Shown: positions 1 to 64,000 of the stretch, one piece after another
How positions within the stretch are numbered: the stretch's first letter is position 1
How the letters are laid out: the number at the start of each line of letters is the position of its first letter
Assembly: GCA_040755995.1 (NCBI GenBank)
Contig: JBFMAF010000010.1
Span: 32,001-96,000 of the forward strand
DNA: 64,000 bases
Origin: Acidobacteriota bacterium
GTDB taxonomy: Bacteria > Acidobacteriota > CAIWXX01
Direction of reading: 5' to 3'
Made by a program: the position numbers and the translations under genes
Notes under the pieces: generated by a model
The model's database searches: none
What the model saw: the letters and a program-made list of their open reading frames with translations, nothing else
Told to the model about the DNA's origin: nothing

Positions 1-591
1 CGTCTTGCCCGCCGGAGAGCTCGCGCGCACCTGCATGCCTGCGCGGAAGGCGGGTGGTGGAGCCACCGGGGCGCTTGCCCCGCTCGTGCTCACGCGGTGA
101 TCGTCCACCTGCATGCTCGACGCGTTGTAGACGCCTGTCTGTATCTCCCACATCGTCGCCGGCTCGTTGGAGACGGGCTGTGCTGCACGGGCCGGGGGCG
201 GTGCCGCCCGGGGCTCGGTCCGAGGGCTGGCCAGCTCCGCCGGTGCCTCTTCGATGATAGTCGGGGCCGCCGCCTCGATCACATCGGCTTCTTCCACCCA
301 CTGCGCGCGCATCTCGATCGTGCCGATCTGAATCACATCGCCGCCCGTGAGCGCGTGCGGGACCCGCGGCGGCGCCTGTTGCCCGTTCACCAGGATGCCG
401 TTGGTGCTCCCGAGGTCCTCCACAAACATCCGCGTTCCCTGGCGCAGGAACCGGCAGTGCCTGGATGAGACGAAATGAAACGGGAGCACCACGTCGTTCT
501 GCTCCAGCCGCCCGATCGCGGCAATTTCCTTGGCGATCGTCACCGTCTGACGCTCGCCACCCGGCTTGCGTATCTCGATCTGAATCGACAC
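1..591 (-). CDS. FHA domain protein with Pro/Ala-rich linker (3' end outside window); possibly SctD-like or a T3SS-associated FHA protein
   Basis: Not in ORF track; translated by hand from GTG at 591 (preceded by GAAGGGGG): MSIQIEIRKPGGERQTVTIAKEIAAIGRLEQNDVVLPFHFVSSRHCRF...EDLGSTNGILVNG...GGDVIQIG. FHA signature GR, SxxH, STNG. Open to position 1. Confidence 0.85.
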   Translation of the reverse strand, partial: MSIQIEIRKPGGERQTVTIAKEIAAIGRLEQNDVVLPFHFVSSRHCRFLRQGTRMFVEDLGSTNGILVNGQQAPPRVPHALTGGDVIQIGTIEMRAQWVEEADVIEAAAPTIIEEAPAELASPRTEPRAAPPPARAAQPVSNEPATMWEIQTGVYNASSMQVDDHRVSTSGASAPVAPPPAFRAGMQVRASSPAGKT

Positions 592-602
592 CGCCTATCC
601 CC

Positions 603-628
603 CTTCACATTTCATACTTCAAACTTCA
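603..628. repeat. Heptamer tandem array (TGAAGTW on minus strand) starting at the sctV stop codon
   Basis: cttcaca tttcata cttcaaa cttca. Confidence 0.7.
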
Positions 629-2797
629 GGCTCTACCGAATCCCGGCAGCGCGCCCGCCGTCGGCAGCAGAATTCGTCCGATTGGCTGGATGCGCAAGTC
701 AGCCGGGAGCTCCTGGAACGAGAGGACCACCACGTTCGGGAACTCGAAGCTGATGAGGCGCTTGGTGAAGTAACGCACCTCCATCTGCGTCAGAACGACC
801 GGCCGGATGGTGGTCATGTCGATCCTACCGAAGGCATTGCGAAAAGCCTGCAGGACCTGCTGGCTGACTTGCGGGTCGAGCGAGAGGTTGCTCCCCGCGG
901 CCGATTGGCGGATTCCGGCCTGGATGGGCTGCTCGACAGCGGGATCCAGCAGGTAGACCGGCAACGTCGGGGCTCCATTGCTGAACTTATACGCGATGTA
1001 GCGTTTCAGGTTCATCCGGACGTACTCGGTGAGATACACCGGATCGTTCTCGTACGGAGCCCAATCAGCGAGCGCCTCGAGGACGGCCTTCATGTTCTTG
1101 ATGGTGATCTCCTCGCGGAGCAGGCGTCGCAGTATGTCGGTGAGCCGCTGGATGCTCAGCAGCTTGGGGACCACGTTCTTCACGAGTGCCGCGTAGCCCT
1201 GCTGTTCCATCGAATCGAGGATGTTCTGAACCTCCTGGATTCCCAGCAGCTCATCGGCATGGCGCTTGATGACCTGCGACAGGTGGACTGCGATGTACTC
1301 GTCAGGAGGCAGAGTGCGACCTCCGACACCCTGCGCCTGCTGTGCCTGCGCATCCGGAATCCAGATGCCCATCTTGCCCGTGATAGGGTGCGCGCCTTGC
1401 GGGCCGTCTATCCCGGCCATACGAACTTCTGTCAGCCCCTCCCCGACAAACACGCTGTCGGGATACGCAGTCCCCAGCGTCACAGGTACTTCGTTGATGT
1501 AGACGGCGTACTGGTTGTCGGGGATGTGCGCGGCGTCGCCGCGGATGCGTACCCCGGGAAATACGACGCCCATGTCGTGGAACAACCAGAGTCGCATCTG
1601 TGGCAGCAGCTCGCTGACGAAACGCTCTCCGCGAGCTTCGACGTCGAGATACGGGGTGACATTCACGCTGGTCTCCAGTATGACCGGCACCGTGACCGGC
1701 AATTGCATCTCGGTCGCCTGCTGCTTCTGCGCATCCCCCTGCTTCTCCATCATCTTGTTCTTGATGGCCTCCTTGTCCTTCGTCTTCTTGGTCTTCTGGA
1801 GGCTCCATGATGTAACCCCTGCGGCCACGGCGAGGAGAAGGAACGGGATGGTGGGCATGCCCGGGATCAGCGCCATGCCTCCCATCATGCCGGCCGCGAT
1901 CCCGATTGCTGTCGGCTGCGAGAGCAGTTGGACTCCGATATCCTGGCCCAACGTCCGTGGCTCCTCGCTCCCGGCCACGCGCGTCGTCAACACCGCCGAT
2001 GTGACCGTGATGATGAGAGATGGGATCTGCGCCACCAGACCCTCGCCGATGGTCAAGAGCGTGTACTTCTTCAGCGCCACCGCAAACGGGTACTTCTTGA
2101 TCACGATCCCGATGATCAGACCGGCGATGATGTTGATGGCCGAGATGATGATCCCGGCGATCGCGTCGCCCTTCACGAACTTCATGGCGCCGTCCATGGC
2201 GCCGTGGAAAGTAGATTCCTTTTCCAACAGCTTCCGCTTCGCGCGCGCCTGGTCGGCGTCCAACAGCCCGGCGCGCAGGTCCGCGTCGATGCTCATCTGC
2301 TTGCCCGGCATCGCGTCCAACGTGAACCGTGCCGAGACCTCCGACACGCGCTCGGCGCCCTTCGCGATCACGATCAGCTGCAGGAGCGTGATGATCAGGA
2401 AGATCACGAAGCCGACGATCAGGTTCCCCTTGACGACGAAGCTCCCGAACGCGTGGATGACCTCGCCGGCATCTGCGTACAACAGGATCAAGCGCGTCGC
2501 CGACACCTCCAGAGAGAGCCGGAACAGCGTCGAGACCAGAAGGATCGTGGGAAACGACGCCAGGGCCAGCGCCTCGGGGATGTACAGCGAGATCATGAGA
2601 AGCCCGATGGCCATCGCCATGTTGGCCGAAAGGAAGATGTCCATCAGGAAGGTAGGTATCGGGATGATCATGATCCCGATAATCGCAATGACCAGAAGCG
2701 CGAGCAGGATGTCGCTGTACCGTCCCAAGACGACGTTCAGCTCCCCCCTCCGCAGGTTGGCCCAGAGCTCCATCAACTGTTGCTTGATACCTTCCAT
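626..2797 (-). CDS. sctV: T3SS export gate SctV (FlhA/LcrD family)
   Basis: FHIPEP motifs RVSEVSARFTLDAMPGKQMSIDADL and GAMDGAMKFVKGDAIAG; N-terminal TM helices; C-terminal VLSFQEL. Confidence 0.96.
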   Translation of the reverse strand: MEGIKQQLMELWANLRRGELNVVLGRYSDILLALLVIAIIGIMIIPIPTFLMDIFLSANMAMAIGLLMISLYIPEALALASFPTILLVSTLFRLSLEVSATRLILLYADAGEVIHAFGSFVVKGNLIVGFVIFLIITLLQLIVIAKGAERVSEVSARFTLDAMPGKQMSIDADLRAGLLDADQARAKRKLLEKESTFHGAMDGAMKFVKGDAIAGIIISAINIIAGLIIGIVIKKYPFAVALKKYTLLTIGEGLVAQIPSLIITVTSAVLTTRVAGSEEPRTLGQDIGVQLLSQPTAIGIAAGMMGGMALIPGMPTIPFLLLAVAAGVTSWSLQKTKKTKDKEAIKNKMMEKQGDAQKQQATEMQLPVTVPVILETSVNVTPYLDVEARGERFVSELLPQMRLWLFHDMGVVFPGVRIRGDAAHIPDNQYAVYINEVPVTLGTAYPDSVFVGEGLTEVRMAGIDGPQGAHPITGKMGIWIPDAQAQQAQGVGGRTLPPDEYIAVHLSQVIKRHADELLGIQEVQNILDSMEQQGYAALVKNVVPKLLSIQRLTDILRRLLREEITIKNMKAVLEALADWAPYENDPVYLTEYVRMNLKRYIAYKFSNGAPTLPVYLLDPAVEQPIQAGIRQSAAGSNLSLDPQVSQQVLQAFRNAFGRIDMTTIRPVVLTQMEVRYFTKRLISFEFPNVVVLSFQELPADLRIQPIGRILLPTAGALPGFGRA

Positions 2798-2807
2798 TTC
2801 AGTCTCC

Positions 2808-2945
2808 TAGACGGAAGACGGCGGACGGTAGACGGAAGAGGCACTGCCACCGTGTCTCTGCGTCTCCCCGTCTCCGCGATGTCCTCTCCCCGGTTCTCCG
2901 TTTCTCCGTTTCCCCGATTCTCCGGTTCTCCGATTCTCCGATTCG
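2808..2945. repeat. Composite heptamer (AGACGGN) and octamer (TTCTCCGN) tandem arrays between sctU and sctV
   Basis: agacgga agacggc ggacggt agacgga; ttctccgt ttctccgt ttccccga ttctccgg ttctccga ttctccga. Confidence 0.85.
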
Positions 2946-3012
2946 GCTCTTTGCATGAACGATGCTACCCTGTGACCGCTCACTCTCCTGGCCGCAACAG
3001 CCATGCTGATCA

Positions 3013-4086
3013 TCACACGCCTCCGGGCACTCGCTGCGCCTCTTGGCGGAGCCGATAGGCGAACAGCAGGATCTCGGCCACCGCCTCGTACATGTCGCGC
3101 GGGATGTAACGTCCCATCTCGACCGTGAAGAGCGAGTGCGCCAGCTGGATGTCGCGGATGATGGGCACGTCGTGTTTCTTGGCGAGCTGGACGATGGTGG
3201 CGGCAAGCGTCCCGCCGCCCTTGGCGGTGACTTTGGGAGCGCCCATGGTGGCGCGATCGTATCGGACGGCGACGGCGAGATGAGTAGGGTTGGTGACCAC
3301 CGCGTCAGCCTTCGGAACTTCCTGCTGGATGTTCTGGAAGATCATGGCCTGCCCCAGCGCCTTCCGCTGTGCCTTGATCATCGGGTCGCCTTCGCTCTCC
3401 TTGTATTCCTGCTTGACCTCGTCTTTGCTCATCATGAGCTGCTTCTTCCACTGGTGCTTTTGCCAAAAGTAGTCGAAGCCGGCTACCGCCAGGAACAGGC
3501 CGCCGACCTGGAAGGTGAACGATCGCGCGATCTGAAAGCCGATTCGGTAGAACGCTCCCATGTCAGTCCAGTGCAGCCGCACGATCGTCTCCATGGCGTT
3601 CGCCAGCGCCTTGTAGCCTAGGTATAGCACCAGCACGACTTTGATCAGGGTTTTCAGGAATTCGACGATGCCCTTCCCGGAAAAAATCCTCTTCACGCCT
3701 TCGATCGGGTTGAGCTTCTTCAGCGACGGTTTCATCGGCTCGAACGTCAGGTTGAACCCTGCCTGCGCGGCGGCCAGCGCCAGGCCGGTTACGGCAATTC
3801 CTCCGATGATCGGCACGAAGCAGACGACGATCGCCATGAAAGCCTCTTGCAGCGGCAGCACCCAGATTGTCGCCGCGCTGGCGCCGTCGATGCGCACACC
3901 GGCCTGAATGGCGGTGTAATACAGGTTCCCGAATCGATCTCCGATGCGCGGCGCCCAGATCATGATAAGGGCCATGCCGGCGAGGAAGGTGAAGACGGCG
4001 GGGACCTCCTTGCTGAAGGCGATCTGCCCCTTCTTCTTGGCATCCGCCAGTTTCTTCGGAGTCGGTTGTTCGGTCTTCTCAGCCAT
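3013..4086 (-). CDS. sctU: T3SS autoprotease/switch protein SctU (FlhB/YscU family)
   Basis: N-terminal EKTEQPTPKKL..KKGQ; MSKDEVKQEYKESEGDP; NPTH autocleavage motif. Confidence 0.96.
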   Translation of the reverse strand: MAEKTEQPTPKKLADAKKKGQIAFSKEVPAVFTFLAGMALIMIWAPRIGDRFGNLYYTAIQAGVRIDGASAATIWVLPLQEAFMAIVVCFVPIIGGIAVTGLALAAAQAGFNLTFEPMKPSLKKLNPIEGVKRIFSGKGIVEFLKTLIKVVLVLYLGYKALANAMETIVRLHWTDMGAFYRIGFQIARSFTFQVGGLFLAVAGFDYFWQKHQWKKQLMMSKDEVKQEYKESEGDPMIKAQRKALGQAMIFQNIQQEVPKADAVVTNPTHLAVAVRYDRATMGAPKVTAKGGGTLAATIVQLAKKHDVPIIRDIQLAHSLFTVEMGRYIPRDMYEAVAEILLFAYRLRQEAQRVPGGV

Positions 4087-4127
4087 GATGATTCGGTGCT
4101 ATGCGCTCGGTTCGTGGTGCTCGGTGC

Positions 4128-4979
4128 TCATGGCACGGCTTCGCGAAGCCATTCGTTCATCCATACGTGGAACTGGCGCCAGAGGTCGGGCGTGATCTGC
4201 AGCATGGCGTAGATCGAGAGCGCCACGACCAGCAGCCCGACTATGGGCTTGAGCGCCATGCCCATGAAGAAAACGTCCATTTGCGGGGCCATGCGGTTGG
4301 CCACGCCCAGGATGACATCGGCGAGGATCAGCACGAGAATGGCGGGCGCGACGACTTTCAACATGATGCCGAACATGGAGCCGGTCATACGGATGAATGC
4401 ATCGTTGAGCACGGCGGTCTTGGGAAACAGACCGATGGGCGGGAACAGCTGGTAGCTGTCGATCACGGCCGAGAGGAACCAGAGGTGGCCGCCCACCAGG
4501 ACGTACAGAACCACGAACAGCTGAAAGTAGAAGTCGCCCAGGAGAGAGGTCTGGATCTGGAGCTGCGGCACCAACAGATTGGCCATCGTGGTGCCCCGAA
4601 CGCTGTCGAGGAACTGGCCGCCCATGTTGGCTGCAAAGAAGACGAGGCTCGAGCCGAAGCCGATGAGGAGGCCGATCGTGATCTCGTGGAATGCCGCGAT
4701 CCACCAGCCGATCGCGTTGAGGCCTAGCGGCACCGCGAGCTGATGGCTCAACCACGGTGTCGTGAACCACGCCATGACCATGGCGAGGCCCATCTTCACA
4801 GGGCCAGGCACGAGCTTCCCGCCGAGGAACGGGCAGAACTGCACGATGGCGGTCCAACGGATCAGCGCGAGGAACAGCAACACGGCCGTGTCAAGCGCCC
4901 CATGCCGGACACCCCACAGCGGCGCAAATGTCCGAAAAGCGCCGTCCAATGAGCCTGAATCCGGCAGCCAACTTGACAT
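4128..4979 (-). CDS. sctT: T3SS export apparatus SctT (FliR family)
   Basis: Multi-TM protein; GGQFLDSVRG; GVANRMAPQMDVF; position after sctS. Confidence 0.92.
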   Translation of the reverse strand: MSSWLPDSGSLDGAFRTFAPLWGVRHGALDTAVLLFLALIRWTAIVQFCPFLGGKLVPGPVKMGLAMVMAWFTTPWLSHQLAVPLGLNAIGWWIAAFHEITIGLLIGFGSSLVFFAANMGGQFLDSVRGTTMANLLVPQLQIQTSLLGDFYFQLFVVLYVLVGGHLWFLSAVIDSYQLFPPIGLFPKTAVLNDAFIRMTGSMFGIMLKVVAPAILVLILADVILGVANRMAPQMDVFFMGMALKPIVGLLVVALSIYAMLQITPDLWRQFHVWMNEWLREAVP

Positions 4980-5002
4980 ACTAGCCTGCCCTGCAAGCCA
5001 AG

Positions 5003-5078
5003 GCGGGGAATCGGAGAGACGGAGAGTCGGTGAATCGGGGAATCGGAGAAACGGAGAAACGGAGAATCGGGGAACCGC
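5003..5078. repeat. Octamer array (CGGAGAAW), opposite orientation to the 2895 array
   Basis: gaatcggagagacggagagtcggtgaatcggggaatcggagaaacggagaaacggagaatcggggaacc. Confidence 0.85.
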
Positions 5079-5109
5079 GTCCGTTGATCATGAAGTAATG
5101 CATCACCGG

Positions 5110-5376
5110 CTATCTGATCCAATGCGGGAATTCGGAGAAGATGACATAGGCCAGGCGAGATACGTGGCCGGCCATCCAGTAGCCCATCAGGTACAGCACG
5201 CCGAACACTGCGATCATTTTCGCAGCCATGCCGAGAGTCTGTTCCTGGATCTGTGTCAGCGCCTGGAAGATGGACAGGAGGAGACCCACGACGAGGGCCG
5301 CGAGGACAGCTGGAGCCGAGACGAGCACGGTCAGGATCAGCGCCTCGCGCGATACGTTAATGAATATGTTCTCCAT
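5110..5376 (-). CDS. sctS: T3SS export apparatus SctS (FliQ family)
   Basis: GLLLSIFQALTQIQEQTL motif; 88 aa; ATG at 5376 after GAGG. Confidence 0.95.
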   Translation of the reverse strand: MENIFINVSREALILTVLVSAPAVLAALVVGLLLSIFQALTQIQEQTLGMAAKMIAVFGVLYLMGYWMAGHVSRLAYVIFSEFPHWIR

Positions 5377-5403
5377 AGTGCATCCTCGTTGCAAGTCGAG
5401 GGA

Positions 5404-6087
5404 TCACATGTAGCCCTGGATGAGCCCGCGTACGAGCAGGTCCCAACCATCTATCATGATGAACAGCAGGATCTTGAACGGCATCGAGACGGTTACGGGC
5501 GAGAGCATGTGCATGCCCATGGCCAGCAGGATGTTCGAGACAACCATGTCGATCACCAGGAACGGCAGGAAGATGAGGAATCCGATCATGAACGCCTCGG
5601 TCAGCTCGCTCACCGTGAACGCCGGTATCAGTACGAGCATGTCGTCGTCCTTCATCTCGGTCTTCCAGGATTCCGGGCCCATGCGAATCGCCATCTGGTA
5701 AAAGAGGCCTCGTTCCTTCGGGTGCGCGTGCTTGGACAGGAAAGCCCGCATCGGCTCGCGCGCCTTCTCCACCACGTCCAGTATCATTTTGGCCCCGCCC
5801 GGCGACACGATGTCCTGGCCCGATTGCTGCGTGAGCGTCGGCTGCAGCGTGTCGTAGACCTGCGAGCCGATCGGCGCCATCACGTAGATGGTCATGATCA
5901 CGGCGAGCCCCATGAGCACCGGCGTCGGCGGGACCTGCTGCGTACCCAGCGCGGTGCGGAGAATGGAGAGGACCACCGAGAACTTCACGAAAGACGTGGT
6001 CATCATCAGCAGGAATGGGGCCATGGAGAGCATGCTGACCATGATCAGCGTCGTTACGGGGTTGGCGGACCATGATCCGATGTTCAT
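5404..6087 (-). CDS. sctR: T3SS export apparatus SctR (FliP family, no cleavable signal)
   Basis: MTTSFVK..LRTALGTQQVPP; PAFTVSELTEAF; PFKILLFIMIDGW. Confidence 0.96.
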   Translation of the reverse strand: MNIGSWSANPVTTLIMVSMLSMAPFLLMMTTSFVKFSVVLSILRTALGTQQVPPTPVLMGLAVIMTIYVMAPIGSQVYDTLQPTLTQQSGQDIVSPGGAKMILDVVEKAREPMRAFLSKHAHPKERGLFYQMAIRMGPESWKTEMKDDDMLVLIPAFTVSELTEAFMIGFLIFLPFLVIDMVVSNILLAMGMHMLSPVTVSMPFKILLFIMIDGWDLLVRGLIQGYM

Positions 6088-6422
6088 GCCTTGTCTGCTC
6101 CTTGATTTGATGCCCGACCCACCTCCTCGAGCGTGTGTTCGAACGAAGCGGAGCCCGGATCAGCTCGGGTGTGGAGCACCTGCACTCGATCCGGTGAGGT
6201 GGCGATGAGGAGGTGCGTGCGGTCCCAACGTACAACGTATAGCCGGTGGTTGCGATCCAACGGCAGGAACTCGTCGACCTGCAGGGTGCGAGGGCGCGAG
6301 GCCGCGCGATAGCGCATGAGCCATGGCAGGCCGAATCGAAGGGTGATGAAGGCGATGACGATGACAACGAGCAACGCGGCGAATCCGCGCAGCAGCAACC
6401 AGGCTTCCTGCGATGCATCCAT
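6084..6422 (-). CDS. FliO-like single-TM protein
   Basis: 112 aa; N-terminal TM then beta-rich LQVDEFLPLDRNHRLYVVRW..HLLIATSPDRVQVL; ATGA overlap with sctR, the fliO-fliP position. Confidence 0.75.
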   Translation of the reverse strand: MDASQEAWLLLRGFAALLVVIVIAFITLRFGLPWLMRYRAASRPRTLQVDEFLPLDRNHRLYVVRWDRTHLLIATSPDRVQVLHTRADPGSASFEHTLEEVGRASNQGADKA

Positions 6423-6433
6423 GTCAGATCCCG

Positions 6434-6498
6434 GCGAGGCGCGGCCTCGCCTCGCGTAGAGAGCAGAGAGTGGAGAGTGGAGAGTGGAGAGTAGAGTG
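6434..6498. repeat. GCGAGG-CCTCGC hairpin followed by AGAGTGG heptamer array
   Basis: gcgaggcgcggcctcgc ... agagcag agagtgg agagtgg agagtgg agagtag. Confidence 0.85.
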
Positions 6499-6533
6499 TC
6501 GCAGCGCCGCAGCTTGAGATACTGTGCACCTTA

Positions 6534-6830
6534 TCATGTGGACGCGCTCTCCTTGAACTGCGTCAAGATCCGCAGGATCTCGACGCCGAGCTTCTCGTGC
6601 ACGAGGACCACTCGCCCTTCGGCCAACACCCGCCGCTGCAGTCCGGTCTCTGCAACCAGCTTCACCAGGTCGTCGGCGCCGCGCTGCAAGGTGAGCACCT
6701 GGCCGACCTGCCACTTCTTCAGGTCGCCGAGGGTGACGGGAACGCGGTCCAATTCGATGGCGATCTGCAGTTCGAGGTCCTGGACTGGAACGGACTCAAG
6801 TTCGCCGGTCGGAGCATCTTTCTCAGCCAT
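6534..6830 (-). CDS. Predicted internally initiated SctQ-C (FliN-like, 98 aa)
   Basis: In-frame ATG at 6830 with GGAGGTG 8 nt upstream, just before the last SPOA domain. Confidence 0.65.
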   Translation of the reverse strand: MAEKDAPTGELESVPVQDLELQIAIELDRVPVTLGDLKKWQVGQVLTLQRGADDLVKLVAETGLQRRVLAEGRVVLVHEKLGVEILRILTQFKESAST

Positions 6831-8078
6831 GACCCAGTCACCTCCCGGTGTATGTACCCACAGTTTCTCGAGCGACAGTTTAAGACTACCTTGCTCCCTG
6901 CGCAATCCGCCCGTGTGCCAGAATCGTGCGAGCCGGAGGTAGGCCGACCCGAGCACGCCGTCCTGTACGTCACCTGGGCGCCAGGCGGCGGGCAGCCAGA
7001 CGTCAGGAAGCAGAACGTCGCCGACTTCGATCCGAGCCCAGTCCGAGACCTTCAGCCGGATGAGGCCGGCCCACACCGAGGCAGGCCAGATGAGATCGTC
7101 GAGATCGAGGTCGGCCGCCGCCTGCGGCTCGATGACTGGACACAGGATCGTGGTGGCGAGCTCGGTGGCCTGGCGGCTCAGCCAGACACTTGCCAGGAGA
7201 TACGCCGCGTGTCGCAGCTCTTCCGGGGCTTCGCCGGGTGCGATCCACCCGGCGATCTGGACCGGCTGCTGCAGCTTGTCGCTCAACAAGTTGGCAATCT
7301 GGAGGAGCACGAACTGCGCGATGCCTTCTTCCATCGCACTCGTCTCCCACGGCTCGTCCGGCTTGATTTCCGTTATGTGCTGCCAACATGCGCGCATCCA
7401 CACGGACGGGACTCGCACCCACACCGTGTGAGCGCCGCATTGAACCCTCGCCCACCGATCGGACGGGTTCGCGAGCTCACGGAGGGGCGACTTGAAGCGA
7501 GCCGGCTGCAGGCCCGAGGCTCGCACCCGGATCGCCTCGGGCTCGGTCGACGCGTGGGTCTGCTCGATCAGCGTCAACGTGTAAGGCGGGATCTCGATCC
7601 GATCACCGCCGTGCAGCGGCACCGGCGTGAGGGGCTCCAGCTTCTGTCCGTTGCGCCTGGTGCCGTTGGTGCTCTTCAGGTCCATGAGGCAGGCGAGCCC
7701 TCGGTCCATCTGGATCTCAGCGTGCTCAGACGAGACCGTCGGGCCGGGCAGCTGCAAGTGGCATGATTCTCCGCGCCCGATCCGAAAGGGGAAGTACCGT
7801 ACATCCAGATCCCGTTCCCCACCCCGGCGGTCTTTCAGCCGGAGACGCAAGATCACGTCGCCGTGGGAAACGAACGGCCACCACGCTGCCATGGCCTCGG
7901 GCAGCGCTGCACTCACCCGCGCGGCCCAGGGGCGCAGGCTCCGGACCGTGGCATCCACCTTCACCTGCTGCCCAATCTCGGCCGGGTCCACCTCCGGAAG
8001 CCCAATGGCCCAGGACGACATCCCACCGTATGTGCCGGGCTGCACCGTGTCGGATCTCACGCATCGAGTCTCGTCCAT
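6534..8078 (-). CDS. sctQ: SctQ (FliM/FliN SPOA family) with an FHA domain in the N-terminal part
   Basis: C-terminal SPOA (DLELQIAIELDRVPVTLGDLKKWQVGQVL..AEGRVVLVHEKLGVEI); a second SPOA-like segment (RIEVGDVLL); FHA (RIGRGESC..VSSEHAEI..DLKSTNGT). Start chosen at ATG 8078 (alternative 8021); the track's 8240 start runs through repeats. Confidence 0.88.
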   Translation of the reverse strand: MDETRCVRSDTVQPGTYGGMSSWAIGLPEVDPAEIGQQVKVDATVRSLRPWAARVSAALPEAMAAWWPFVSHGDVILRLRLKDRRGGERDLDVRYFPFRIGRGESCHLQLPGPTVSSEHAEIQMDRGLACLMDLKSTNGTRRNGQKLEPLTPVPLHGGDRIEIPPYTLTLIEQTHASTEPEAIRVRASGLQPARFKSPLRELANPSDRWARVQCGAHTVWVRVPSVWMRACWQHITEIKPDEPWETSAMEEGIAQFVLLQIANLLSDKLQQPVQIAGWIAPGEAPEELRHAAYLLASVWLSRQATELATTILCPVIEPQAAADLDLDDLIWPASVWAGLIRLKVSDWARIEVGDVLLPDVWLPAAWRPGDVQDGVLGSAYLRLARFWHTGGLRREQGSLKLSLEKLWVHTPGGDWVMAEKDAPTGELESVPVQDLELQIAIELDRVPVTLGDLKKWQVGQVLTLQRGADDLVKLVAETGLQRRVLAEGRVVLVHEKLGVEILRILTQFKESAST

Positions 8079-8136
8079 CGGGTCACATCCTGTGCGGGGT
8101 GCGGCATCGGTCGATGTAGCACGCAAGGCCGCTTTC

Positions 8137-8313
8137 GCCGCGCCTCGCGCAGAGAGTGGAAAGTAGAGAGTAGAGAGTGGAAAGCGTGCCCCTGCGCGAT
8201 CGCGATCGGCGTGGCGCTGCATGAGCGAGGGCGCCCGCATGACCCACTGCTCCGAAAACTTGACTCAATCGCAACGTCTTCCCTCTCCCGTCTTCCGTCT
8301 CCCGTCTCCCGTC
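8137..8313. repeat. Composite intergenic element: GCCTCGCG + AGAGT heptamers + AAACTTGACTCAATCGCAAC box + CGTCTCC heptamers
   Basis: Same layout recurs at 37575-37683. Confidence 0.75.
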
Positions 8314-9249
8314 CTACTTCTGACTTATCTCCTCGATTATCTCTTCCTGTTTTCTCTTGCGTTCCTGTTCCTGCTGCTGCTCCGATCCGCGTTTCTGATC
8401 CAGCTGAGGCTGCCCCGATGACTGGCTCTGGGTCACGACACCCTGCGAGCCGCCTGCCGGGAATTGCGCGTCGCGAGGCGCCTGGGGTTGGATGACGACT
8501 TCGGACGGGCTCACTCGCAGCCGCTCGGCCTGCTGGGCATCCGGCGGCGGCTGCCACTTGAACTCGGATAGATCCGGCGCGCGCACCGTCAACTGCTGCA
8601 GATTCAGACCGCGGGCCTCCAGCCGGCTCGTGAGCTCGCTCATGTGGGTCTTGAGGAGGTCCTGCGCGTCGACAGTCTGCGTCTTGAAGTCGACCTTCAG
8701 CTGCCCGTCGGCGGCGCGATGCAGCTCGACGCTCATGTTCCCGAGCGCCCCCATGTTCAGCTCCATGTGAACCTCGGTCGATCCGCCTGCATTCATGCGG
8801 ACCTGCACCGCATCCACGATCTGGTTCGCTATTCGCTGGATCTGTGCGACGGCATCGGTGGTGCTCAGGCCGGCGGCCGCCTTGACCTCGATCTGTTGCA
8901 TCGCGGCCTGGAAGCTGAACGGGATCATCATGTCGCCCGGCACTGGGCGGCGGTGCAGGGCCTCCTGCTGCGAAGACTGCCCCGAGCCGCCTCGTCCTTC
9001 GCCCTCGCCCGACTGCTCTCCCTCGCGCCGCTCATGACGGCGTTCTACACCGTGCTCGGTCGCCCGGGCTGTTTCGGGCTTGTCTCCACTGCCTGTCGCC
9101 TTGGCCTCGCCCTTCCCCGTCCCTTCTCCGGCGTCCGCCTTCCTGTCCATCACCCGGTCGAACTCGGCCTCACCCCCTTTGTCCACCTCGGCGGCCGTCT
9201 CAGGTGGGGGTGTCGGCGCCATTGGTCCCGTGCTGTCCACCTTAGTCAT
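8314..9249 (-). CDS. sctP: SctP/FliK-like length-control protein
   Basis: Disordered E/G/K-rich N-terminus; FliK-C-like domain (EVHMELNMGALGNMSVEL..LKVDF..LLKTHMSELTSRLEARGL); follows sctO. Confidence 0.8.
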   Translation of the reverse strand: MTKVDSTGPMAPTPPPETAAEVDKGGEAEFDRVMDRKADAGEGTGKGEAKATGSGDKPETARATEHGVERRHERREGEQSGEGEGRGGSGQSSQQEALHRRPVPGDMMIPFSFQAAMQQIEVKAAAGLSTTDAVAQIQRIANQIVDAVQVRMNAGGSTEVHMELNMGALGNMSVELHRAADGQLKVDFKTQTVDAQDLLKTHMSELTSRLEARGLNLQQLTVRAPDLSEFKWQPPPDAQQAERLRVSPSEVVIQPQAPRDAQFPAGGSQGVVTQSQSSGQPQLDQKRGSEQQQEQERKRKQEEIIEEISQK

Positions 9250-9254
9250 GGACC

Positions 9255-9311
9255 TTCTCCGTTTCTCCGGTTCTCCGATTCCCCGGCTCTCCGTTTCTCC
9301 GATTCTCCCCC
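9255..9311. repeat. Octamer array TTCTCCGN
   Basis: ttctccgt ttctccgg ttctccga ttccccgg ctctccgt ttctccga ttctcccc. Confidence 0.85.
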
Positions 9312-9312
9312 G

Positions 9313-9828
9313 CTACTCGCCTTCCTCTTCGGCGGTCTCAGCCCTGTCCCTCACGAATCGCGCGAGGGCAATCTCCTCTCCAAGCTTCTGCTCCTTCTGC
9401 TGCATCTCCAACTTCCACTCGTTGAACCACTTCTCCCGGTGCTTCTCGATCGCCTTGAGAGCCTTGTCCGCCTCGATCAGCTCGCTCTTCCTCTCTTCCA
9501 CTTTCTGCTCCGCCTGCTGCACCACCTGCTTCTGAGCCTCGATCGCAGCGTCGTTCTCCTTGATGGCGTAATCGATGTGTTGGATGCCGTTCTTCCGCTG
9601 CTCTACCGCCGGAATCGACAGCATCCCCTTCTCGTCAGGATCGTACAGGTGCGCAACTCGATCGGCTCGCGTCTCCAGCAGCGTCTGTCGTTTCGTCTCG
9701 AGTTCCTTGAGCTTCTGCTGTTCCCGCTGCACCTCTTGCATCGCCTGCGCGAGCGCCTTCTTCGCGCTCTCCTTGGCGCGACCGCGCTGGTCCAGCACCG
9801 TTTGAAGCGGATATTTCGGAGGTTTCAT
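9313..9828 (-). CDS. sctO: SctO/FliJ stalk protein
   Basis: KYPLQTVL N-terminus; coiled coil; KAIEKHREKW..EQKLGEE; directly after the ATPase. Confidence 0.85.
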   Translation of the reverse strand: MKPPKYPLQTVLDQRGRAKESAKKALAQAMQEVQREQQKLKELETKRQTLLETRADRVAHLYDPDEKGMLSIPAVEQRKNGIQHIDYAIKENDAAIEAQKQVVQQAEQKVEERKSELIEADKALKAIEKHREKWFNEWKLEMQQKEQKLGEEIALARFVRDRAETAEEEGE

Positions 9829-9831
9829 ATA

Positions 9832-9862
9832 AAGTATGAAGTGTGAAGTATGAAGTATGAAG
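9832..9862. repeat. Heptamer array AAGTATG
   Basis: aagtatg aagtgtg aagtatg aagtatg aag. Confidence 0.8.
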
Positions 9863-9914
9863 CAGGTAGTCGGTAGCCCGGAATCAAGTTGATCTCTGAG
9901 ATTCGCGGGAGCAT

Positions 9915-11261
9915 CTACTTCAGGCCTCCGACCACCTTCATCCGCTCGATCGTCTCCTGGAAGTCGTCCTTCTCGTTAGTGCTCTGCTTCAGAAACCCCT
10001 CGACATCACGAATTCGATCGATGGCCTCGTCGACGCGCGCGTCGGAGCCGCGCTTGTAAGCCCCCAGCAAGACGAGGTCGCGGTTCTTCTCGTAGTTGGC
10101 GATGAGCTCGCGCGTCTTCTGCGCGGCCTTGAGATGATCCTGGGTTGCGACCGCGGTCATCACGCGGCTGGCGCTGCGCAGCACGTCGATCGCGGGGAAA
10201 TGGCCGCGCGCCGAGAGCTCGCGCGACAGAATCAGGTGGCCGTCCAGAATCGAGCGGACCTCGTCGGCCACCGGCTCAGTCATGTCGTCGCCCTCGACGA
10301 GCACGGTGTAGAAGGCGGTGATCGAGCCCTTCTGCGAGTTGCCGGCGCGCTCCAGAAGCTTCGGCAGCGTCGCGAAGACCGACGGCGGGAACCCCGCGCG
10401 GGCCGGAGGCTCTCCGATGGCGAGCCCCACCTCGCGTTGCGACCGCGCGAAGCGCGTCACCGAGTCCATCATCAGGATCACCTTCTTCCCCTGATCTCGG
10501 AAGTACTCCGCGACGGCCGTGGCCACGTAGGCGGATTTCAAGCGAACAAGCGATGGCTGGTCGGACGTGGCGACGACGGTCACCGATCTGGCCATGCCCT
10601 CCTCACCCAGGGATTCCTCGATGAAATCCATTACCTCGCGACCGCGCTCGCCGATCAGGGCGATCACGTTCACGTCTGCCACGGTGTTGCGTGCCAGCAT
10701 GCCGAGCAGCGTCGATTTGCCGCCGCCGGCGGCTGCGAAGACACCCATGCGCTGCCCTTCGCCGATCGTCAAGAGAGAATCGATCACGCGGACTCCGACA
10801 GGGAACGGGCTCAGGACGCGTTTCCGCTTCATCGGATCCGGCGGCGGTGCGTAGATCGGGTATTCGACGGTGTTGGTGACGTCTATCGGACCCTTGCCGT
10901 CGAACGGCTCGCCCAATCCGTTCAGCACGCGCCCCAGCAGCGACGCGCCGACTCGCACCGTCATCACGTTGCCCGTCGGCCTGACCTCGCTGTCGGGGCC
11001 GATTCCGGTGAGCTCGCCCAGGGCCATGAGATAGACAAGATCGTTCTTGAAGCCGACGACCTCGGCGCGAACGGGTTGGTCGCGCAACGGGGTCTCGATG
11101 TAGCACAGCTCGCCCATGCGCACTCCCGGTACGCGGGCCTTGATGACAAGGCCCGTCACCTCGACAACCCGGCCCCGGACCTCGATCGGAGTGACCTCGT
11201 CGATCAGTTGGAGGTATGGGGTAAGGTCGAGGTCAACCACGCCCTGCTGTGTTTCAATCAT
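9915..11261 (-). CDS. sctN: T3SS ATPase SctN
   Basis: Walker [10 protein letters not shown] (YscN-type); [10 protein letters not shown]; Walker [19 protein letters not shown] 11261 after GGAGG. Confidence 0.97.
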
Positions 11262-11524
11262 GAGCACGCCTCCAACCCATTATCACCGATCGCCGCCCGG
11301 ATGTTGCCTGTGCGGGGCCCGAGAAACGGTGACGTGGCTCTGGGATGGTGAACGCAGGCAGAGTCATAACCGCCGGACCCTCCAGGCCCAGGTTCACGTC
11401 TACGCCCGGCAGACACTCGTGCGTCCTCCGGCCGTCTGCACCACTCCCTCATACCAGATTCTTTTCTGCCCTTCTTCAGTTGTCAATGAAACCCGCCAGG
11501 ATGGCGCCCCCGATGCGGATTGGA

Positions 11525-12175
11525 TCAAGGGGTAGACGATTCGGCCTCCCCAAGCAGGTGTCGCTCCATCACCCGGATCTGCGTCTCGATTGTCGTGTCG
11601 ACCATCCCGAATTCCGTCTCGATGCGGCAGCCGCCTCGCTGTAGCGTGTCGTCGGGGACGATGTCCAGGCTGCCGAGGAACGGATTGCGCTCCAGCCACT
11701 TCTGGCGGCGCGCTTCCAGGATCTCTTTGTCCTGCGGGTGGACGCGCAGAATGATCCGCATCTGCTGCTGCCCGCGGAGTGATCGGATCGCCTCGTCGAC
11801 CATCCCTACCAGCAGCTCAGGCGAAGCCTCCAGCTTCTGGCGCACGATCTTCTCAGCGACGCGTATAGCCAATCGGATGACCTGTGGTTTGGCCTGTTCC
11901 ACCAATCCCTTCATCCCCTCCTGCACGCGTTGGATCTGCGCGAGCCATTCGGCCATGCCCTTCTCGTAGCCGGCCTGGCGGCCTTCCTGCAGGGTCTTGT
12001 CGCGGACCTCCTGGGCGGACAGCAGGATCTGATCTGCCTGGGCCTTGGCGGCCTCGATGATTCGTCTCGCCCGATCGGCCGCCTCGATGACCTCGCGGTC
12101 GATGATCTTGCCGGGTGCTGGAAGAGGTGATGCGGATTCGGGTTCGTCCGTTGGTCTCTTGATGATCTTGGTCAT
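11525..12175 (-). CDS. sctL: SctL/FliH stator protein
   Basis: KIIK N-terminus; AxxxGxxxG repeat; LRVHPQD; DDTLQRGGCRIETEFGMVD. Confidence 0.92.
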   Translation of the reverse strand: MTKIIKRPTDEPESASPLPAPGKIIDREVIEAADRARRIIEAAKAQADQILLSAQEVRDKTLQEGRQAGYEKGMAEWLAQIQRVQEGMKGLVEQAKPQVIRLAIRVAEKIVRQKLEASPELLVGMVDEAIRSLRGQQQMRIILRVHPQDKEILEARRQKWLERNPFLGSLDIVPDDTLQRGGCRIETEFGMVDTTIETQIRVMERHLLGEAESSTP

Positions 12176-13152
12176 TTGGATTGCTCGTCATCCGCGAGCG
12201 CCACACGGATCTGTCCCGTCTGGTTCAGCTCCTGTAGCGTCTCACGCAATCTCTGTATCCACTCGTCGATAGAGGGCTGCACCGGCGTCGAGAGCCATTC
12301 GGGGTGGCCGGCCAGTGCATCGAGCGCAAACTGTCCTACGCTGCGCGGCAGGCGGTAGGCAAGGCGCCTCAGGTGGAGTCCCTGCCCACGCATCAGACCG
12401 CATCGCAGCCAATCGGCCACGGCCATTCGAGTAACGCGTTTCGCGAGGCTGGGATAGGATTTCTCCAGCTCCTTGTAAACGACCGGCCAGAACGGATCGT
12501 CCAACCACTTCTTGCTCTGGATGATTGCAGTGGCGATCGTCTGGAGCTCCGCGGGCAGTTGCCACATGAGCTGCTGCGCCTCGGATCGAGGGAGTTTGCG
12601 GATGCAGCTCACCAGGCCCGCCGTGCCATGGAGGCGGAGTACCGCGGCGAGCTCGGCATCGCTCATCTCGCAAAGGCTGCCCGGCAAGTCTGCGTCGCTG
12701 TGAGTCTTCTCCGCCGGCGGGAGGTCGGGGTAGCCGAGCCGCCGTTTGACATAGTTCGACAGCCAGATAGTCCACCATCTCGGCATCACGCCCTCGATGA
12801 TCTTCGTCTTCCCGGCGGGCGGCAGGCGTCTCTTCAACCTCTCGCGCGAATCGCCCGGCAAGCATTCCAGTGCCCACAAGCGCCACTGCGCAGGCCACTC
12901 CTGCATCAGATGGCCGATCCACGTGGGGTGGATGAGCGACCACGGAATGGTCATGGCCTTCATCGTGAGAACACGCAGCAGCTGTTTCTGAGCCTCTGGG
13001 GGCAACCCGCATAGGTGCTCGGCCATCCTTCGGACCTGCTCGGGATTCGCCTCGTCGCCGGGCGAGGCGCCGGGCAGGCGCGGCAGCACGGCCCCCTGGC
13101 TGGATTTGAGTGCCGCATACGTGAACGACAGGTGGGTCAGCGGGCTGTACAT
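12172..13152 (-). CDS. Putative SctK (FliG-position) sorting-platform protein
   Basis: Between sctJ and sctL with ATGA overlap; helical, W/L/P-rich with IHPTWI; call rests mainly on synteny. Confidence 0.55.
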   Translation of the reverse strand: MYSPLTHLSFTYAALKSSQGAVLPRLPGASPGDEANPEQVRRMAEHLCGLPPEAQKQLLRVLTMKAMTIPWSLIHPTWIGHLMQEWPAQWRLWALECLPGDSRERLKRRLPPAGKTKIIEGVMPRWWTIWLSNYVKRRLGYPDLPPAEKTHSDADLPGSLCEMSDAELAAVLRLHGTAGLVSCIRKLPRSEAQQLMWQLPAELQTIATAIIQSKKWLDDPFWPVVYKELEKSYPSLAKRVTRMAVADWLRCGLMRGQGLHLRRLAYRLPRSVGQFALDALAGHPEWLSTPVQPSIDEWIQRLRETLQELNQTGQIRVALADDEQSK

Positions 13153-13166
13153 CGGGCCCCTAGCAA

Positions 13167-13225
13167 GCCGCGGCCTCGCGCGGAGAAGAGTAGAGAGTGG
13201 GGAGTGGAGAGTGGAGAGTGGACAG
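13167..13225. repeat. GCCTCGCG motif plus AGAGTGG heptamer array
   Basis: gccgcggcctcgcgcgg agaagagtag agagtgg ggagtgg agagtgg agagtgg. Confidence 0.85.
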
Positions 13226-13352
13226 CTACCGGTACGCACCCCGGTTTGGTATCGTTATGACGCACCGCGGCAGAATCGTGACTCACTTGAAACATCGCTG
13301 ACGCGAGTCCGCGCCCGCTGCTCACCTTCGCCTCAGTCATCGCGGCCGGCTG

Positions 13353-14174
13353 CTACGCGCGGGGCTGCCGTTGCACGGACTGGAGCTGCCGCTGAGCCAT
13401 GGCGTGTTCGTAGCGGATCTGGCTCAGGACGCGCCCCTGCCAGAAGAGCAGCCCGCCCATCAGCAGCAGCAGGAGGACGAAGATGGCCGTGATTATCTTC
13501 AGCGTGATCATGGATGTGCGGGCCACCATCAGGGGGCCGAATGCCACGAAGTCCTGGAAGCCTTGGGAAGGGGCCATCTGGATGGGCTTCATCACGACGC
13601 TGACGCTTTCCGGCTTCAGGCCGGAGACGCCGTTGCCCACGATCTTCTGCACCTCGTCCTGCCGGATCGGAGTCTGCCCGGCGGAGTCGGGCCGGTACTC
13701 GATCATCACCGACGCCTTCGCCTCGCCCCTGATCTGCCCGGTGATGTCTTCTTCAGGAAGTACGACGTGGACGCGGGCTGCGATTACGCCGGTGACCGCC
13801 TCGAGCGTGTGGGAGAGCTCTCCCTGCAGGGCTTCGAGGTACAGGGCCTTCTCTTCGATCGGCGCGACGACCAGCTTGCTCTTGCCGAAAACGTCCTGGA
13901 ATCGCCGCCCTGGTGATGTCGGCAGCCGGTACTCCTGCAGAACGCCCCACACCTTGACTGTGTCTCGTCGCGGCACGACGACACGCCACGTGTTGTTCTC
14001 GGCGTTCTCGATCTCCTTGGTCGCGACGACACCCTGCTCCTGCAGCACCGCGATCACGCGATTGGCCTCCGTCTCGGAGACGTCGTGCAGGACGGCCGAA
14101 TTGCATCCGGCAAGGAACAGAAGCGAAACGCACAGCAGCGCCAGCAGCTGGGATTTGATTGCCTTCTCTTGCAT
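13353..14174 (-). CDS. sctJ: T3SS inner-membrane ring lipoprotein SctJ (YscJ/PrgK family)
   Basis: Lipobox LAGC; SETEANRVIAVL; GVIAARVHVVLP; KASVMI; C-terminal TM; 273 aa, far shorter than FliF. Confidence 0.93.
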   Translation of the reverse strand: MQEKAIKSQLLALLCVSLLFLAGCNSAVLHDVSETEANRVIAVLQEQGVVATKEIENAENNTWRVVVPRRDTVKVWGVLQEYRLPTSPGRRFQDVFGKSKLVVAPIEEKALYLEALQGELSHTLEAVTGVIAARVHVVLPEEDITGQIRGEAKASVMIEYRPDSAGQTPIRQDEVQKIVGNGVSGLKPESVSVVMKPIQMAPSQGFQDFVAFGPLMVARTSMITLKIITAIFVLLLLLMGGLLFWQGRVLSQIRYEHAMAQRQLQSVQRQPRA

Positions 14175-14214
14175 GTCCTCCCCCACGAAGCACTATTCTA
14201 CTTGCTAAGCAAAG

Positions 14215-14243
14215 ATCATAGACCAACCATCGCGCAAAGTCCA
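14215..14243 (-). promoter_or_regulatory. Candidate sigma70 promoter of the T3SS operon
   Basis: TGGACT-17 bp-TATGAT on the minus strand, ~40 bp above the sctJ start. Confidence 0.4.
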
Positions 14244-14290
14244 TTTGGAGAGATACTGAGTATTGTGTGCTCAGTGCTCAGTGCGCCCAG

Positions 14291-14347
14291 AACCGTGAAC
14301 CGAGAACCGGGAACCGTGAACCGCGAGCCGGGAACCGTGAACCGAGA
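14291..14347. repeat. Heptamer array AACCGNG (8 copies)
   Basis: aaccgtg aaccgag aaccggg aaccgtg aaccgcg agccggg aaccgtg aaccgag. Confidence 0.9.
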
Positions 14348-14439
14348 TCTGGAATCCAATCGGTTGAAGCAAATCCAATGTTTTGGATCACGGGGCCGGT
14401 CATGTTGAGCTATGTTGCTGAAAACGTAGCCCAAAGCAT

Positions 14440-14454
14440 TGGCATCGTTCTTGC
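14440..14454 (+). promoter_or_regulatory. Sigma54 -24/-12 promoter of the TonB-dependent receptor
   Basis: TGGCATCGTTCTTGC with 10 nt between GG and GC. Confidence 0.65.
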
Positions 14455-14585
14455 GTACATCCGGGGTGATGCAGGTGTTTTTGATGAAACTTCGAAAGGG
14501 GGTGGGAGCCACCATCATCAGAACGGCAGCAATCATGAGCGATTCAACAAGCAATTCAAGCTTAGCATTAAAGGAGGCTAACTTA

Positions 14586-17480
14586 ATGAAGTCCAACTGG
14601 TTACTCGGGCTTCTGGTGATCGGCGTGATCGCATTTGCGCCGGTTGCCAATGCCCAGATGAGCCAAGGGCAGATTTACGGCTCGGTCGAAGATGAGACCG
14701 GCGGTGTTCTGCCCGGTGTTACCGTCACGTTGACGGGCACGCAGATCGGCACCATGACCCAGACCACGGGGATCAACGGCGATTTCCACTTCATTCGTCT
14801 TGACCCCGGCGACTATGATGTGCAGTGCGAGCTCGAAGGCTTCGCCACGTACGCCCAGAAGCAGATCGTGGTATCGGTCGGTGGCGCAGTCAACCTGAAG
14901 ATCGTCATGAAGCCGACGACAGTGGCTGAGACGATCACCGTTACCGCTGAGCAGCCGATTCTCGACACCAAGAAGACCGGCGTCGGCCAGAACGTGACTC
15001 AGGAGATCCTGGCGAACGTTCCGACCTCCCGCGACCCATGGGTGGTCCTGTCGATGGTGTCGGGCATCATCGTCGACCGCGTGAACATCGCGGGCGCCGA
15101 GGGCGGCCAGCAGTCCGAGTTCAATGCCCGCGGGGACGTGGGCGGCGACAACTCCATGTGGAACATGGACGGCGTCACGATCACCGACATGGCGGCCGTG
15201 GGCTCCTCGCCGACCTACTACGACTTCGACGCGTTCGAGGAGATCCAGGTCACGACAGGCGGCAACGACCCGGGCCAGGCCACAGGGGGCATGGGCGTCA
15301 ACTTCGTGACCAAGCGCGGCGGCGACATTCCGAAGGGCTCCGCGCGCATGTACATCACCAGTGAGGGCCTGCAGGCCAACAACGTGAAGGACATGAACAC
15401 GGCGATTCCGCCTGCGGCGCCAAACGGCGAGACGACACTGGACGGGCACAAGTGGAATCCTCGGTTCACCCGGCCGATTCTCTTCAAGTCGCGCGACTAC
15501 GGAATTGAAATCGGCGGCCCGATCATCAAAGAGAAGGCGTGGTACTGGGGCGCGGTGGGCGTTCAGGACATCCAGACAATCGCAGTCGGCGGCGCTCCCG
15601 ACAACACCCAGCTCGAGAACGTGAGCTTCAAGGTCAACACGCAGTTCACCGAGAACGACACTTTCACGTTCTTCTACTATCGCGGCGACAAGATCAAGAG
15701 AGGCCGTAACGCCGGCGCGACCCGGCCGATCGAGACCACGTGGAACCAGAAGGGCCCGACCGGCATCTACAAGGTCGAGGGCAGCCACATTGTGAATCCG
15801 AACTTCTACATCAGCGGCAAGTTCGGCTATGTCGGCGGTGGTTTCTCGCTGACCCCACAGGGCGGCTTGAACGCGAATATGTATCGCGACAGCAGCCTGG
15901 TCTGGCACGGCTCCTACTTGGAATACGTCACGGAACGTCCTCAGTGGCAGATCACAGGCGACACCAACTACTTCATGACCGCCGGCGGCAGCCACGAGTT
16001 CAAAGCTGGGTTCCAGTATCGTCGTGCGACGACCGAGTCGACCACCCAGTATCCGCGCAACATCGTTGCGGACGAATACTCGGGTACCGCCTGGCTGTAT
16101 CGTGCTGCGCACAACTACAACGTGCTGAACTTCCTGAGCTTCTGGGCCGGCGACACATGGACAGCTGGCCGTCTGACTGCCAACCTCGGCATCCGATTCG
16201 ACCAGCAGAAGGGCAAGCGGCTCGCTACCAGCACCACCGAGACGGCTGACCAGACTCTCCTGCCGGCCATGAGCGTTACGGATGCGGATGCGCCGTTCTC
16301 CTGGACCGACATTTCGCCTCGCCTCGGTGTGACCTACGATCTGATGGGCGACGGGAAGACGATCCTTCGCGGCAGCTTCGCCCGGTACGCCGACCAGCTC
16401 AACTCTGGATCTGTCGCCTACATGAGCCCGATCTCAGGGGCGAGCGAGCTCGACTACTATTGGACTGACCTCAACTCAGACCACATCGCTCAGTGGAACG
16501 AGATCGACTTCGCGTACGGGCCGGTGGGTATCTACTATGTCGACCCGCTGGATCCGACCCGAGCCTACAACGCAGTCGACGCCGACCTGACGGCTCCGAA
16601 GCGTCTCGAGTTCATCGTGGGCGGCGAGCGCGAGGTCATGATGAACTTCTCGGTCGGCGGCAACTTCGTGTACCGCAAGGCCGACAACCTGACCTGGAAC
16701 CCGATCACAGGGTACAAGAACCCGAACGACATCCTGAAGTCAAGCGACTACGTCGTGGCGGGCACGATCAGCGGCACGCTGCCTGATGGCACCGCCTACG
16801 CCATGCCTTACTACAGGATGAACGACGCACGGCGCGCGCAGTACGGAGCCGGTATCGACCACCTCTTCACCAACCAGGAAGGCTACAGCCAGAAGTACCA
16901 GGGCTTCGAGCTCTTCGCGACCAAGCGGCTCAGCAACAAGTGGATGGTGAACGCATCATTCAACTATCAGACTGACCGCGAGTACTTCGACGGCACGGCC
17001 GGCATCCAGGATCCGACCAACATTCACGACGGCGACGATGCGGCCTTCCAGTCCCAGAGCAGCGGCAAGTCCGGCTACTGGATCGGCACGCCCAAGTGGC
17101 AGTTCAACGCCAACGGCATGTACCAGTTCGTGTACGGGATCAGCGCTTCGGCGAACCTGATCTCCCGCGAGGGCTTCCCGGTTGTGTACTACCGCTCAAG
17201 GTACTACGTGGATCCGGGCGTCGTGATCAAGAACGTGCGCGCCAAGAAGATGGCCGATGCGCAGAAGCTCCCGAACATGATGGAGCTCGATGTGCGCGTC
17301 TCCAAGGCAATCTCGCTTGGCGACAAGGGTAACATCAACCTCGACCTGGATATCTTCAACATCCTGAACAAGAGCACGGTTCTCCACGTCCAGGAGAGCC
17401 TGAGCTCTTCGAGCTTGGATATGATCCAGGATCTGATGTATCCTCGGACCGTGAGATTCGGGCTGCGCTACAGCTTCTAG
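14586..17480 (+). CDS. Oar-like TonB-dependent receptor with N-terminal carboxypeptidase-regulatory-like domain
   Basis: AAGGAGG then ATG 14586; signal peptide; GSVEDETGGVLPGVTVT; plug motifs DAFEEIQVTTGG and GVNFVTKRG; C-terminal GLRYSF. Confidence 0.93.
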   Translation: MKSNWLLGLLVIGVIAFAPVANAQMSQGQIYGSVEDETGGVLPGVTVTLTGTQIGTMTQTTGINGDFHFIRLDPGDYDVQCELEGFATYAQKQIVVSVGGAVNLKIVMKPTTVAETITVTAEQPILDTKKTGVGQNVTQEILANVPTSRDPWVVLSMVSGIIVDRVNIAGAEGGQQSEFNARGDVGGDNSMWNMDGVTITDMAAVGSSPTYYDFDAFEEIQVTTGGNDPGQATGGMGVNFVTKRGGDIPKGSARMYITSEGLQANNVKDMNTAIPPAAPNGETTLDGHKWNPRFTRPILFKSRDYGIEIGGPIIKEKAWYWGAVGVQDIQTIAVGGAPDNTQLENVSFKVNTQFTENDTFTFFYYRGDKIKRGRNAGATRPIETTWNQKGPTGIYKVEGSHIVNPNFYISGKFGYVGGGFSLTPQGGLNANMYRDSSLVWHGSYLEYVTERPQWQITGDTNYFMTAGGSHEFKAGFQYRRATTESTTQYPRNIVADEYSGTAWLYRAAHNYNVLNFLSFWAGDTWTAGRLTANLGIRFDQQKGKRLATSTTETADQTLLPAMSVTDADAPFSWTDISPRLGVTYDLMGDGKTILRGSFARYADQLNSGSVAYMSPISGASELDYYWTDLNSDHIAQWNEIDFAYGPVGIYYVDPLDPTRAYNAVDADLTAPKRLEFIVGGEREVMMNFSVGGNFVYRKADNLTWNPITGYKNPNDILKSSDYVVAGTISGTLPDGTAYAMPYYRMNDARRAQYGAGIDHLFTNQEGYSQKYQGFELFATKRLSNKWMVNASFNYQTDREYFDGTAGIQDPTNIHDGDDAAFQSQSSGKSGYWIGTPKWQFNANGMYQFVYGISASANLISREGFPVVYYRSRYYVDPGVVIKNVRAKKMADAQKLPNMMELDVRVSKAISLGDKGNINLDLDIFNILNKSTVLHVQESLSSSSLDMIQDLMYPRTVRFGLRYSF

Positions 17481-17498
17481 TAGCATCCTAGATCTCTC

Positions 17499-17531
17499 AA
17501 AGGGCCCCCGCGGCGCGGGGGCCCTTTTTTT
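17499..17531 (+). terminator. Rho-independent terminator
   Basis: AGGGCCCCCGC-ggc-GCGGGGGCCCT followed by a T-tract. Confidence 0.9.
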
Positions 17532-17663
17532 GTTAGCACGCCGAGCCTCTCCAAGTCTTCAAGCCACTATGCGGCACCCAGTGATCCGGTGATCACGGCC
17601 TATTGATCTTCAGGCGCGCACCTGTTAGGTTCGTATCATAAGGAGTGTTGCGAAGGAGTGTTT

Positions 17664-18230
17664 ATGCCCGGTCCAGTCTTGTCGGAACAGGCCAAACTCA
17701 CATACGAGGACTACGCTTTATTCCCGGAGGACGGAAAGCGCCACGAGATTATCGATGGGGTGCACTACATGAGTCCCGCGCCAACCATCAGGCACCAGCG
17801 AATTGTGAAGCGCCTAGTTGTGGAGATCGAGTTGTACCTGCGCGCGAACCCTGGCGGCGAAGTCCACGTGTCGCCGACCGATGTGGTCCTGTCGAATGTC
17901 GACGTCGTGCAGCCGGACCTGCTGTTCGTATCCAGTGCCCGAGCGGCCGTCACAACGGAGAAGAACATTCAGGGCGCGCCCGACCTGGCAGTCGAGGTCC
18001 TCTCGGAGAAGACGCGGAGAGTGGACGAGGTCACCAAGCGTAGGCGTTACGAGCAGTTCGGGGTGCAGGAGTATTGGGTGGTTGATCCTGAACTCGAGAG
18101 CGTCAGGCTTTATCGGATGCAGGAAGGACGATTCGAGCGCGCTGCTGACCTCACAATCGAGCGCCAGGACATCCTTTCAACGCCATTGCTCCCTGGTCTC
18201 GTCATCCCGCTGAGCAAGATATTCGCGTAA
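17664..18230 (+). CDS. Uma2 (DUF820) family PD-(D/E)XK protein
   Basis: LTYEDY..RHEIIDG..SPAP..HQ; VQPDL; GAPDLAVEVLS; GVQEYWVVDP. Confidence 0.92.
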   Translation: MPGPVLSEQAKLTYEDYALFPEDGKRHEIIDGVHYMSPAPTIRHQRIVKRLVVEIELYLRANPGGEVHVSPTDVVLSNVDVVQPDLLFVSSARAAVTTEKNIQGAPDLAVEVLSEKTRRVDEVTKRRRYEQFGVQEYWVVDPELESVRLYRMQEGRFERAADLTIERQDILSTPLLPGLVIPLSKIFA

Positions 18231-18532
18231 GCAGGCACTCGCAAGTTGCGCGGTTGATCCGTCGCTGCCTTCCGAGCGCGCCCAGAAACGCGGCGCAGGA
18301 GAGAAGTGACTTGTGCACCCCGTCGATCGGGAACACGCTTGCATCGTCCTTTTGACTACTCCTCGTCCGCCTTGCTACACTATGTTATTGGAGTAGGCGG
18401 GTTGACTGATGGGTGCATCAAGGCGACGGAGCCAGCGGCCTCGCGCCCGCGCGGATGCCCTGAGTCTATCGGCGCCCTGATGCGTTGTCTCTGCGGCATG
18501 GACACTGCGACAATGGATAAGCAAACGGAGGT

Positions 18533-19471
18533 ATGGATCTCATGAGAAGGATATCATTTGCCGGAATCGTATTGCTCATTTCGTCTTCCCTACTCATGGC
18601 TCAGACGTGGAGGGGAAAGGGCAGGCTCGAGGGGACGGTGACGGACTCGCAGGGCAAGCCCGTAGTCGGAGCCGTGGTCAAGTTGCAGAACGTGAGCAAG
18701 GGTGGGAGCTTCGAGCTCAAGACTGATGAGAAGGGGAACTGGGTGGCGGGCGGCATCGCGTCGGGCGTGTGGTACATCGACGTCGGCGCGCAGGGATACC
18801 GCCTGAGGCAGCTTTCGGCGCAGGTGAGCGAGGTCACAAGAGGCAAGCCGGTCGTAGTCACGCTCGAGCCCGATCCGCTCGCAGTAGCCGGGGCGCTCGA
18901 CGAGGCGAAGAAGAAGGAGCTCTCCGCCCAGCTGGGCAAGGGTGATGCGCTGTTTCAGGAAGGCAGTTACGAACAGGCCCTGGCCGAGTACCAGGCCATT
19001 CTGGCGAAGTACCCCGAGGTCGCCCTGGTCAACGTCAGCGTCGCGAACTGCTACTACGAGATGAAGCAGCCGGAGAAGGCCATCGAAGCGTTGACACTGG
19101 CCCTCGAAAAGAACCCGACTTCCACAGACGTGATCGTGCGCCTGGGTAACATCTACGCCGAGACCGGCAATCTGGCGAAGGCGCTGGAGTATTTCGGCAA
19201 GATCGACGAGAAGTCGATTACCAACCCGGTGACCTTTTACAACATCGGCGTGCTCCTCTTCAATAATCAGAGGATACCTGAGGCCAAGGGCTACTTCGAG
19301 AAGTCGATCACACTGGACCCGAGTTTCGCCGACGGCTACTACCAGCTCGGGCTTTGCCTCGTCAATCAGAACGATCTTGCGAAGGCGAAAGAGGTCTTCA
19401 ACAAGTTCCTGGCGCTGGCGCCGGACCACCCTAATGCGCCCATGGTGCAGAACATCATGAAGAGCCTGTGA
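18533..19471 (+). CDS. Secreted carboxypeptidase-regulatory-like domain + TPR protein
   Basis: Signal peptide; GTVTDSQGKPVVGAVV; several TPR repeats ending FLALAPDHP. Confidence 0.85.
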   Translation: MDLMRRISFAGIVLLISSSLLMAQTWRGKGRLEGTVTDSQGKPVVGAVVKLQNVSKGGSFELKTDEKGNWVAGGIASGVWYIDVGAQGYRLRQLSAQVSEVTRGKPVVVTLEPDPLAVAGALDEAKKKELSAQLGKGDALFQEGSYEQALAEYQAILAKYPEVALVNVSVANCYYEMKQPEKAIEALTLALEKNPTSTDVIVRLGNIYAETGNLAKALEYFGKIDEKSITNPVTFYNIGVLLFNNQRIPEAKGYFEKSITLDPSFADGYYQLGLCLVNQNDLAKAKEVFNKFLALAPDHPNAPMVQNIMKSL

Positions 19472-19598
19472 TGGCCGAACAGAGCGGCATGATTGGATCC
19501 GCGGGTTTGTGTTGCACCAGCGGCGCAGCCTCGGAGTGAAGCTGGGATCTGCGGCATCTCCTGAATCTGCGTAGTCTGCGGACGAGTCCGGGGCCGGC

Positions 19599-21758
19599 TT
19601 GAACACACCGCGAACAGAGAGGATCGGAGCGATCGCCGGCGTGGCCGTCTGCGCCTTCGCGACAGCCCTTCTGGTGATGTCGGGATGTGGGGCCGGAGTC
19701 AAGAGCGCCGCCTCGGGCACAAACGCGCTCCTCATCACCATCGACACGTTGCGCGCAGACCACCTCGGCTGCTACGGCTACGCGTCCGGCTCGACGCCGA
19801 GTATCGATGGCATGGCTCGAATGGGCGTTCTCTTCAAGCGCGTTCACGCGCACAACACGGTCACGCTCCCTTCGCACACCAACATCCTGACGGGGCTCTA
19901 CCCTGTCGTTCACGGCGTGCACGACAACACGGGGTTCCGCGTTCCCGGAAATGCCGAGACGGTGGCGAGCATGCTGAGGGCCAAGGGGTTCGCATGTGGA
20001 GCTTTTGTGGGAGCGTTTCCCGTCGACTCGCGGTTCGGTCTGAACAGAGGCTTCGACGTCTACGACGACTTCTATGGAGACGCTACAGGAGCTGCTGATT
20101 TCCGGTTTGTGGAGAGACGGGCGGAAGATGTGGTAACGCCCTTCGTGGAGTGGCTCGACTCGCAGCCTCCACCGGCTGAAGGGGCCCGGGGGAATCCGCT
20201 TCGCTGGTTCGCGTGGGTGCACCTCTACGATCCACACTCGCCGTATGATCCGCCGGAGCCGTTCAAGACGAGGTTCTCTTCACTCCCGTACGACGGCGAG
20301 ATCGCCTACACGGATTCGCAGGTCGGGCGCCTGCTGTCTCACCTTCGCGACGGGGGCTGGTTGGACTCGACCTACGTCGTCTTGACATCCGATCACGGCG
20401 AGGGTCTGGGCGACCACAACGAGGCGACTCATGGTGTGTTCGCATACGAGAGCACGCTCCGCGTGCCGTTAGTCGTCATCGGGCCCGGCGTGCAACCCAG
20501 AGTCGTCGAGACCACGGTGCGCCACGTGGACGTGGTGCCGACCCTGCTGGCATTGTTGGCGCAGCCGGTTCCGGCCGCGCTGAACGGACGCAGTCTCGTT
20601 CCACTGCTGCTCGGCAAGGGCGACCTGGTGCAGGAGGGTGCGTATTTCGAGGCCCTCAGCGCGAGCCTGAATCGCGGGTGGGCGCCGCTTCGAGGATTCA
20701 TGAGCGGGCGGTACAAGTACATCGACCTTCCTGTTCAGGAGCTCTATGATTTGGAGACGGATCCTATGGAAGCGGTGAACCTCGCCGCGAAGCAGCCTGC
20801 CGTCCTCAAGGAGTTGCAGGGCAAGCTCGCGGCTTTCCATCGACCTGGCGAAGCGATTATGCCGGGCGAGGAAGACGCGGAGACAATCGAGAAGCTGAAG
20901 AGCCTCGGATACGTCGCGGGTGAAGCCCACCCGCCCAGGGCCGTCTACGGTGTGGCTGACGATCCCAAGAACTTGATCCAGATCGACAACCTGCTTGATG
21001 AGGGCATCCTGGCGGCTGGGAGCGGCAATCTGGAGAAGGCGAGAGACATCTTTGTTCGCATCCTCAAGGAACGCCCCACGATGACGATTGCGTACGGCCA
21101 CCTTGCGTACGTGTATCGCGAGATGGGCTACCCGGACAAAGCAGTCGACACCATCCGGGAAGCGATCGGAAGGGGTCTGAAGTCGGTGGAGCTCGACAGC
21201 CGGCTGGGGATGTTTCTGGATGAGGCTGGAAAGAGCCAGGAGGCGATACCGATTCTGGAGAGAGCGGCCGTTGGCGCGGGTGACAAAGTGGATGCCCTGA
21301 CATACCTGGGCATGGCATACGCGCACTCAAACCAAGCGGGCAAGGCCGTCGAGACGTTTCAGCGTATCCTGGATCTGGATCCACATAATGCGAGCGCTTA
21401 CGTGAACATGGGCACTGTGTACCTGCAGGCAAAGGACTACAGCAGGGCGGCCGGTGTAGTCGAAAAGGCGCTGCAGCTGGACCCGAAGCTCGCCTCGGCC
21501 CACAATCTCATGGGCGTAGTGATGGCCAACACGGGCAATCCCGAGGCCGCGATCGCGAGCTGGCGGCAGGCCGTAGCGCTGGATCACCGGCAGTACGACA
21601 CGATCTACAACCTCGCTCTGCTCTACATGCAGCTCGGGCGAGGCGCAGAAGCCCGGCAGTTCATGGACTTGTTCGTGCGCACGGCGCCGCCCGCGCGCTA
21701 CGGGCCGGACATCGATGAGTTCCGGCGGCTGCTACAACAGGCGCCTCAGTCCAGGTAG
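19599..21758 (+). CDS. Sulfatase/alkaline-phosphatase-superfamily enzyme with C-terminal TPRs (possible lipoprotein)
   Basis: LITIDTLRADHL; TLPSHTNILTG; WVHLYDPHSPY; TSDHGEGLGDH; TPR tail. Start uncertain. Confidence 0.88.
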   Translation: MNTPRTERIGAIAGVAVCAFATALLVMSGCGAGVKSAASGTNALLITIDTLRADHLGCYGYASGSTPSIDGMARMGVLFKRVHAHNTVTLPSHTNILTGLYPVVHGVHDNTGFRVPGNAETVASMLRAKGFACGAFVGAFPVDSRFGLNRGFDVYDDFYGDATGAADFRFVERRAEDVVTPFVEWLDSQPPPAEGARGNPLRWFAWVHLYDPHSPYDPPEPFKTRFSSLPYDGEIAYTDSQVGRLLSHLRDGGWLDSTYVVLTSDHGEGLGDHNEATHGVFAYESTLRVPLVVIGPGVQPRVVETTVRHVDVVPTLLALLAQPVPAALNGRSLVPLLLGKGDLVQEGAYFEALSASLNRGWAPLRGFMSGRYKYIDLPVQELYDLETDPMEAVNLAAKQPAVLKELQGKLAAFHRPGEAIMPGEEDAETIEKLKSLGYVAGEAHPPRAVYGVADDPKNLIQIDNLLDEGILAAGSGNLEKARDIFVRILKERPTMTIAYGHLAYVYREMGYPDKAVDTIREAIGRGLKSVELDSRLGMFLDEAGKSQEAIPILERAAVGAGDKVDALTYLGMAYAHSNQAGKAVETFQRILDLDPHNASAYVNMGTVYLQAKDYSRAAGVVEKALQLDPKLASAHNLMGVVMANTGNPEAAIASWRQAVALDHRQYDTIYNLALLYMQLGRGAEARQFMDLFVRTAPPARYGPDIDEFRRLLQQAPQSR

Positions 21759-22037
21759 TCTCGACACACGAATCGCCCCGCAGGATTGCAGTTCCATCCC
21801 CGATTCAACGGGTGACCTGCGCGGCGCCTGCTGAGCCTCAAGCCACGGGGCTTGCGGCTGGCACGTCGGACATGCCCGGTTGCGATACCAGTCGTACTCT
21901 TCTTGTGCCGACCATGCTCGCATTGGCTTACGTGACCGCCGAGAACTGAACTGCCAGAGTTGGTCATGTCCCGGACAATCCGGTATACCGCTTGCGTCAG
22001 CCCCGAAAGGTGATCCTGGTGGCTCAGAATCTCTCTA

Positions 22038-23747
22038 TCACCACCGGCTCGAGATGGGTTCGATTGGAAAATCGAATAGTCGCGGGTCTTCGCAGATGAG
22101 CGTAGCAGAGAGGATGTACATCACGTAATCTCGGGTTTCCGGAGGGATCCACCCCTTCCGGTAGAAATTCCAGAAGCTCCGCTGGCCGGGGTCGTTGGGC
22201 AGGCGGTCCAATCTATCGATGATGCGAGTCTCCCCGTAGTTGTACGCGGCGATGACCAGGAGGCCGGAGGCCGCAGCCTTCGTGGAGTAGAGATAGGCGA
22301 GGTAGTGGGCGGCGGCCTGTGTAGATCGATTCTCGTCATGGCGTTGGTCCTGCGGATCGTATTGGCCCACATCCTTCAGCGGCCCGAGCCTGAGACCATA
22401 GTCGGCGGCCGTCGATGGAACGAACTGCCACATGCCCTTGGCGATCCCCAGGCGGGTCGGCGGACCGACTCGGCGACTGTCGAAGTCGCTTTCCTGGAGC
22501 GCGATGAATAGAAACTCGCGCGGCAGGCCGAACCGATCCAGCGCGAGTCGAATCTTCTTGGGTAGATCCTTGGAGCGGGCGCGATTGAGAGCTGTGCGCA
22601 GGCGCGCCGTCCTTCGCCATTTCTCGACGTAGTCCAGGACTGCCGGCTGGAAGCCGGCCGGGACGTCCATGTCGGTCTCTCCGAGCTTCCGTGCCAGCTT
22701 CATCAAGGCCTGCTCGACAGGGGTCCGGTGCTCGTATATCCCGAGACTCTCGAGGTATCTGTCGTAGTCCTGTTCCAGCTTCTCTTTCTTGTTGCGCAGA
22801 CTTTCGAACTGCTCTTCCGGCATCGACACTCGCCGTGCCACCAGCTCGGCTTCGATCAGCCTGATCTGGTGGAACACGACCTCGGCCATCTGCCGCAGTT
22901 GCAGGACTTGCTTGTGCTTCCGATACAGCTCGAACGAAATGGCGACCGAGACCGCAAGCACCATGATCGACAGCGCCACGAAGGGCCAGCGGCGGCGCCG
23001 GTAGTACCGCTGGGCCACGTCCAGCAGCATCATCGTGCGATCGCCGGCCGGCCCGCCTCTGGCCGCGGCCTCGATTCTCCGGATGATCTCGTCTGTCTCG
23101 ATGGGATGGTCTTTCTCATGGATCTGGCTGGCCCGGCCGAAGCGTATCTCGAAGAACGGCCCGCCCACCCCCAGTTGCACTCGATCGCCATCTCGCAAGT
23201 TCGCCGTCCGAACCCGGCTTCCGTTCACGTATGTCCCGCTTCTGCTTTGCAGGTCCACCAACTCAAAGTTCCCGGCCTCCAGGCGAATCCGGACGTGCCG
23301 AGTGGACACGGGTGAACCGTCGGCGCGCCCCACGACGATATCGTTCTCCCGGCCCCGCCCCATGGTGATCAGGCCGCGTGTCACGGGGATCGGCTCGTTT
23401 CCCGGCTCCCATGCTCCGGAGAGCGGAACGATCAGCGTGCCCGAGACAGGCGGGTCCAGGTGGACCTCCATCATCGGTCCGCCCTCCCCCAGCTCGATCC
23501 GATCTCCATCCTCAAGCACTCGCTCTCGCACGCGCTCACCGTTGACGAACGTGCCGTTCCTGCTGTCAAGATCGACCAGGACGTGGCGGCCCCTTTGGCG
23601 CCGGATCTCCGCGTGGTGGGCGGAGACGACGTTGTCGGGCCAGACGACGTCGTTGCCGTGGTCCCGCCCCACGCGGATCAGGTCGGCCTCAAGGGCGCTC
23701 GTTCCTCCCTCCAGGGAACCCCGCCTGTGAACCAGCCTGTTCGCCAT
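22038..23747 (-). CDS. FHA-FHA-TM-coiled coil-lytic transglycosylase (SLT/MltD-like)
   Basis: Two FHA domains (VGR..VSAHH..DSRNGT; MGR..VSTRH..QSRSGT); RRRR then TM; SLT motifs ALQES, AKGMWQF, AAYNYG, ETRDYV. Start may be 23765. Confidence 0.9.
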   Translation of the reverse strand: MANRLVHRRGSLEGGTSALEADLIRVGRDHGNDVVWPDNVVSAHHAEIRRQRGRHVLVDLDSRNGTFVNGERVRERVLEDGDRIELGEGGPMMEVHLDPPVSGTLIVPLSGAWEPGNEPIPVTRGLITMGRGRENDIVVGRADGSPVSTRHVRIRLEAGNFELVDLQSRSGTYVNGSRVRTANLRDGDRVQLGVGGPFFEIRFGRASQIHEKDHPIETDEIIRRIEAAARGGPAGDRTMMLLDVAQRYYRRRRWPFVALSIMVLAVSVAISFELYRKHKQVLQLRQMAEVVFHQIRLIEAELVARRVSMPEEQFESLRNKKEKLEQDYDRYLESLGIYEHRTPVEQALMKLARKLGETDMDVPAGFQPAVLDYVEKWRRTARLRTALNRARSKDLPKKIRLALDRFGLPREFLFIALQESDFDSRRVGPPTRLGIAKGMWQFVPSTAADYGLRLGPLKDVGQYDPQDQRHDENRSTQAAAHYLAYLYSTKAAASGLLVIAAYNYGETRIIDRLDRLPNDPGQRSFWNFYRKGWIPPETRDYVMYILSATLICEDPRLFDFPIEPISSRW

Positions 23748-23862
23748 TGCGTACATGATAGCCATCTGCCTGGATGATGCAAGAAGCAGGATGAGCGGGG
23801 AGTGTGGTATCCTCTGGTTCAGGCCCTTTCAGTACGCCACCGTATGGAAAGGGCGTCAAGGA

Positions 23863-24135
23863 ATGAGAACGAGCAGACGGCTCACTCGAGAGGACTGGGG
23901 GCGCGAGGCTCTGAAGGCTCTGGGGGAGTCGGGGCTCGTGGATACGAGTTCATTCCGCTGGAGACAGCTCTCGAAGATGAGGCGTTCCGAATACCCGACA
24001 CCTACACGGGCCCCGCGGGTATCAGCTGGTTGCATCGCTGGGTGCTCGCGATGGGCAAGAGGGGGCTGCTCGTCGCCGACGAGCCCCGGACGGCGGAATT
24101 CGTCGTGAAGGAGGCCGGGGTCAGCGAGGAATTAT
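23863..24135 (+). pseudogene. Chimeric remnant: TetR-family 5' end joined out of frame to the 3' end of a polysaccharide-deacetylase-like gene
   Basis: MRTSRRLTREDWGREALKALGESGL, then in another frame RGYEFIPLETALEDEAFRIPDTYTGPAGISWLHRW. Confidence 0.55.
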
Positions 24136-24216
24136 TCTCCTCGGCGCCGGATCCTCGTCCAGTCGGTGCTACCGCGGGGCGGCCTCAGCTCTCGCGTGAT
24201 CGGTTGGGTTGTGGAG

Positions 24217-24252
24217 CGGACCGGAGCCGAGTGCCGCCTCGACTCCGGTCCG
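24217..24252. terminator. Hairpin just downstream of the 24279 gene
   Basis: CGGACCGGAGcCGAG-tgccgc-CTCGaCTCCGGTCCG; no clear T-tract. Confidence 0.45.
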
Positions 24253-24278
24253 GACTCTCGGGTTTGACGCGCCGAAGC

Positions 24279-26459
24279 TCAGTAGAGCACGCCGGCGGTC
24301 GGGCTTCCTTCTATGTCGTGTCCGCCGGGGTAGGTGCCGGTGAAGTCCACCGAGGGCCACTGGTCCCAAGCGTTGCCCACCGCGGTGACGAGCTGATTGC
24401 CGACGTTCCTCAGATTCGCCTGGCCGGTTGCGAGGTTGTGGAACGTGTTGCCGCCGGGGCTGCCTGCGGTGCCGAAATCGGCGGCCGACTCGATCGAATA
24501 TGCGCCCACCAAAGTGCAGCCTGTCACCGAATTATTCCTGAAAGTCACCGGGCTCTGAATCAGGTATATTCCTACCTGGTAGCTTCCAGCCACGGAGTTC
24601 CCCGTGATCAGACTGCCCGCGTCAAGTCCACCTAGCTGCATCGCGATGTTCTGTATCGCGCTGTTGGCAGCAGAGGCGAATGCGCTGCCGGTCACAGATA
24701 TTGGGCCGGCACCCAGTGCTGAGAAGCTCAAGTCGGTGGCGCTGGAGGCGAGGAAGCTGGTATTGCTGATGGTCGTGGTCTGGTCGCTGGTCCCACCTGC
24801 TCCAAACCAGTTCCATCGGAATGCGCACCCGTCTATTGTCGTTGTGCAGTGGTTTTCGGCGCGGACGCCATAGAGAAGGGCGGCTTCGATTGTGCTGCTC
24901 TGTAGCTGCAGGGAGCCCGTCCCGACCACCTGGATGGTATTGTAGCTGAACGCAAGCGCTCGGATGCCGGCGATAGTTGCCGCCACGTCTTCGATCCAGA
25001 CGCCAAACTGCCCGCCTCCCATGAGCCCGATCGCTTTCAGAGCACTGCCGTTGCCCGCGACGAACATCACGTTTCGATCCAGAGCCAGCAGCGGTGAGTG
25101 GTAGGTCCCGCCTCCATAAACGGTCGTGCTGTTCTGTCCGGCACCTTGAACAATCACCCCTGTGGGGACCATTAGCGGGAAGGTCTCGCCGGTCGACTCA
25201 GCGTAATACCCTGATGCGATCGACACGGTCGTCCCTCCTGTGGCAACCGACAGTCCCTTGGTGATGGTCTTGAAGGGCTTGTCGAGCGTTCCATCGCCCG
25301 TGGTATCGTTGCCTCGGTTTACGTCGACGTAGACGGTCCCGGCACCTCCTGTCACGGTCACTCTTGCAGAGTCGACCGCCGCCAGCCCGTCCGCGTCCAG
25401 AACGCTGATCGTGTAGATAATGCTGGCACCGGGGCTGACTGAGAGCGAACCGTTCACGGGGACGTCGCCGATTCCGTTATCGATCTTCGCCGAGACGGCG
25501 TGGGCGGAGGTCCATTGCAGGGTCGAGCTCCCGCCGATCGAGATCGTGTCCGGCGTCGCGGACAGGTTAACGCTGACTCGGGTTGTGCCGAGCAGGCTGT
25601 TGATCACGTCCAGAGCAAGCAGTCTCAGTGACTGGCGGGAGGCGGCGGAGAGCCTGCTGTCATCGGCGGTCTTGAGATACCGGATGAGGAGCTGCAGCTG
25701 CCTCACTGCGCCGCGGATGTTCCCGCCGTCGTAAGCGTTCTCAGAGCGGCTCACCCATCTCTCAAGGCGGCGCCTGGTGGAGGTACTCATCGCGGCAGAC
25801 TTGACTGCATTCTTGAGCGCGCCGTAGTCGGTGACCGGCTTCGCATCCCCGTAGAACAACGGCCTTCCAGGAAGCTCGGTGTCCGCCGCATGGCTCCGCG
25901 CGTGCTCGAACCGGCCGGCGCCGTCGCCTGCTGCAGTCGAGATGGAACGGTCGAAGTAGTTGGCGGAGGCAATGTCCAGCTGACCGTCCCCGTTGTAGTC
26001 GCGGACGGCGAGAGAGACTGGGCCCTGCTCGACCTGGATCCTGGATGCCAGCCTATAGCTCCCGTCCGTCCGGCTGACGAACGCCTCGATGTAAGATCCG
26101 ATGAAATCGGCTACCGCGAAGTCGTCGACACCGTCGTGGTTGAAGTCGCCAACAACCACATCCGAGATCGCTCCGCTGATCGGAATCTTCTGCAAGATTC
26201 GTGGAGCTGTGCGGTCCAGCCCATCCTCGCCGCTACCAGCGGCGTATACATTTACCGAGTTCCAGAAGAAGTTCGCGACGACCGTGGCGAACTGCCCGGT
26301 TTCACCGGGACTGCCGGCCGGAGGCGTCTGCCGATACAGACCACTGCTTTGAACCGGCGCCCATGACTCGGAAAACTCGACCGATTGTACTGCACCAAAC
26401 GAGAGCGTTGATGCCAGAGTCAGTGCACCAACGGTACCACCGAACACGTACGTCTTCAT
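24279..26459 (-). CDS. Secreted modular protein: FG-GAP/VCBS repeats, small helical (FIMAH-like) domain, Ig-like, DUF1565/right-handed beta-helix
   Basis: Signal peptide; GDFNHDGVDD and RDYNGDGQLD; YVDVNRGNDTTGDGTLDKPFKTITKGL..GETFPL; beta-helix repeats. Confidence 0.75.
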   Translation of the reverse strand: MKTYVFGGTVGALTLASTLSFGAVQSVEFSESWAPVQSSGLYRQTPPAGSPGETGQFATVVANFFWNSVNVYAAGSGEDGLDRTAPRILQKIPISGAISDVVVGDFNHDGVDDFAVADFIGSYIEAFVSRTDGSYRLASRIQVEQGPVSLAVRDYNGDGQLDIASANYFDRSISTAAGDGAGRFEHARSHAADTELPGRPLFYGDAKPVTDYGALKNAVKSAAMSTSTRRRLERWVSRSENAYDGGNIRGAVRQLQLLIRYLKTADDSRLSAASRQSLRLLALDVINSLLGTTRVSVNLSATPDTISIGGSSTLQWTSAHAVSAKIDNGIGDVPVNGSLSVSPGASIIYTISVLDADGLAAVDSARVTVTGGAGTVYVDVNRGNDTTGDGTLDKPFKTITKGLSVATGGTTVSIASGYYAESTGETFPLMVPTGVIVQGAGQNSTTVYGGGTYHSPLLALDRNVMFVAGNGSALKAIGLMGGGQFGVWIEDVAATIAGIRALAFSYNTIQVVGTGSLQLQSSTIEAALLYGVRAENHCTTTIDGCAFRWNWFGAGGTSDQTTTISNTSFLASSATDLSFSALGAGPISVTGSAFASAANSAIQNIAMQLGGLDAGSLITGNSVAGSYQVGIYLIQSPVTFRNNSVTGCTLVGAYSIESAADFGTAGSPGGNTFHNLATGQANLRNVGNQLVTAVGNAWDQWPSVDFTGTYPGGHDIEGSPTAGVLY

Positions 26460-26827
26460 CTCAATCACCCTCTTACTCGCGTGGCCCCGACACGGGCCGT
26501 TAGTCTATTCGTCGAAGCCGACGAGTGCCTGGAATGACCTCCTGCCAGGGTATTCTCGGCCCGGCCATCGGATCTCCAGGAACCGTCGGAGGTATCTCAA
26601 TTCCTACTGCCGGACCGGAGTATAACTGCCCGCTGAACGGCTGTCAATGCACTGCCCTCAGAGACACAAGACATCAGGAGCCCCTGGACTCATGGAATGC
26701 AGCCCCCAAGACGTCAGGACGGACAACGGACAGCTGGTTCCTTGCCGGACGAACGGTATGCCTGTAGAGTAGTGCGTATGTCCGGGAAGCCGGTCAAGCC
26801 AAGGCAACGCGGGACAGGGGAGAGACG

Positions 26828-28135
26828 ATGAAATCACTTCAGGCCACCACGACAACCCTTGCGGCGGCGCTGCTCTGCGCGATTCTCGCGCCGCCCTTGG
26901 CACAGCTTCAGGAGTCCGGAGACCACTGGGCAGCTGAGTCACCGGAGAGTACCGATCGGCTGATGGATCCGGCGCGACTGGAGCGCCTCAGTGAGCTGGC
27001 GCAAGAGTACGCCGCGCGCGTGCCTCCCGCGGCTTCACACGGAGCTCCGAGCCCCAGGCTCCAGGCCCTGGCATCCGCGGTCAACGTCGATGAGATGATG
27101 GCGCTGCTTCGCGCGATATCAGTGGACATTCCCACGCGTTACTGGAGCACCGCCGGGATGGAGTCGGCCACGCAGTACATGCTCGATCGCTTCGACGAGT
27201 TTCAACTTGATCGTGCTTACTTCGATCCCATCACAGAGGGGTCGACGATCCGGAACGTCGTCGGCGTCAAGCTCGGGCGGTCCACACCGGAGCGGATCTA
27301 CATCGTCGGTGGCCACCTGGACTCGTATTCACCGGAGCGGATGACGCTGGCTCCGGGCGCCGAGGACAATGGAACAGGCAGTGCCGGGGTTGCCGAGATC
27401 GCCCGGCTTCTCGCCCCGCTCGAGCTCAGCTCCACAGTGTACTTCGTCTGCTTCACGGCAGAGGAGGGCCCTGGACTCGGCAGCAAGCATCTCTCGCAGA
27501 TCGCCCTGGATGAGAACTGGGACCTCCGAGGAGTCCTCAACATGGACATGGTGGGCTACGATGCGGCTGGGACTCCAGAAATGCTTCTTGAAGGGTTCCC
27601 CAGCGACCCCCGTTCGGTCGCGCTGATGAACGTGGTGGAGGCCACGAGCACGACGTATGGCGGCTTGACGGTGTTGCGATACCCTGACGACGGCTGGGGT
27701 AGCGACCACGTCTCCTTCCACCGGCGAGGCTTCCCGGCGATCATGACCATCGACCTCGACTTCGATCGGTATCCCTGCTACCACCAGACCTGCGACACCA
27801 TTGACAAGATCGACGCCGAGCACTTCCGGCGCATGGTTGCGTCCGTCGCGACGGCCACGGCAAAGCTGGCCGGAGTACGATTCCGGTTCGCTTCCATTGA
27901 GGGGATCGCGGACCGGCGCGACTCTACAGACGACGCGGGTGTCCGGATCGACGTCGCGGGGACGGGATATGAGCCGGTCAGATCTGCGGCTGGCGGCGTG
28001 TTTTCTCTGGCGAACCTCGTGCCAGGCAGCTATACAATCCGGGCGCAGGCGGCCGGTTACAAGACGGCTCAGAGGCGGATCGTGGTCGCGGGCGGCACAG
28101 CCACCAAGGTGAAGCTGTCACTCGCGCCGCAGTGA
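26828..28135 (+). CDS. M28 family metallopeptidase with C-terminal carboxypeptidase-regulatory-like domain
   Basis: GGHLDS; GAEDNGTG; FTAEE; LNMDMVG; SDHVSF; YHQTCDT. Confidence 0.9.
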   Translation: MKSLQATTTTLAAALLCAILAPPLAQLQESGDHWAAESPESTDRLMDPARLERLSELAQEYAARVPPAASHGAPSPRLQALASAVNVDEMMALLRAISVDIPTRYWSTAGMESATQYMLDRFDEFQLDRAYFDPITEGSTIRNVVGVKLGRSTPERIYIVGGHLDSYSPERMTLAPGAEDNGTGSAGVAEIARLLAPLELSSTVYFVCFTAEEGPGLGSKHLSQIALDENWDLRGVLNMDMVGYDAAGTPEMLLEGFPSDPRSVALMNVVEATSTTYGGLTVLRYPDDGWGSDHVSFHRRGFPAIMTIDLDFDRYPCYHQTCDTIDKIDAEHFRRMVASVATATAKLAGVRFRFASIEGIADRRDSTDDAGVRIDVAGTGYEPVRSAAGGVFSLANLVPGSYTIRAQAAGYKTAQRRIVVAGGTATKVKLSLAPQ

Positions 28136-28201
28136 CGGCCTGAGGACGGCTTCGATCGCGTATTTCGCTTCCTGGGTGGCCTGACTCCGTCCGTCTTTCG
28201 A

Positions 28202-28279
28202 CTACGGTTTCTCTCTCGAAAGCGGCATGGTCATGCAGTGCGGTCCGCCCCACATGTCCGCGAGATACTTGCCCTCCAT
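28202..28279 (-). pseudogene. 3' remnant of an arginine deiminase/amidinotransferase-family gene
   Basis: MEGKYLADMWGGPHCMTMPLSREKP* resembles the family C-terminal GGxxCMxxPLxR motif. Confidence 0.5.
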
Positions 28280-28423
28280 CCCGGATCGGGGCGCCGGCTG
28301 CTTTGTCGCCGGCGCCGACATCTGATACTCTAACTTCCGCGCGGGACTCGGCGCAATGGAGCGGCGGTTGCTCCACACCCGGGTTAGATTTCGATTCGTG
28401 AGGCTCTTCAAAGGACGCTGATC

Positions 28424-30574
28424 ATGCCACTTTCGATCCAACCTCTGCTGTGTCCTCGATCTATAGCGGTCATCGGCGCATCGAGGAAACGCGGGACAGT
28501 GGGTGGGGAGCTTTTCCACAACCTGCTCGCGTGCGGTTTTAATGGTCCTGTCTACCCGGTGAATCCCGGGGCCGCCGTTGTCCAGTCCATCCGCGCGTAC
28601 CGCGATATCAACGAGGTGCCCGAGACGGTGGACCTGGCGGTGCTGGCGGTACCCGCGATGGCGGCAGTCGAGACGCTCGAGGCCTGCGGCGGGGCGGGTG
28701 TGAAGGCGGCCGTGGTCATTTCGGCCGGCTTCAAGGAGATCGGCGGCGCCGGCATCCAGCGCGAGAAGGAGCTGGCCGAGACGGGGCGCCGTCATGGCAT
28801 GCGGGTGCTGGGCCCCAATTGTCTGGGCGTCCTGAACACGAACCCGGCGGTGCGGATGAATGCTACATTTGTAGAGACTTTTCCGAGCCCTGGACCCGTC
28901 GGCTTCATCTCGCAGAGCGGGGCGCTCGGAGCGGTGGTGCTCGCGCTGGCAGCGCGGCGCAACATCGGGCTCTCTTGTTTCGTCAGCACCGGCAACAAGT
29001 GCGATGTTTCGGGCAACGACCTGCTGGAGTACTGGGAGTACGACCCGCTGACGCGCGTGATCCTGATGTACCTCGAATCGTTCGGGAATCCGCGGCGGTT
29101 CACGCAGATCGCGCGCAGGGTGGGGCAGCTCAAACCGATCATCGCCGTCAAGAGCGGGCGGACGCAATCGGGAATATCCGCGGCGGCCTCGCACACCGGC
29201 GCGCTGGCCGGAACGGACATCGGCGCGGACGCGCTCTTCCGGCAGGCCGGCGTCATCCGCGTGGATACGATCGAGGAGATGTTCGACACGGCCATGGTGC
29301 TGGCGAGCCAGCCGGTGCCGAGGGGAAGGCGGGTCGGCATCGTGACCAACGCGGGTGGACCGGGTATTCTCGCCAGCGATGCGTGCGAGAGCCTTGGACT
29401 GGAGATCCCGCCGCTGTCCAGGAGTACGGTGGAGGAGCTGCGGGAGTTCTTGCCGGAGGAGGCGAGCTTGAGAAATCCGGTGGACATGATCGCCTCGGCC
29501 ACGGCCGAGCACTATGGCCGCGCGGCTTCGTCTCTACTCCGCGATCCAAACGTGGATTCGTTGCTGGTCATCTTCGTTCCGCCTCTGATGGTGGAGACCA
29601 AGGACGTGGCCAGGGCCATCGGTGGAGCTGCGAGGCAGTCGCCGAAACCCGTCTTGTCGTGCTACATGGGAGCCTATGGTTTCCCGGCCGGGCTGTGGGG
29701 GGAGGGGGACGAGCAGGTACGGATTCCATCGTATCGTTTCCCCGAGTCCGCCGCCAAGGCGCTGTGTCACGCCGTTGCCTACGGACAGTGGCTGGGTGTC
29801 GCCAATAGCCCCGTGCCCGGGGTCCTGGTGGAGGCACCGGCGGTCCGTTCGACCGTGCTGAAGTTGCGGGAGGCGCTGGCGATGGAGAAAGAACCCGTTT
29901 GGTTGGACGCCTCCGACGTACCCCAGCTGCTCACCGCATACGGGATTCAGGTGCCCCAATCGGCAGTGGCGGCTTCTGCCGAGCATGCCGTGACGATCGC
30001 GCAGGAAATGGGCTTCCCCGTCGCGCTCAAAGTAGTTTCCGACAAGGCGATACACAAGACCGACATCGGCGGCGTGGTGCTTGATCGTAGAGGTCCGGAA
30101 GAGGTGCGCAGCGCGTACGATATCATCATGGAAAAGGCGAATGCCGCCGGGATCGCAGATCAGCTCTCGGGCGTCATGGTCCAGCGTTACGTGAGCGAGG
30201 GCATCGAGGCCGTCGTCGGCATGGTGCAGGACCCGTCCTTCGGCCCACTGATCATGTTCGGCCTCGGCGGAGCCTACGTTGAGCTGGTGAAGGACGTCGT
30301 CTTCCGCCTCCACCCTCTCACCTCCCACGACATCGAATCGATGATCGGAGAGGTCCGTGCCGCGAAGCTCCTCGATGGCTACAGGGGCGCTCCGCCCGCG
30401 GACGTGGCGGCGCTCCGTGACCTCCTGGCCCGCGTGAGCCGCATGATCACCGACCTGCCGGAGCTGCTGGAGATGGATCTGAACCCGGTGAAGATCCTTC
30501 CTGTGGGACAAGGCTGCGTGGCAGTCGACGCACGCATCCGGCTGGGCAGGCCCCAGGCACCCGCCCGTCGATAA
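28424..30574 (+). CDS. ADP-forming acetate/acyl-CoA ligase family (fused alpha/beta)
   Basis: SIAVIGAS; LGPNCLG; SQSGA; SHTGALAG; TNAGGPG; ATP-grasp HKTDIGGV and EMDLNP. Confidence 0.92.
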   Translation: MPLSIQPLLCPRSIAVIGASRKRGTVGGELFHNLLACGFNGPVYPVNPGAAVVQSIRAYRDINEVPETVDLAVLAVPAMAAVETLEACGGAGVKAAVVISAGFKEIGGAGIQREKELAETGRRHGMRVLGPNCLGVLNTNPAVRMNATFVETFPSPGPVGFISQSGALGAVVLALAARRNIGLSCFVSTGNKCDVSGNDLLEYWEYDPLTRVILMYLESFGNPRRFTQIARRVGQLKPIIAVKSGRTQSGISAAASHTGALAGTDIGADALFRQAGVIRVDTIEEMFDTAMVLASQPVPRGRRVGIVTNAGGPGILASDACESLGLEIPPLSRSTVEELREFLPEEASLRNPVDMIASATAEHYGRAASSLLRDPNVDSLLVIFVPPLMVETKDVARAIGGAARQSPKPVLSCYMGAYGFPAGLWGEGDEQVRIPSYRFPESAAKALCHAVAYGQWLGVANSPVPGVLVEAPAVRSTVLKLREALAMEKEPVWLDASDVPQLLTAYGIQVPQSAVAASAEHAVTIAQEMGFPVALKVVSDKAIHKTDIGGVVLDRRGPEEVRSAYDIIMEKANAAGIADQLSGVMVQRYVSEGIEAVVGMVQDPSFGPLIMFGLGGAYVELVKDVVFRLHPLTSHDIESMIGEVRAAKLLDGYRGAPPADVAALRDLLARVSRMITDLPELLEMDLNPVKILPVGQGCVAVDARIRLGRPQAPARR

Positions 30575-30619
30575 CAGGCGAACGGCCTGATCGGAGGAAC
30601 CCTCTCCCGCTCCGCCTCG

Positions 30620-31087
30620 TCAGATCCGGTCCCAGTCCCAGATGCTGTAGCGAGTGGGCGAGTCGAGCGCGTGGCCGCATTGTTTGAGGGTGAGGAGGAT
30701 ATTGCCGCGATGATGACTCTCGTGGGAGATCAGGTACGCGACCATCGGTATGAGGCCACGCTTGAGGGTCCGGACGCGTTCTGAGCCTTCGTAAGCGAGA
30801 CGAAACCACTGCTCGATGCGCCCCGAGGAATCCTCCAGAGCGGCCGCGAGGGTTCGGCGGTCCGGCTCCTCGTAGGTGGCGAAGGTGCGAAGTCCTTTCG
30901 CGAGGTGCTTCGCGCGGCTCGTGAGCTGGTAGACACGGACGTTTTGCAGGTGCGCGAACTGGCGCACGACGTTGCGGCCGCCCCGCCGTGACAGCGTGCA
31001 TTGCATGCCTGCGTCGCTGATCCGCTCGATGAGCCGGATGTCGATCCGATTGTTGATGCGCCAGGCCTCCAAGATCTGTTCAATCAT
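30620..31087 (-). CDS. DinB family protein
   Basis: QFAHL..VR; YLISHESHHRG. Confidence 0.8.
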   Translation of the reverse strand: MIEQILEAWRINNRIDIRLIERISDAGMQCTLSRRGGRNVVRQFAHLQNVRVYQLTSRAKHLAKGLRTFATYEEPDRRTLAAALEDSSGRIEQWFRLAYEGSERVRTLKRGLIPMVAYLISHESHHRGNILLTLKQCGHALDSPTRYSIWDWDRI

Positions 31088-32882
31088 CTGTCACACTCCT
31101 GCTAAACGACGCGTCCTGGTACGCCACGCGGCACTCGAAGAACGTCAGCAGCACCCTGGCGCTGCCGATCTCGGTGGCGGGGATCTCGAACAGATTCTTG
31201 TCGAGGACTACGAGATCGGCCCACTTGCCGACTTCGATGGAGCCTGTCTCCTTCTCGAGGAAGTTGGCGTAGGCGCCGTTGATCGTGAAGCTGCGGATCA
31301 TCTGGTCCAGCGTCGCGCGCTCGGCCGGCCACAGCACATCTTCGGCGCGATTCGCTCCGGCTCGCGCGCGCGTGATCCCAGTCTGAATGCCCATGAGCGG
31401 GTCGCACGGAATCGTCACGGGATAGTCGCTGGCCGAGGCCACCGCGACGCCCGCTTTGAAGAAGCTTTCCATCGGGTACTCCTCGTCAGCACGTGGCAGT
31501 CCGAGGAAGGGCACTTGCAGATTCGTGTAGTAGTCGTCTTTCATGAACCAGAACGGCTGAGGAACGGCGATCGCACGCAGGTCGCGAAAGCGCAGAACGT
31601 CTGCCGGCGAGACGAGCTGGAGGTGCGTGATGAGCGGCCGCGCATCCCGCCTGCCGTTCGCCGCGGCAGCATGAGCAATCGCATCCAGAGCCATGGCCGC
31701 GGCGGCATCGCCGATGGCATGGAAGTGAAGCTGGAAGCCATCGCGGTCAAGGGCCGTGCATGCGGCGCCGAGCGCATCCGCTGTCCAGAGCGGCGCACCG
31801 CGGAATCCCGGCCGGTGCTGGTAGGGCTCCTTCAGATACGCGGTTACCCCCTCTACAACACCGTCGACGAAGATCTTGGCCGCTCGCGTCTGGAAGTACG
31901 GCCCGGTATGAGCATCGCGCTCCGCCACGAGCTCCTTCACCTGTGCGACGCCCTTGTCGGGATCGACGTAGAGTGACGCCCGGAATCTCATTCGCAGCCG
32001 GCCGGCCTTCTCCATTGCTTCATAAGCCTTGAGATCGGCCCCCCCGGCACTGATCGAAGCGTCATGCGCCGCGGTGATGCCAAGTCGCAATGCCATCGTC
32101 TGGTAGGCCTCGATCCCCTGGACGAGCTCGTCGGTCGTGTATTCGGGAATCACCTCGTCGATGAGATCGGCGGCGGTCTCGCGAAGTGTGCCGCTGGGTT
32201 CGCCGGTCTTCGCATCGCGCTCGATGACGCCGCCCGGCGGGTCCCTGGTGGCGCGCGTGATCCCGGCCAGCTCCAGCGTCTTCGAGTTCACCCAGGTGGA
32301 ATGGCCATCCTCCGAAGAGAGCGCGACCGGAATGCCGGGCGCGATCTCGTCGAGCGCCACCTTGTGCGGTCCCTGGACCGGGAAGAGCGTATTCTTCCAG
32401 CCGCTGCCGCGCACGACCTTCACACCAGGATGCGCCTCGACGAAACGACGAACCGCGTCCTGGTATTCGCGAACTGAATTGAGACCGAACAGGGACGCGG
32501 CGAAGAACTGCTCTACCGCTCCGGATGGGTGGCAGTGACTGTCGATGAATCCCGGCAGCGCCAGGCGTCCGCCGATATCTATGTGGCGAGTCGACGGACC
32601 CATGAACCGCGCGAGGCCGGCGGTGCGGCCGACGTAGATTATCTTGCCGTCCTTGATGGCCAGCGCCTCCGCCTTCGGCAATGATTCGTCCAGCGTGTAG
32701 ACTTTTCCATTCTGGAGTACGAGGTCGGCGTATTCGCGTGTTTCAGGGCGGCACGAAGCCAGAAATGCGGCAGAGGCCAAGATCGCAGCCAAGGCTGGCA
32801 ACGCAGCCCGTCTGTCGCGTCTGTGCGCCTCCGAGAAACCATTCGTCCCGATTTCGGGCACAGCCGGCAGTCTGTTGTTCAT
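31080..32882 (-). CDS. Amidohydrolase (YtcJ/amidohydro_3-like), probably exported
   Basis: PGFIDSHCH; KIFVDG; HAIGD; ASDYPV; GSIEVGKWADLVVLD. Start uncertain. Confidence 0.88.
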   Translation of the reverse strand: MNNRLPAVPEIGTNGFSEAHRRDRRAALPALAAILASAAFLASCRPETREYADLVLQNGKVYTLDESLPKAEALAIKDGKIIYVGRTAGLARFMGPSTRHIDIGGRLALPGFIDSHCHPSGAVEQFFAASLFGLNSVREYQDAVRRFVEAHPGVKVVRGSGWKNTLFPVQGPHKVALDEIAPGIPVALSSEDGHSTWVNSKTLELAGITRATRDPPGGVIERDAKTGEPSGTLRETAADLIDEVIPEYTTDELVQGIEAYQTMALRLGITAAHDASISAGGADLKAYEAMEKAGRLRMRFRASLYVDPDKGVAQVKELVAERDAHTGPYFQTRAAKIFVDGVVEGVTAYLKEPYQHRPGFRGAPLWTADALGAACTALDRDGFQLHFHAIGDAAAAMALDAIAHAAAANGRRDARPLITHLQLVSPADVLRFRDLRAIAVPQPFWFMKDDYYTNLQVPFLGLPRADEEYPMESFFKAGVAVASASDYPVTIPCDPLMGIQTGITRARAGANRAEDVLWPAERATLDQMIRSFTINGAYANFLEKETGSIEVGKWADLVVLDKNLFEIPATEIGSARVLLTFFECRVAYQDASFSRSVTDD

Positions 32883-33076
32883 AATGGCGTGACCATAGTT
32901 CCGCACAGGCATGCAAGTCAAACGCAGCCGTTCAGGTTGCGAGATCTCCAATTGATGACCCCAGTCGCTTCTGTTATCCTACGTTTGGCGGTGGTCGAAC
33001 TGGAGTGCTGAAAGCAGCCGAGGTGCGGTTAGTGAGACCACACGAGACAACAATCCAACATCCGAAGGGGGGCTGA

Positions 33077-33997
33077 ATGAGAACCCGCTCGTCCTTTGTC
33101 GGACGTTCCGTCGTTGCCGCCGCAATTCTCGCACTCACCCCGATTGGTCCACTGATTGCTGAAGACCGGGATGTGCGCGACGAGGACCGAGGAATCGCGA
33201 GAGTCGTGGAACCGGCAGGGAGCCCGGGCGCCGTGATGACGGTCGAATTCGAGCCGGACGGCTACGTCGTTCCCACCGAGGTCGATGCACATGTCAAGTT
33301 GACGAACAACGGAAAGCCCGTGCCAGCTGCGAATCTCGAGCTGGTGCTGTGGAAGGGCCCGCACTCCCCGTTCAAGACGAGGGGAAAGACCGGGTCGGAC
33401 GGGACCGCAATCCTGACAATCCCCGGCGACGGAAACCTGGGGACGGACTCGGGTTGGGTGTGGATTCCCGAGTCGGCTGAAGACACGTGGAACCCCGGCC
33501 AGGCACGCCCGCAGATATCGTGGGACTTCATATTGCTCTGGGCTGACCTCTACGTGGACCTGACGGGCGACTGGTGGGGGGCCACATTCTGCCTGTGGAT
33601 GTTGGGCTATTGGGACGTGTCCGACGCTGGGCAGCAAGCGGACTCGCTGCGCCAGTACCGAGACGAGGTCCTCGGCAGTAGCGACCGCGGCCGCCTCTAC
33701 ACCCAGCAATACTACGAACATAGCGCCGAGGTGGCGCACCTGGCGTTGACACATCCGGATATCGGTTACGCTCTCACCGAAGCGCTCGTCCGCTACGGCC
33801 CGCTGATCGAGCAACTCGGGGCATCGGGGCATGCGGAGATCACCGACCAGGATCTCTCGGACGTGACGGGGATCATCGATTCGATTCGCCCGTATGCAAG
33901 TGAACAACTCGAGACGAGCCTGATGCAGCTGCGCGAGGATCTGGCGAGCGATCGTGCGCAACAGGAGCTTGGCTTCGTGATTCGGGAGAGGAGGTAG
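33077..33997 (+). CDS. Secreted hypothetical protein: Ig-like N-part and a CFI-box-CTERM-like segment
   Basis: Signal peptide; LRQYRDEVLGSSDRGRLYTQQYYEHSAEVA. Confidence 0.55.
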   Translation: MRTRSSFVGRSVVAAAILALTPIGPLIAEDRDVRDEDRGIARVVEPAGSPGAVMTVEFEPDGYVVPTEVDAHVKLTNNGKPVPAANLELVLWKGPHSPFKTRGKTGSDGTAILTIPGDGNLGTDSGWVWIPESAEDTWNPGQARPQISWDFILLWADLYVDLTGDWWGATFCLWMLGYWDVSDAGQQADSLRQYRDEVLGSSDRGRLYTQQYYEHSAEVAHLALTHPDIGYALTEALVRYGPLIEQLGASGHAEITDQDLSDVTGIIDSIRPYASEQLETSLMQLREDLASDRAQQELGFVIRERR

Positions 33998-34003
33998 CAC
34001 ATC

Positions 34004-35293
34004 ATGCGGACTGACAGCTGCCACCGATCACGATCCGGCATCATCAGCGAAGGCTCGACGACCCTCTGTATGCTGGCCCTCATTCTGAGCACGGGGCTGG
34101 CTAGATCGCAGTCCCGCACGACGGACTACGTCATCGCATCCCGTGCTATCGCCGCGAACACTGCGTTGAATTTCAAGCTGCCCAACGGCCTGCTCCTGAC
34201 CGGCAAGATCACCGACGCCGCCGGCGGGGCTCTGGAGGGCGCCCTTGTCCAGGCTCTCGACGGCAACTCGGACCTCGGGCCGTCCACCGTGACTGACGCA
34301 AGCGGCACCTTCGTGATCGCCGTGCGATCGGGCACCTACGACCTGCTCATCAAGCCGCCGGCGGGAGACACCGTGGACCCGAGAAGCTACCCGCGGTCCG
34401 TGGACGGCGGAGTGGATGACTTGCAAGTTTCCAAGGATACGTCAGCGGGGACCGTTGCCCTGCAGGATGGCTACATCCTGAGTGGCTCGGTGCAGCCGCC
34501 GTCCGGCAAGCTGCACGCGCTGGCCGGCCTGGTGTTGGGCATCCCGCCGGATCGTGTGCTGCTGGGAGTTATTCAGGCGCATCGCGGGACCGGCAACGAT
34601 TTCAGCAAGTACGCCATGGCAGTGCCGGCTGGAAAGCACAAGCTGTTCTTCACTGGCGGGCAGGCGCTGTCGAACGAATCACAGATCATGCAGGCCGGTT
34701 CCTTCGCCTCGGTGCCGGCGACGGTCACGAAAGACACCGTGAAGAACATCAAACTGCCCGTGGGCTACAGGCTGACGGGGCACGTGAGAGATGCTCAGGG
34801 CAGGGCACTGTCTGGAATTCTGTTCGCGAAGAAGGTTGGCACGACTACGGTGAAGGACGCCCAGTCGACCGCCTGCATCGTGATGAACGGCGCTTACGCA
34901 AGCTGCCTTCCCGCGGGCCAGTACGATCTCACGTTCATCCCTCTTATGAGCACGGCGTACGGCGGCCTGGCGGCCCAGACCCTCCAGACCGTCACCATGT
35001 CTGCCGCCGACAGGACGTACGACGTGACCGCAGCAGACGGGCTGGTAGTTTCCGGGAAGGTCGCGGATGCTGCCAACAAGGCCCTTGGCGGCGCCACAAT
35101 CACTTTCCGCCTGGTCGCCGCCGAGGCACGGGCGGCGAGCCTCGCTCTCGTAGCGCAGACCGACGCTAAGGGCAAGTATCGCATCTGTGTGCCCGCGGGC
35201 ACCTACCGGATACGCGCCTCACCCCCAGGAGTGCTCTCAACGATCATCGGAACACAGCTCATGATGAACCCCACGCTGGAGCAGCCGCGCTGA
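34004..35293 (+). CDS. Secreted protein with tandem carboxypeptidase-regulatory-like (Cna-B-like) domains
   Basis: Repeated LTGKITDAAG/LTGHVRDAQG/VSGKVADAAN..G.Y units. Start uncertain. Confidence 0.7.
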   Translation: MRTDSCHRSRSGIISEGSTTLCMLALILSTGLARSQSRTTDYVIASRAIAANTALNFKLPNGLLLTGKITDAAGGALEGALVQALDGNSDLGPSTVTDASGTFVIAVRSGTYDLLIKPPAGDTVDPRSYPRSVDGGVDDLQVSKDTSAGTVALQDGYILSGSVQPPSGKLHALAGLVLGIPPDRVLLGVIQAHRGTGNDFSKYAMAVPAGKHKLFFTGGQALSNESQIMQAGSFASVPATVTKDTVKNIKLPVGYRLTGHVRDAQGRALSGILFAKKVGTTTVKDAQSTACIVMNGAYASCLPAGQYDLTFIPLMSTAYGGLAAQTLQTVTMSAADRTYDVTAADGLVVSGKVADAANKALGGATITFRLVAAEARAASLALVAQTDAKGKYRICVPAGTYRIRASPPGVLSTIIGTQLMMNPTLEQPR

Positions 35294-35378
35294 GGCGATC
35301 TGATTCGATCGCGGCCGCTCGGCGTCCCTGCGCCTGTTGTAGAACTGGAGACTTCAGAGGTGACCGCCGCCGCAGGCG

Positions 35379-36650
35379 CTACGCCGTGCGCTCGACGAGC
35401 ATCGACGTCATGTCGTCGTGCGGGAGGTTCGAGCCGCAGAAGGCAAGGACGTCGGCATTCAGCGAATCGAGCAGCTCCCGCGGCGGCTGGTCGCGATTCG
35501 CCCCGAGAAAGGCCTGCAGCCGCACCTCGCCGTACTGATCGTCGCGAGAATCGAAGGCCTCTGTCAGGCCGTCCGTGTAAAGGAAGAGCCTGTCGCCGGC
35601 GGCGAGCTCGATCGAACCCGCCGTGTACGCCGGCGCCTCCACCACGCCGAGCACGGTGCCTGTGGCCGGAAGCGTTTCCAGCGTCCCGTCATGCCGGACT
35701 ACGCATGGCGGGTTGTGCCCGGCATTCACGTAGGTGATCGCCCCGCTCGATGGGTCGACTTCCGAGTAGAAGAGCGTGATCAGCCGGTTAGATGGGATGT
35801 TCGCGTGAAGGTGAAGATTGAGTTTCGTGATGAGCTCGCTGCCGCGCAGTCCGGCCGAAATCAGTGTGCGCAGGCTGCCCTGCAGCAGGGCCATCAGAAG
35901 CGCCGCCGGCATCCCCTTCCCTGCCACATCACCCATCACCACAGCGACGCGCCCTTCGGGCAGCGTCACGACGTCGAAGTAGTCACCGCCGACGGTATTG
36001 GCCGGACGCATGGCCGAGTGGATGGAGATAGTCCCGTTTCGGTACGGCTCGAACGGCAGCAGGCCGAACTGGATCTGCCGGGCGATCTCGAGGTCTCCTT
36101 TGAGCGCCAGCTTGTCGCGAAGCTCGAGGACCAGGAGCGCGAACAGGAGTGTCGCCGAGACGAGAACCCACGGAGGCCATTGTAGAGACCAGTGGTTCGC
36201 GAAGGTCGTACCAAGCGCCCTGAGCAGATAGACGACCCAGGCCACCAACAGCACGGGCACCGCCACGGTGAACAGGATCCTGCGCGGGGGACTGAGGCGG
36301 TGGGCCATCGTCACGAACACACGCCAGCCGGCGCGCGGGTAGCGGTCGTGCCATGGGAGTCCCTTCAGCGATCCATAGTCGATCTCCCGCGTGAAATACT
36401 TCCATGCGTCGCGGGGCTCGCGTTCGATGAACTGACGCAGGCCCCTGCCTGTCACGTCGCGCGTGAACAGCTCGCGGATGTCTCTCCAGTACTCCTCCTC
36501 CAGCGGCGACGGTTTCTTCCCAGCGGGCTCTCGCTTGCGGTCCTTGCGCGAGTCCTCGCTGAACCTTCTTGTGAACTTCTCGATTCGCTGCTGGAGATCC
36601 ATGGCGCCGTCCGGGCGGGTCTCCTCGGCAATCATCTGCCCGACCCCCAT
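35379..36650 (-). CDS. Membrane-anchored SpoIIE/RsbU-type PP2C phosphatase
   Basis: LEIARQIQ; GGDYFD; GDVAGKG; NAGH; YTDGLTE; DDMT; two TM helices. Confidence 0.92.
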   Translation of the reverse strand: MGVGQMIAEETRPDGAMDLQQRIEKFTRRFSEDSRKDRKREPAGKKPSPLEEEYWRDIRELFTRDVTGRGLRQFIEREPRDAWKYFTREIDYGSLKGLPWHDRYPRAGWRVFVTMAHRLSPPRRILFTVAVPVLLVAWVVYLLRALGTTFANHWSLQWPPWVLVSATLLFALLVLELRDKLALKGDLEIARQIQFGLLPFEPYRNGTISIHSAMRPANTVGGDYFDVVTLPEGRVAVVMGDVAGKGMPAALLMALLQGSLRTLISAGLRGSELITKLNLHLHANIPSNRLITLFYSEVDPSSGAITYVNAGHNPPCVVRHDGTLETLPATGTVLGVVEAPAYTAGSIELAAGDRLFLYTDGLTEAFDSRDDQYGEVRLQAFLGANRDQPPRELLDSLNADVLAFCGSNLPHDDMTSMLVERTA

Positions 36651-36740
36651 CGCCTGGCCGCCATTCTATACGATATGTCAGACATTTTCTGTTTCCATAC
36701 CAGGTCTACGATCACGAGAGCCGGAATGTTCAATCGGGGA

Positions 36741-36910
36741 GTTGTCGGTTGTCAGTTGTCAGTTCGGAGGAAGACGGCCAGCGGCCGGACCGGGAGCGCA
36801 ACTGACACTGCTACGGAATAGTTGGCAGTTGTCCGTTGTCGGTTCGGGCGAAGACGGCCTGCGGGCGTGCCGGTAGCCGAACTGACAACTATCAACTGTT
36901 AACTGACAAC
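36741..36910. repeat. Two tandem 80-bp units, each with inverted GTTGTCA/TGACAAC heptamer arms around a conserved core
   Basis: 36741-36820 versus 36821-36900, 54/70 identical over the first 70 nt (hand count). Confidence 0.85.
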
Positions 36911-37443
36911 TACTTCATGCTCTCGGGTCTGAGGCGGCTCAGATATGGGGCGACGGTCTCGGCGATGGTCAGGGCTTTGCCCAGATCGGCGCTGGTGAAA
37001 CCCGGCCCCGCCTTCTCGAACGTCTCGGCCCTCCGGTTGATCCAGATGACCCCGAACGTCTTCTCCGCATCTTTCAGCGGCACGGCCATGAACTTCTGTA
37101 TCGGCATGACCTTGTCAGGCGTGTCCTTCATCTGCTCATAGATCGAGTAGCGTTCGACACCCGCGGCCTCGTTGGTCACAACCGGCGCGCCCGTGTCGAA
37201 CACCTTCTTCGTGACCTTGCTCTTGCGCAACGGGAAGCCGCTCTTCTGCATGCTCTTCGGAAGGGCGAAATGCGCGAAGCCGCTCTTGTCAACGATGAAC
37301 AGCGAGATCTCGTACTCCTCCACCCCGAGCGAGTCCGAGACGAACGTGCGCAGCCCCATCAGGATCTTCTCGAACCTTTCCGAGTGCGTCAGAGGCTCCT
37401 TCTCCATGATCTTCAACAGCTCGGAGAACTCCCTGATCGTCAT
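36910..37443 (-). CDS. Stand-alone GAF domain protein
   Basis: VFDTGAPVVTN; FMAVPL..FGVIWINR; GFTSADL. Confidence 0.75.
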   Translation of the reverse strand: MTIREFSELLKIMEKEPLTHSERFEKILMGLRTFVSDSLGVEEYEISLFIVDKSGFAHFALPKSMQKSGFPLRKSKVTKKVFDTGAPVVTNEAAGVERYSIYEQMKDTPDKVMPIQKFMAVPLKDAEKTFGVIWINRRAETFEKAGPGFTSADLGKALTIAETVAPYLSRLRPESMK

Positions 37444-37532
37444 AATCCGCCCCCTCCTGGCTTTTCGTTTGGCAACGCTTATAGCTTACCGTAGCTCGAG
37501 CGCGCTGACAACAGTTGAAGACACAACTGCTA

Positions 37533-37683
37533 GCGAGGCTGCGCCTCAGACCCACGAGGCATGTCACGGCTGGAGCGGCGCAGCCTCGCGTCGAGAGTCG
37601 AGAGTCGAGAGTTGGGAGTGACTAGCGTGGGAATTCAGAGCGAATGACGCGACGTGGCAAACTTGACTCAATCGCAACATCTT
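37533..37683. repeat. REP-like 13-bp inverted repeat + AGAGTCG heptamers + AAACTTGACTCAATCGCAAC box
   Basis: GCGAGGCTGCGCC (37533-37545) / GGCGCAGCCTCGC (37577-37589); 20-bp box identical to 8256-8275. Confidence 0.75.
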
Positions 37684-37715
37684 TTTCCCCTGAAGCCCGC
37701 TAGGCGCTAACGCGC

Positions 37716-38885
37716 CTAGGTCGCTTTCCGGCGCAGGAACGTCGGGACTTCGAGCACCTCTTCCGGGGTTGGAGCGTAGTGGTTCTGAGGTTGGTAAGGG
37801 GTGCGCGCCGGCGGTGTAACGATGCGCTGCGGTGTGACCGGGAGAGCACTCAGCGGCACCGGCGTCGGGTGGTGAGCCCCGACGACCATGCCCCCGTGAC
37901 GTGTCGTGGCGGAATCGAAGCCGGTCGCGATCACGGTGATCTTCACCTCACCGTCCATCGAATCATCATGCACATCGCCGAAGATGATCAGCGCGTTCTC
38001 GTTGGCCGCTCTCGTCACGATCGATGCAGCGTCATTCACCTCGTGCAGCGTGAGGTCCGCGCCGCCCGTAACGTTGATTATCACTCCCATGGCCCCCTCG
38101 ATGCTGGCGTCTTCGAGCAGCGGCGAGGAGATTGCCTGCTGCACTGCGTCAACGGCGCGGTTCTCGCCGCGGGCAACACCGGTGCCCATCAACGCCAGGC
38201 CAGCGTTCTGCACCACCGTCTTGACATCGGCGAAATCGACCTTGATCACTCCGGGCTTGGTGATAATGTCGGAGATGCCCTGTACGGCCTGCCTCAGTAC
38301 GTCGTCGGCTATCCGGAACGCCTCCTGGAGGCCTGTAGATTTCTCGACCGTCTGCAGCAGCCGCTCGTTGGAAATCGTGATCACGCTGTCGACGCACTGC
38401 CGCAGCTCGGCCAGCCCGCTCTCGGCAATCGCCATGCGCTTCCGATGCTCGAAGGCGAAAGGCTTGGTTACGATGGCCACGGTCAGAGCGCCGAGCTCCT
38501 GCGCGAGCTGCGCGATTACCGGCGCGGCGCCCGTGCCGGTGCCGCCGCCCAGGCCCGCCGTTACGAAGACCATGTCCGCCCCCTCGAGCGCTTCCAGGAT
38601 CTTGTCAGTGTCTTCCAGCGCCGCCTGCTTGCCGACTTCCGGGTTGGCTCCCGCGCCCAGCCCCTTCGTGAGCTTCTCGCCGAGCTGCAGCCGCACCGGC
38701 GCCGCATTGCTCGTCAGCGACTGGCAATCCGTGTTCGCCGCGATGAACTCGACTCCGGCAATCCCCGCGCGAACCATCCGGTTCACCGCATTGCCTCCTC
38801 CACCTCCGACGCCGATCACCTTGATCCGTGCGCCCGGCTTCAACTCCTCTTCGAACGTGAACATCGGTTTGCGCGCTTCAGCCAT
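37716..38885 (-). CDS. ftsZ: Cell division protein FtsZ
   Basis: [22 protein letters not shown]-terminal EVPTFLR. Confidence 0.98.
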
Positions 38886-38992
38886 GGTGCTCATTCCTTT
38901 CCGCACAACGCGAGCGTCTCCATTGCGGTCTCATTCCGTCGTACGCCGTACCCACCCAACCCGGCGCCCGTATCCGAGCGCCTCGGATCGCC

Positions 38993-39030
38993 GTGTCTCC
39001 GTTTCTCCGTTTCCCCGATTCTCCGTTTCG
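38993..39030. repeat. Octamer array TTCTCCGN between ftsA and ftsZ
   Basis: 30 bp (38996-39025) identical to 2895-2924. Confidence 0.8.
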
Positions 39031-39090
39031 CATGCGGTCAGCCACTCTCGTTCCCCTGAGTTCGGATGAGGAGTTGAACATCGGCGTCGC

Positions 39091-40323
39091 TCAGATAAGC
39101 TCTCGGATCCAGATCTTGAACCGGTTGAACGTCCCGGCGGCACTCTTCATCCGCGCCTTGTTGACGTTGTTGCGATAGCCGAAGAGCAACAGGCCGACCG
39201 CCGTGGAGTACATCGGGCTGCTGATGGCGTCCACCAGGCCGCCCACGCTCGTTGGCGATCCGCGGCGCACAGGCAGGTCGAAGATCTGTTCGGCAGCCTC
39301 CGGCATCCCCTCCAGCAGCGCACCGCCTCCCGTCAGAATGACTCCCGAATTGAGCGAGCGCTCGTACCCGGCCCGCTTGGTCTCCTCGTGAAGCAGATTG
39401 AATGTCTCCGCCGCCCGCGGCTCGATGATCTCGCACAGGATCTGCCGCGACAGAATGCGCGGCTTCTTGCCGCCCATCCCCGGCACTTCGAACGTCTCTT
39501 CGTCGGAGACGAGGGTCGAGACGGCGCAGCCGTGCTTCTTCTTGATCTTCTCCGCCTCGGCATGCCCGGTTCTGAGTCCGATCGCGATATCGTTCGTGAA
39601 ATTGTCCCCGCCGATAGGCAGCACATACGTGTAGCAGATGCTCCCCTTCTCGAATATTGCGAGGTCAGTGGTGCCGGCTCCGATGTCGATCAGCGCCACG
39701 CCCAGGTCCTTCTCGTCGTTGGTGAGGATGGTTTCGGAGCAGGCGAGCGTTTCCAGAACCATGTCGGCGACCGCGAGACCGGCGCGGTTCACGCAGGTGA
39801 TGAGGTTCTGCGTGGAGGTCATGGAGCTCGTCACGATATGGGCGTTCACTTCGAGCCGCGTGCCGCTCATGCCGATCGGGTCGGCTATGCCGTCGGTCTC
39901 GTCTACGATGAACTCCTGCGGCAGCACGTGCAGTATCTCGCGGTCGGCCGGGATTGCCACCGCCTTGGCCGCTTCGATCACGCGCTGGACGTCTTCGCGC
40001 ACGATCTCGCGGCTCTTGCCTCCAACCGCAATGACTCCTCTCGAGTTGAAGCTCTTGATGTGGTTGCCCGCGATGCCGATGTAGGCGCTGTCGATTGCGA
40101 CGCCGGCCATCAGCTCCGCCTCCTCCACCGCCTTCCGGATCGAGTCCACCGTGGCGTCCAGATTCACCACCACTCCGCGCTTCAGACCTCGCGACTCGGC
40201 GGGCCCGATGCCGATTATGTCGAGTCCGCCCGCCTCATTCACCTCCGCGATGATGGCGCACGTCTTGCGGGTGCCGATGTCGAGCCCCACCACGTAGTTG
40301 TCCTTACGCCTTCCCACGGACAT
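39091..40323 (-). CDS. ftsA: Cell division protein FtsA
   Basis: GLDIGT; IDIGAGTTD; LTGGGA; amphipathic C-terminus. Confidence 0.97.
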   Translation of the reverse strand: MSVGRRKDNYVVGLDIGTRKTCAIIAEVNEAGGLDIIGIGPAESRGLKRGVVVNLDATVDSIRKAVEEAELMAGVAIDSAYIGIAGNHIKSFNSRGVIAVGGKSREIVREDVQRVIEAAKAVAIPADREILHVLPQEFIVDETDGIADPIGMSGTRLEVNAHIVTSSMTSTQNLITCVNRAGLAVADMVLETLACSETILTNDEKDLGVALIDIGAGTTDLAIFEKGSICYTYVLPIGGDNFTNDIAIGLRTGHAEAEKIKKKHGCAVSTLVSDEETFEVPGMGGKKPRILSRQILCEIIEPRAAETFNLLHEETKRAGYERSLNSGVILTGGGALLEGMPEAAEQIFDLPVRRGSPTSVGGLVDAISSPMYSTAVGLLLFGYRNNVNKARMKSAAGTFNRFKIWIRELI

Positions 40324-40337
40324 CACCTCCTGGTCAT

Positions 40338-41210
40338 TTACACTGCCCCTGCCGCAGCCTCGACAGGTTCCTGCGTAGTCGTTTTCAAAAAATCACCTTT
40401 GATGTAGACCCGCGGCGTGAAGCGCAGGTCCACGTAATCGATTCTCGCGAAGCGATCGCGCAGGCTCGGCGCGATCCGCTGGTAGAACTCCATCCGCTCC
40501 ACAAACTTCTCCGAGCCGACGATCAGCGCCGGTGTCCCATCCAGGAAGATCAGCCGCACTGACTCGTGCGAGCAGTCGATCTCGGACAGGCGCGCGACGG
40601 TGGCGGGCTCTGCGACGCCGATTGAGGCCAGGGCGCGCAGGCCGAGCGCCAGCAGTTCGTCCTCCGGTCCGCCCTTCAGCCCGCTGATAAACGGAAGGTC
40701 GAACTCCGCATGTTCCGCTCCGTACGGGCTCACTCGGACCCCTTCGGAGTCCACCAGCCAGGGGCCCTTCGCAGTGACGGCCACGGCCACAGGCGTGCGC
40801 TCCACGATGCGCACCTCGAGCGTCCCCGGCATCACCCTCGAGACCGATGCTTCCTTCACCCAGCTGTGTTCCAGCAGCCGCGCCTGGATGGCGGGCAGGT
40901 CCAGCGTGAATACGTTTCCCGGCCGCGGGCCGCCGACGAGATCAAGGAGCTGGTCCGAGGACGCGTGGCGGTTGCCGGTGATTGTTACTATGTTTGTAGC
41001 AAATCTCGGAGCGGTCGTGAGATACCAGTAGCCGAATCTCAGGCCGGCCGCGAGTCCCCCGATCACCAGCACGAACACCGTCATCGTGAGCAATCTCCGG
41101 AAGCGGTCCCGCCTGGCCCGCTTGTACGAGATCTCCTTGTTCTTGATCTCGCGATAGGCGTGGCTCCCCTCGGGCGTCTCGGCCGGGGTCGCTTTGCCGA
41201 AGAGAGGCAT
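40338..41210 (-). CDS. ftsQ: Cell division protein FtsQ/DivIB
   Basis: TM + POTRA (ITGN..WVKEASVSRVMP..IVERTPVA); YVDLRF; ATGA overlap with murC. Confidence 0.9.
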   Translation of the reverse strand: MPLFGKATPAETPEGSHAYREIKNKEISYKRARRDRFRRLLTMTVFVLVIGGLAAGLRFGYWYLTTAPRFATNIVTITGNRHASSDQLLDLVGGPRPGNVFTLDLPAIQARLLEHSWVKEASVSRVMPGTLEVRIVERTPVAVAVTAKGPWLVDSEGVRVSPYGAEHAEFDLPFISGLKGGPEDELLALGLRALASIGVAEPATVARLSEIDCSHESVRLIFLDGTPALIVGSEKFVERMEFYQRIAPSLRDRFARIDYVDLRFTPRVYIKGDFLKTTTQEPVEAAAGAV

Positions 41211-42589
41211 CAGGAGATCCTCCGCAGAAGCTCGGGGCCGGCGTTCGTTACAGTGCCGGCGCCGAGCGTCAGAACGATGTCGTTCTCGCGCACGATGCCG
41301 GCAAGAGCGTCCACGGCGCTGTTGAGGTCCGGACGGTAGAGCACGTTTCGATGGCCGAAGCGCTTGATGCCATAGGCCAGCACCTCGCCTGTCACGCCGG
41401 GTACGGCCTCTTCGCCGGCCGGATAGATCTCGGTCACCACGAGCGCGTCCGCCTGGTGGAACGCTCCGCAGAACTGCTCGAACAGGTCGCGCGTGCGGGT
41501 GAAGCGGTGAGGCTGGAACAGAACGACCAGCCTCCGGTCCCACCCCGCCTTCGCCGCGGCCAGGGTGGCGCGGATCTCTGTCGGATGGTGCCCGTAGTCG
41601 TCTACCACCATGATGCCGCGCGCCTCGCCGCGTAGCTGGAATCGCCGATCCGCCCCCTGGAAGCTTTCGATGCCCTTCAGGATCGCGGACCACTCCATCC
41701 CCATGTCTCGAGCTACTGCGATGGCGGCCAGCGCGTTCAGCGCGTTGTGCGCGCCGGGGACGGAGAGCGCCAGGGGTCCGAAGGTCTCGCCGCGGTGGGT
41801 CACGCGGAAGCGGGTCTGGCGTGCGTCCTGCTGCGCCTGGCTCAAGACGTAGTCAGCCTGGGTGCTGAGGCCATAGGTTATCGCGCGGCGGGAGAGGCGC
41901 CCGAGCACCGCCTGCACTCCGGGGTCGTCAACGCACACGATCGTGGCCCCGTAGAACGGCACCTTGTTCATGAACTGGACGAAGGCATCGTGGAGCCGTG
42001 TGATGGTGTGGTAGTGGTCCATGTGCTCCTGGTCGATGTTGGTGACCACCCCGAGTGTCGGCGAGAGAAGGAGGAAGGAGCTGTCGGATTCGTCGGCCTC
42101 GGCTACCATGAACTCACTCTTCCCGAGCTTCGCATGGCTGCCGTAGACGTTCAGGCGCCCGCCGATCACTACAGTCGGGTCGAATCCGCCCTGGTCGAGG
42201 AGTGTCGCCACCATGGATGTAGTCGTCGTCTTGCCATGCGAACCGGCCACCGCGATGCCGTATTTCATCCGCATCAGCTCCGCCAGCATCTCCGCGCGAG
42301 AGATCACCGGCACCTTCAGCCGCTGCGCCTCCGTCACCTCCGGGTTGTCCGCGCCGACGGCCGACGAGATCACGACTACCTCCGCACCCGCCACATTTCC
42401 GGGCGTGTGCCCCTCCGACACGACGGCTCCGAGCTTCTCCAGCCGCTCCGTCACAGCTGTCTTTCTCAAGTCCGAGCCCGACACGCGGTACTTCAGGTTG
42501 ATCAGCACCTCGGCAATGCCGCACATGCCGCTTCCGCCGATACCCACCATGTGGATGTGCTGTATCTTCTTGAAGCTTCGCTTATGCAT
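41210..42589 (-). CDS. murC: UDP-N-acetylmuramate--L-alanine ligase
   Basis: GIGGSGM; GSHGKTTT; EADESD; DDYGHHPTE. Confidence 0.97.
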   Translation of the reverse strand: MHKRSFKKIQHIHMVGIGGSGMCGIAEVLINLKYRVSGSDLRKTAVTERLEKLGAVVSEGHTPGNVAGAEVVVISSAVGADNPEVTEAQRLKVPVISRAEMLAELMRMKYGIAVAGSHGKTTTTSMVATLLDQGGFDPTVVIGGRLNVYGSHAKLGKSEFMVAEADESDSSFLLLSPTLGVVTNIDQEHMDHYHTITRLHDAFVQFMNKVPFYGATIVCVDDPGVQAVLGRLSRRAITYGLSTQADYVLSQAQQDARQTRFRVTHRGETFGPLALSVPGAHNALNALAAIAVARDMGMEWSAILKGIESFQGADRRFQLRGEARGIMVVDDYGHHPTEIRATLAAAKAGWDRRLVVLFQPHRFTRTRDLFEQFCGAFHQADALVVTEIYPAGEEAVPGVTGEVLAYGIKRFGHRNVLYRPDLNSAVDALAGIVRENDIVLTLGAGTVTNAGPELLRRIS

Positions 42590-43709
42590 GGCGGGTCTCG
42601 CCTTCCGCGCCCGGCGCTTCGCCGCGCATCAACCGCGCAGCGATGCGCGCAATCTCAACGGCGGCATCCGGGTTGGCCATTCGACGCGCTGCCTCTGACA
42701 TGGCCGCGCGCCTGGCGGGTGCGGTCATCAGCTCTTCAATCCGCGCGCACAAGACTCCGGGGGTCAGCTCCCGCTCCGTCAGCACCACCGCGGCCCCAGC
42801 CCGCTCCATGGCACGGGCATTGAGCTCCTGATGGTTGTCCGCTGCGGCCGCAAACGGAACCAGGATCGCCGGGCGGCCCGCTGCCGCGATCTCCGCGATC
42901 GTTGATGCACCCGCGCGGCAGACGATCAGGTCTGCCTCGGCGAAGGCATCCGCCATCCGGTCGATGAATGCGGAGACGACGGCGCCCGAACGGGCAGCTT
43001 CGTGCGCAGCTCGCACCTTCTCAAACTCCTTCGTTCCCGTCTGGTGGACGAGCCTGGTCGTCGCCGGCCAGAGCGGAAGAGCATCCATGATCGCGCTGTT
43101 CAACACAGCCGATCCCTGGCTCCCGCCGAAAACCAGGACGGTGAACAGCCGGTTGCCCGAGGTAGTCGCCGCGGTCACCCGGCTCGGGATCGCGAAGAAC
43201 TCCGGGCGTACCGGATGCCCGGCCCAGAGGCCTTTCTTGCCGAACATGGGGACGGACTCGCGGAACGAGCAGACGACACAGCGCGTGAACGGCGCCAGCC
43301 AGCGCGTGGTAAGTCCAGGTCGCAGGTTGACTTCGAGGATGAACGTCGGGCAGCTCAGCGAGGCGGCCGCGACCAGCGGGCCGGAGACGTAGCCTCCGGC
43401 ACCGATGACGAGGGACGGGTGGAGCTTGCGTACGAGGGCCCGGGACGTGAGCACGGCGGGCACGAGCATGGCCAGGGCGCCGAGCTTGAAGAGGAGCGAC
43501 TTGCCCTTGAGCGGCTTCACGCGCAGCTCGATCAGCTCGTAGCCGGCGCCGGCCACGATGTGTCGTTCGACCTCGCGACCGCTCCCCACGAACCTGATCT
43601 GCGCGTTCTCCACGGTCCTCTTCAGCGCCTCCGCCACTGCAATGGCGGGGAAGAGGTGACCGCCGGTGCCGGAGGCGGCGATGAGCACTGTCGGTGTAGT
43701 CTGACCCAT
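42582..43709 (-). CDS. murG: Lipid II GlcNAc transferase
   Basis: GTGGH; GGYVSGP; GGSQG; CRAGAST; HQELNA. Confidence 0.96.
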   Translation of the reverse strand: MGQTTPTVLIAASGTGGHLFPAIAVAEALKRTVENAQIRFVGSGREVERHIVAGAGYELIELRVKPLKGKSLLFKLGALAMLVPAVLTSRALVRKLHPSLVIGAGGYVSGPLVAAASLSCPTFILEVNLRPGLTTRWLAPFTRCVVCSFRESVPMFGKKGLWAGHPVRPEFFAIPSRVTAATTSGNRLFTVLVFGGSQGSAVLNSAIMDALPLWPATTRLVHQTGTKEFEKVRAAHEAARSGAVVSAFIDRMADAFAEADLIVCRAGASTIAEIAAAGRPAILVPFAAAADNHQELNARAMERAGAAVVLTERELTPGVLCARIEELMTAPARRAAMSEAARRMANPDAAVEIARIAARLMRGEAPGAEGETRHA

Positions 43710-43715
43710 GGCGCC

Positions 43716-44807
43716 TCAGGTGCTGTGCTGCGAGACGTTCAACAGTATGCCGACGGCGAGCATGTTGGCGAGGAGCGACGAGCCGCCGAAGCTGACGAAG
43801 GGCAGCGAAATCCCTTTCGTCGGAAGAAGACCCAGGACCACCGACATGTTGATCAACCCCTGGCTCACGATCATGGCGGTAAGTCCTGCGGCCAGGAGTC
43901 CGCCGTGGAAGTCCGGGGCGAGTGAAGCCGCGCGCATGCCGCGCCACAGGATGACGAGGAAGAGGACCAGGGTGCCGATGCACCCGATGAGGCCCAGCTC
44001 CTCGCCGATCACAGCGTAGATGAAATCGGTGTAGGCGTACGGGAGGTAGTAGAGTTTCTGAGTGGACTCGCCGAGGCCGCCGCCGAGCACTCCGCCCTTG
44101 CCGACGGCGATAAGGGACTGCAGTATCTGGAAGCCGCTTCCCAGCGGATCTTCGTGCGGGTTTAGAAACGCGAACAGGCGCTCCTTCCTGTACCCCGCCT
44201 GAAGCAGCATGTAGGCGGCGGCGGGAAGACCCAGGCTGGACAGGGCGGCGAGGTACTTCATGGGGACTCCGCCGAGGAAGAACATGGTTCCGGCGATGAA
44301 CGCCATGGTGACGGCCGCGCCGAAATCGGGCTCGAGGTACGTCAGGACGCAGAACACCATGGTGATGAGCCCGCACGGGATGAGCGTCGACTTCGGCAGC
44401 TTGATGTTGGATCGCTGCTTGTTCAGCCAGTAGGCCAGGAAAAAGATCAGCCCGAGTTTGGCGAACTCGGACGGCTGGAGGCTGAAGCCGGCCAGGCGGA
44501 TCCAGCGGTGGGTGCGGTTGACGACGGGGAGGAAGAGAGCCGCGGTGAGCAGCGCAACAGAGAGCGTGAGCATGCCGTAGACGACGATGGGGCGCCGGAA
44601 GAACGGATACGGCAGATACAGCAGGACTCCCATGAGAGCGAACCCGGTGATCACCCAGACGCCTTGCTTGACGAGGAAGAAGTACTCGTTCTGGTAGCGT
44701 TCGATCGCGGTGATGCCGGAGGAGCTGAACACCATGACCAGGCCGAGCAGCACCAGCATGAGCACGGCGAGGAAGAGAGTCTTGTCGGAGGAGAGCTTGC
44801 GTCCCAT
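43716..44807 (-). CDS. ftsW: SEDS peptidoglycan polymerase FtsW
   Basis: RWI..QPSEFAK; EPDFG; TDFIYAVIGEELG; PTKGISLPFVSFGGSS. Confidence 0.95.
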   Translation of the reverse strand: MGRKLSSDKTLFLAVLMLVLLGLVMVFSSSGITAIERYQNEYFFLVKQGVWVITGFALMGVLLYLPYPFFRRPIVVYGMLTLSVALLTAALFLPVVNRTHRWIRLAGFSLQPSEFAKLGLIFFLAYWLNKQRSNIKLPKSTLIPCGLITMVFCVLTYLEPDFGAAVTMAFIAGTMFFLGGVPMKYLAALSSLGLPAAAYMLLQAGYRKERLFAFLNPHEDPLGSGFQILQSLIAVGKGGVLGGGLGESTQKLYYLPYAYTDFIYAVIGEELGLIGCIGTLVLFLVILWRGMRAASLAPDFHGGLLAAGLTAMIVSQGLINMSVVLGLLPTKGISLPFVSFGGSSLLANMLAVGILLNVSQHST

Positions 44808-46162
44808 CAGCCGACCCTCGCCTTCAGCTCGCGCACTGCCTGCATGAAGACCTCGCCCCGATGTTCGAAGTTGTTGAACATGTCGAAGCTGGCGCAGGCC
44901 GGGGCCAGCAAGACCGTGTCGCCCGGAGCGGCCCGGTTGAACCCGAGCTCGACGGCGGCCTCCATGCTCGCCGCGCGCTCCATCGGGCACACACCCGCGA
45001 GCGCCGCGCCGATCTTGTCAGCAGCAGCGCCGATCAGTATCACGAGCCTGGCCTTGTCTCTGCAGGGCTCCGCCAGCGGCCCGTAGTCCACCCCCTTGTC
45101 CTTGCCGCCGAGGATGACCAGCAGGTTTCCAGAAAAACTGTCGAGGGCCTTGAGAGTTGCGTCGACGTTGGTGGCCTTCGAGTCGTTGAAGAAGTCCACG
45201 CCGCGAACCGTTTCGACGAACTGCAGCCGGTGTGGTACCGCCTGAAACGCCTCGATGCTGTGCCGCACGGATTCGACGGGGGCCCCGGCCAGATCCGCCA
45301 TCATCGCCGCAGCCATCACGTTCTCCAGGTTGTGCGACCCTTTCAGCGGAATCGCATCTGCCCGCATGAGCACGTCGCGGCGGCCGCGACGAACGAGCAC
45401 GACTTCCGGCCCGTCCAGGAAACAGCCCTCACCCAAAGAGTTTCTTCTACTGAAATAGTAAATATGCGACGCCGCCGGTTCCTTCCGCAGCAGAGGATCG
45501 TCGCCGTTGAGCACCAGGGAATCGGCAGGCGTCTGGCTTCGGTAGACGCGCCTCTTGGCGTCGGCATAGGAGTCGAACGAGTCGTAGCGGTCCAGATGAT
45601 CCGGCGTGAGGTTCAGGATGGACGCAACGCTCGGGCGGAACCGGTCGATCGTCTCGAGCTGAAAGCTCGACATCTCGCAGACGAACCAGGTCTCCGGGCT
45701 GTCATGATCGAGCATGCCGATGAGCGGAGTGCCGATGTTGCCGGCAACGACCGTGGGGAACCCGGCATCGACGAGGATCTTGCCCACGAGCGCGGTAGTG
45801 GTGGTCTTGCCGTTCGATCCGGTGATCGCGCAGATCCTTCCCCTCATCTCGCGGAACGCGATCTCCATGTCGCCCACAACCGGAACGCCTGCGCGCACGG
45901 CTTTCCGGATGGGCTCCAGCGCAAGCGGCACTCCGGGGCTTGCGACGATGAGGTCGGCCGACAGGAAAAGGCTCTCGGGATGCCCGCCGAGCACCGCAGA
46001 GGCGCCGAGCGCGCGCGCCTTCGCCGCATCTTCTTTCAGCGCCGACTCCGGCTTCACGTCGTTCACCGTGACTCGCGCGCCGCGCTTGAGGAAGAAATCG
46101 GCGGAGGCAAGCCCGGTGCGGGCGAGCCCGACGATCAGAACGTCCTTGCCGGCGTAACTCAT
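44807..46162 (-). CDS. murD: UDP-MurNAc-L-Ala--D-glutamate ligase
   Basis: GSNGKTTT; EMSSFQL; DSKATN; PACASFD. Confidence 0.97.
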   Translation of the reverse strand: MSYAGKDVLIVGLARTGLASADFFLKRGARVTVNDVKPESALKEDAAKARALGASAVLGGHPESLFLSADLIVASPGVPLALEPIRKAVRAGVPVVGDMEIAFREMRGRICAITGSNGKTTTTALVGKILVDAGFPTVVAGNIGTPLIGMLDHDSPETWFVCEMSSFQLETIDRFRPSVASILNLTPDHLDRYDSFDSYADAKRRVYRSQTPADSLVLNGDDPLLRKEPAASHIYYFSRRNSLGEGCFLDGPEVVLVRRGRRDVLMRADAIPLKGSHNLENVMAAAMMADLAGAPVESVRHSIEAFQAVPHRLQFVETVRGVDFFNDSKATNVDATLKALDSFSGNLLVILGGKDKGVDYGPLAEPCRDKARLVILIGAAADKIGAALAGVCPMERAASMEAAVELGFNRAAPGDTVLLAPACASFDMFNNFEHRGEVFMQAVRELKARVG

Positions 46163-47244
46163 CGCAGTTTCAGCGTGCTCAGGCTCAGAAGAGCGAAGAT
46201 GATCGCAGTGATCCAGAAGCGGACCACGACCTTAGGTTCCTTCCACCCCGCGAGCTCGAAGTGATGGTGGAGCGGTGCCATGCGGAAGATGCGCTTTCCG
46301 GTGAGCTGGAAGGAGGCAACCTGGAGAATCACCGATAGCGCCTCGATCACGAACAGACCTCCGACCGAGAGCAGCAGGATCTCCTGCTTGATCAGCACGG
46401 CGACGGTGCCGATGGCGCCGCCAAGCGCCAGCGAGCCCACGTCGCCCATGAAGATCTCGGCGGGATGAGAGTTGTACCAGAGGAACCCCAGACTGGCCCC
46501 GACCATGCTGCCGCAGAAGATCGTGATCTCTCCCGACTGGGCGATCCTGGTGATGTTGAGGTAGCTCGAGAAGATGGCGTGCCCGGCCACGTAGGCCAGG
46601 ACCGTGTAGGCGGCAGACGCTATCAGGAAGGCGCCTATCGCCAGGCCGTCGAGCCCGTCGGTGAGGTTCACGGCATTCGAGGAGCCGACGATGACGATGA
46701 CGAGAAAGCCCAGGTACCACCAGCCGAGGTCCGGCGTCCATCGCTTGAAGAACGGCACGCTCAGGTGCGTGTCGAAGAGCCCGTGCCGCCGCAGGTAGAA
46801 GAGGCACAGGCCGATGATCAGGGCGATGCCGATCTGCGCCAGCAGCTTTCTACGCCCGCTCCAGCCGAGCGACCGGCGCATTCTGACCTTCGAGTAATCG
46901 TCCAGCAGCCCGACTGTGCCGAAGGCTGCCAGCGCGAACACGCAGATCCAGATGAACGGATTCGCGAGATCGGCCCAGAGCAGCGTCGGCACGAGAATCG
47001 ATGTCAGCACCAGCAGACCGCCCATCGTGGGTGTGCCGGCCTTCCCCTGGTGCGAGGCCGGACCCTCCTCGCGAATCTGCTGGCCCACCTGAAACTCGCG
47101 CAGCTTCCTGATCATCCACGGGCCGAGGAACAGGCAGAGGAAAAGCGCCGTCAAGCTCGCGTAGGCCGTACGGAACGTGATGTACCGGAAGACGTTGAAG
47201 ACCGTCGAGTACTCGTGCAATGGGTAGAGCAGATGGTAGAGCAT
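46159..47244 (-). CDS. mraY: Phospho-MurNAc-pentapeptide transferase
   Basis: TPTMGG; NAVNLTDGLDGL; FMGDVGS; MAPLHHHFE. Confidence 0.98.
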   Translation of the reverse strand: MLYHLLYPLHEYSTVFNVFRYITFRTAYASLTALFLCLFLGPWMIRKLREFQVGQQIREEGPASHQGKAGTPTMGGLLVLTSILVPTLLWADLANPFIWICVFALAAFGTVGLLDDYSKVRMRRSLGWSGRRKLLAQIGIALIIGLCLFYLRRHGLFDTHLSVPFFKRWTPDLGWWYLGFLVIVIVGSSNAVNLTDGLDGLAIGAFLIASAAYTVLAYVAGHAIFSSYLNITRIAQSGEITIFCGSMVGASLGFLWYNSHPAEIFMGDVGSLALGGAIGTVAVLIKQEILLLSVGGLFVIEALSVILQVASFQLTGKRIFRMAPLHHHFELAGWKEPKVVVRFWITAIIFALLSLSTLKLR

Positions 47245-47250
47245 GGCTCG

Positions 47251-48627
47251 TTAGACTCCGCCCGTTAGCACACTGATCGCTCTTTCGGTGGCGATACCAC
47301 GCGACCCCTTTATGACAACCACGTCTCCATTGGCCAGGTAGCCCTTGAGGAATTCCCCTACCTGGACCGCGTTGTCGAACGACTGGATCTCGCCGCGGAA
47401 CCCCGCCCGGCGCGCTCCTTGAGCGAAGAGCACCGCCTGCTTCCCAACGGTCAGGAGTGTGGAGAGCCGGCTGCGCCCGACCATCCGCCCGGCGTCGAGG
47501 TGGTACTGCCGGCTCTTCGCGCCCAGCTCCAGCATGTCGCCTGCGACGAGTATCCTCCGTCGCCGGCACGGGTACATGCGCAGCATCTCGACAGCCGCCT
47601 CCATGGCACGCGGATTCGAGTTATACGCATCGTTCAAAACGATCGCGCCGTTGCGCAGCCGGAGGACCTCGCCGCGCAAAAGCACCGGCCTGATGCGCTT
47701 CATCCGACCGAGGATCGTCCGAATGGGGACTCCGAGACCGTCCGCCACCGCTACCGCCGCCAACAGGTTCGCCAGCGCGTGCTTGCCTATGATCCGCGCG
47801 CGCGCGGGGTAGCGCGTCTTTCCGACCATAAGCGTGAACGTCATTCCGCCCGCCCCGAGGATGCGGACGTTCCCAGCCCGGTACCGGTTCGCGCCATGGT
47901 AGCCGTAACGCAGTATGCGGCCTGAGAAACGGCGCGCGATCCGCATGACCCACGGGTCGTCGCCGTTGACAACCGCCAGCCCGCCGGCCGGGAGCGCCTC
48001 CAGAAGCTCGGCCTTCGCCCTCGCCACGTTGCCCAGCGTTTTCATCGTCTCCATGTGTACCGGACTCACATTGGTCACGACACCGACCGATGGCGATGCG
48101 ATCTCGCACAGCCGGCGAATCTCGCCGGGTGTAGACATGCCCATCTCGAGCACTGCGTAGGTCTCGCGACCGGTGACCCGCAGAAGGCTCACCGGCAGAC
48201 CGTAGAGGTTGTTCAGATTCCCCTCGCTCTTCAGTGCGCGCGGCCCCAACAGCGCCGCGGTGAAGTCCTTGGTGCTGGTCTTCCCCGTGGTGCCGGTGAT
48301 CCCCACCACAGTCATGTTGTTCGACTTGCGGACGTGCCGCGCGAGCTCCTGCAGAGCGTACGTTGTGTCCTTTACCAGGATCGCAACATCGAACAGTCGA
48401 AGATCCTCGACGTCGCGATGCGAGACCAGCCCGCGGGCGCCGCGGGCGCGCGCGTCGTGCAAGAAGTCGTGCCCGTCGAACTTCTCTCCCCTGAGCGGGA
48501 AGAAAAAATCGCCCGGGCGCAGCGAGCGCGTGTCAGTGGAGAAGGAGGTGAAGGGCACGCTGGGGTTGCCGGCCACCAGCACGCCTCCGGTCGCCCGGGC
48601 GATCTCGCCTGCAGTCAGTGTCGGCAT
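47251..48627 (-). CDS. murF: UDP-MurNAc-tripeptide--D-Ala-D-Ala ligase
   Basis: GTTGKTSTK; EMGM; NDAYNSNP; GDMLELG; KGSR. Confidence 0.95.
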   Translation of the reverse strand: MPTLTAGEIARATGGVLVAGNPSVPFTSFSTDTRSLRPGDFFFPLRGEKFDGHDFLHDARARGARGLVSHRDVEDLRLFDVAILVKDTTYALQELARHVRKSNNMTVVGITGTTGKTSTKDFTAALLGPRALKSEGNLNNLYGLPVSLLRVTGRETYAVLEMGMSTPGEIRRLCEIASPSVGVVTNVSPVHMETMKTLGNVARAKAELLEALPAGGLAVVNGDDPWVMRIARRFSGRILRYGYHGANRYRAGNVRILGAGGMTFTLMVGKTRYPARARIIGKHALANLLAAVAVADGLGVPIRTILGRMKRIRPVLLRGEVLRLRNGAIVLNDAYNSNPRAMEAAVEMLRMYPCRRRRILVAGDMLELGAKSRQYHLDAGRMVGRSRLSTLLTVGKQAVLFAQGARRAGFRGEIQSFDNAVQVGEFLKGYLANGDVVVIKGSRGIATERAISVLTGGV

Positions 48628-48638
48628 GGCGGCTCGTT

Positions 48639-50135
48639 TCAGGCCTCGGCGGCGGGCGGTTGCCCGCCGCCTCGTGCCGCTCTCCACTCCAGCACCACCT
48701 CGCGATCGCTGAAGTGAATCGTGCGGTCGTTGAGAATCTGGTAGTCTTCGTGCCCCTTTCCCGCGATCACGACGATGTCGCCGGCGCGGGCCTCGTCCAG
48801 CGCGGAGTGGATGGCGCTGCGGCGGTCGGTGACACGGCGGTAGGCGTCGAAGGAGCCGAAGCCGCGTTCGGCCTCGTCCATGATCGCCTCCGGCGGCTCG
48901 CTCCTCGGATTGTCGCTCGTCAGCACCGCCAGATCCGCGTGGCGCGCCACGGCGGCCGCCATGAGGGGCCGCTTGCGGCGATCGCGGTCGCCGCCGCATC
49001 CGAAGATGGCGATGAGCCGGCCCGGCGTGAGAGGCCGCAGGCTCGAGAGCAGATTCTCGAGCGCATCCGGGCTGTGGGCGTAGTCGATGACGGCGGAGAA
49101 GGCTCCCAGCTCGATCCGCTCGACTCGACCCGGCACGTGACTCATGCGGCGGATGCCTTCGGCAGCCGCGTCGAGGGGGACGCCGGCGGAGCAGGCGGCC
49201 GTGAGTGCTGCGAGGGCGTTGTACACGTTGAATCGCCCCACCATGGGCGAGGCGAGCTCGATCTTGCCCCATGGCGTCCGGGCCTTGCCCTTGAAGCCGT
49301 CCATGTTCAGCCGGGTGTACTCGATGGTGACGTCGGCTCCGTGTTCCATGCCGTAGCTGATGACGTTCGATCGAGTCGACGCGGCCACGGCGGAGTACTG
49401 CGGTGAATCCCGGTTAACGACGGCGTGTGCGCCCGCGTCGAGCGTCTCGAAGAGCTTCAGCTTCGCGCGGAGGTAGGCATCCATGTCCTGGTGGAAGTCG
49501 AGGTGGTCTTGCGTGAGATTCGTAAACACGGCTGTCGAGAAGCGCACCGAGTGGACGCGTTTCATCTCGAGAGAATGCGAGGATACCTCCATGGCGATGT
49601 GCGTGATTCCGGCGTCGAGGGACTCGCGCAGCATCGCCTGCAGATCCACGGATTCGGGGGTGGTGCGCGCGGCAGGGCGTTGCATGTTGCCGAGGCGGTA
49701 CTGGATCGTGCCCACGACACCGCTCCGCAATCCGGCGGCCGTGAAGATTGAGTCGAGCATGTAGGTCGTGGTGGTCTTCCCGTTTGTGCCGGTGACTGCG
49801 GCGATCGACAGCTCGCGGCTTGGCGACCGGTGGAAGATGTCGGCGACTTCGGCCATGGCGCGGCGCGCGTCGGCGACCTTGACGAAGGTGGTGCCGGGCG
49901 GGCGATCATCGGCGTCTCTGTCGGTGGTCACAGCCACGGCGCCCTTCTCGACCGCGTCTCGGACGTACCGGAGGCCGTCGTCTACGATCCCTTTGAGAGC
50001 GAAGAAGAGGGTGCCGCCCGAATCCGTTCTCCCGGCGACGCGCCGGGAATCGTAGGCGAGGGACGCGATGTCGACATCAGGGGTGCCGTAGATGACGACG
50101 GGCAGCGAGTTGTGGAGGAGATCGCCAAGCCTCAT
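48639..50135 (-). CDS. murE: UDP-MurNAc-dipeptide--meso-DAP ligase
   Basis: GTNGKTTT; EVSSH; DYAH; FGCGGDRD; DNPR (DAP-type); GKGHE. Confidence 0.96.
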   Translation of the reverse strand: MRLGDLLHNSLPVVIYGTPDVDIASLAYDSRRVAGRTDSGGTLFFALKGIVDDGLRYVRDAVEKGAVAVTTDRDADDRPPGTTFVKVADARRAMAEVADIFHRSPSRELSIAAVTGTNGKTTTTYMLDSIFTAAGLRSGVVGTIQYRLGNMQRPAARTTPESVDLQAMLRESLDAGITHIAMEVSSHSLEMKRVHSVRFSTAVFTNLTQDHLDFHQDMDAYLRAKLKLFETLDAGAHAVVNRDSPQYSAVAASTRSNVISYGMEHGADVTIEYTRLNMDGFKGKARTPWGKIELASPMVGRFNVYNALAALTAACSAGVPLDAAAEGIRRMSHVPGRVERIELGAFSAVIDYAHSPDALENLLSSLRPLTPGRLIAIFGCGGDRDRRKRPLMAAAVARHADLAVLTSDNPRSEPPEAIMDEAERGFGSFDAYRRVTDRRSAIHSALDEARAGDIVVIAGKGHEDYQILNDRTIHFSDREVVLEWRAARGGGQPPAAEA

Positions 50136-52198
50136 GGTGCGGTCGGCCTCCTCTGCAGGTCCAGCACGAGGCGGCAGCGGGTCACCTTGCCGAGAGACGT
50201 GCCGGCGGGCGGGGACTGCGTGACGACGTAGCCCGAGCCCGTCGCGTCGAAGTCGATGTGGAGCGAGGCGAGTATGCGGGCGGCCTCGCGGATGGTCATC
50301 CCGCGAAGGTCGGGGAAAGCGGGCTCGCCGCTGGCGACCGGCGGGAGCTCGGGCACGGTCTGCGTCCGCGCCGCGGGCACCACCAGCGGGGCGGCGGGCG
50401 ATCCGACCGCGATATCCAGGTCGCTGCCCTCGGCCACCAGGTCCAGCTGCTCTTCGGGGCTCAGCGATGCGTATCTCAGCATCGGCGAGACAGACTGGCG
50501 CCGCTCCGGAAAGATGTTCATGTAGTGCAGGATCTTCTCTGCGCACAGCTTGTAGACCGGTGCGGCGACCAGGCCGCCGTAATACGAACCTTTCGGCTCG
50601 TCGATCACGACGATCATCGCCAGAGCGGGATTGTCGACGGGGGTGAAGCCGACGAAGGAGGAGACGTACTTGCCGGAGGCATACTGTCCGGTGGCTGGGT
50701 CGATTTTTTGCGCCGTGCCCGTCTTGCCGGCCGTCGAGAAGCCGTCCATGCGGGCGGCGATGCCGGTCCCTCGCTCGACGACCTCGGTGAGGATATCCCG
50801 GAGCACACCTGAGACCTCCGGGGAGAGCACGCGGCGGGGAGGCACGGAGGTGGGCATCTCCCATCCGGAGCCGGTGGTGGAGACCATCTGGCGGACGATG
50901 CGGGGGCGGACGATGCAGCCGCCGTTGGCGACGGCGGATGTGGCGACGAGGATCTGCAGGGCCGTCGTGCTGACCTCCTGGCCCATGCACAGAGCTCCGA
51001 TCGAGATCGCGGACCAGTCGCCGGGCCGGCGCAGGATTCCGGGATTCTCGCCGGGCAGGTCGATGCCGGTGCGCATGCCGAAGCCGAACTGGCGCATGTA
51101 GTGGTAGAGGCGCTCGTCGCCGAGGCGCAGGCCGAGCTTGATCGAGCCGACGTTGCTCGAGTGCTCGATGATCTCGCCCACTGTCAGAATCCCGAAGGGC
51201 TTGTGGTCGCGTATCCGGTGGCCGGCCAGCTCGATCGCCCCCAGCTGGCAGTCCAGACGATCTTCGATGCGCGCGGTCTTCTCCATGAGCGTGGCGCCGG
51301 CGATGATGATCTTGAACGTGGACCCGGGCTCGTAGGCGTCTTCAATTGAACGGTTGCGGCGCAGCGCCTCTGACTGCTCGCCGTAAGAGTTGGGATTGTA
51401 CGCGGGCCAGCTCGCCATCGCGAGGATGTCACCCGTGCGCGGGTTCATCACGATTACTGTTCCGCCGCGCGCATGATGGCGAACGATCGCTTCGCGCAAC
51501 GCGTCCTCGACTATGTACTGCACGAACTCGTCGATGGTGAGGAAGATGTTCTTGGCCGGTTGATTCGGCGTGAGGGTAGTCTTGGCGAATTCGCGGCGGC
51601 GCGCGTCGACCTCCCGCTGTTCCTTTCCCGGCGCGCCGCTCAGATCGCGATCGTACTCGTACTCGATCCCGGCCAGCCCGGTATTGTCGAGTCCCACGTA
51701 GCCCAGCAGGTGGCACGCGAGCTCGTCCTTGGGATAGAACCTCTTGCTCTCGTTCACGAAGCCGACACCGTCCAGATCGAGCTTCCGGATCTTCTCGACG
51801 GTGTCGGCAGGCAATTTACGACGTATGTAGACGAAGTCCTTCTTCGCCCTGAGCTTCTCGACGAGCTCCTTGCGCAGCTTCGGCTCGCCCAGTGCCTCCG
51901 CCAGCTTCGTCGCGGCCGTCTCGGGAGCGGTCACCTGCGGAGGATATGCCACACAGCTCTCCACCTCGCGGCTGATTGCAAGCTCCCGGCCGTTGCGATC
52001 GTAGATCGTGCCCCGCTTCGTCTGGACCTCGATCTCGCGAAGCTGCTGCCTCTGGGCTTCGGTCTGTAGCTCGTCGGTCTTCGAGACCTGCAGCACTACG
52101 AGCCTCCAGACGATCGCGCAGGCCCATACGACTGAGAAGAAGACGGCGAAGTAGATCCTGCGCCGTTGTGTCTTCTTTAGGTTCTCCATGGTCGCCAT
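50132..52198 (-). CDS. ftsI: Class B PBP FtsI with C-terminal PASTA
   Basis: RGTIYDRNG; STFK; SSN; KTG; PDLRGMTIREA. Confidence 0.93.
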   Translation of the reverse strand: MATMENLKKTQRRRIYFAVFFSVVWACAIVWRLVVLQVSKTDELQTEAQRQQLREIEVQTKRGTIYDRNGRELAISREVESCVAYPPQVTAPETAATKLAEALGEPKLRKELVEKLRAKKDFVYIRRKLPADTVEKIRKLDLDGVGFVNESKRFYPKDELACHLLGYVGLDNTGLAGIEYEYDRDLSGAPGKEQREVDARRREFAKTTLTPNQPAKNIFLTIDEFVQYIVEDALREAIVRHHARGGTVIVMNPRTGDILAMASWPAYNPNSYGEQSEALRRNRSIEDAYEPGSTFKIIIAGATLMEKTARIEDRLDCQLGAIELAGHRIRDHKPFGILTVGEIIEHSSNVGSIKLGLRLGDERLYHYMRQFGFGMRTGIDLPGENPGILRRPGDWSAISIGALCMGQEVSTTALQILVATSAVANGGCIVRPRIVRQMVSTTGSGWEMPTSVPPRRVLSPEVSGVLRDILTEVVERGTGIAARMDGFSTAGKTGTAQKIDPATGQYASGKYVSSFVGFTPVDNPALAMIVVIDEPKGSYYGGLVAAPVYKLCAEKILHYMNIFPERRQSVSPMLRYASLSPEEQLDLVAEGSDLDIAVGSPAAPLVVPAARTQTVPELPPVASGEPAFPDLRGMTIREAARILASLHIDFDATGSGYVVTQSPPAGTSLGKVTRCRLVLDLQRRPTAP

Positions 52199-52301
52199 GG
52201 GCGCGAACGGCCGGGCGACGCCGACGCCCGCCTCAGGATCTCGAGCTTCGAACGTCGAATGCCGGCTCGCATCATTCGCCGTTCTCGCAGTTCACACATC
52301 T

Positions 52302-52721
52302 TCATTGGCCGCTATCGATCAGGCTCTCCGGGGCGCGGTCCACCCGAGACATCTCGCTCTGACCGTTCGCCCCGCATTCCAACAGAAACACCTGGTCCTC
52401 ACCCGGCGAGACCAGGCCGAGGCGGCCGCGGGCCAGAGTGTCGATGCGGTCGGGTGCCTGGAGCGCCGAGCGCTGGGTGATGAGCTGTCGCTGCTGCTCG
52501 AGCTGGCTCTCGAGCTCCTTCCTCAGCCGCTCCTGCTCATACCCGGCGCGGATGAATTCGTTCCGCTGCCAGACGTAAAACAGGATCGAGAGCATGAGGA
52601 CCATACCTACGAACATGGAGACAACGAAATCCTTCACGTGCCGGTGGTCGATCTCGCGAAGGATCACACCGTTGTTGACCTTGCGGGTCTGGATCGGTGC
52701 CGTGGCCGTGACCGCCGCCAT
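52302..52721 (-). CDS. ftsL: Cell division protein FtsL
   Basis: TM + coiled coil + RIDTLARGRLGL; between rsmH and ftsI. Confidence 0.85.
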   Translation of the reverse strand: MAAVTATAPIQTRKVNNGVILREIDHRHVKDFVVSMFVGMVLMLSILFYVWQRNEFIRAGYEQERLRKELESQLEQQRQLITQRSALQAPDRIDTLARGRLGLVSPGEDQVFLLECGANGQSEMSRVDRAPESLIDSGQ

Positions 52722-53662
52722 CAGGATGCCTCCTCCGGCACATCGGTGCGCCCGAGCGCCCTCAGCTTCGCCGATCGAGCGCGTGGATTCCGCGCTCGCT
52801 CGGCAGCGCCGGCGATCAACGGTTTCTTCATCAGCAGCTCGTAGTGGGGAGTGCCCGCGAGCTGCCGGAATGTCTGCTTGACGATGCGGTCCTCGAGCGA
52901 GTGGTAGGCCAGGACGACCAGGCGGCCCGAAGCAGCCAGGGCATCGGCAACGTCGTGGAGGAACTCGGACAGTCCCACCAGCTCGCCGTTGACCGCGATG
53001 CGCACGGCCATGAACGGGAGAGTGGCGGGGTTCAACGACCGCCGCCAGCGGCGGCCCGTAATGGCGTAGATCGCGTCGAGGAAGTCGGCGGTTCCGGCGA
53101 ACGGGCGCGCGTGCCGCCGGCGTACGATTCCTGTCGACAGGCGGCGAGCGAATGGTACTTCGCCGTATTCGCGAAAAATCCGTTCAAGCTCTTCCGGAGC
53201 CGCTGTATTGAGAAGCTCGGCGGCGGTTGGACCGCTGCGCGGGTCCATGCGCATGTCCAGAGGCTCGTCGCGCGAGAAGCTGAAGCCACGGCCGGATCGG
53301 TCGAGCTGGCAGGAGCTGATTCCAAGATCGAGGAAACAGCCGCCGAGCGGCAGCCGCGGCATCTCGTGCCGCCTCCAGTTCTTGAAATCGTCGTGGATGA
53401 TAACGGCCCTCGAGCCGAATGGCTCCAGCTCGGAGGTCGCGAGGGCGATGCTGTCAGCATCGCGGTCAAATCCTACCAGGACGGTATCCGGCGCGTGTTC
53501 CAGGAGGCGGCGAGCCTGGGCGCCGGTGCCCAGCGTGCCGTCGATGTAAAAGTAGCCGGGACGGGGGTGGAGCAGCTGGATGCTTTCGTTGGGGAGGACT
53601 TGTAGGTGTGGGGGTTGGCGGGGGGATATGCTTGCTTCCGTTCCCAAAAAGGTAGGCGCCAT
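52721..53662 (-). CDS. rsmH: 16S rRNA m4C1402 methyltransferase
   Basis: DLGISS.QLD; PLDMRMD; HSLEDRIVK; NPRARSAKLR. Start uncertain. Confidence 0.92.
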   Translation of the reverse strand: MAPTFLGTEASISPRQPPHLQVLPNESIQLLHPRPGYFYIDGTLGTGAQARRLLEHAPDTVLVGFDRDADSIALATSELEPFGSRAVIIHDDFKNWRRHEMPRLPLGGCFLDLGISSCQLDRSGRGFSFSRDEPLDMRMDPRSGPTAAELLNTAAPEELERIFREYGEVPFARRLSTGIVRRRHARPFAGTADFLDAIYAITGRRWRRSLNPATLPFMAVRIAVNGELVGLSEFLHDVADALAASGRLVVLAYHSLEDRIVKQTFRQLAGTPHYELLMKKPLIAGAAERARNPRARSAKLRALGRTDVPEEAS

Positions 53663-53906
53663 GGAAGGATGCTTGCTCCCTCCCGTCCCGGCTTCAGGCA
53701 AAGTAGGGATGTTGCGTGGTGAAGGTCGACCCCGGCGCTGCGCACGACCTGCGGCGCTCGGTGCAGTTGGCCGCAGCGTGCGGTGCCAGTGCGGGATCGA
53801 CGAGTGCGGTCCGCGCGCATTGACTTCGTCATCGAATGCGCCGGCGTAGTCCTCCTGACCGGCGAGGATGTGCGCCGGGATGAGGAAGGATCTTGCGTTG
53901 CGCATG

Positions 53907-54347
53907 CTATCTTCCAAACGATGCGATCGTTCTCAGTTCTTCGGGTGTGATGGGCGACTGGAGTCGCTTTTCGACAAACACCTGGCGGTTCCAGAGCGAG
54001 AGGTGATTGATCTTGCCGAGGAGGATGCACTCGCCGTCGAGCGAGGCGGTCTCGCGGAGCAGAGGAGGGATAACGGTCCGACCCTGGCCGTCGAGGGAAG
54101 CCACCCTGCCGTAATAGGACGTGAGGTCAGTGAACTTGATCACGGCGGGTTCGAAGCTGGGGCCGTCCTCCAGCCTGCGGGCTATATCCTGCCAGACTGT
54201 GAGTGGGTATATCTTGATCTCGGTCCCGTCGAGGCTGGTGATGAACAGATGCCTGCCCCACTTCTGCTCAATGGCGTTCTTGATGTCAGCAGGCAGCCTT
54301 AGTCTGCCGACGTCATCCATCTTTGCGAAGTGACTGCCATACAGCAT
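53907..54347 (-). CDS. mraZ: Transcriptional regulator MraZ
   Basis: Two DxxGR repeats (DDVGRLRLP, DGQGRTVIP). Confidence 0.93.
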   Translation of the reverse strand: MLYGSHFAKMDDVGRLRLPADIKNAIEQKWGRHLFITSLDGTEIKIYPLTVWQDIARRLEDGPSFEPAVIKFTDLTSYYGRVASLDGQGRTVIPPLLRETASLDGECILLGKINHLSLWNRQVFVEKRLQSPITPEELRTIASFGR

Positions 54348-54353
54348 TGCCAG

Positions 54354-54457
54354 GCTCCAAACCCCCAAAACGCCACCATTGGAGTGCAGAGGCACTCCAA
54401 TTTGCTCCAATTTGCTCCAACGCCGACCATTCTACGAGCAGGTTGGAGGCCTGTCAA
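54354..54457 (-). promoter_or_regulatory. dcw promoter with MraZ-type operator repeats
   Basis: TTGACA (54457-54452)-17 bp-TAGAAT (54434-54429); TTGGAG three times at 10-bp period just downstream. Confidence 0.8.
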
Positions 54458-54596
54458 GCATTTTTCTATGATTTTTTCGAGGTAGCGGCGAGGCAGCCCG
54501 GGGCAGCGACGGGGCATGGGGTCGAGAGGCCCATCTGAGCCGGCGGCCCGCTCTTCCAGGGTGACTGCCTGGATCTCGATTGTCCAGCAGCGAGAT

Positions 54597-55019
54597 TCAG
54601 ACTCCAGGCCGCCTTCGCACACCAAGCAGGCTAAGGAGCTTCGCCGTGGGGTACACTTGCACTCCAGCATCGTCGAAGTCGTGGTCGTTGGACCAAATCG
54701 GTGCCTTCAGGTGAATCGCAAGCGCCAGAGTGTCGACGTCGTCGGAGTCGCGCCCACCGATCCGGCGTGACGCTTCAGAGAGACGCGCCTCATACTCCTT
54801 GCCGTCAACCCAGGTAACCGGGAGAGTCGCCAGCGCCATCGACATGACATCCTCGGGGATGCCTTTGCGCCTCGCAAAGCTTCCAAGGTACTCCCGGAGC
54901 TCTGCGTAGACGGCATCCGCCGCGCACACCCCCTCGATCATCGGATGGCCGAGCGCCAGCCGCGCCCGGCCGCCGCCGATGGCGGAGAGGAGCACGTTCG
55001 CGTCGGCGACGAGCCTCAT
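54597..55019 (-). CDS. PIN-domain toxin
   Basis: LVADANVL; DSDDV; WSNDHDF. Confidence 0.85.
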   Translation of the reverse strand: MRLVADANVLLSAIGGGRARLALGHPMIEGVCAADAVYAELREYLGSFARRKGIPEDVMSMALATLPVTWVDGKEYEARLSEASRRIGGRDSDDVDTLALAIHLKAPIWSNDHDFDDAGVQVYPTAKLLSLLGVRRRPGV

Positions 55020-55022
55020 CGT

Positions 55023-55310
55023 TCACGCCCCGGTCTTCAGTTGCGCGCCTCTGTGCTGACGCCTCCTCTTCCATTCCTTGAAGCCGGTAGCGAGATCGAC
55101 TTCGGTCACGCGTTTCTTCCTCATCTGTCTGGTCACCTCCGAGACAATCACGGGAAACAATTCCCGCTTGAGCTCCAGCGGAAGCGTCTTCTCCGGACAT
55201 GGAAAGAAGATCCCCGCCAGCTCTCCTCTCCTCATCACCAAGATCGGATCCCGGGAGCGTAACAGCTTTGTGGCCCTGTCTCGGAACTCCTTCACTGTTC
55301 TGATCGTCAT
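55023..55310 (-). CDS. Phd/YefM-like antitoxin
   Basis: TVKEFRDRATKLL..PILVMRRG; directly upstream of the PIN gene. Confidence 0.65.
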   Translation of the reverse strand: MTIRTVKEFRDRATKLLRSRDPILVMRRGELAGIFFPCPEKTLPLELKRELFPVIVSEVTRQMRKKRVTEVDLATGFKEWKRRRQHRGAQLKTGA

Positions 55311-55438
55311 CGGTGGTCACCTCGATGACCACTATACCATCTCCCCGCCCGGCCGGCCAGGACTGGCTACGGCCCCCGCGGCAGGCAGGAACGCGCGCTG
55401 GGTTGCATTGTCCGCTGCTCTGAAGGACAATCTGGGTG

Positions 55439-56518
55439 ATGAAGTTCACGCTGTTTGGGCTGCCGAAGACGGGCAAGACGACTCTCTTCAACCTGCTTAC
55501 GGGGTCACGGCTCGCGACTGGCAAGTTCACCGCCACCGAGAAATCGGCGCACGTGGGCCGCTGCTTGGTGCAAGATCCGCGGCTGAAGCGGTTGAACCAG
55601 ATGTTCAATCCGAAGAGGCTCGTCTTCGCCCAGATCGACTACGTGGACCTTGGAGGGCTCGCCTTCGGCGAGGTGAAAGAGACGGAGCTGCTCCCGCACC
55701 TCCGCAACTCCGACGGCCTCGCCCACGTCGTGCGCGCGTTCGAGGACGAAGACATGGCGCACCCGGGGGGCATCAATCCCGTCAGGGACATGGAGCAGAT
55801 GGAGGACGAGCTGATCCTGGCGGACATGATCGTGATCGAGAGCCGGCTGGATCGGCTCGCGAAGGACCTCAAGAAGGCGAAGCGGCCTGACCTTGAGAAG
55901 GAAGAGTCGTTGCTTCAGCAGCTGCGCGAGACGGCGTCCTCGGGCAGACCGCTGCGCGATCTTGCGCTGAACGAGGAGGAGGAGCGGGTGGTGCGCGGGT
56001 TCCAGTTCCTGAGCCGGAAGCCGCTGCTGAACATCGTGAACGTGGGCGAGAAGGACACCGGAAGGCTGGCCCGCGCCGAAGATTTCCGCCCCGAACGATG
56101 GAAGGGCTCTACGAATGCAGTAATTTCTACGGTCTCGGCGGTGATCGAGGAGGAGATTTCGGAGCTATCCGAGGAGGAGACCGCGGAGTACCTCCACGCT
56201 TACGGGCTCCATGAGACGGCTCTCGCCCGCCTGATACGCGACGGCTACGCGCTACTCGGGCTCATCTCCTTCTTTACGGTCGGCGACGACGAAGTGCGTG
56301 CCTGGACGGTCGACCGAGGTACAACGGCAAAGGGAGCGGCCGGTGCGGTGCACACCGACCTGGAGAAGGGATTCATCCGGGCCGAGGTGGTCGCCTTCGG
56401 CGAGCTGCTCGAAGCGGGTTCGCTCGCGGAGTGCCGCCGCCGGGGCACGCTGCGCCTCGAAGGGAAGGACTACGTCGTGCGCGACGGCGAGATCGTCCAC
56501 ATCCGTTCGGGTATCTGA
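55439..56518 (+). CDS. ychF: YchF/Ola1 family ATPase
   Basis: GLPKTGKTT; HVVRAF; FFTVG..EVRAW; AAGAVHTDLEKGFIRAEV; RLEGKDYVV.DG. Confidence 0.9.
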   Translation: MKFTLFGLPKTGKTTLFNLLTGSRLATGKFTATEKSAHVGRCLVQDPRLKRLNQMFNPKRLVFAQIDYVDLGGLAFGEVKETELLPHLRNSDGLAHVVRAFEDEDMAHPGGINPVRDMEQMEDELILADMIVIESRLDRLAKDLKKAKRPDLEKEESLLQQLRETASSGRPLRDLALNEEEERVVRGFQFLSRKPLLNIVNVGEKDTGRLARAEDFRPERWKGSTNAVISTVSAVIEEEISELSEEETAEYLHAYGLHETALARLIRDGYALLGLISFFTVGDDEVRAWTVDRGTTAKGAAGAVHTDLEKGFIRAEVVAFGELLEAGSLAECRRRGTLRLEGKDYVVRDGEIVHIRSGI

Positions 56519-56521
56519 CTC

Positions 56522-56785
56522 GTGCCGGTGCGACTCGAGATCAAGGTCCAGCCGCGAGCCTCGCGCGACGCGCTTGAAATCGACGCGGCCGGGAAGCTCC
56601 GGCTCAGGCTCAGGGCGCCGGCGGTCGAAGGCGAGGCGAACCGGGCCGCGATGAGGTTTCTCGCGGATCACTTCGGCGTCGCCCCGTCGCGCGTGAAGTT
56701 GCTGCGAGGATCGAGCTCACGCCACAAGGTATTCGAAATCGAAGGAGTCGATCCGGAGGAGGCACGCAGGCGCCTCCCGGGATGA
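56522..56785 (+). CDS. DUF167 (YggU) family protein
   Basis: IKVQPRAS; APAVEGEAN; GSSSRHK. Confidence 0.9.
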   Translation: MPVRLEIKVQPRASRDALEIDAAGKLRLRLRAPAVEGEANRAAMRFLADHFGVAPSRVKLLRGSSSRHKVFEIEGVDPEEARRRLPG

Positions 56786-56946
56786 TCGCCGGATGGGCTG
56801 CCTGACGGCTCGTGGCGAAGCAGCTGCTGCGATCGAGTCGGGTCTATGGGGAGTGCGTCATCGGCCATGGATTCGACGGCGTATGCGATCAGGATTGTGG
56901 TCCTGTGCGGGCGCCGGCCTGCGGCCCGTCCTCCACTATCTACTCT

Positions 56947-58530
56947 CTACTCTCCACCCGTCACATACACGGGGGTGTGCGTGAGCGACAGCCGGACGGC
57001 ACTGTTCTTCGTTGCCACCACGCGGCGGTCCGGTTCCGTCTGCCCCATCGTCGTGATGACGGGCTCGATCGTCACCTTGGCCGCTCCGGTGGCCAGCGAG
57101 ACCGTGATCGCGGGCTGCCCGTCCTCGGGCAAGAGCGCCTTGTTCGGATTGAACCAGGCTACCCATGATCGCCGGCCCGCAGCCCTGATCATGTAGACCC
57201 TGATGCGATCGTCTGCGTACTTCACCCTGCTCACTGTGCTGCCGCTCTTGAGATATCCCATCAGCTGCCTGATCGCATAGAAGAGCGGGTATCTCTCCAG
57301 TACCGCTCCAGTGAAAGCGTCTACGCGCAGGGCTCCACCCCAGGCGGAGATACCGGCGGCCGCCTGGAAGAACGGCATCGTTGCGAGAGTGATATCGCCG
57401 GTGAAGGACAGGTTGATCAGCTTCACGCCCTGCTCGGCGGCGACGACAGCGCGTTTCGTATGGTCGGCGGCCACGAATCCCCGAGTCCAGGCCAGTGATG
57501 CGGCGTCCTTGTTCACGAGCTTCTTGAAGAAGTCGGCCAGGCGGCATCGGTCCGCCTCCACCGCGGGCTTGCACACGTAGCCGAGCGGTTTCGCGGTGCA
57601 CGTGGTGGCGGGGCCCCATCCGATGTAGGAGGTCGGGACTGTGTCGCTGACGACCACGGGCCTGGAGTACCCGCGCCGGCGGGTCTCGTAGCGCAGCCAC
57701 CGGAGGATATCTTCGATCTCGTACGGCCAACCAAGATTGTGTATGTTGATGAAGTCGAAAAGCTCCGGATGATCCAGGATCGCACGCTGGTCGGCCAGAT
57801 CATGTGATGGGTCCGGATGCTTCGTCTCTGCCCAGACGCGATCGTAATCGGCCGGGTTTTTCACGTCGAGATCGACAGGTGTGATGAGAAAAGCCGCGTG
57901 CCCAACGCGAACTGCCGGATAGGCGTTGTGAGCCGCCCTGAAAGCCATGCCGAGAGTGTTGAGGTAGGCGTCCACCGGCTCAGGCTCGTAGGAAGAGAAT
58001 TCAGAGCCGATCTCGAGATAGCGGACGGGCCAGCGGAGGCCCGGCATGTCCGCGACACCGTCCCGGTCGTATCGTTCCACGACCGATTGTATCCACTTCT
58101 CGAAGAGCCGGCGATACTCGGGCTTGGGCGAGGGGTCGGTGTATTTCCCCAAAGGCGGCACGTCGACCGAACCCCATGTGCAGTGCGGCTTCAGGCACAA
58201 CGTCAACTCGGTGAAGCCACTCTGTTGGTACTCGTTAACGAACCAGTCCAGTCGAGTGTAATCGATCTTCTGGTCCGGGCCCTTCTGCATGTCCCCCCAC
58301 TCGACTGCATCCGGGAAATGCTTCATCCCCGTCATGCCGGTCTCCGCCAACGCGCGTGACATCTCGTGAACGAGCGGCTGGTTGTTGACGACCGCGTATT
58401 CCAAACCAATCACGATCCCCTTGCCAGCGAACCGGCCTGGAAGCGGCTCGTCCCCGTTGAGGCCCTCGGCCTGACTCGCAGCTGCAGCACAAAGCTGAAT
58501 CGCAAGCGTCGACCAGGTCATGCCGCGCAT
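56947..58530 (-). CDS. Secreted clan GH-A-like TIM-barrel protein
   Basis: Signal-like N-terminus; VERYDRDGVADMPGL..YLEIGSE; FDFINIH; C-terminal PVYV. Confidence 0.55.
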   Translation of the reverse strand: MRGMTWSTLAIQLCAAAASQAEGLNGDEPLPGRFAGKGIVIGLEYAVVNNQPLVHEMSRALAETGMTGMKHFPDAVEWGDMQKGPDQKIDYTRLDWFVNEYQQSGFTELTLCLKPHCTWGSVDVPPLGKYTDPSPKPEYRRLFEKWIQSVVERYDRDGVADMPGLRWPVRYLEIGSEFSSYEPEPVDAYLNTLGMAFRAAHNAYPAVRVGHAAFLITPVDLDVKNPADYDRVWAETKHPDPSHDLADQRAILDHPELFDFINIHNLGWPYEIEDILRWLRYETRRRGYSRPVVVSDTVPTSYIGWGPATTCTAKPLGYVCKPAVEADRCRLADFFKKLVNKDAASLAWTRGFVAADHTKRAVVAAEQGVKLINLSFTGDITLATMPFFQAAAGISAWGGALRVDAFTGAVLERYPLFYAIRQLMGYLKSGSTVSRVKYADDRIRVYMIRAAGRRSWVAWFNPNKALLPEDGQPAITVSLATGAAKVTIEPVITTMGQTEPDRRVVATKNSAVRLSLTHTPVYVTGGE

Positions 58531-58693
58531 ATCAGAGGAGTCCCTTCGCCGTGGGTATTCTATCAGGATCGCGTTGAATCGCTAGCTGCCTGCAGACGCA
58601 TGGGACTGGCGCAACAGGCAGCGAACGGGTTGTCTGCGCCGCATCGCGGTGTATAATTGAACCGGACGCGACGGCATCACGCGGAGGGCAGAG

Positions 58694-59029
58694 ATGAGCG
58701 GTCATATAACGGATGAACGAGCAGCTACATGGGAACTCGATCAGTTCAACCGATTGGCCGAACACCGCCCAGATCTCGTAGGCGCAGTGCTGCGGCGGAT
58801 GATGTCCGAGAACGACGAGTTTCGGTGGGCGATGGTCATCGAGGCTTACATCCATCATAAGGTCAACCTGGGGAGGGCCGCAGAACTACTTGGCGTGCCC
58901 GAGCTCGAATTGCGGCTCAGATTCGCAGAACTGGGGATTCCCGTGCGGGTTGGCCCGCTCGACTTGGAGGAGGCTAGAGCGGAGGCGGCCGCGTTGGAGA
59001 ACTGGCTCTGTAGAGCACCGAGAGCCTAG
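58694..59029 (+). CDS. UPF0175-family antitoxin-like protein
   Basis: VNLGRAAELLGV..FAELGI. Confidence 0.75.
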   Translation: MSGHITDERAATWELDQFNRLAEHRPDLVGAVLRRMMSENDEFRWAMVIEAYIHHKVNLGRAAELLGVPELELRLRFAELGIPVRVGPLDLEEARAEAAALENWLCRAPRA

Positions 59030-59032
59030 CCT

Positions 59033-59536
59033 GTGATCGCCCTACTCGACAACACTGTTCTCTCGAATTTCGCAGCCATAGGTCGGCCGGATCTGATCCG
59101 CGCGGTGCTGGGAGAATACGCGGCGACTGTCGAGGAAGCATTCGCGGAGCTACAGGCAGGCATCCGATTGGGGCGCCTCCCGTCCGACGACTGGTCATGG
59201 CTGACTGTCCTGAGCATGACCGATGCCGAGCGCGTCCGTTATCAGGAGCTGCGGCAGCGTTTCAACGCAGGTGAATCCGCGTGCCTGACGATGGCATCCA
59301 TGCGCCGACATGCCCTCCTAACCGACGATCGCGACGCTAGGACGCGAACCGCGGTCCTCAAGATCCCTGTCTCCGGCACTCTGGGCTTGCTGGCAAGGCT
59401 CGTCCAGGACGGCGGATTGTCAGTGAGCGAAGCGAACGACCTATTGGCACGGATGATCACGGCGGGATACCGCTCTCCCATCCGCGATGTCGGCTTGATT
59501 CTGGCTGGCCCAAATCCGGCTGGGTCGACTCGATAA
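59033..59536 (+). CDS. DUF3368 PIN-like toxin
   Basis: LDNTVLSNF; GESA; LTDDRDAR; GTLGLL; GYR. Confidence 0.85.
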   Translation: MIALLDNTVLSNFAAIGRPDLIRAVLGEYAATVEEAFAELQAGIRLGRLPSDDWSWLTVLSMTDAERVRYQELRQRFNAGESACLTMASMRRHALLTDDRDARTRTAVLKIPVSGTLGLLARLVQDGGLSVSEANDLLARMITAGYRSPIRDVGLILAGPNPAGSTR

Positions 59537-59905
59537 GCCGAATCGCCCCAGACACGTCCGTCTGCGCCCCCCTCTGATTTGGCGCCGCGTAGCCTCCATG
59601 TCCATAACGCCGTGACTGCAGACGCACGGTCCGTAAGAAGGTGTTGCTGGGCGCTGTCGCGTCCGACGTCGTGGTCGTAGGCGATTCAACGTCGTCGTCG
59701 ATCGCGGCAACGGTAATCCATGCACCTGGCTTGCCGCCGCCGCGCGAGCCGTTGTGAACCGCGATTCCGCTGTGGTATAAATGCGGCATATGGACACGGT
59801 CCTGATGTCCGGGAGAAGACGCGCCGCCCCAAGGCTGTGCGGGCCCGAGGTGGATCGAGTTGCTGCTTGCCTTCTCGGTCAACGCGGAAGGCGCCAGAGG
59901 GTATA

Positions 59906-60649
59906 GTGGAGCTCGAGGAGCGAGTCGCCGTCGTCACCGGCGGGTGCTCGGGCATCGGTCGCGCCATCTGCGTCGAGCTCGCCCGCCGGGGGTGCGACGT
60001 CGCATTCGTCGACATTACCGCGGGACCGCCGGCCGAAAGCCTGAGGCAGGAGATCGCCGACCTCGGCTGCCGCTCGCTCTTCTACGAAGCCGATGTGGCT
60101 GACTTCGCGCTTGCGCAGGAATGCGCCGTGACGGTGATGCGCGAGCTGGGCCACATCGACTTCCTCGTAAACAACGCCGGCACTCATGCGGACTCGGTCG
60201 TCTGGAAGATGTCCGAGGAGCAGTGGGACCGGGTAATCGACGTGAACCTCAAGGGCGCGTTCAACTACCTGCGCGCCTTCGCACCGATCATGCGAGAGCG
60301 CAGAAGCGGCGTGATCGTCAACATCTCCTCGCTTGCGGCAATACGCGGCCGCTTCGGCCTGGCCAACTACAGCGCGGCGAAGGCGGGTCTCATGGGCATG
60401 ACCAGAAGCGTTGCGAAGGAGATGGGCAAGTACAACGTGCGTGTCAACGTGATTGCTCCGGGCTACGTGCAGACCAGCATGATGGAGAAGCTGCCGCCGG
60501 AGTACAAGGAGCAGGCGATGTCGGAGACCGTGCTCAACCGCCTGGGGCTCCCGGATGACGTGGCGAATGTCGTCTGCTTCCTCTGCTCGGATCGTGCACG
60601 CCACATCACCGGCGAGATCATAAGGGTGGACGGGGGACAGCATCTCTGA
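59906..60649 (+). CDS. SDR oxidoreductase (FabG-like)
   Basis: TGGCSGIG; NNAG; YSAAK; VDGG. Confidence 0.92.
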   Translation: MELEERVAVVTGGCSGIGRAICVELARRGCDVAFVDITAGPPAESLRQEIADLGCRSLFYEADVADFALAQECAVTVMRELGHIDFLVNNAGTHADSVVWKMSEEQWDRVIDVNLKGAFNYLRAFAPIMRERRSGVIVNISSLAAIRGRFGLANYSAAKAGLMGMTRSVAKEMGKYNVRVNVIAPGYVQTSMMEKLPPEYKEQAMSETVLNRLGLPDDVANVVCFLCSDRARHITGEIIRVDGGQHL

Positions 60650-60774
60650 GGAGCCCCAGCTGCAAGGCCTGCCTCATGCATACAATCGACACTCGACCTT
60701 CGCCGGCCGCAGGCCGTCGCCGATCTGCCCATCGTCTTGACTTACAGCCGTCGACTACTTAGCAGGAGAATGCC

Positions 60775-61548
60775 GTGGCAAGAACCTACAAGTACCTGAG
60801 AAGAGAATCCCGGGAGCTCACCGCCTGGGTGACGATCGATCACCCGCCCTACAACGTTCTGACGATGGCGGTGATGGACGAGCTCGTCGACCTGCTCCAA
60901 ACGCTGACCGACGAGGGAGACGTGAAGGCAGTGGTTCTTCAAGGAGCAGGCAGGGCGTTCTCCGCCGGACTGGACATCAGCGAGCACACCGTCGAGAAGT
61001 CCTATCAGCTCCTCGACACCTTTCATGAGATCTTCCGTACGATGGTGCGGCTGGACAAGCCCGTAGTCGCCGCGGTGCGCGGCCCGGCGCTCGGCGGCGG
61101 CTGCGAGCTGGCGATGTTCTGCGACATGGCCATAGCGGGCGACACTGCCCGGTTCGGCCAGCCCGAGATCAAGGTGGGCATCTTTCCACCGATGGCCACC
61201 GTCATCTTCCCGCGCCTGATCGGGAGGCGGCGCGCGGTCGAACTCATTCTGACCGGCGATATCATCGATGCACGAGAGGCCGAGCGGATCGGCATGGTGA
61301 ACAAGGTCGTGCCGGATGCCATGCTGGAGGAAGCGGTCACGCAACTGGTCCGGAAGCTCGCCGAGCACAGTGCGCCGGTCATTCAGATCGCGCGTCGCGC
61401 CATCTACTCGGCCTACGACGCCGAATTCCCCGTGGCCCTTCAACGTGTCGAAGACATCTACCTTAACCACCTCATGGTGCTGGAAGACACCACCGAGGGG
61501 CTCAAGGCCTTCCTCCAGAAGCGGAAACCCGTCTGGAAGAACCGCTGA
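60775..61548 (+). CDS. Enoyl-CoA hydratase/isomerase (Dch-like)
   Basis: FSAGLD; GGGCEL; GQPEIKVGIFPP; EGLKAFLQKRKP. Confidence 0.9.
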   Translation: MARTYKYLRRESRELTAWVTIDHPPYNVLTMAVMDELVDLLQTLTDEGDVKAVVLQGAGRAFSAGLDISEHTVEKSYQLLDTFHEIFRTMVRLDKPVVAAVRGPALGGGCELAMFCDMAIAGDTARFGQPEIKVGIFPPMATVIFPRLIGRRRAVELILTGDIIDAREAERIGMVNKVVPDAMLEEAVTQLVRKLAEHSAPVIQIARRAIYSAYDAEFPVALQRVEDIYLNHLMVLEDTTEGLKAFLQKRKPVWKNR

Positions 61549-61610
61549 ATCGGATTTCGAATTCGGGAAGGTGGATATCCACTTCACTCATGCAGTTCCA
61601 CGACGATCAT

Positions 61611-61787
61611 CGGAAATCCACAGAAGACGAATATTGAGCAGATCATGCAGATGTCACTGATCGCAGGCCCTTCTCCAATCGGCCAAATCTGCGGATTTCC
61701 GGAAAGCGCAGACCCGCGGGTCGACCGGAGGCGCCGATTGCTGCAGGCACTCGAAGACTGACAACTGTCAACCGGCAACTGACAACT
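61611..61787. repeat. ~90-bp inverted-repeat element plus TGACAAC heptamers upstream of recD2
   Basis: CGGAAATCCACAGA (61611-61624) / TCTGCGGATTTCCG (61688-61701); actgacaactgtcaaccggcaactgacaac. Confidence 0.6.
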
Positions 61788-61795
61788 CATTTGAG

Positions 61796-64000
61796 ATGGC
61801 CGAGCTCCATGGGCACGTCGACCGCGTCGTCTACTACGGCGAGGACAGCGGCTACGTCGTCGCGCGACTCCGCCTTCAGAACCGCCGCGCGCTGATCCCG
61901 ATCGTTGGGACCGTCTGGCAGCCGCTGCATGAAGGCGACGAGGTGCAGCTGCAGGGGGATTGGACGACGCACGACAAGTACGGCGAACAGTTCCAGTTCA
62001 CCGTGTGCCACGTCGTGCTCCCGACCGATGCGGACGGGATCGAGCGCTACCTGGGTTCGGGCCTGATCAAGGGGATCGGCAAGGGCCTCGCCAGGCGCAT
62101 CGTAGAGAAATTCGGCACCGATGCCCTGCGCATCATCGAGTCCGAGCCGGAGCGGCTGAAAGAGGTCCGGGGGCTCAGCGCGAAGAAGATCGAGGCAATC
62201 CGCGAGAAGTGGGGGGAGCAGCGCGAGCTGCGCGAGGCGCTCATCTTCTTCCAGGGGCACGGAATCACCGCAGGCCAGGGAATGAAGATCTTCAAGCGGT
62301 TCGGACGCGAAGCCGTAAGCGAGACCAAACGCAACCCGTACCAGCTGGTCGAGGAGATCTGGGGGATCGGCTTCAAGACCGCCGACCAGATCGCCATGAA
62401 GATAGGCTTCGACCCGCGCAGCCCGCTCCGGGCCGAAGCCGTCCTCCTGTATGCCCTCGACCAGGCTGCCGACGAAGGCCACGTATACTGCCCCGCCGAC
62501 GAGCTTGTCGAGCGGGCCGGCAAGATCGTGCCGATCGACAGCGATCTGCTGAGCAGCGCCCTGGATTCGCTCATCGCACAACGCCGGCTAATCAGGTCCG
62601 GAATCGAGATGAACGAAAGATCCATCTACCTGGCGCCGCTCTACTACGCGGAACGCGGAGTGGCTGAATATCTCGCGAAGGCGGTAGGCGGCGGCGCGAT
62701 CGCAGTTGCCGAGCGCGAACAGCTGATCGCGGATCAGGAGAAGACGCTCGGGCTGCGCTTCTCGGACGAGCAGAAAGAAGCTGTCGTCCGCACGGCCGAG
62801 AACCGGGTCATCATCATCACCGGTGGACCGGGCACGGGCAAGACCACGATCGTGCGCGCGCTTGCGAACCACTTCAGCCGCAAGGGCGGGCGAGTGGCTC
62901 TGGCGGCGCCCACGGGCAAGGCGGCCAAGAGGCTCTCCGAGGCCACGCGGCGTCCCGCCGTCACGATCCACCGGCTTCTGGAGTTCAACCCGGCCCTGGG
63001 AGAATTCGGGCGCAACCCGGAGACGCCGATCGAGTGCGACACGCTGATCCTGGACGAGTGCTCCATGATCGATCTGGCGCTGATGTACACGATCGTGCGC
63101 GCGCTGCCGGAGAAGTGCCGCCTGGTCATGGTCGGCGACAAGGACCAGCTCCCGAGCATACGCGCCGGAAGCGTACTGCGTGATGCCATCGCTTGCGGCT
63201 GCATCCCGACCGTGGAGCTCAAGAAGATCTACAGGCAGTCCGACAGAAGCTACATCACGCTCAACGCGCACCGCATCAACGAGGGATCGTACCCCGTCTT
63301 CCCGCATACCACAGGCTCCGAGATCGTGACCGACTTTTACTTCGTGCCGGAAGAACGGGACGAGCGGACGCTGGCGCTGATCCTGAAGCTGTACATGGAG
63401 CGGATTCCGAAGCGGCTTTACGAGCTCGGGCTGACGGGCTACGATCCGTTCTCGGATTCGATCCAGGTCATAGCCCCGATGTACCGCGGCCTGCTCGGCG
63501 TCGACAATCTGAATGCGACGTTGCAGGAGGCCCTCAACCCCGAGAAGTCTTCGCCCAGGCTGGCGATCGGGCGCGGCCTGCGGGTGGGCGACAAGGTCAT
63601 CCAGCTGCGGAACAACTACAAGAAAGAGGTCTTCAACGGAGAGATGGGACGCATCGCGGGCTACGTCGAGGATGAGAAGGCGGTGACCGTGGCCTTCGAC
63701 GAGCGCAGGGTCACGTACGACGCGAGCGACATCGACGAGCTCAGCCTCGCCTATGCACTGACGGTGCACAAGTCACAGGGGAGCGAGTTCGAAGCTGTCA
63801 TCATGCCCATCCTGATGTCTCACTACATCATGTTGGACCGGAATCTTCTCTACACGGCCGTGAGCCGCGCCAAGAAGCTGCTGGTGCTGCTTGGATCGGA
63901 AAAGGCGCTCCGCTACGCGATCCGCAACAACAGGCCGCGCCTGCGCTACACGCACCTGATGGATCGCATCGTGAGCCTCAAGACTCGAGAGACCAGAGGC
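61796..64000 (+). CDS. recD2: ATP-dependent RecD2 helicase (3' end outside window)
   Basis: Not in ORF track; from ATG 61796: YLGSGLIKGIG, GIGFKTAD, GGPGTGKTT, TIHRLL, DECSM, GDKDQLPS, AYALTVHKSQGSEF, LLYTAVSRA. Confidence 0.93.
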   Translation, partial: MAELHGHVDRVVYYGEDSGYVVARLRLQNRRALIPIVGTVWQPLHEGDEVQLQGDWTTHDKYGEQFQFTVCHVVLPTDADGIERYLGSGLIKGIGKGLARRIVEKFGTDALRIIESEPERLKEVRGLSAKKIEAIREKWGEQRELREALIFFQGHGITAGQGMKIFKRFGREAVSETKRNPYQLVEEIWGIGFKTADQIAMKIGFDPRSPLRAEAVLLYALDQAADEGHVYCPADELVERAGKIVPIDSDLLSSALDSLIAQRRLIRSGIEMNERSIYLAPLYYAERGVAEYLAKAVGGGAIAVAEREQLIADQEKTLGLRFSDEQKEAVVRTAENRVIIITGGPGTGKTTIVRALANHFSRKGGRVALAAPTGKAAKRLSEATRRPAVTIHRLLEFNPALGEFGRNPETPIECDTLILDECSMIDLALMYTIVRALPEKCRLVMVGDKDQLPSIRAGSVLRDAIACGCIPTVELKKIYRQSDRSYITLNAHRINEGSYPVFPHTTGSEIVTDFYFVPEERDERTLALILKLYMERIPKRLYELGLTGYDPFSDSIQVIAPMYRGLLGVDNLNATLQEALNPEKSSPRLAIGRGLRVGDKVIQLRNNYKKEVFNGEMGRIAGYVEDEKAVTVAFDERRVTYDASDIDELSLAYALTVHKSQGSEFEAVIMPILMSHYIMLDRNLLYTAVSRAKKLLVLLGSEKALRYAIRNNRPRLRYTHLMDRIVSLKTRETRG

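Follow-up and report, generated by a model that had tools for sequence, protein, structure and literature searches.

Non-flagellar type III secretion systems (NF-T3SSs) of Myxococcales branch basal to the secretin-bearing systems and have neither a secretin nor a translocon; in Myxococcus xanthus, the T3SS*, currently described as needle-less, is encoded by mxan_2434-2464 (PMC3459982, PMC12075869, PMC10849154). SctI and FliO belong to these systems (PMC3459982, PMC12248157), and the presence of FliO in non-flagellar T3SSs has already been published for Myxococcus (PMC12248157). According to the argument of Abby and Rocha, SctF but no secretin was present in the first injectisome, and myxobacteria lost SctF (PMC3459982). 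Whether the predation T3SS* is truly needle-less is an open question (PMC12075869).

Here, we describe a related system in an Acidobacteriota genome, starting from a 64,000-nucleotide stretch (the window) in which a first-pass annotation had proposed a deep-branching non-flagellar T3SS. No published description of this system was found in the literature searched.

A non-flagellar T3SS operon in the window

The T3SS genes form an operon that is present as a single copy in the host genome. The order claimed for sctJ to sctV is intact: ORF inspection gave 13 genes without internal stops, all on the minus strand, followed by two FHA genes.

13353..14174, minus strand: sctJ, inner-ring lipoprotein (TIGR02544 153 bits versus FliF 43; lipobox LAGC)
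12172..13152, minus strand: FliG-like protein of 326 aa in the SctK position (FliG in PDB profile search)
11525..12175, minus strand: sctL, stator (TIGR02499 above cut-off)
9915..11267, minus strand: sctN, ATPase (TIGR02546 630 bits, above cut-off)
9313..9828, minus strand: sctO, FliJ-like stalk (YscO-like E 1.5e-24; FliJ E 1.5e-9; TIGR02473 (FliJ) above cut-off)
8314..9249, minus strand: sctP, FliK-like length ruler and substrate switch (Flg_hook (FliK) E 3.7e-12; HpaP E 4.5e-5)
6534..8078, minus strand: sctQ with N-terminal FHA domain (FHA E 7.9e-19; FliMN_C E 1.6e-11; TIGR02551 below cut-off)
6084..6422, minus strand: fliO (PF04347 above cut-off)
5404..6087, minus strand: sctR (TIGR01102 above cut-off; FliP below cut-off)
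5110..5376, minus strand: sctS (TIGR01403 above cut-off)
4128..4979, minus strand: sctT (TIGR01400 (FliR) 143 versus TIGR01401 137 bits, both below cut-off)
3013..4086, minus strand: sctU, NPTH motif at residue 266 (TIGR00328 (FlhB) 347 versus TIGR01404 338 bits)
626..2797, minus strand: sctV, export gate (TIGR01399 776 bits, above cut-off; FlhA 650, below cut-off; trees)
1..591, minus strand, ending left of the window: FHA protein of 232 aa with C-terminal membrane anchor (domain search)
G000:C10:29842-31896, next after the 232-aa FHA gene, outside the window: FHA-TM-IPT-IPT-barrel gene, 684 aa

The operon holds the export core SctRSTUV together with SctN, SctJ, SctQ and SctL. SctL, SctN, SctR, SctS and SctV each exceed the non-flagellar cut-offs; SctT and SctU score slightly better with flagellar than with non-flagellar models. 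SctJ had been called a short lipoprotein and not FliF, which its model scores and lipobox bear out, and the ten-residue loop of YscN type claimed for SctN was found in the sequence. The operon begins at sctJ as annotated, with a probable ATG at 14174 behind GGAGG (GTG at 14186 being the alternative) and a divergent gene to its right. The gene listed with a query as sctK keeps its position but is corrected to FliG-like: with a 10-sequence profile the top six PDB matches are all FliG (E 0.005-0.055), the Atlas places it in FliG_M/C clusters, and members give weak FliG_C, FliG_M and MgtE_N matches.

An FHA gene does follow sctV, as the annotation had it, and its list is to be extended by the second FHA gene beyond the window and the FHA domain of sctQ. 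Both FHA genes behind sctV also occur in the relatives G006, G025, G029, G095 and G131, and the FHA-TM-IPT-IPT-barrel gene is clade-specific, with 14 homologs. This FHA-TM protein was considered as a possible SctD but is an unlikely one: its fold is predicted to be made up of IPT domains plus an avidin-like barrel, in an analysis that barely reached the middle domain. With TIGR02500 (SctD), four genes of the genome matched, each of them only over its N-terminal FHA region, and no SctD ring domain was found.

Phylogenetic position and distribution

In three trees, with SH-aLRT values as support, the core proteins group with NF-T3SSs and apart from flagella (100), and a long branch separates the Acidobacteriota system from all flagellar sequences (100). 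The system lies outside the crown clade of Chlamydiae and Proteobacteria (99-100) and forms a clade of its own, whose branching relative to the Archangium loci is unresolved in these trees. Judged by these trees and by the model scores, it is a non-flagellar T3SS of a basal grade that it shares with the myxobacterial systems, outside the crown families, in agreement with the first-pass annotation; the core proteins nest neither within flagellar clades nor within a known secretin- and needle-bearing family. Deep branching holds in the sense of this basal grade, but the system is not the deepest, since a myxobacterial-type group branches before it (90-94). The flagellum-like gene order says little about how ancient the system is, because the Yersinia ysc operon has the orders J-K-L and N-O-P-Q-R-S-T-U too; the FliG-like gene, fliO and sigma-28 are better markers.

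The host genome is 99.8% complete and belongs to Acidobacteriota, as had been supposed: named FtsA relatives come from Acidobacteriota classes (61-66% identity) and named SctV relatives at 51-80% from Acidobacteria/Thermoanaerobaculia. Outside the phylum, the closest named SctV proteins are from Myxococcota/Deltaproteobacteria (48-50%). The operon order is kept in six relatives with SctV identities of 71-81%, and a non-flagellar T3SS was found in about 6% (23/401) of the Acidobacteriota genomes sampled.

A second locus encodes SctI, chaperones and a candidate filament subunit

G000:C25:14116-18808, minus strand: second locus, with a 114-aa ORF, sigma-28 paralog, 303-aa long F paralog, TPR chaperone, E-like, 84-aa F-like, G-like TPR and sctI genes

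The absence of a needle gene, noted by the first-pass annotation, holds for the window and its left flank but not genome-wide, as a needle-like gene lies on contig C25 together with sctI and chaperone genes. SctI was recognized by TIGR02497 (24.5 bits, cut-off 23.45), and near it the 84-aa F-like candidate needle or pilin gene sits between the E-like and G-like chaperone genes. The G-like TPR protein matches HrpB1/SctY/CdsG models, all below cut-off, and the TPR gene beside the 303-aa paralog is LcrH/SycD-like (E 1.7e-11). In the close relatives G010, G025, G095 and G131 the E-F-G-I block lies directly upstream of sctJ, and likewise in a fifth, G029, with one inserted gene; the resulting E-F-G-I-J-K-L order is like that of the ysc operon.

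The F family was found in 22/23 genomes of the phylum with a non-flagellar SctV versus 6/378 other genomes, and also at myxobacterial T3SS loci. The HrpA pilin model gives weak matches in 9/109 members (E 5e-5 to 0.05), and the top PDB match of the family (E 0.15) is 7y6c_F, a chain of 43 aa from an entry for a T3SS needle/co-chaperone. F also resembles a protein of an Achromobacter T3SS locus (probability 72%) that carries no NCBIfam name. The 84-aa protein is modeled as two helices, the C-terminal one confident. It matched no SctF model in Pfam or NCBIfam, and neither the sequence alone nor a 13-sequence profile retrieved a PDB chain; fold searches returned generic helices, with no Foldseek match and a best VIA Z of 6.4 to unrelated coiled coils. 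Taken together, the weak matches and the genomic context make it a candidate needle-type filament subunit.

Promoters and the split between the loci

14215..14243, minus strand: sigma-70-like promoter of the sctJ operon, TGGACT-17-TATGAT (comparison with G010 and G029)
14281..14358, minus strand: 7-base repeat array, in the place of the missing sctI (intergenic repeat scan)
11279..11307, minus strand: sigma-28-like promoter candidate before sctN (matrix scan)

Hexamers and spacing of the sctJ promoter are identical upstream of sctJ in G010 and G029, and the site is the sole one of its kind in the genome. A similar 7-base array lies behind sctI on contig C25; of 3838 intergenic spaces, 14 have an array of this kind, and these include the spaces at both ends of the split, where the arrays share one orientation. 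An assembly artefact is unlikely as the cause of the split, because these two arrays have just 13 identical bases in common. The candidate before sctN ranks 3/6139 genes, a rank that is not fully independent as the motif had initially been recognized by eye in genes of this genome. The motif occurs near 11/31 F-family ORFs versus 43/3000 random windows.

Parts looked for and candidate substrates

The lack of a secretin claimed earlier extends beyond the window: no SctC-type secretin was found genome-wide among six of the seven secretins of the host (the seventh, at a contig end, was left out), and none of five relatives has SctC above cut-off. The six comprise one PilQ and five GspD-like proteins adjoining pilus or lipoprotein genes, with SctC scores of 61-151 bits versus a cut-off of 238. 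Reading the left flank, as had been suggested, for sctC, sctD and sctF gave no secretin, needle or SctD, only unrelated genes and then a helicase/methylase block. Genome-wide there was no HrpJ match for a HrpJ/YopN gatekeeper and no SseC-type match for a translocon (SseC model only), both families diverging fast. With no SctC, SctD ring domain, gatekeeper or translocon found, no outer-membrane route is therefore shown. As expected from the annotation, flagellar rod and flagellin searches of the host genome were also empty, and SctJ takes the place of FliF.

A sigma-28-like promoter marks two signal-peptide-less LysM genes, out of five such genes in all. The papain-like domain of one candidate occurs in 5/400 other genomes, of which 4 also carry this T3SS; none of seven peptidase copies in other genomes has the motif or a LysM domain. 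This peptidase gives a weak Peptidase_C70 match, and a PDB search with its profile found nothing. From these sequence features we regard the two LysM proteins as candidate T3SS substrates, and the system is possibly aimed at bacteria.

Proposed mechanism and alternatives

We favor, with a probability of roughly 60%, a functional, secretin-less, filament-building non-flagellar T3SS that belongs to the basal grade of Myxococcota-like systems and is encoded at two separate loci. The genes, their conservation and the tree position are observed directly, and to these we add the following inferred scheme. FliO would aid assembly of SctRST, and SctRSTUV would be seated inside the SctJ ring, with the FliG-like protein connecting them to a SctQ ring that carries FHA domains and to the SctL-N-O ATPase. 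The E- and G-like chaperones may hold SctI and the 84-aa F-like subunit as first exports, which would polymerize into a rod and thin filament of a length set by the FliK-like SctP. The filament operon would be transcribed by the dedicated sigma-28 paralog, comparable to FliA for flagellin. Without SctC and SctD, the filament may end in the periplasm, or cross the outer membrane via an unlinked secretin or another route. A switch in SctU would then allow export of signal-peptide-less proteins, and the LysM candidates may indicate bacterial cell walls as the target, the weakest step of the scheme.

A rather unlikely alternative is an export platform that truly has no needle, as in current descriptions of the Myxococcus T3SS*. 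Members of the 84-aa family would then be helical proteins secreted as substrates, or else a second inner-rod protein, and export would end in the periplasm or pass cargo to another pilus. The missing SctF match and inconclusive folds suit this view, as do one F-family member that matches the SctI Pfam model, a few weak flagellar rod matches, and a genome with type IV pilus and GspD-like secretins in which no SctC was found. Nonetheless, it is not supported because a candidate filament subunit, chaperones and a separate SctI are encoded elsewhere in the genome, the F gene being flanked by the chaperone genes; a FliK-like ruler is retained, and the Tad partner of Myxococcus (marker RcpC) was found neither in the host genome nor in 3/5 relatives, being present in 2/5.

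We consider it improbable that the loci encode a complete injectisome against eukaryotes (protists or fungi), with a borrowed unlinked secretin, a translocon too divergent to detect and the 303-aa paralog as tip. Seven secretins, the LcrH/SycD-like gene next to that paralog and the weak likeness of the candidate peptidase to the AvrRpt2-type papain fold would fit, but the scanned secretins are best as PilQ or GspD, no SctD ring to dock one was found, SseC and HrpJ matches are lacking, and LysM domains indicate cell-wall glycans, although chitin is among these. That the system is a decaying remnant, either of an injectisome or of the flagellum of this lineage, is largely refuted and very improbable: flagellin and rod genes are kept by the host's two family members and absent from the host, and the locus is split, but every gene is intact, the promoter before sctJ is conserved, and in G010 and G029 this T3SS (SctV 80%) coexists with a second, flagellar-grouping export gate, FlhA (37-38%).

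Beyond the favored reading of a filament-building system, we tentatively propose that in Acidobacteriota and Myxococcota the basal T3SSs without a secretin may have a needle after all: they may share an overlooked SctF/HrpA-type filament family, transcribed by a sigma-28 of their own as flagellin is, and a FliG/FliO base, as a living flagellum-to-injectisome stage that would deliver cell-wall-directed proteins to bacteria, here without a Tad pilus.

Comparison with known systems

With flagella, the system shares FliG-, FliJ- and FliK-like, FliO and FliA-like genes and the order fliF-G-H-I-J-K-N-O-P-Q-R-flhB-flhA, but it has SctJ instead of FliF and lacks rod and flagellin genes. It has SctJ, L, N, O, P, Q, R, S, T, U, V and I in common with the canonical Ysc, Chlamydia Cds and Hrp injectisomes; in contrast to these, no SctC, SctD, SctW or translocon was found, a FliG-length K, FliO and a sigma-28 paralog are retained, and it falls outside the crown clade. 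In Chloracidobacterium thermophilum, orphan export 'CORE' genes in incomplete T3SS sets were read as a nanotube platform; such sets in Acidobacteria had thus been noticed before, in a passage that mentions these genes and does not describe needle-like, chaperone or sigma genes or the clade (PMC6456723).

The myxobacterial NF-T3SSs are closest: they likewise lack a secretin, are basal to Chlamydiae plus Proteobacteria and have SctI and FliO, and the Archangium loci also carry F-family, G-like, sigma and sctI genes. The Acidobacteriota system differs by its phylum and own clade, its F length (84 aa versus about 150-240 aa in five Myxococcota/delta genomes checked) and the FHA-TM-IPT-IPT-barrel gene. 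The myxobacterial long locus reportedly has a SctD ring, whereas none was found in our system ('long' and 'short' being labels assigned from gene content), and the M. xanthus T3SS*/Kil predation machine differs by its Tad-like Kil pilus, whose marker was not found in the host. As the same F family occurs at myxobacterial T3SS loci, our data bear on whether the Myxococcus T3SS* lacks a needle. The Acidobacteriota system has the gene set predicted for the first injectisome, i.e., a filament candidate, chaperones and inner rod without a secretin (cf. PMC3459982). It extends non-flagellar T3SSs to the above share of sampled Acidobacteriota, offers candidate substrates, and is best read as a new variant of the Myxococcus-type T3SS.

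An intact non-flagellar export operon

A run of 13 intact genes extends on the minus strand from sctJ to sctV, in the order claimed by the first-pass annotation.

14174-626, minus strand: sctJ, 326-aa gene, sctL, sctN, sctO, sctP, sctQ, fliO, sctR, sctS, sctT, sctU, sctV
22038-23765, minus strand: protein combining a lytic transglycosylase (SLT) domain with a pair of FHA domains
37716-54347, minus strand: complete division and cell-wall (dcw) cluster, mraZ to ftsZ

One FHA gene follows sctV, and the operon closes beyond the window edge with another, which encodes a 684-aa FHA protein. Each export gene is present as a single copy in the genome. SctL, SctN, SctR, SctS and SctV exceed the NCBIfam cut-offs of the non-flagellar models, SctJ reaches 153 bits with its own model versus 43 bits with FliF, and the trees described below agree with this non-flagellar assignment, which had already been made by eye. 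SctT and SctU slightly favour the flagellar models, SctO exceeds the FliJ cut-off, SctP contains a FliK-type domain, the fliO product passes its Pfam cut-off, and SctQ carries an FHA domain at its N-terminus. The right-hand neighbour of sctJ is indeed divergent and on inspection resembles a TonB-type receptor. Short tandem repeat tracts (7-9 bases) occupy T3SS intergenic gaps, e.g., at 2800-3010 and 8080-8310.

The gene for the FHA/SLT protein is 8 kb away from sctJ, and its product could make an opening in the peptidoglycan for this secretion system. The dcw cluster is ordinary. The left flank (contig C10, 11146-23220) holds consecutive genes for a methylase, a regulator that binds ATP and two large helicases, and looks defence-island-like on inspection only.

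Host genome and missing components

The host genome (7.74 Mb, 56 contigs) is 99.84% complete and 3% contaminated; the window spans positions 32001-96000 of its contig C10. Its suspected Acidobacteriota origin is supported by the named relatives of FtsA, which share 61-66% identity and, apart from one labelled Patescibacteria, come from several Acidobacteriota classes, and by those of SctV at 51-80%, labelled Acidobacteria, Acidobacteriota or Thermoanaerobaculia. The next-nearest named SctV relatives are from Myxococcota and Deltaproteobacteria (48-50%). Neither flagellar rod genes nor flagellin were found in the host genome, and the Tad marker RcpC was not found either.

The genome encodes seven secretins. 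Among the six scanned, one is PilQ and the other five have GspD as their best model, without reaching its cut-off; the SctC scores of 61-151 bits compare with a cut-off of 238. The remaining copy, at the end of a contig, has neighbours similar to those of the GspD-like secretins. In five relatives, too, no secretin exceeds the SctC cut-off. The proposed lack of an SctC-type secretin is supported by the six copies scanned. Six GspD-like secretins with TPR-like N-termini (contigs C29, C24, C52, C16, C51 and C22; loci L004-L009) form an expansion, most with a similar Ig-like lipoprotein gene on their 5' side.

In the host genome, the SctD model matches four unlinked genes in their N-terminal part only, and the HrpJ gatekeeper and SseC translocon models find no match. 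The 684-aa FHA-TM protein shares the topology of SctD. Its periplasmic part, however, is modelled (pLDDT 87) as a pair of IPT domains, one alpha/beta domain and an avidin-like barrel of eight strands. It has 14 homologues only, and its gene is placed after sctV in five relatives.

A second locus on contig C25

The genes upstream of sctJ in the close relative G029 correspond to a single host block on contig C25, 14116-18808, with eight genes:

Gene 1: 114-aa ORF
Gene 2: FliA/WhiG-like sigma factor (E 1e-32, below cut-off)
Gene 3: 303-aa Gly/Met-rich protein
Gene 4: TPR protein, LcrH/SycD-like
Gene 5: 91-aa E-like ORF, named by position only
Gene 6: 84-aa ORF (F)
Gene 7: 132-aa TPR protein (G-like), with weak HrpB1, SctY and CdsG matches
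Gene 8: SctI, over its cut-off

Of the six closest relatives, five have the E-F-G-I block on the upstream side of sctJ, directly before it in G010, G025, G095 and G131 and with one inserted gene in G029; the contig of G006 stops short of sctJ. Both ends of the split in the host carry a 7-base repeat array of the same unit and orientation. Such arrays number 14 among 3838 intergenic spaces, and the two at the split have just 13 identical bases in common. The operon was likely split by a real rearrangement at this repeat. G010 and G029 share with the host a sigma-70-like promoter in front of sctJ, and thus the split operon still has a promoter. The first-pass annotation described a real basal T3SS but read only half of it. 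Its statement that there is no needle is true of the window, whereas contig C25 holds SctI and a candidate needle-chaperone block.

A candidate needle subunit

The 84-aa protein did not match the SctF model, had no match in PDB alone or with a 13-sequence profile, and returned generic helices only in fold searches. Its predicted structure consists of two helices, the C-terminal one with a pLDDT above 90. This C-terminal helix is shared by 1887 cluster representatives matched by the F-family profile. Among 109 scanned representatives, nine gave matches below cut-off to the HrpA pilin model, the best at E 4.7e-5, and four weakly matched flagellar rod or hook models. With a 60-sequence profile the top PDB match was 7y6c_F (E 0.15), a 43-aa chain of a T3SS needle/co-chaperone entry, which we take to be the needle peptide. 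The family profile also weakly matched two proteins encoded at a T3SS locus of Achromobacter; one of the two is itself a match to the SctF model (E 2e-5).

Within the phylum the family is present in 28 of 401 genomes: 22 of the 23 with non-flagellar SctV (the 23 being 22 with full-length SctV plus G143, placed by the six-gene tree) versus 6 of 378 others, in a sample whose kin are not independent. All five Myxococcota/delta-type genomes checked, M. xanthus not among them, have the family. In three of these the F gene has G-like, sigma, sctI or sctJ genes as neighbours, and no T3SS neighbours were found for the other two in the stretch examined. A myxobacterial-type long F-family gene in G261 (C1:1504280-1504504; L180/L205) has no T3SS neighbour in 20 kb, and no FlhA/SctV is among the matches listed for that genome. 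For the 84-aa protein as needle subunit, the direct tests are weak and the indirect ones mutually consistent, which makes it a candidate.

The 303-aa protein, too, terminates in the C-terminal helix of the F family, and it could form a tip or an outer filament. The gene of an unlinked 230-aa paralog (C44:40320-41012, minus strand) shares its sigma-28-like promoter motif, described below, and is divergent from an FHA/sigma-54 activator gene.

Phylogenetic position and flagellar relics

Three SctV trees (137 sequences, FastTree; 54 taxa, LG+G4; 40 taxa, LG+C20, 14 near-redundant rows excluded) and a six-gene tree (42 taxa, 1902 columns, 13 sparse taxa excluded) are in agreement; supports are SH-aLRT values. 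Non-flagellar systems form one group (100), in which Chlamydiae join Proteobacteria and allies in a crown (99-100). The host system and its relatives are a separate clade outside the crown. The fork between this clade, Archangium loci and other Acidobacteriota clades is not resolved. In the SctV trees the first branch is a myxobacterial-type group (90-94). The system is thus deep-branching in lying outside the crown, but it is not the earliest branch.

The 326-aa gene, tentatively called sctK before, is present between sctJ and sctL and is FliG-like: its six best PDB matches are all FliG (E 0.005-0.055, 10-sequence profile), with Atlas features and weak Pfam matches in support. Flagellar gene order had been taken as a sign of antiquity. 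Yersinia ysc operons show the same runs, so gene order alone is no argument for an early form. The FliG-like gene, fliO, the FliJ-/FliK-like genes and the sigma-28 paralog make a better one.

Regulation and candidate substrates

A sigma-28-like motif (CAAC-N16/17-CGATAA), first spotted by eye, lies upstream of the 303-aa gene in the host and G029, and occurs near 11 of 31 F-family ORFs versus 43 of 3000 random windows. A promoter matrix was derived from 18 of 35 motif matches in other genomes, picked for their position before T3SS genes. Among 6139 genes it ranks the 303-aa gene 1st, sctN 3rd and the C44 paralog 5th, all three of which also shaped the pattern. Independent high ranks include LysM genes at C20:162633 and C8:156369 and a radical SAM operon at C16:87847; other top ranks look unrelated, e.g., a Fur-like regulator (rank 2).

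Five LysM genes encode no evident signal peptide, as judged by eye; two are preceded by the motif:

C20:162633-165062
C21:41174-43266
C8:156369
C26:103832
C50:11718

The C20 protein has a C-terminal domain with invariant Gln, Cys and His and a weak papain-type match. This papain-like domain occurs in the C20 and C21 copies, each followed by a related 145-aa gene, and the pairs resemble effector-immunity or effector-chaperone pairs. The C20-type domain was found in 5 of 400 other genomes, four of them with this T3SS; none of its seven copies there, some in incomplete loci, showed LysM or the motif. As putative T3SS substrates, the LysM genes and the papain-like domain are leads only.

The radical SAM operon (C16:86731-89999, L214) encodes a methyltransferase, a radical SAM/SPASM enzyme, a peptide of 113 aa, a helical ORF of 90 aa and a G-like TPR protein; the motif lies before its radical SAM gene. 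The peptide has three xYG repeats, a likeness to spliceotide precursors, and the locus may yield a modified peptide connected with the T3SS.

Proposed mechanism and competing readings

Gene set, synteny, co-occurrence and tree position are observed, and we read them, with a probability of about 0.6, as a functional secretin-less, filament-building T3SS. Following established T3SS biology, the gate would assemble, SctI and F would be exported early, SctP would control length and the substrate switch would take place at SctU. On a looser footing, sigma-28 may control the filament operon and the LysM proteins may be exported. If the system does build a filament, the odds of an antibacterial role are about even.

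A truly needle-less platform would fit the missing SctF match and sits less easily with the place of the F gene between the E-like and G-like genes, next to sctI; we regard it as unlikely, though the most credible of the alternatives. A complete injectisome with borrowed parts could draw on the GspD-like secretins, all scanned copies of which score below the SctC cut-off, and appears more doubtful still. Decay is very improbable: G010 and G029 carry a separate flagellar FlhA and flagellin besides a host-type T3SS, which therefore is not their decayed flagellum.

Comparison with known systems

PMC3459982 reports non-flagellar T3SSs from three groups alone (Chlamydiae, Proteobacteria and Verrucomicrobia), describes the Myxococcales systems as having no secretin, SctF, tip or translocon, and proposes that SctF was ancestral and then lost in them. 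FliO is reported in both M. xanthus systems in PMC12248157, and orphan export genes of Chloracidobacterium thermophilum are mentioned in PMC6456723. The literature searched contained neither a description of the present system nor a needle candidate in Myxococcales loci; such loci may be listed in Thiery et al. 2022, in Hu et al. 2017 or in the supplements to PMC12248157. Some relatives are already labelled 'SctV [Acidobacteriota]' in databases. The earlier suggestion of an undescribed system thus stands, as a real basal T3SS on which no paper was found in that literature.

The host system is predicted to work like the Myxococcus-type system. Unlike canonical injectisomes, it has no SctC among the secretins scanned. 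It differs from the described T3SS*, the reportedly needle-less predation system of M. xanthus, in its host, in lacking the Tad marker and in having a recognisable candidate needle-chaperone block.
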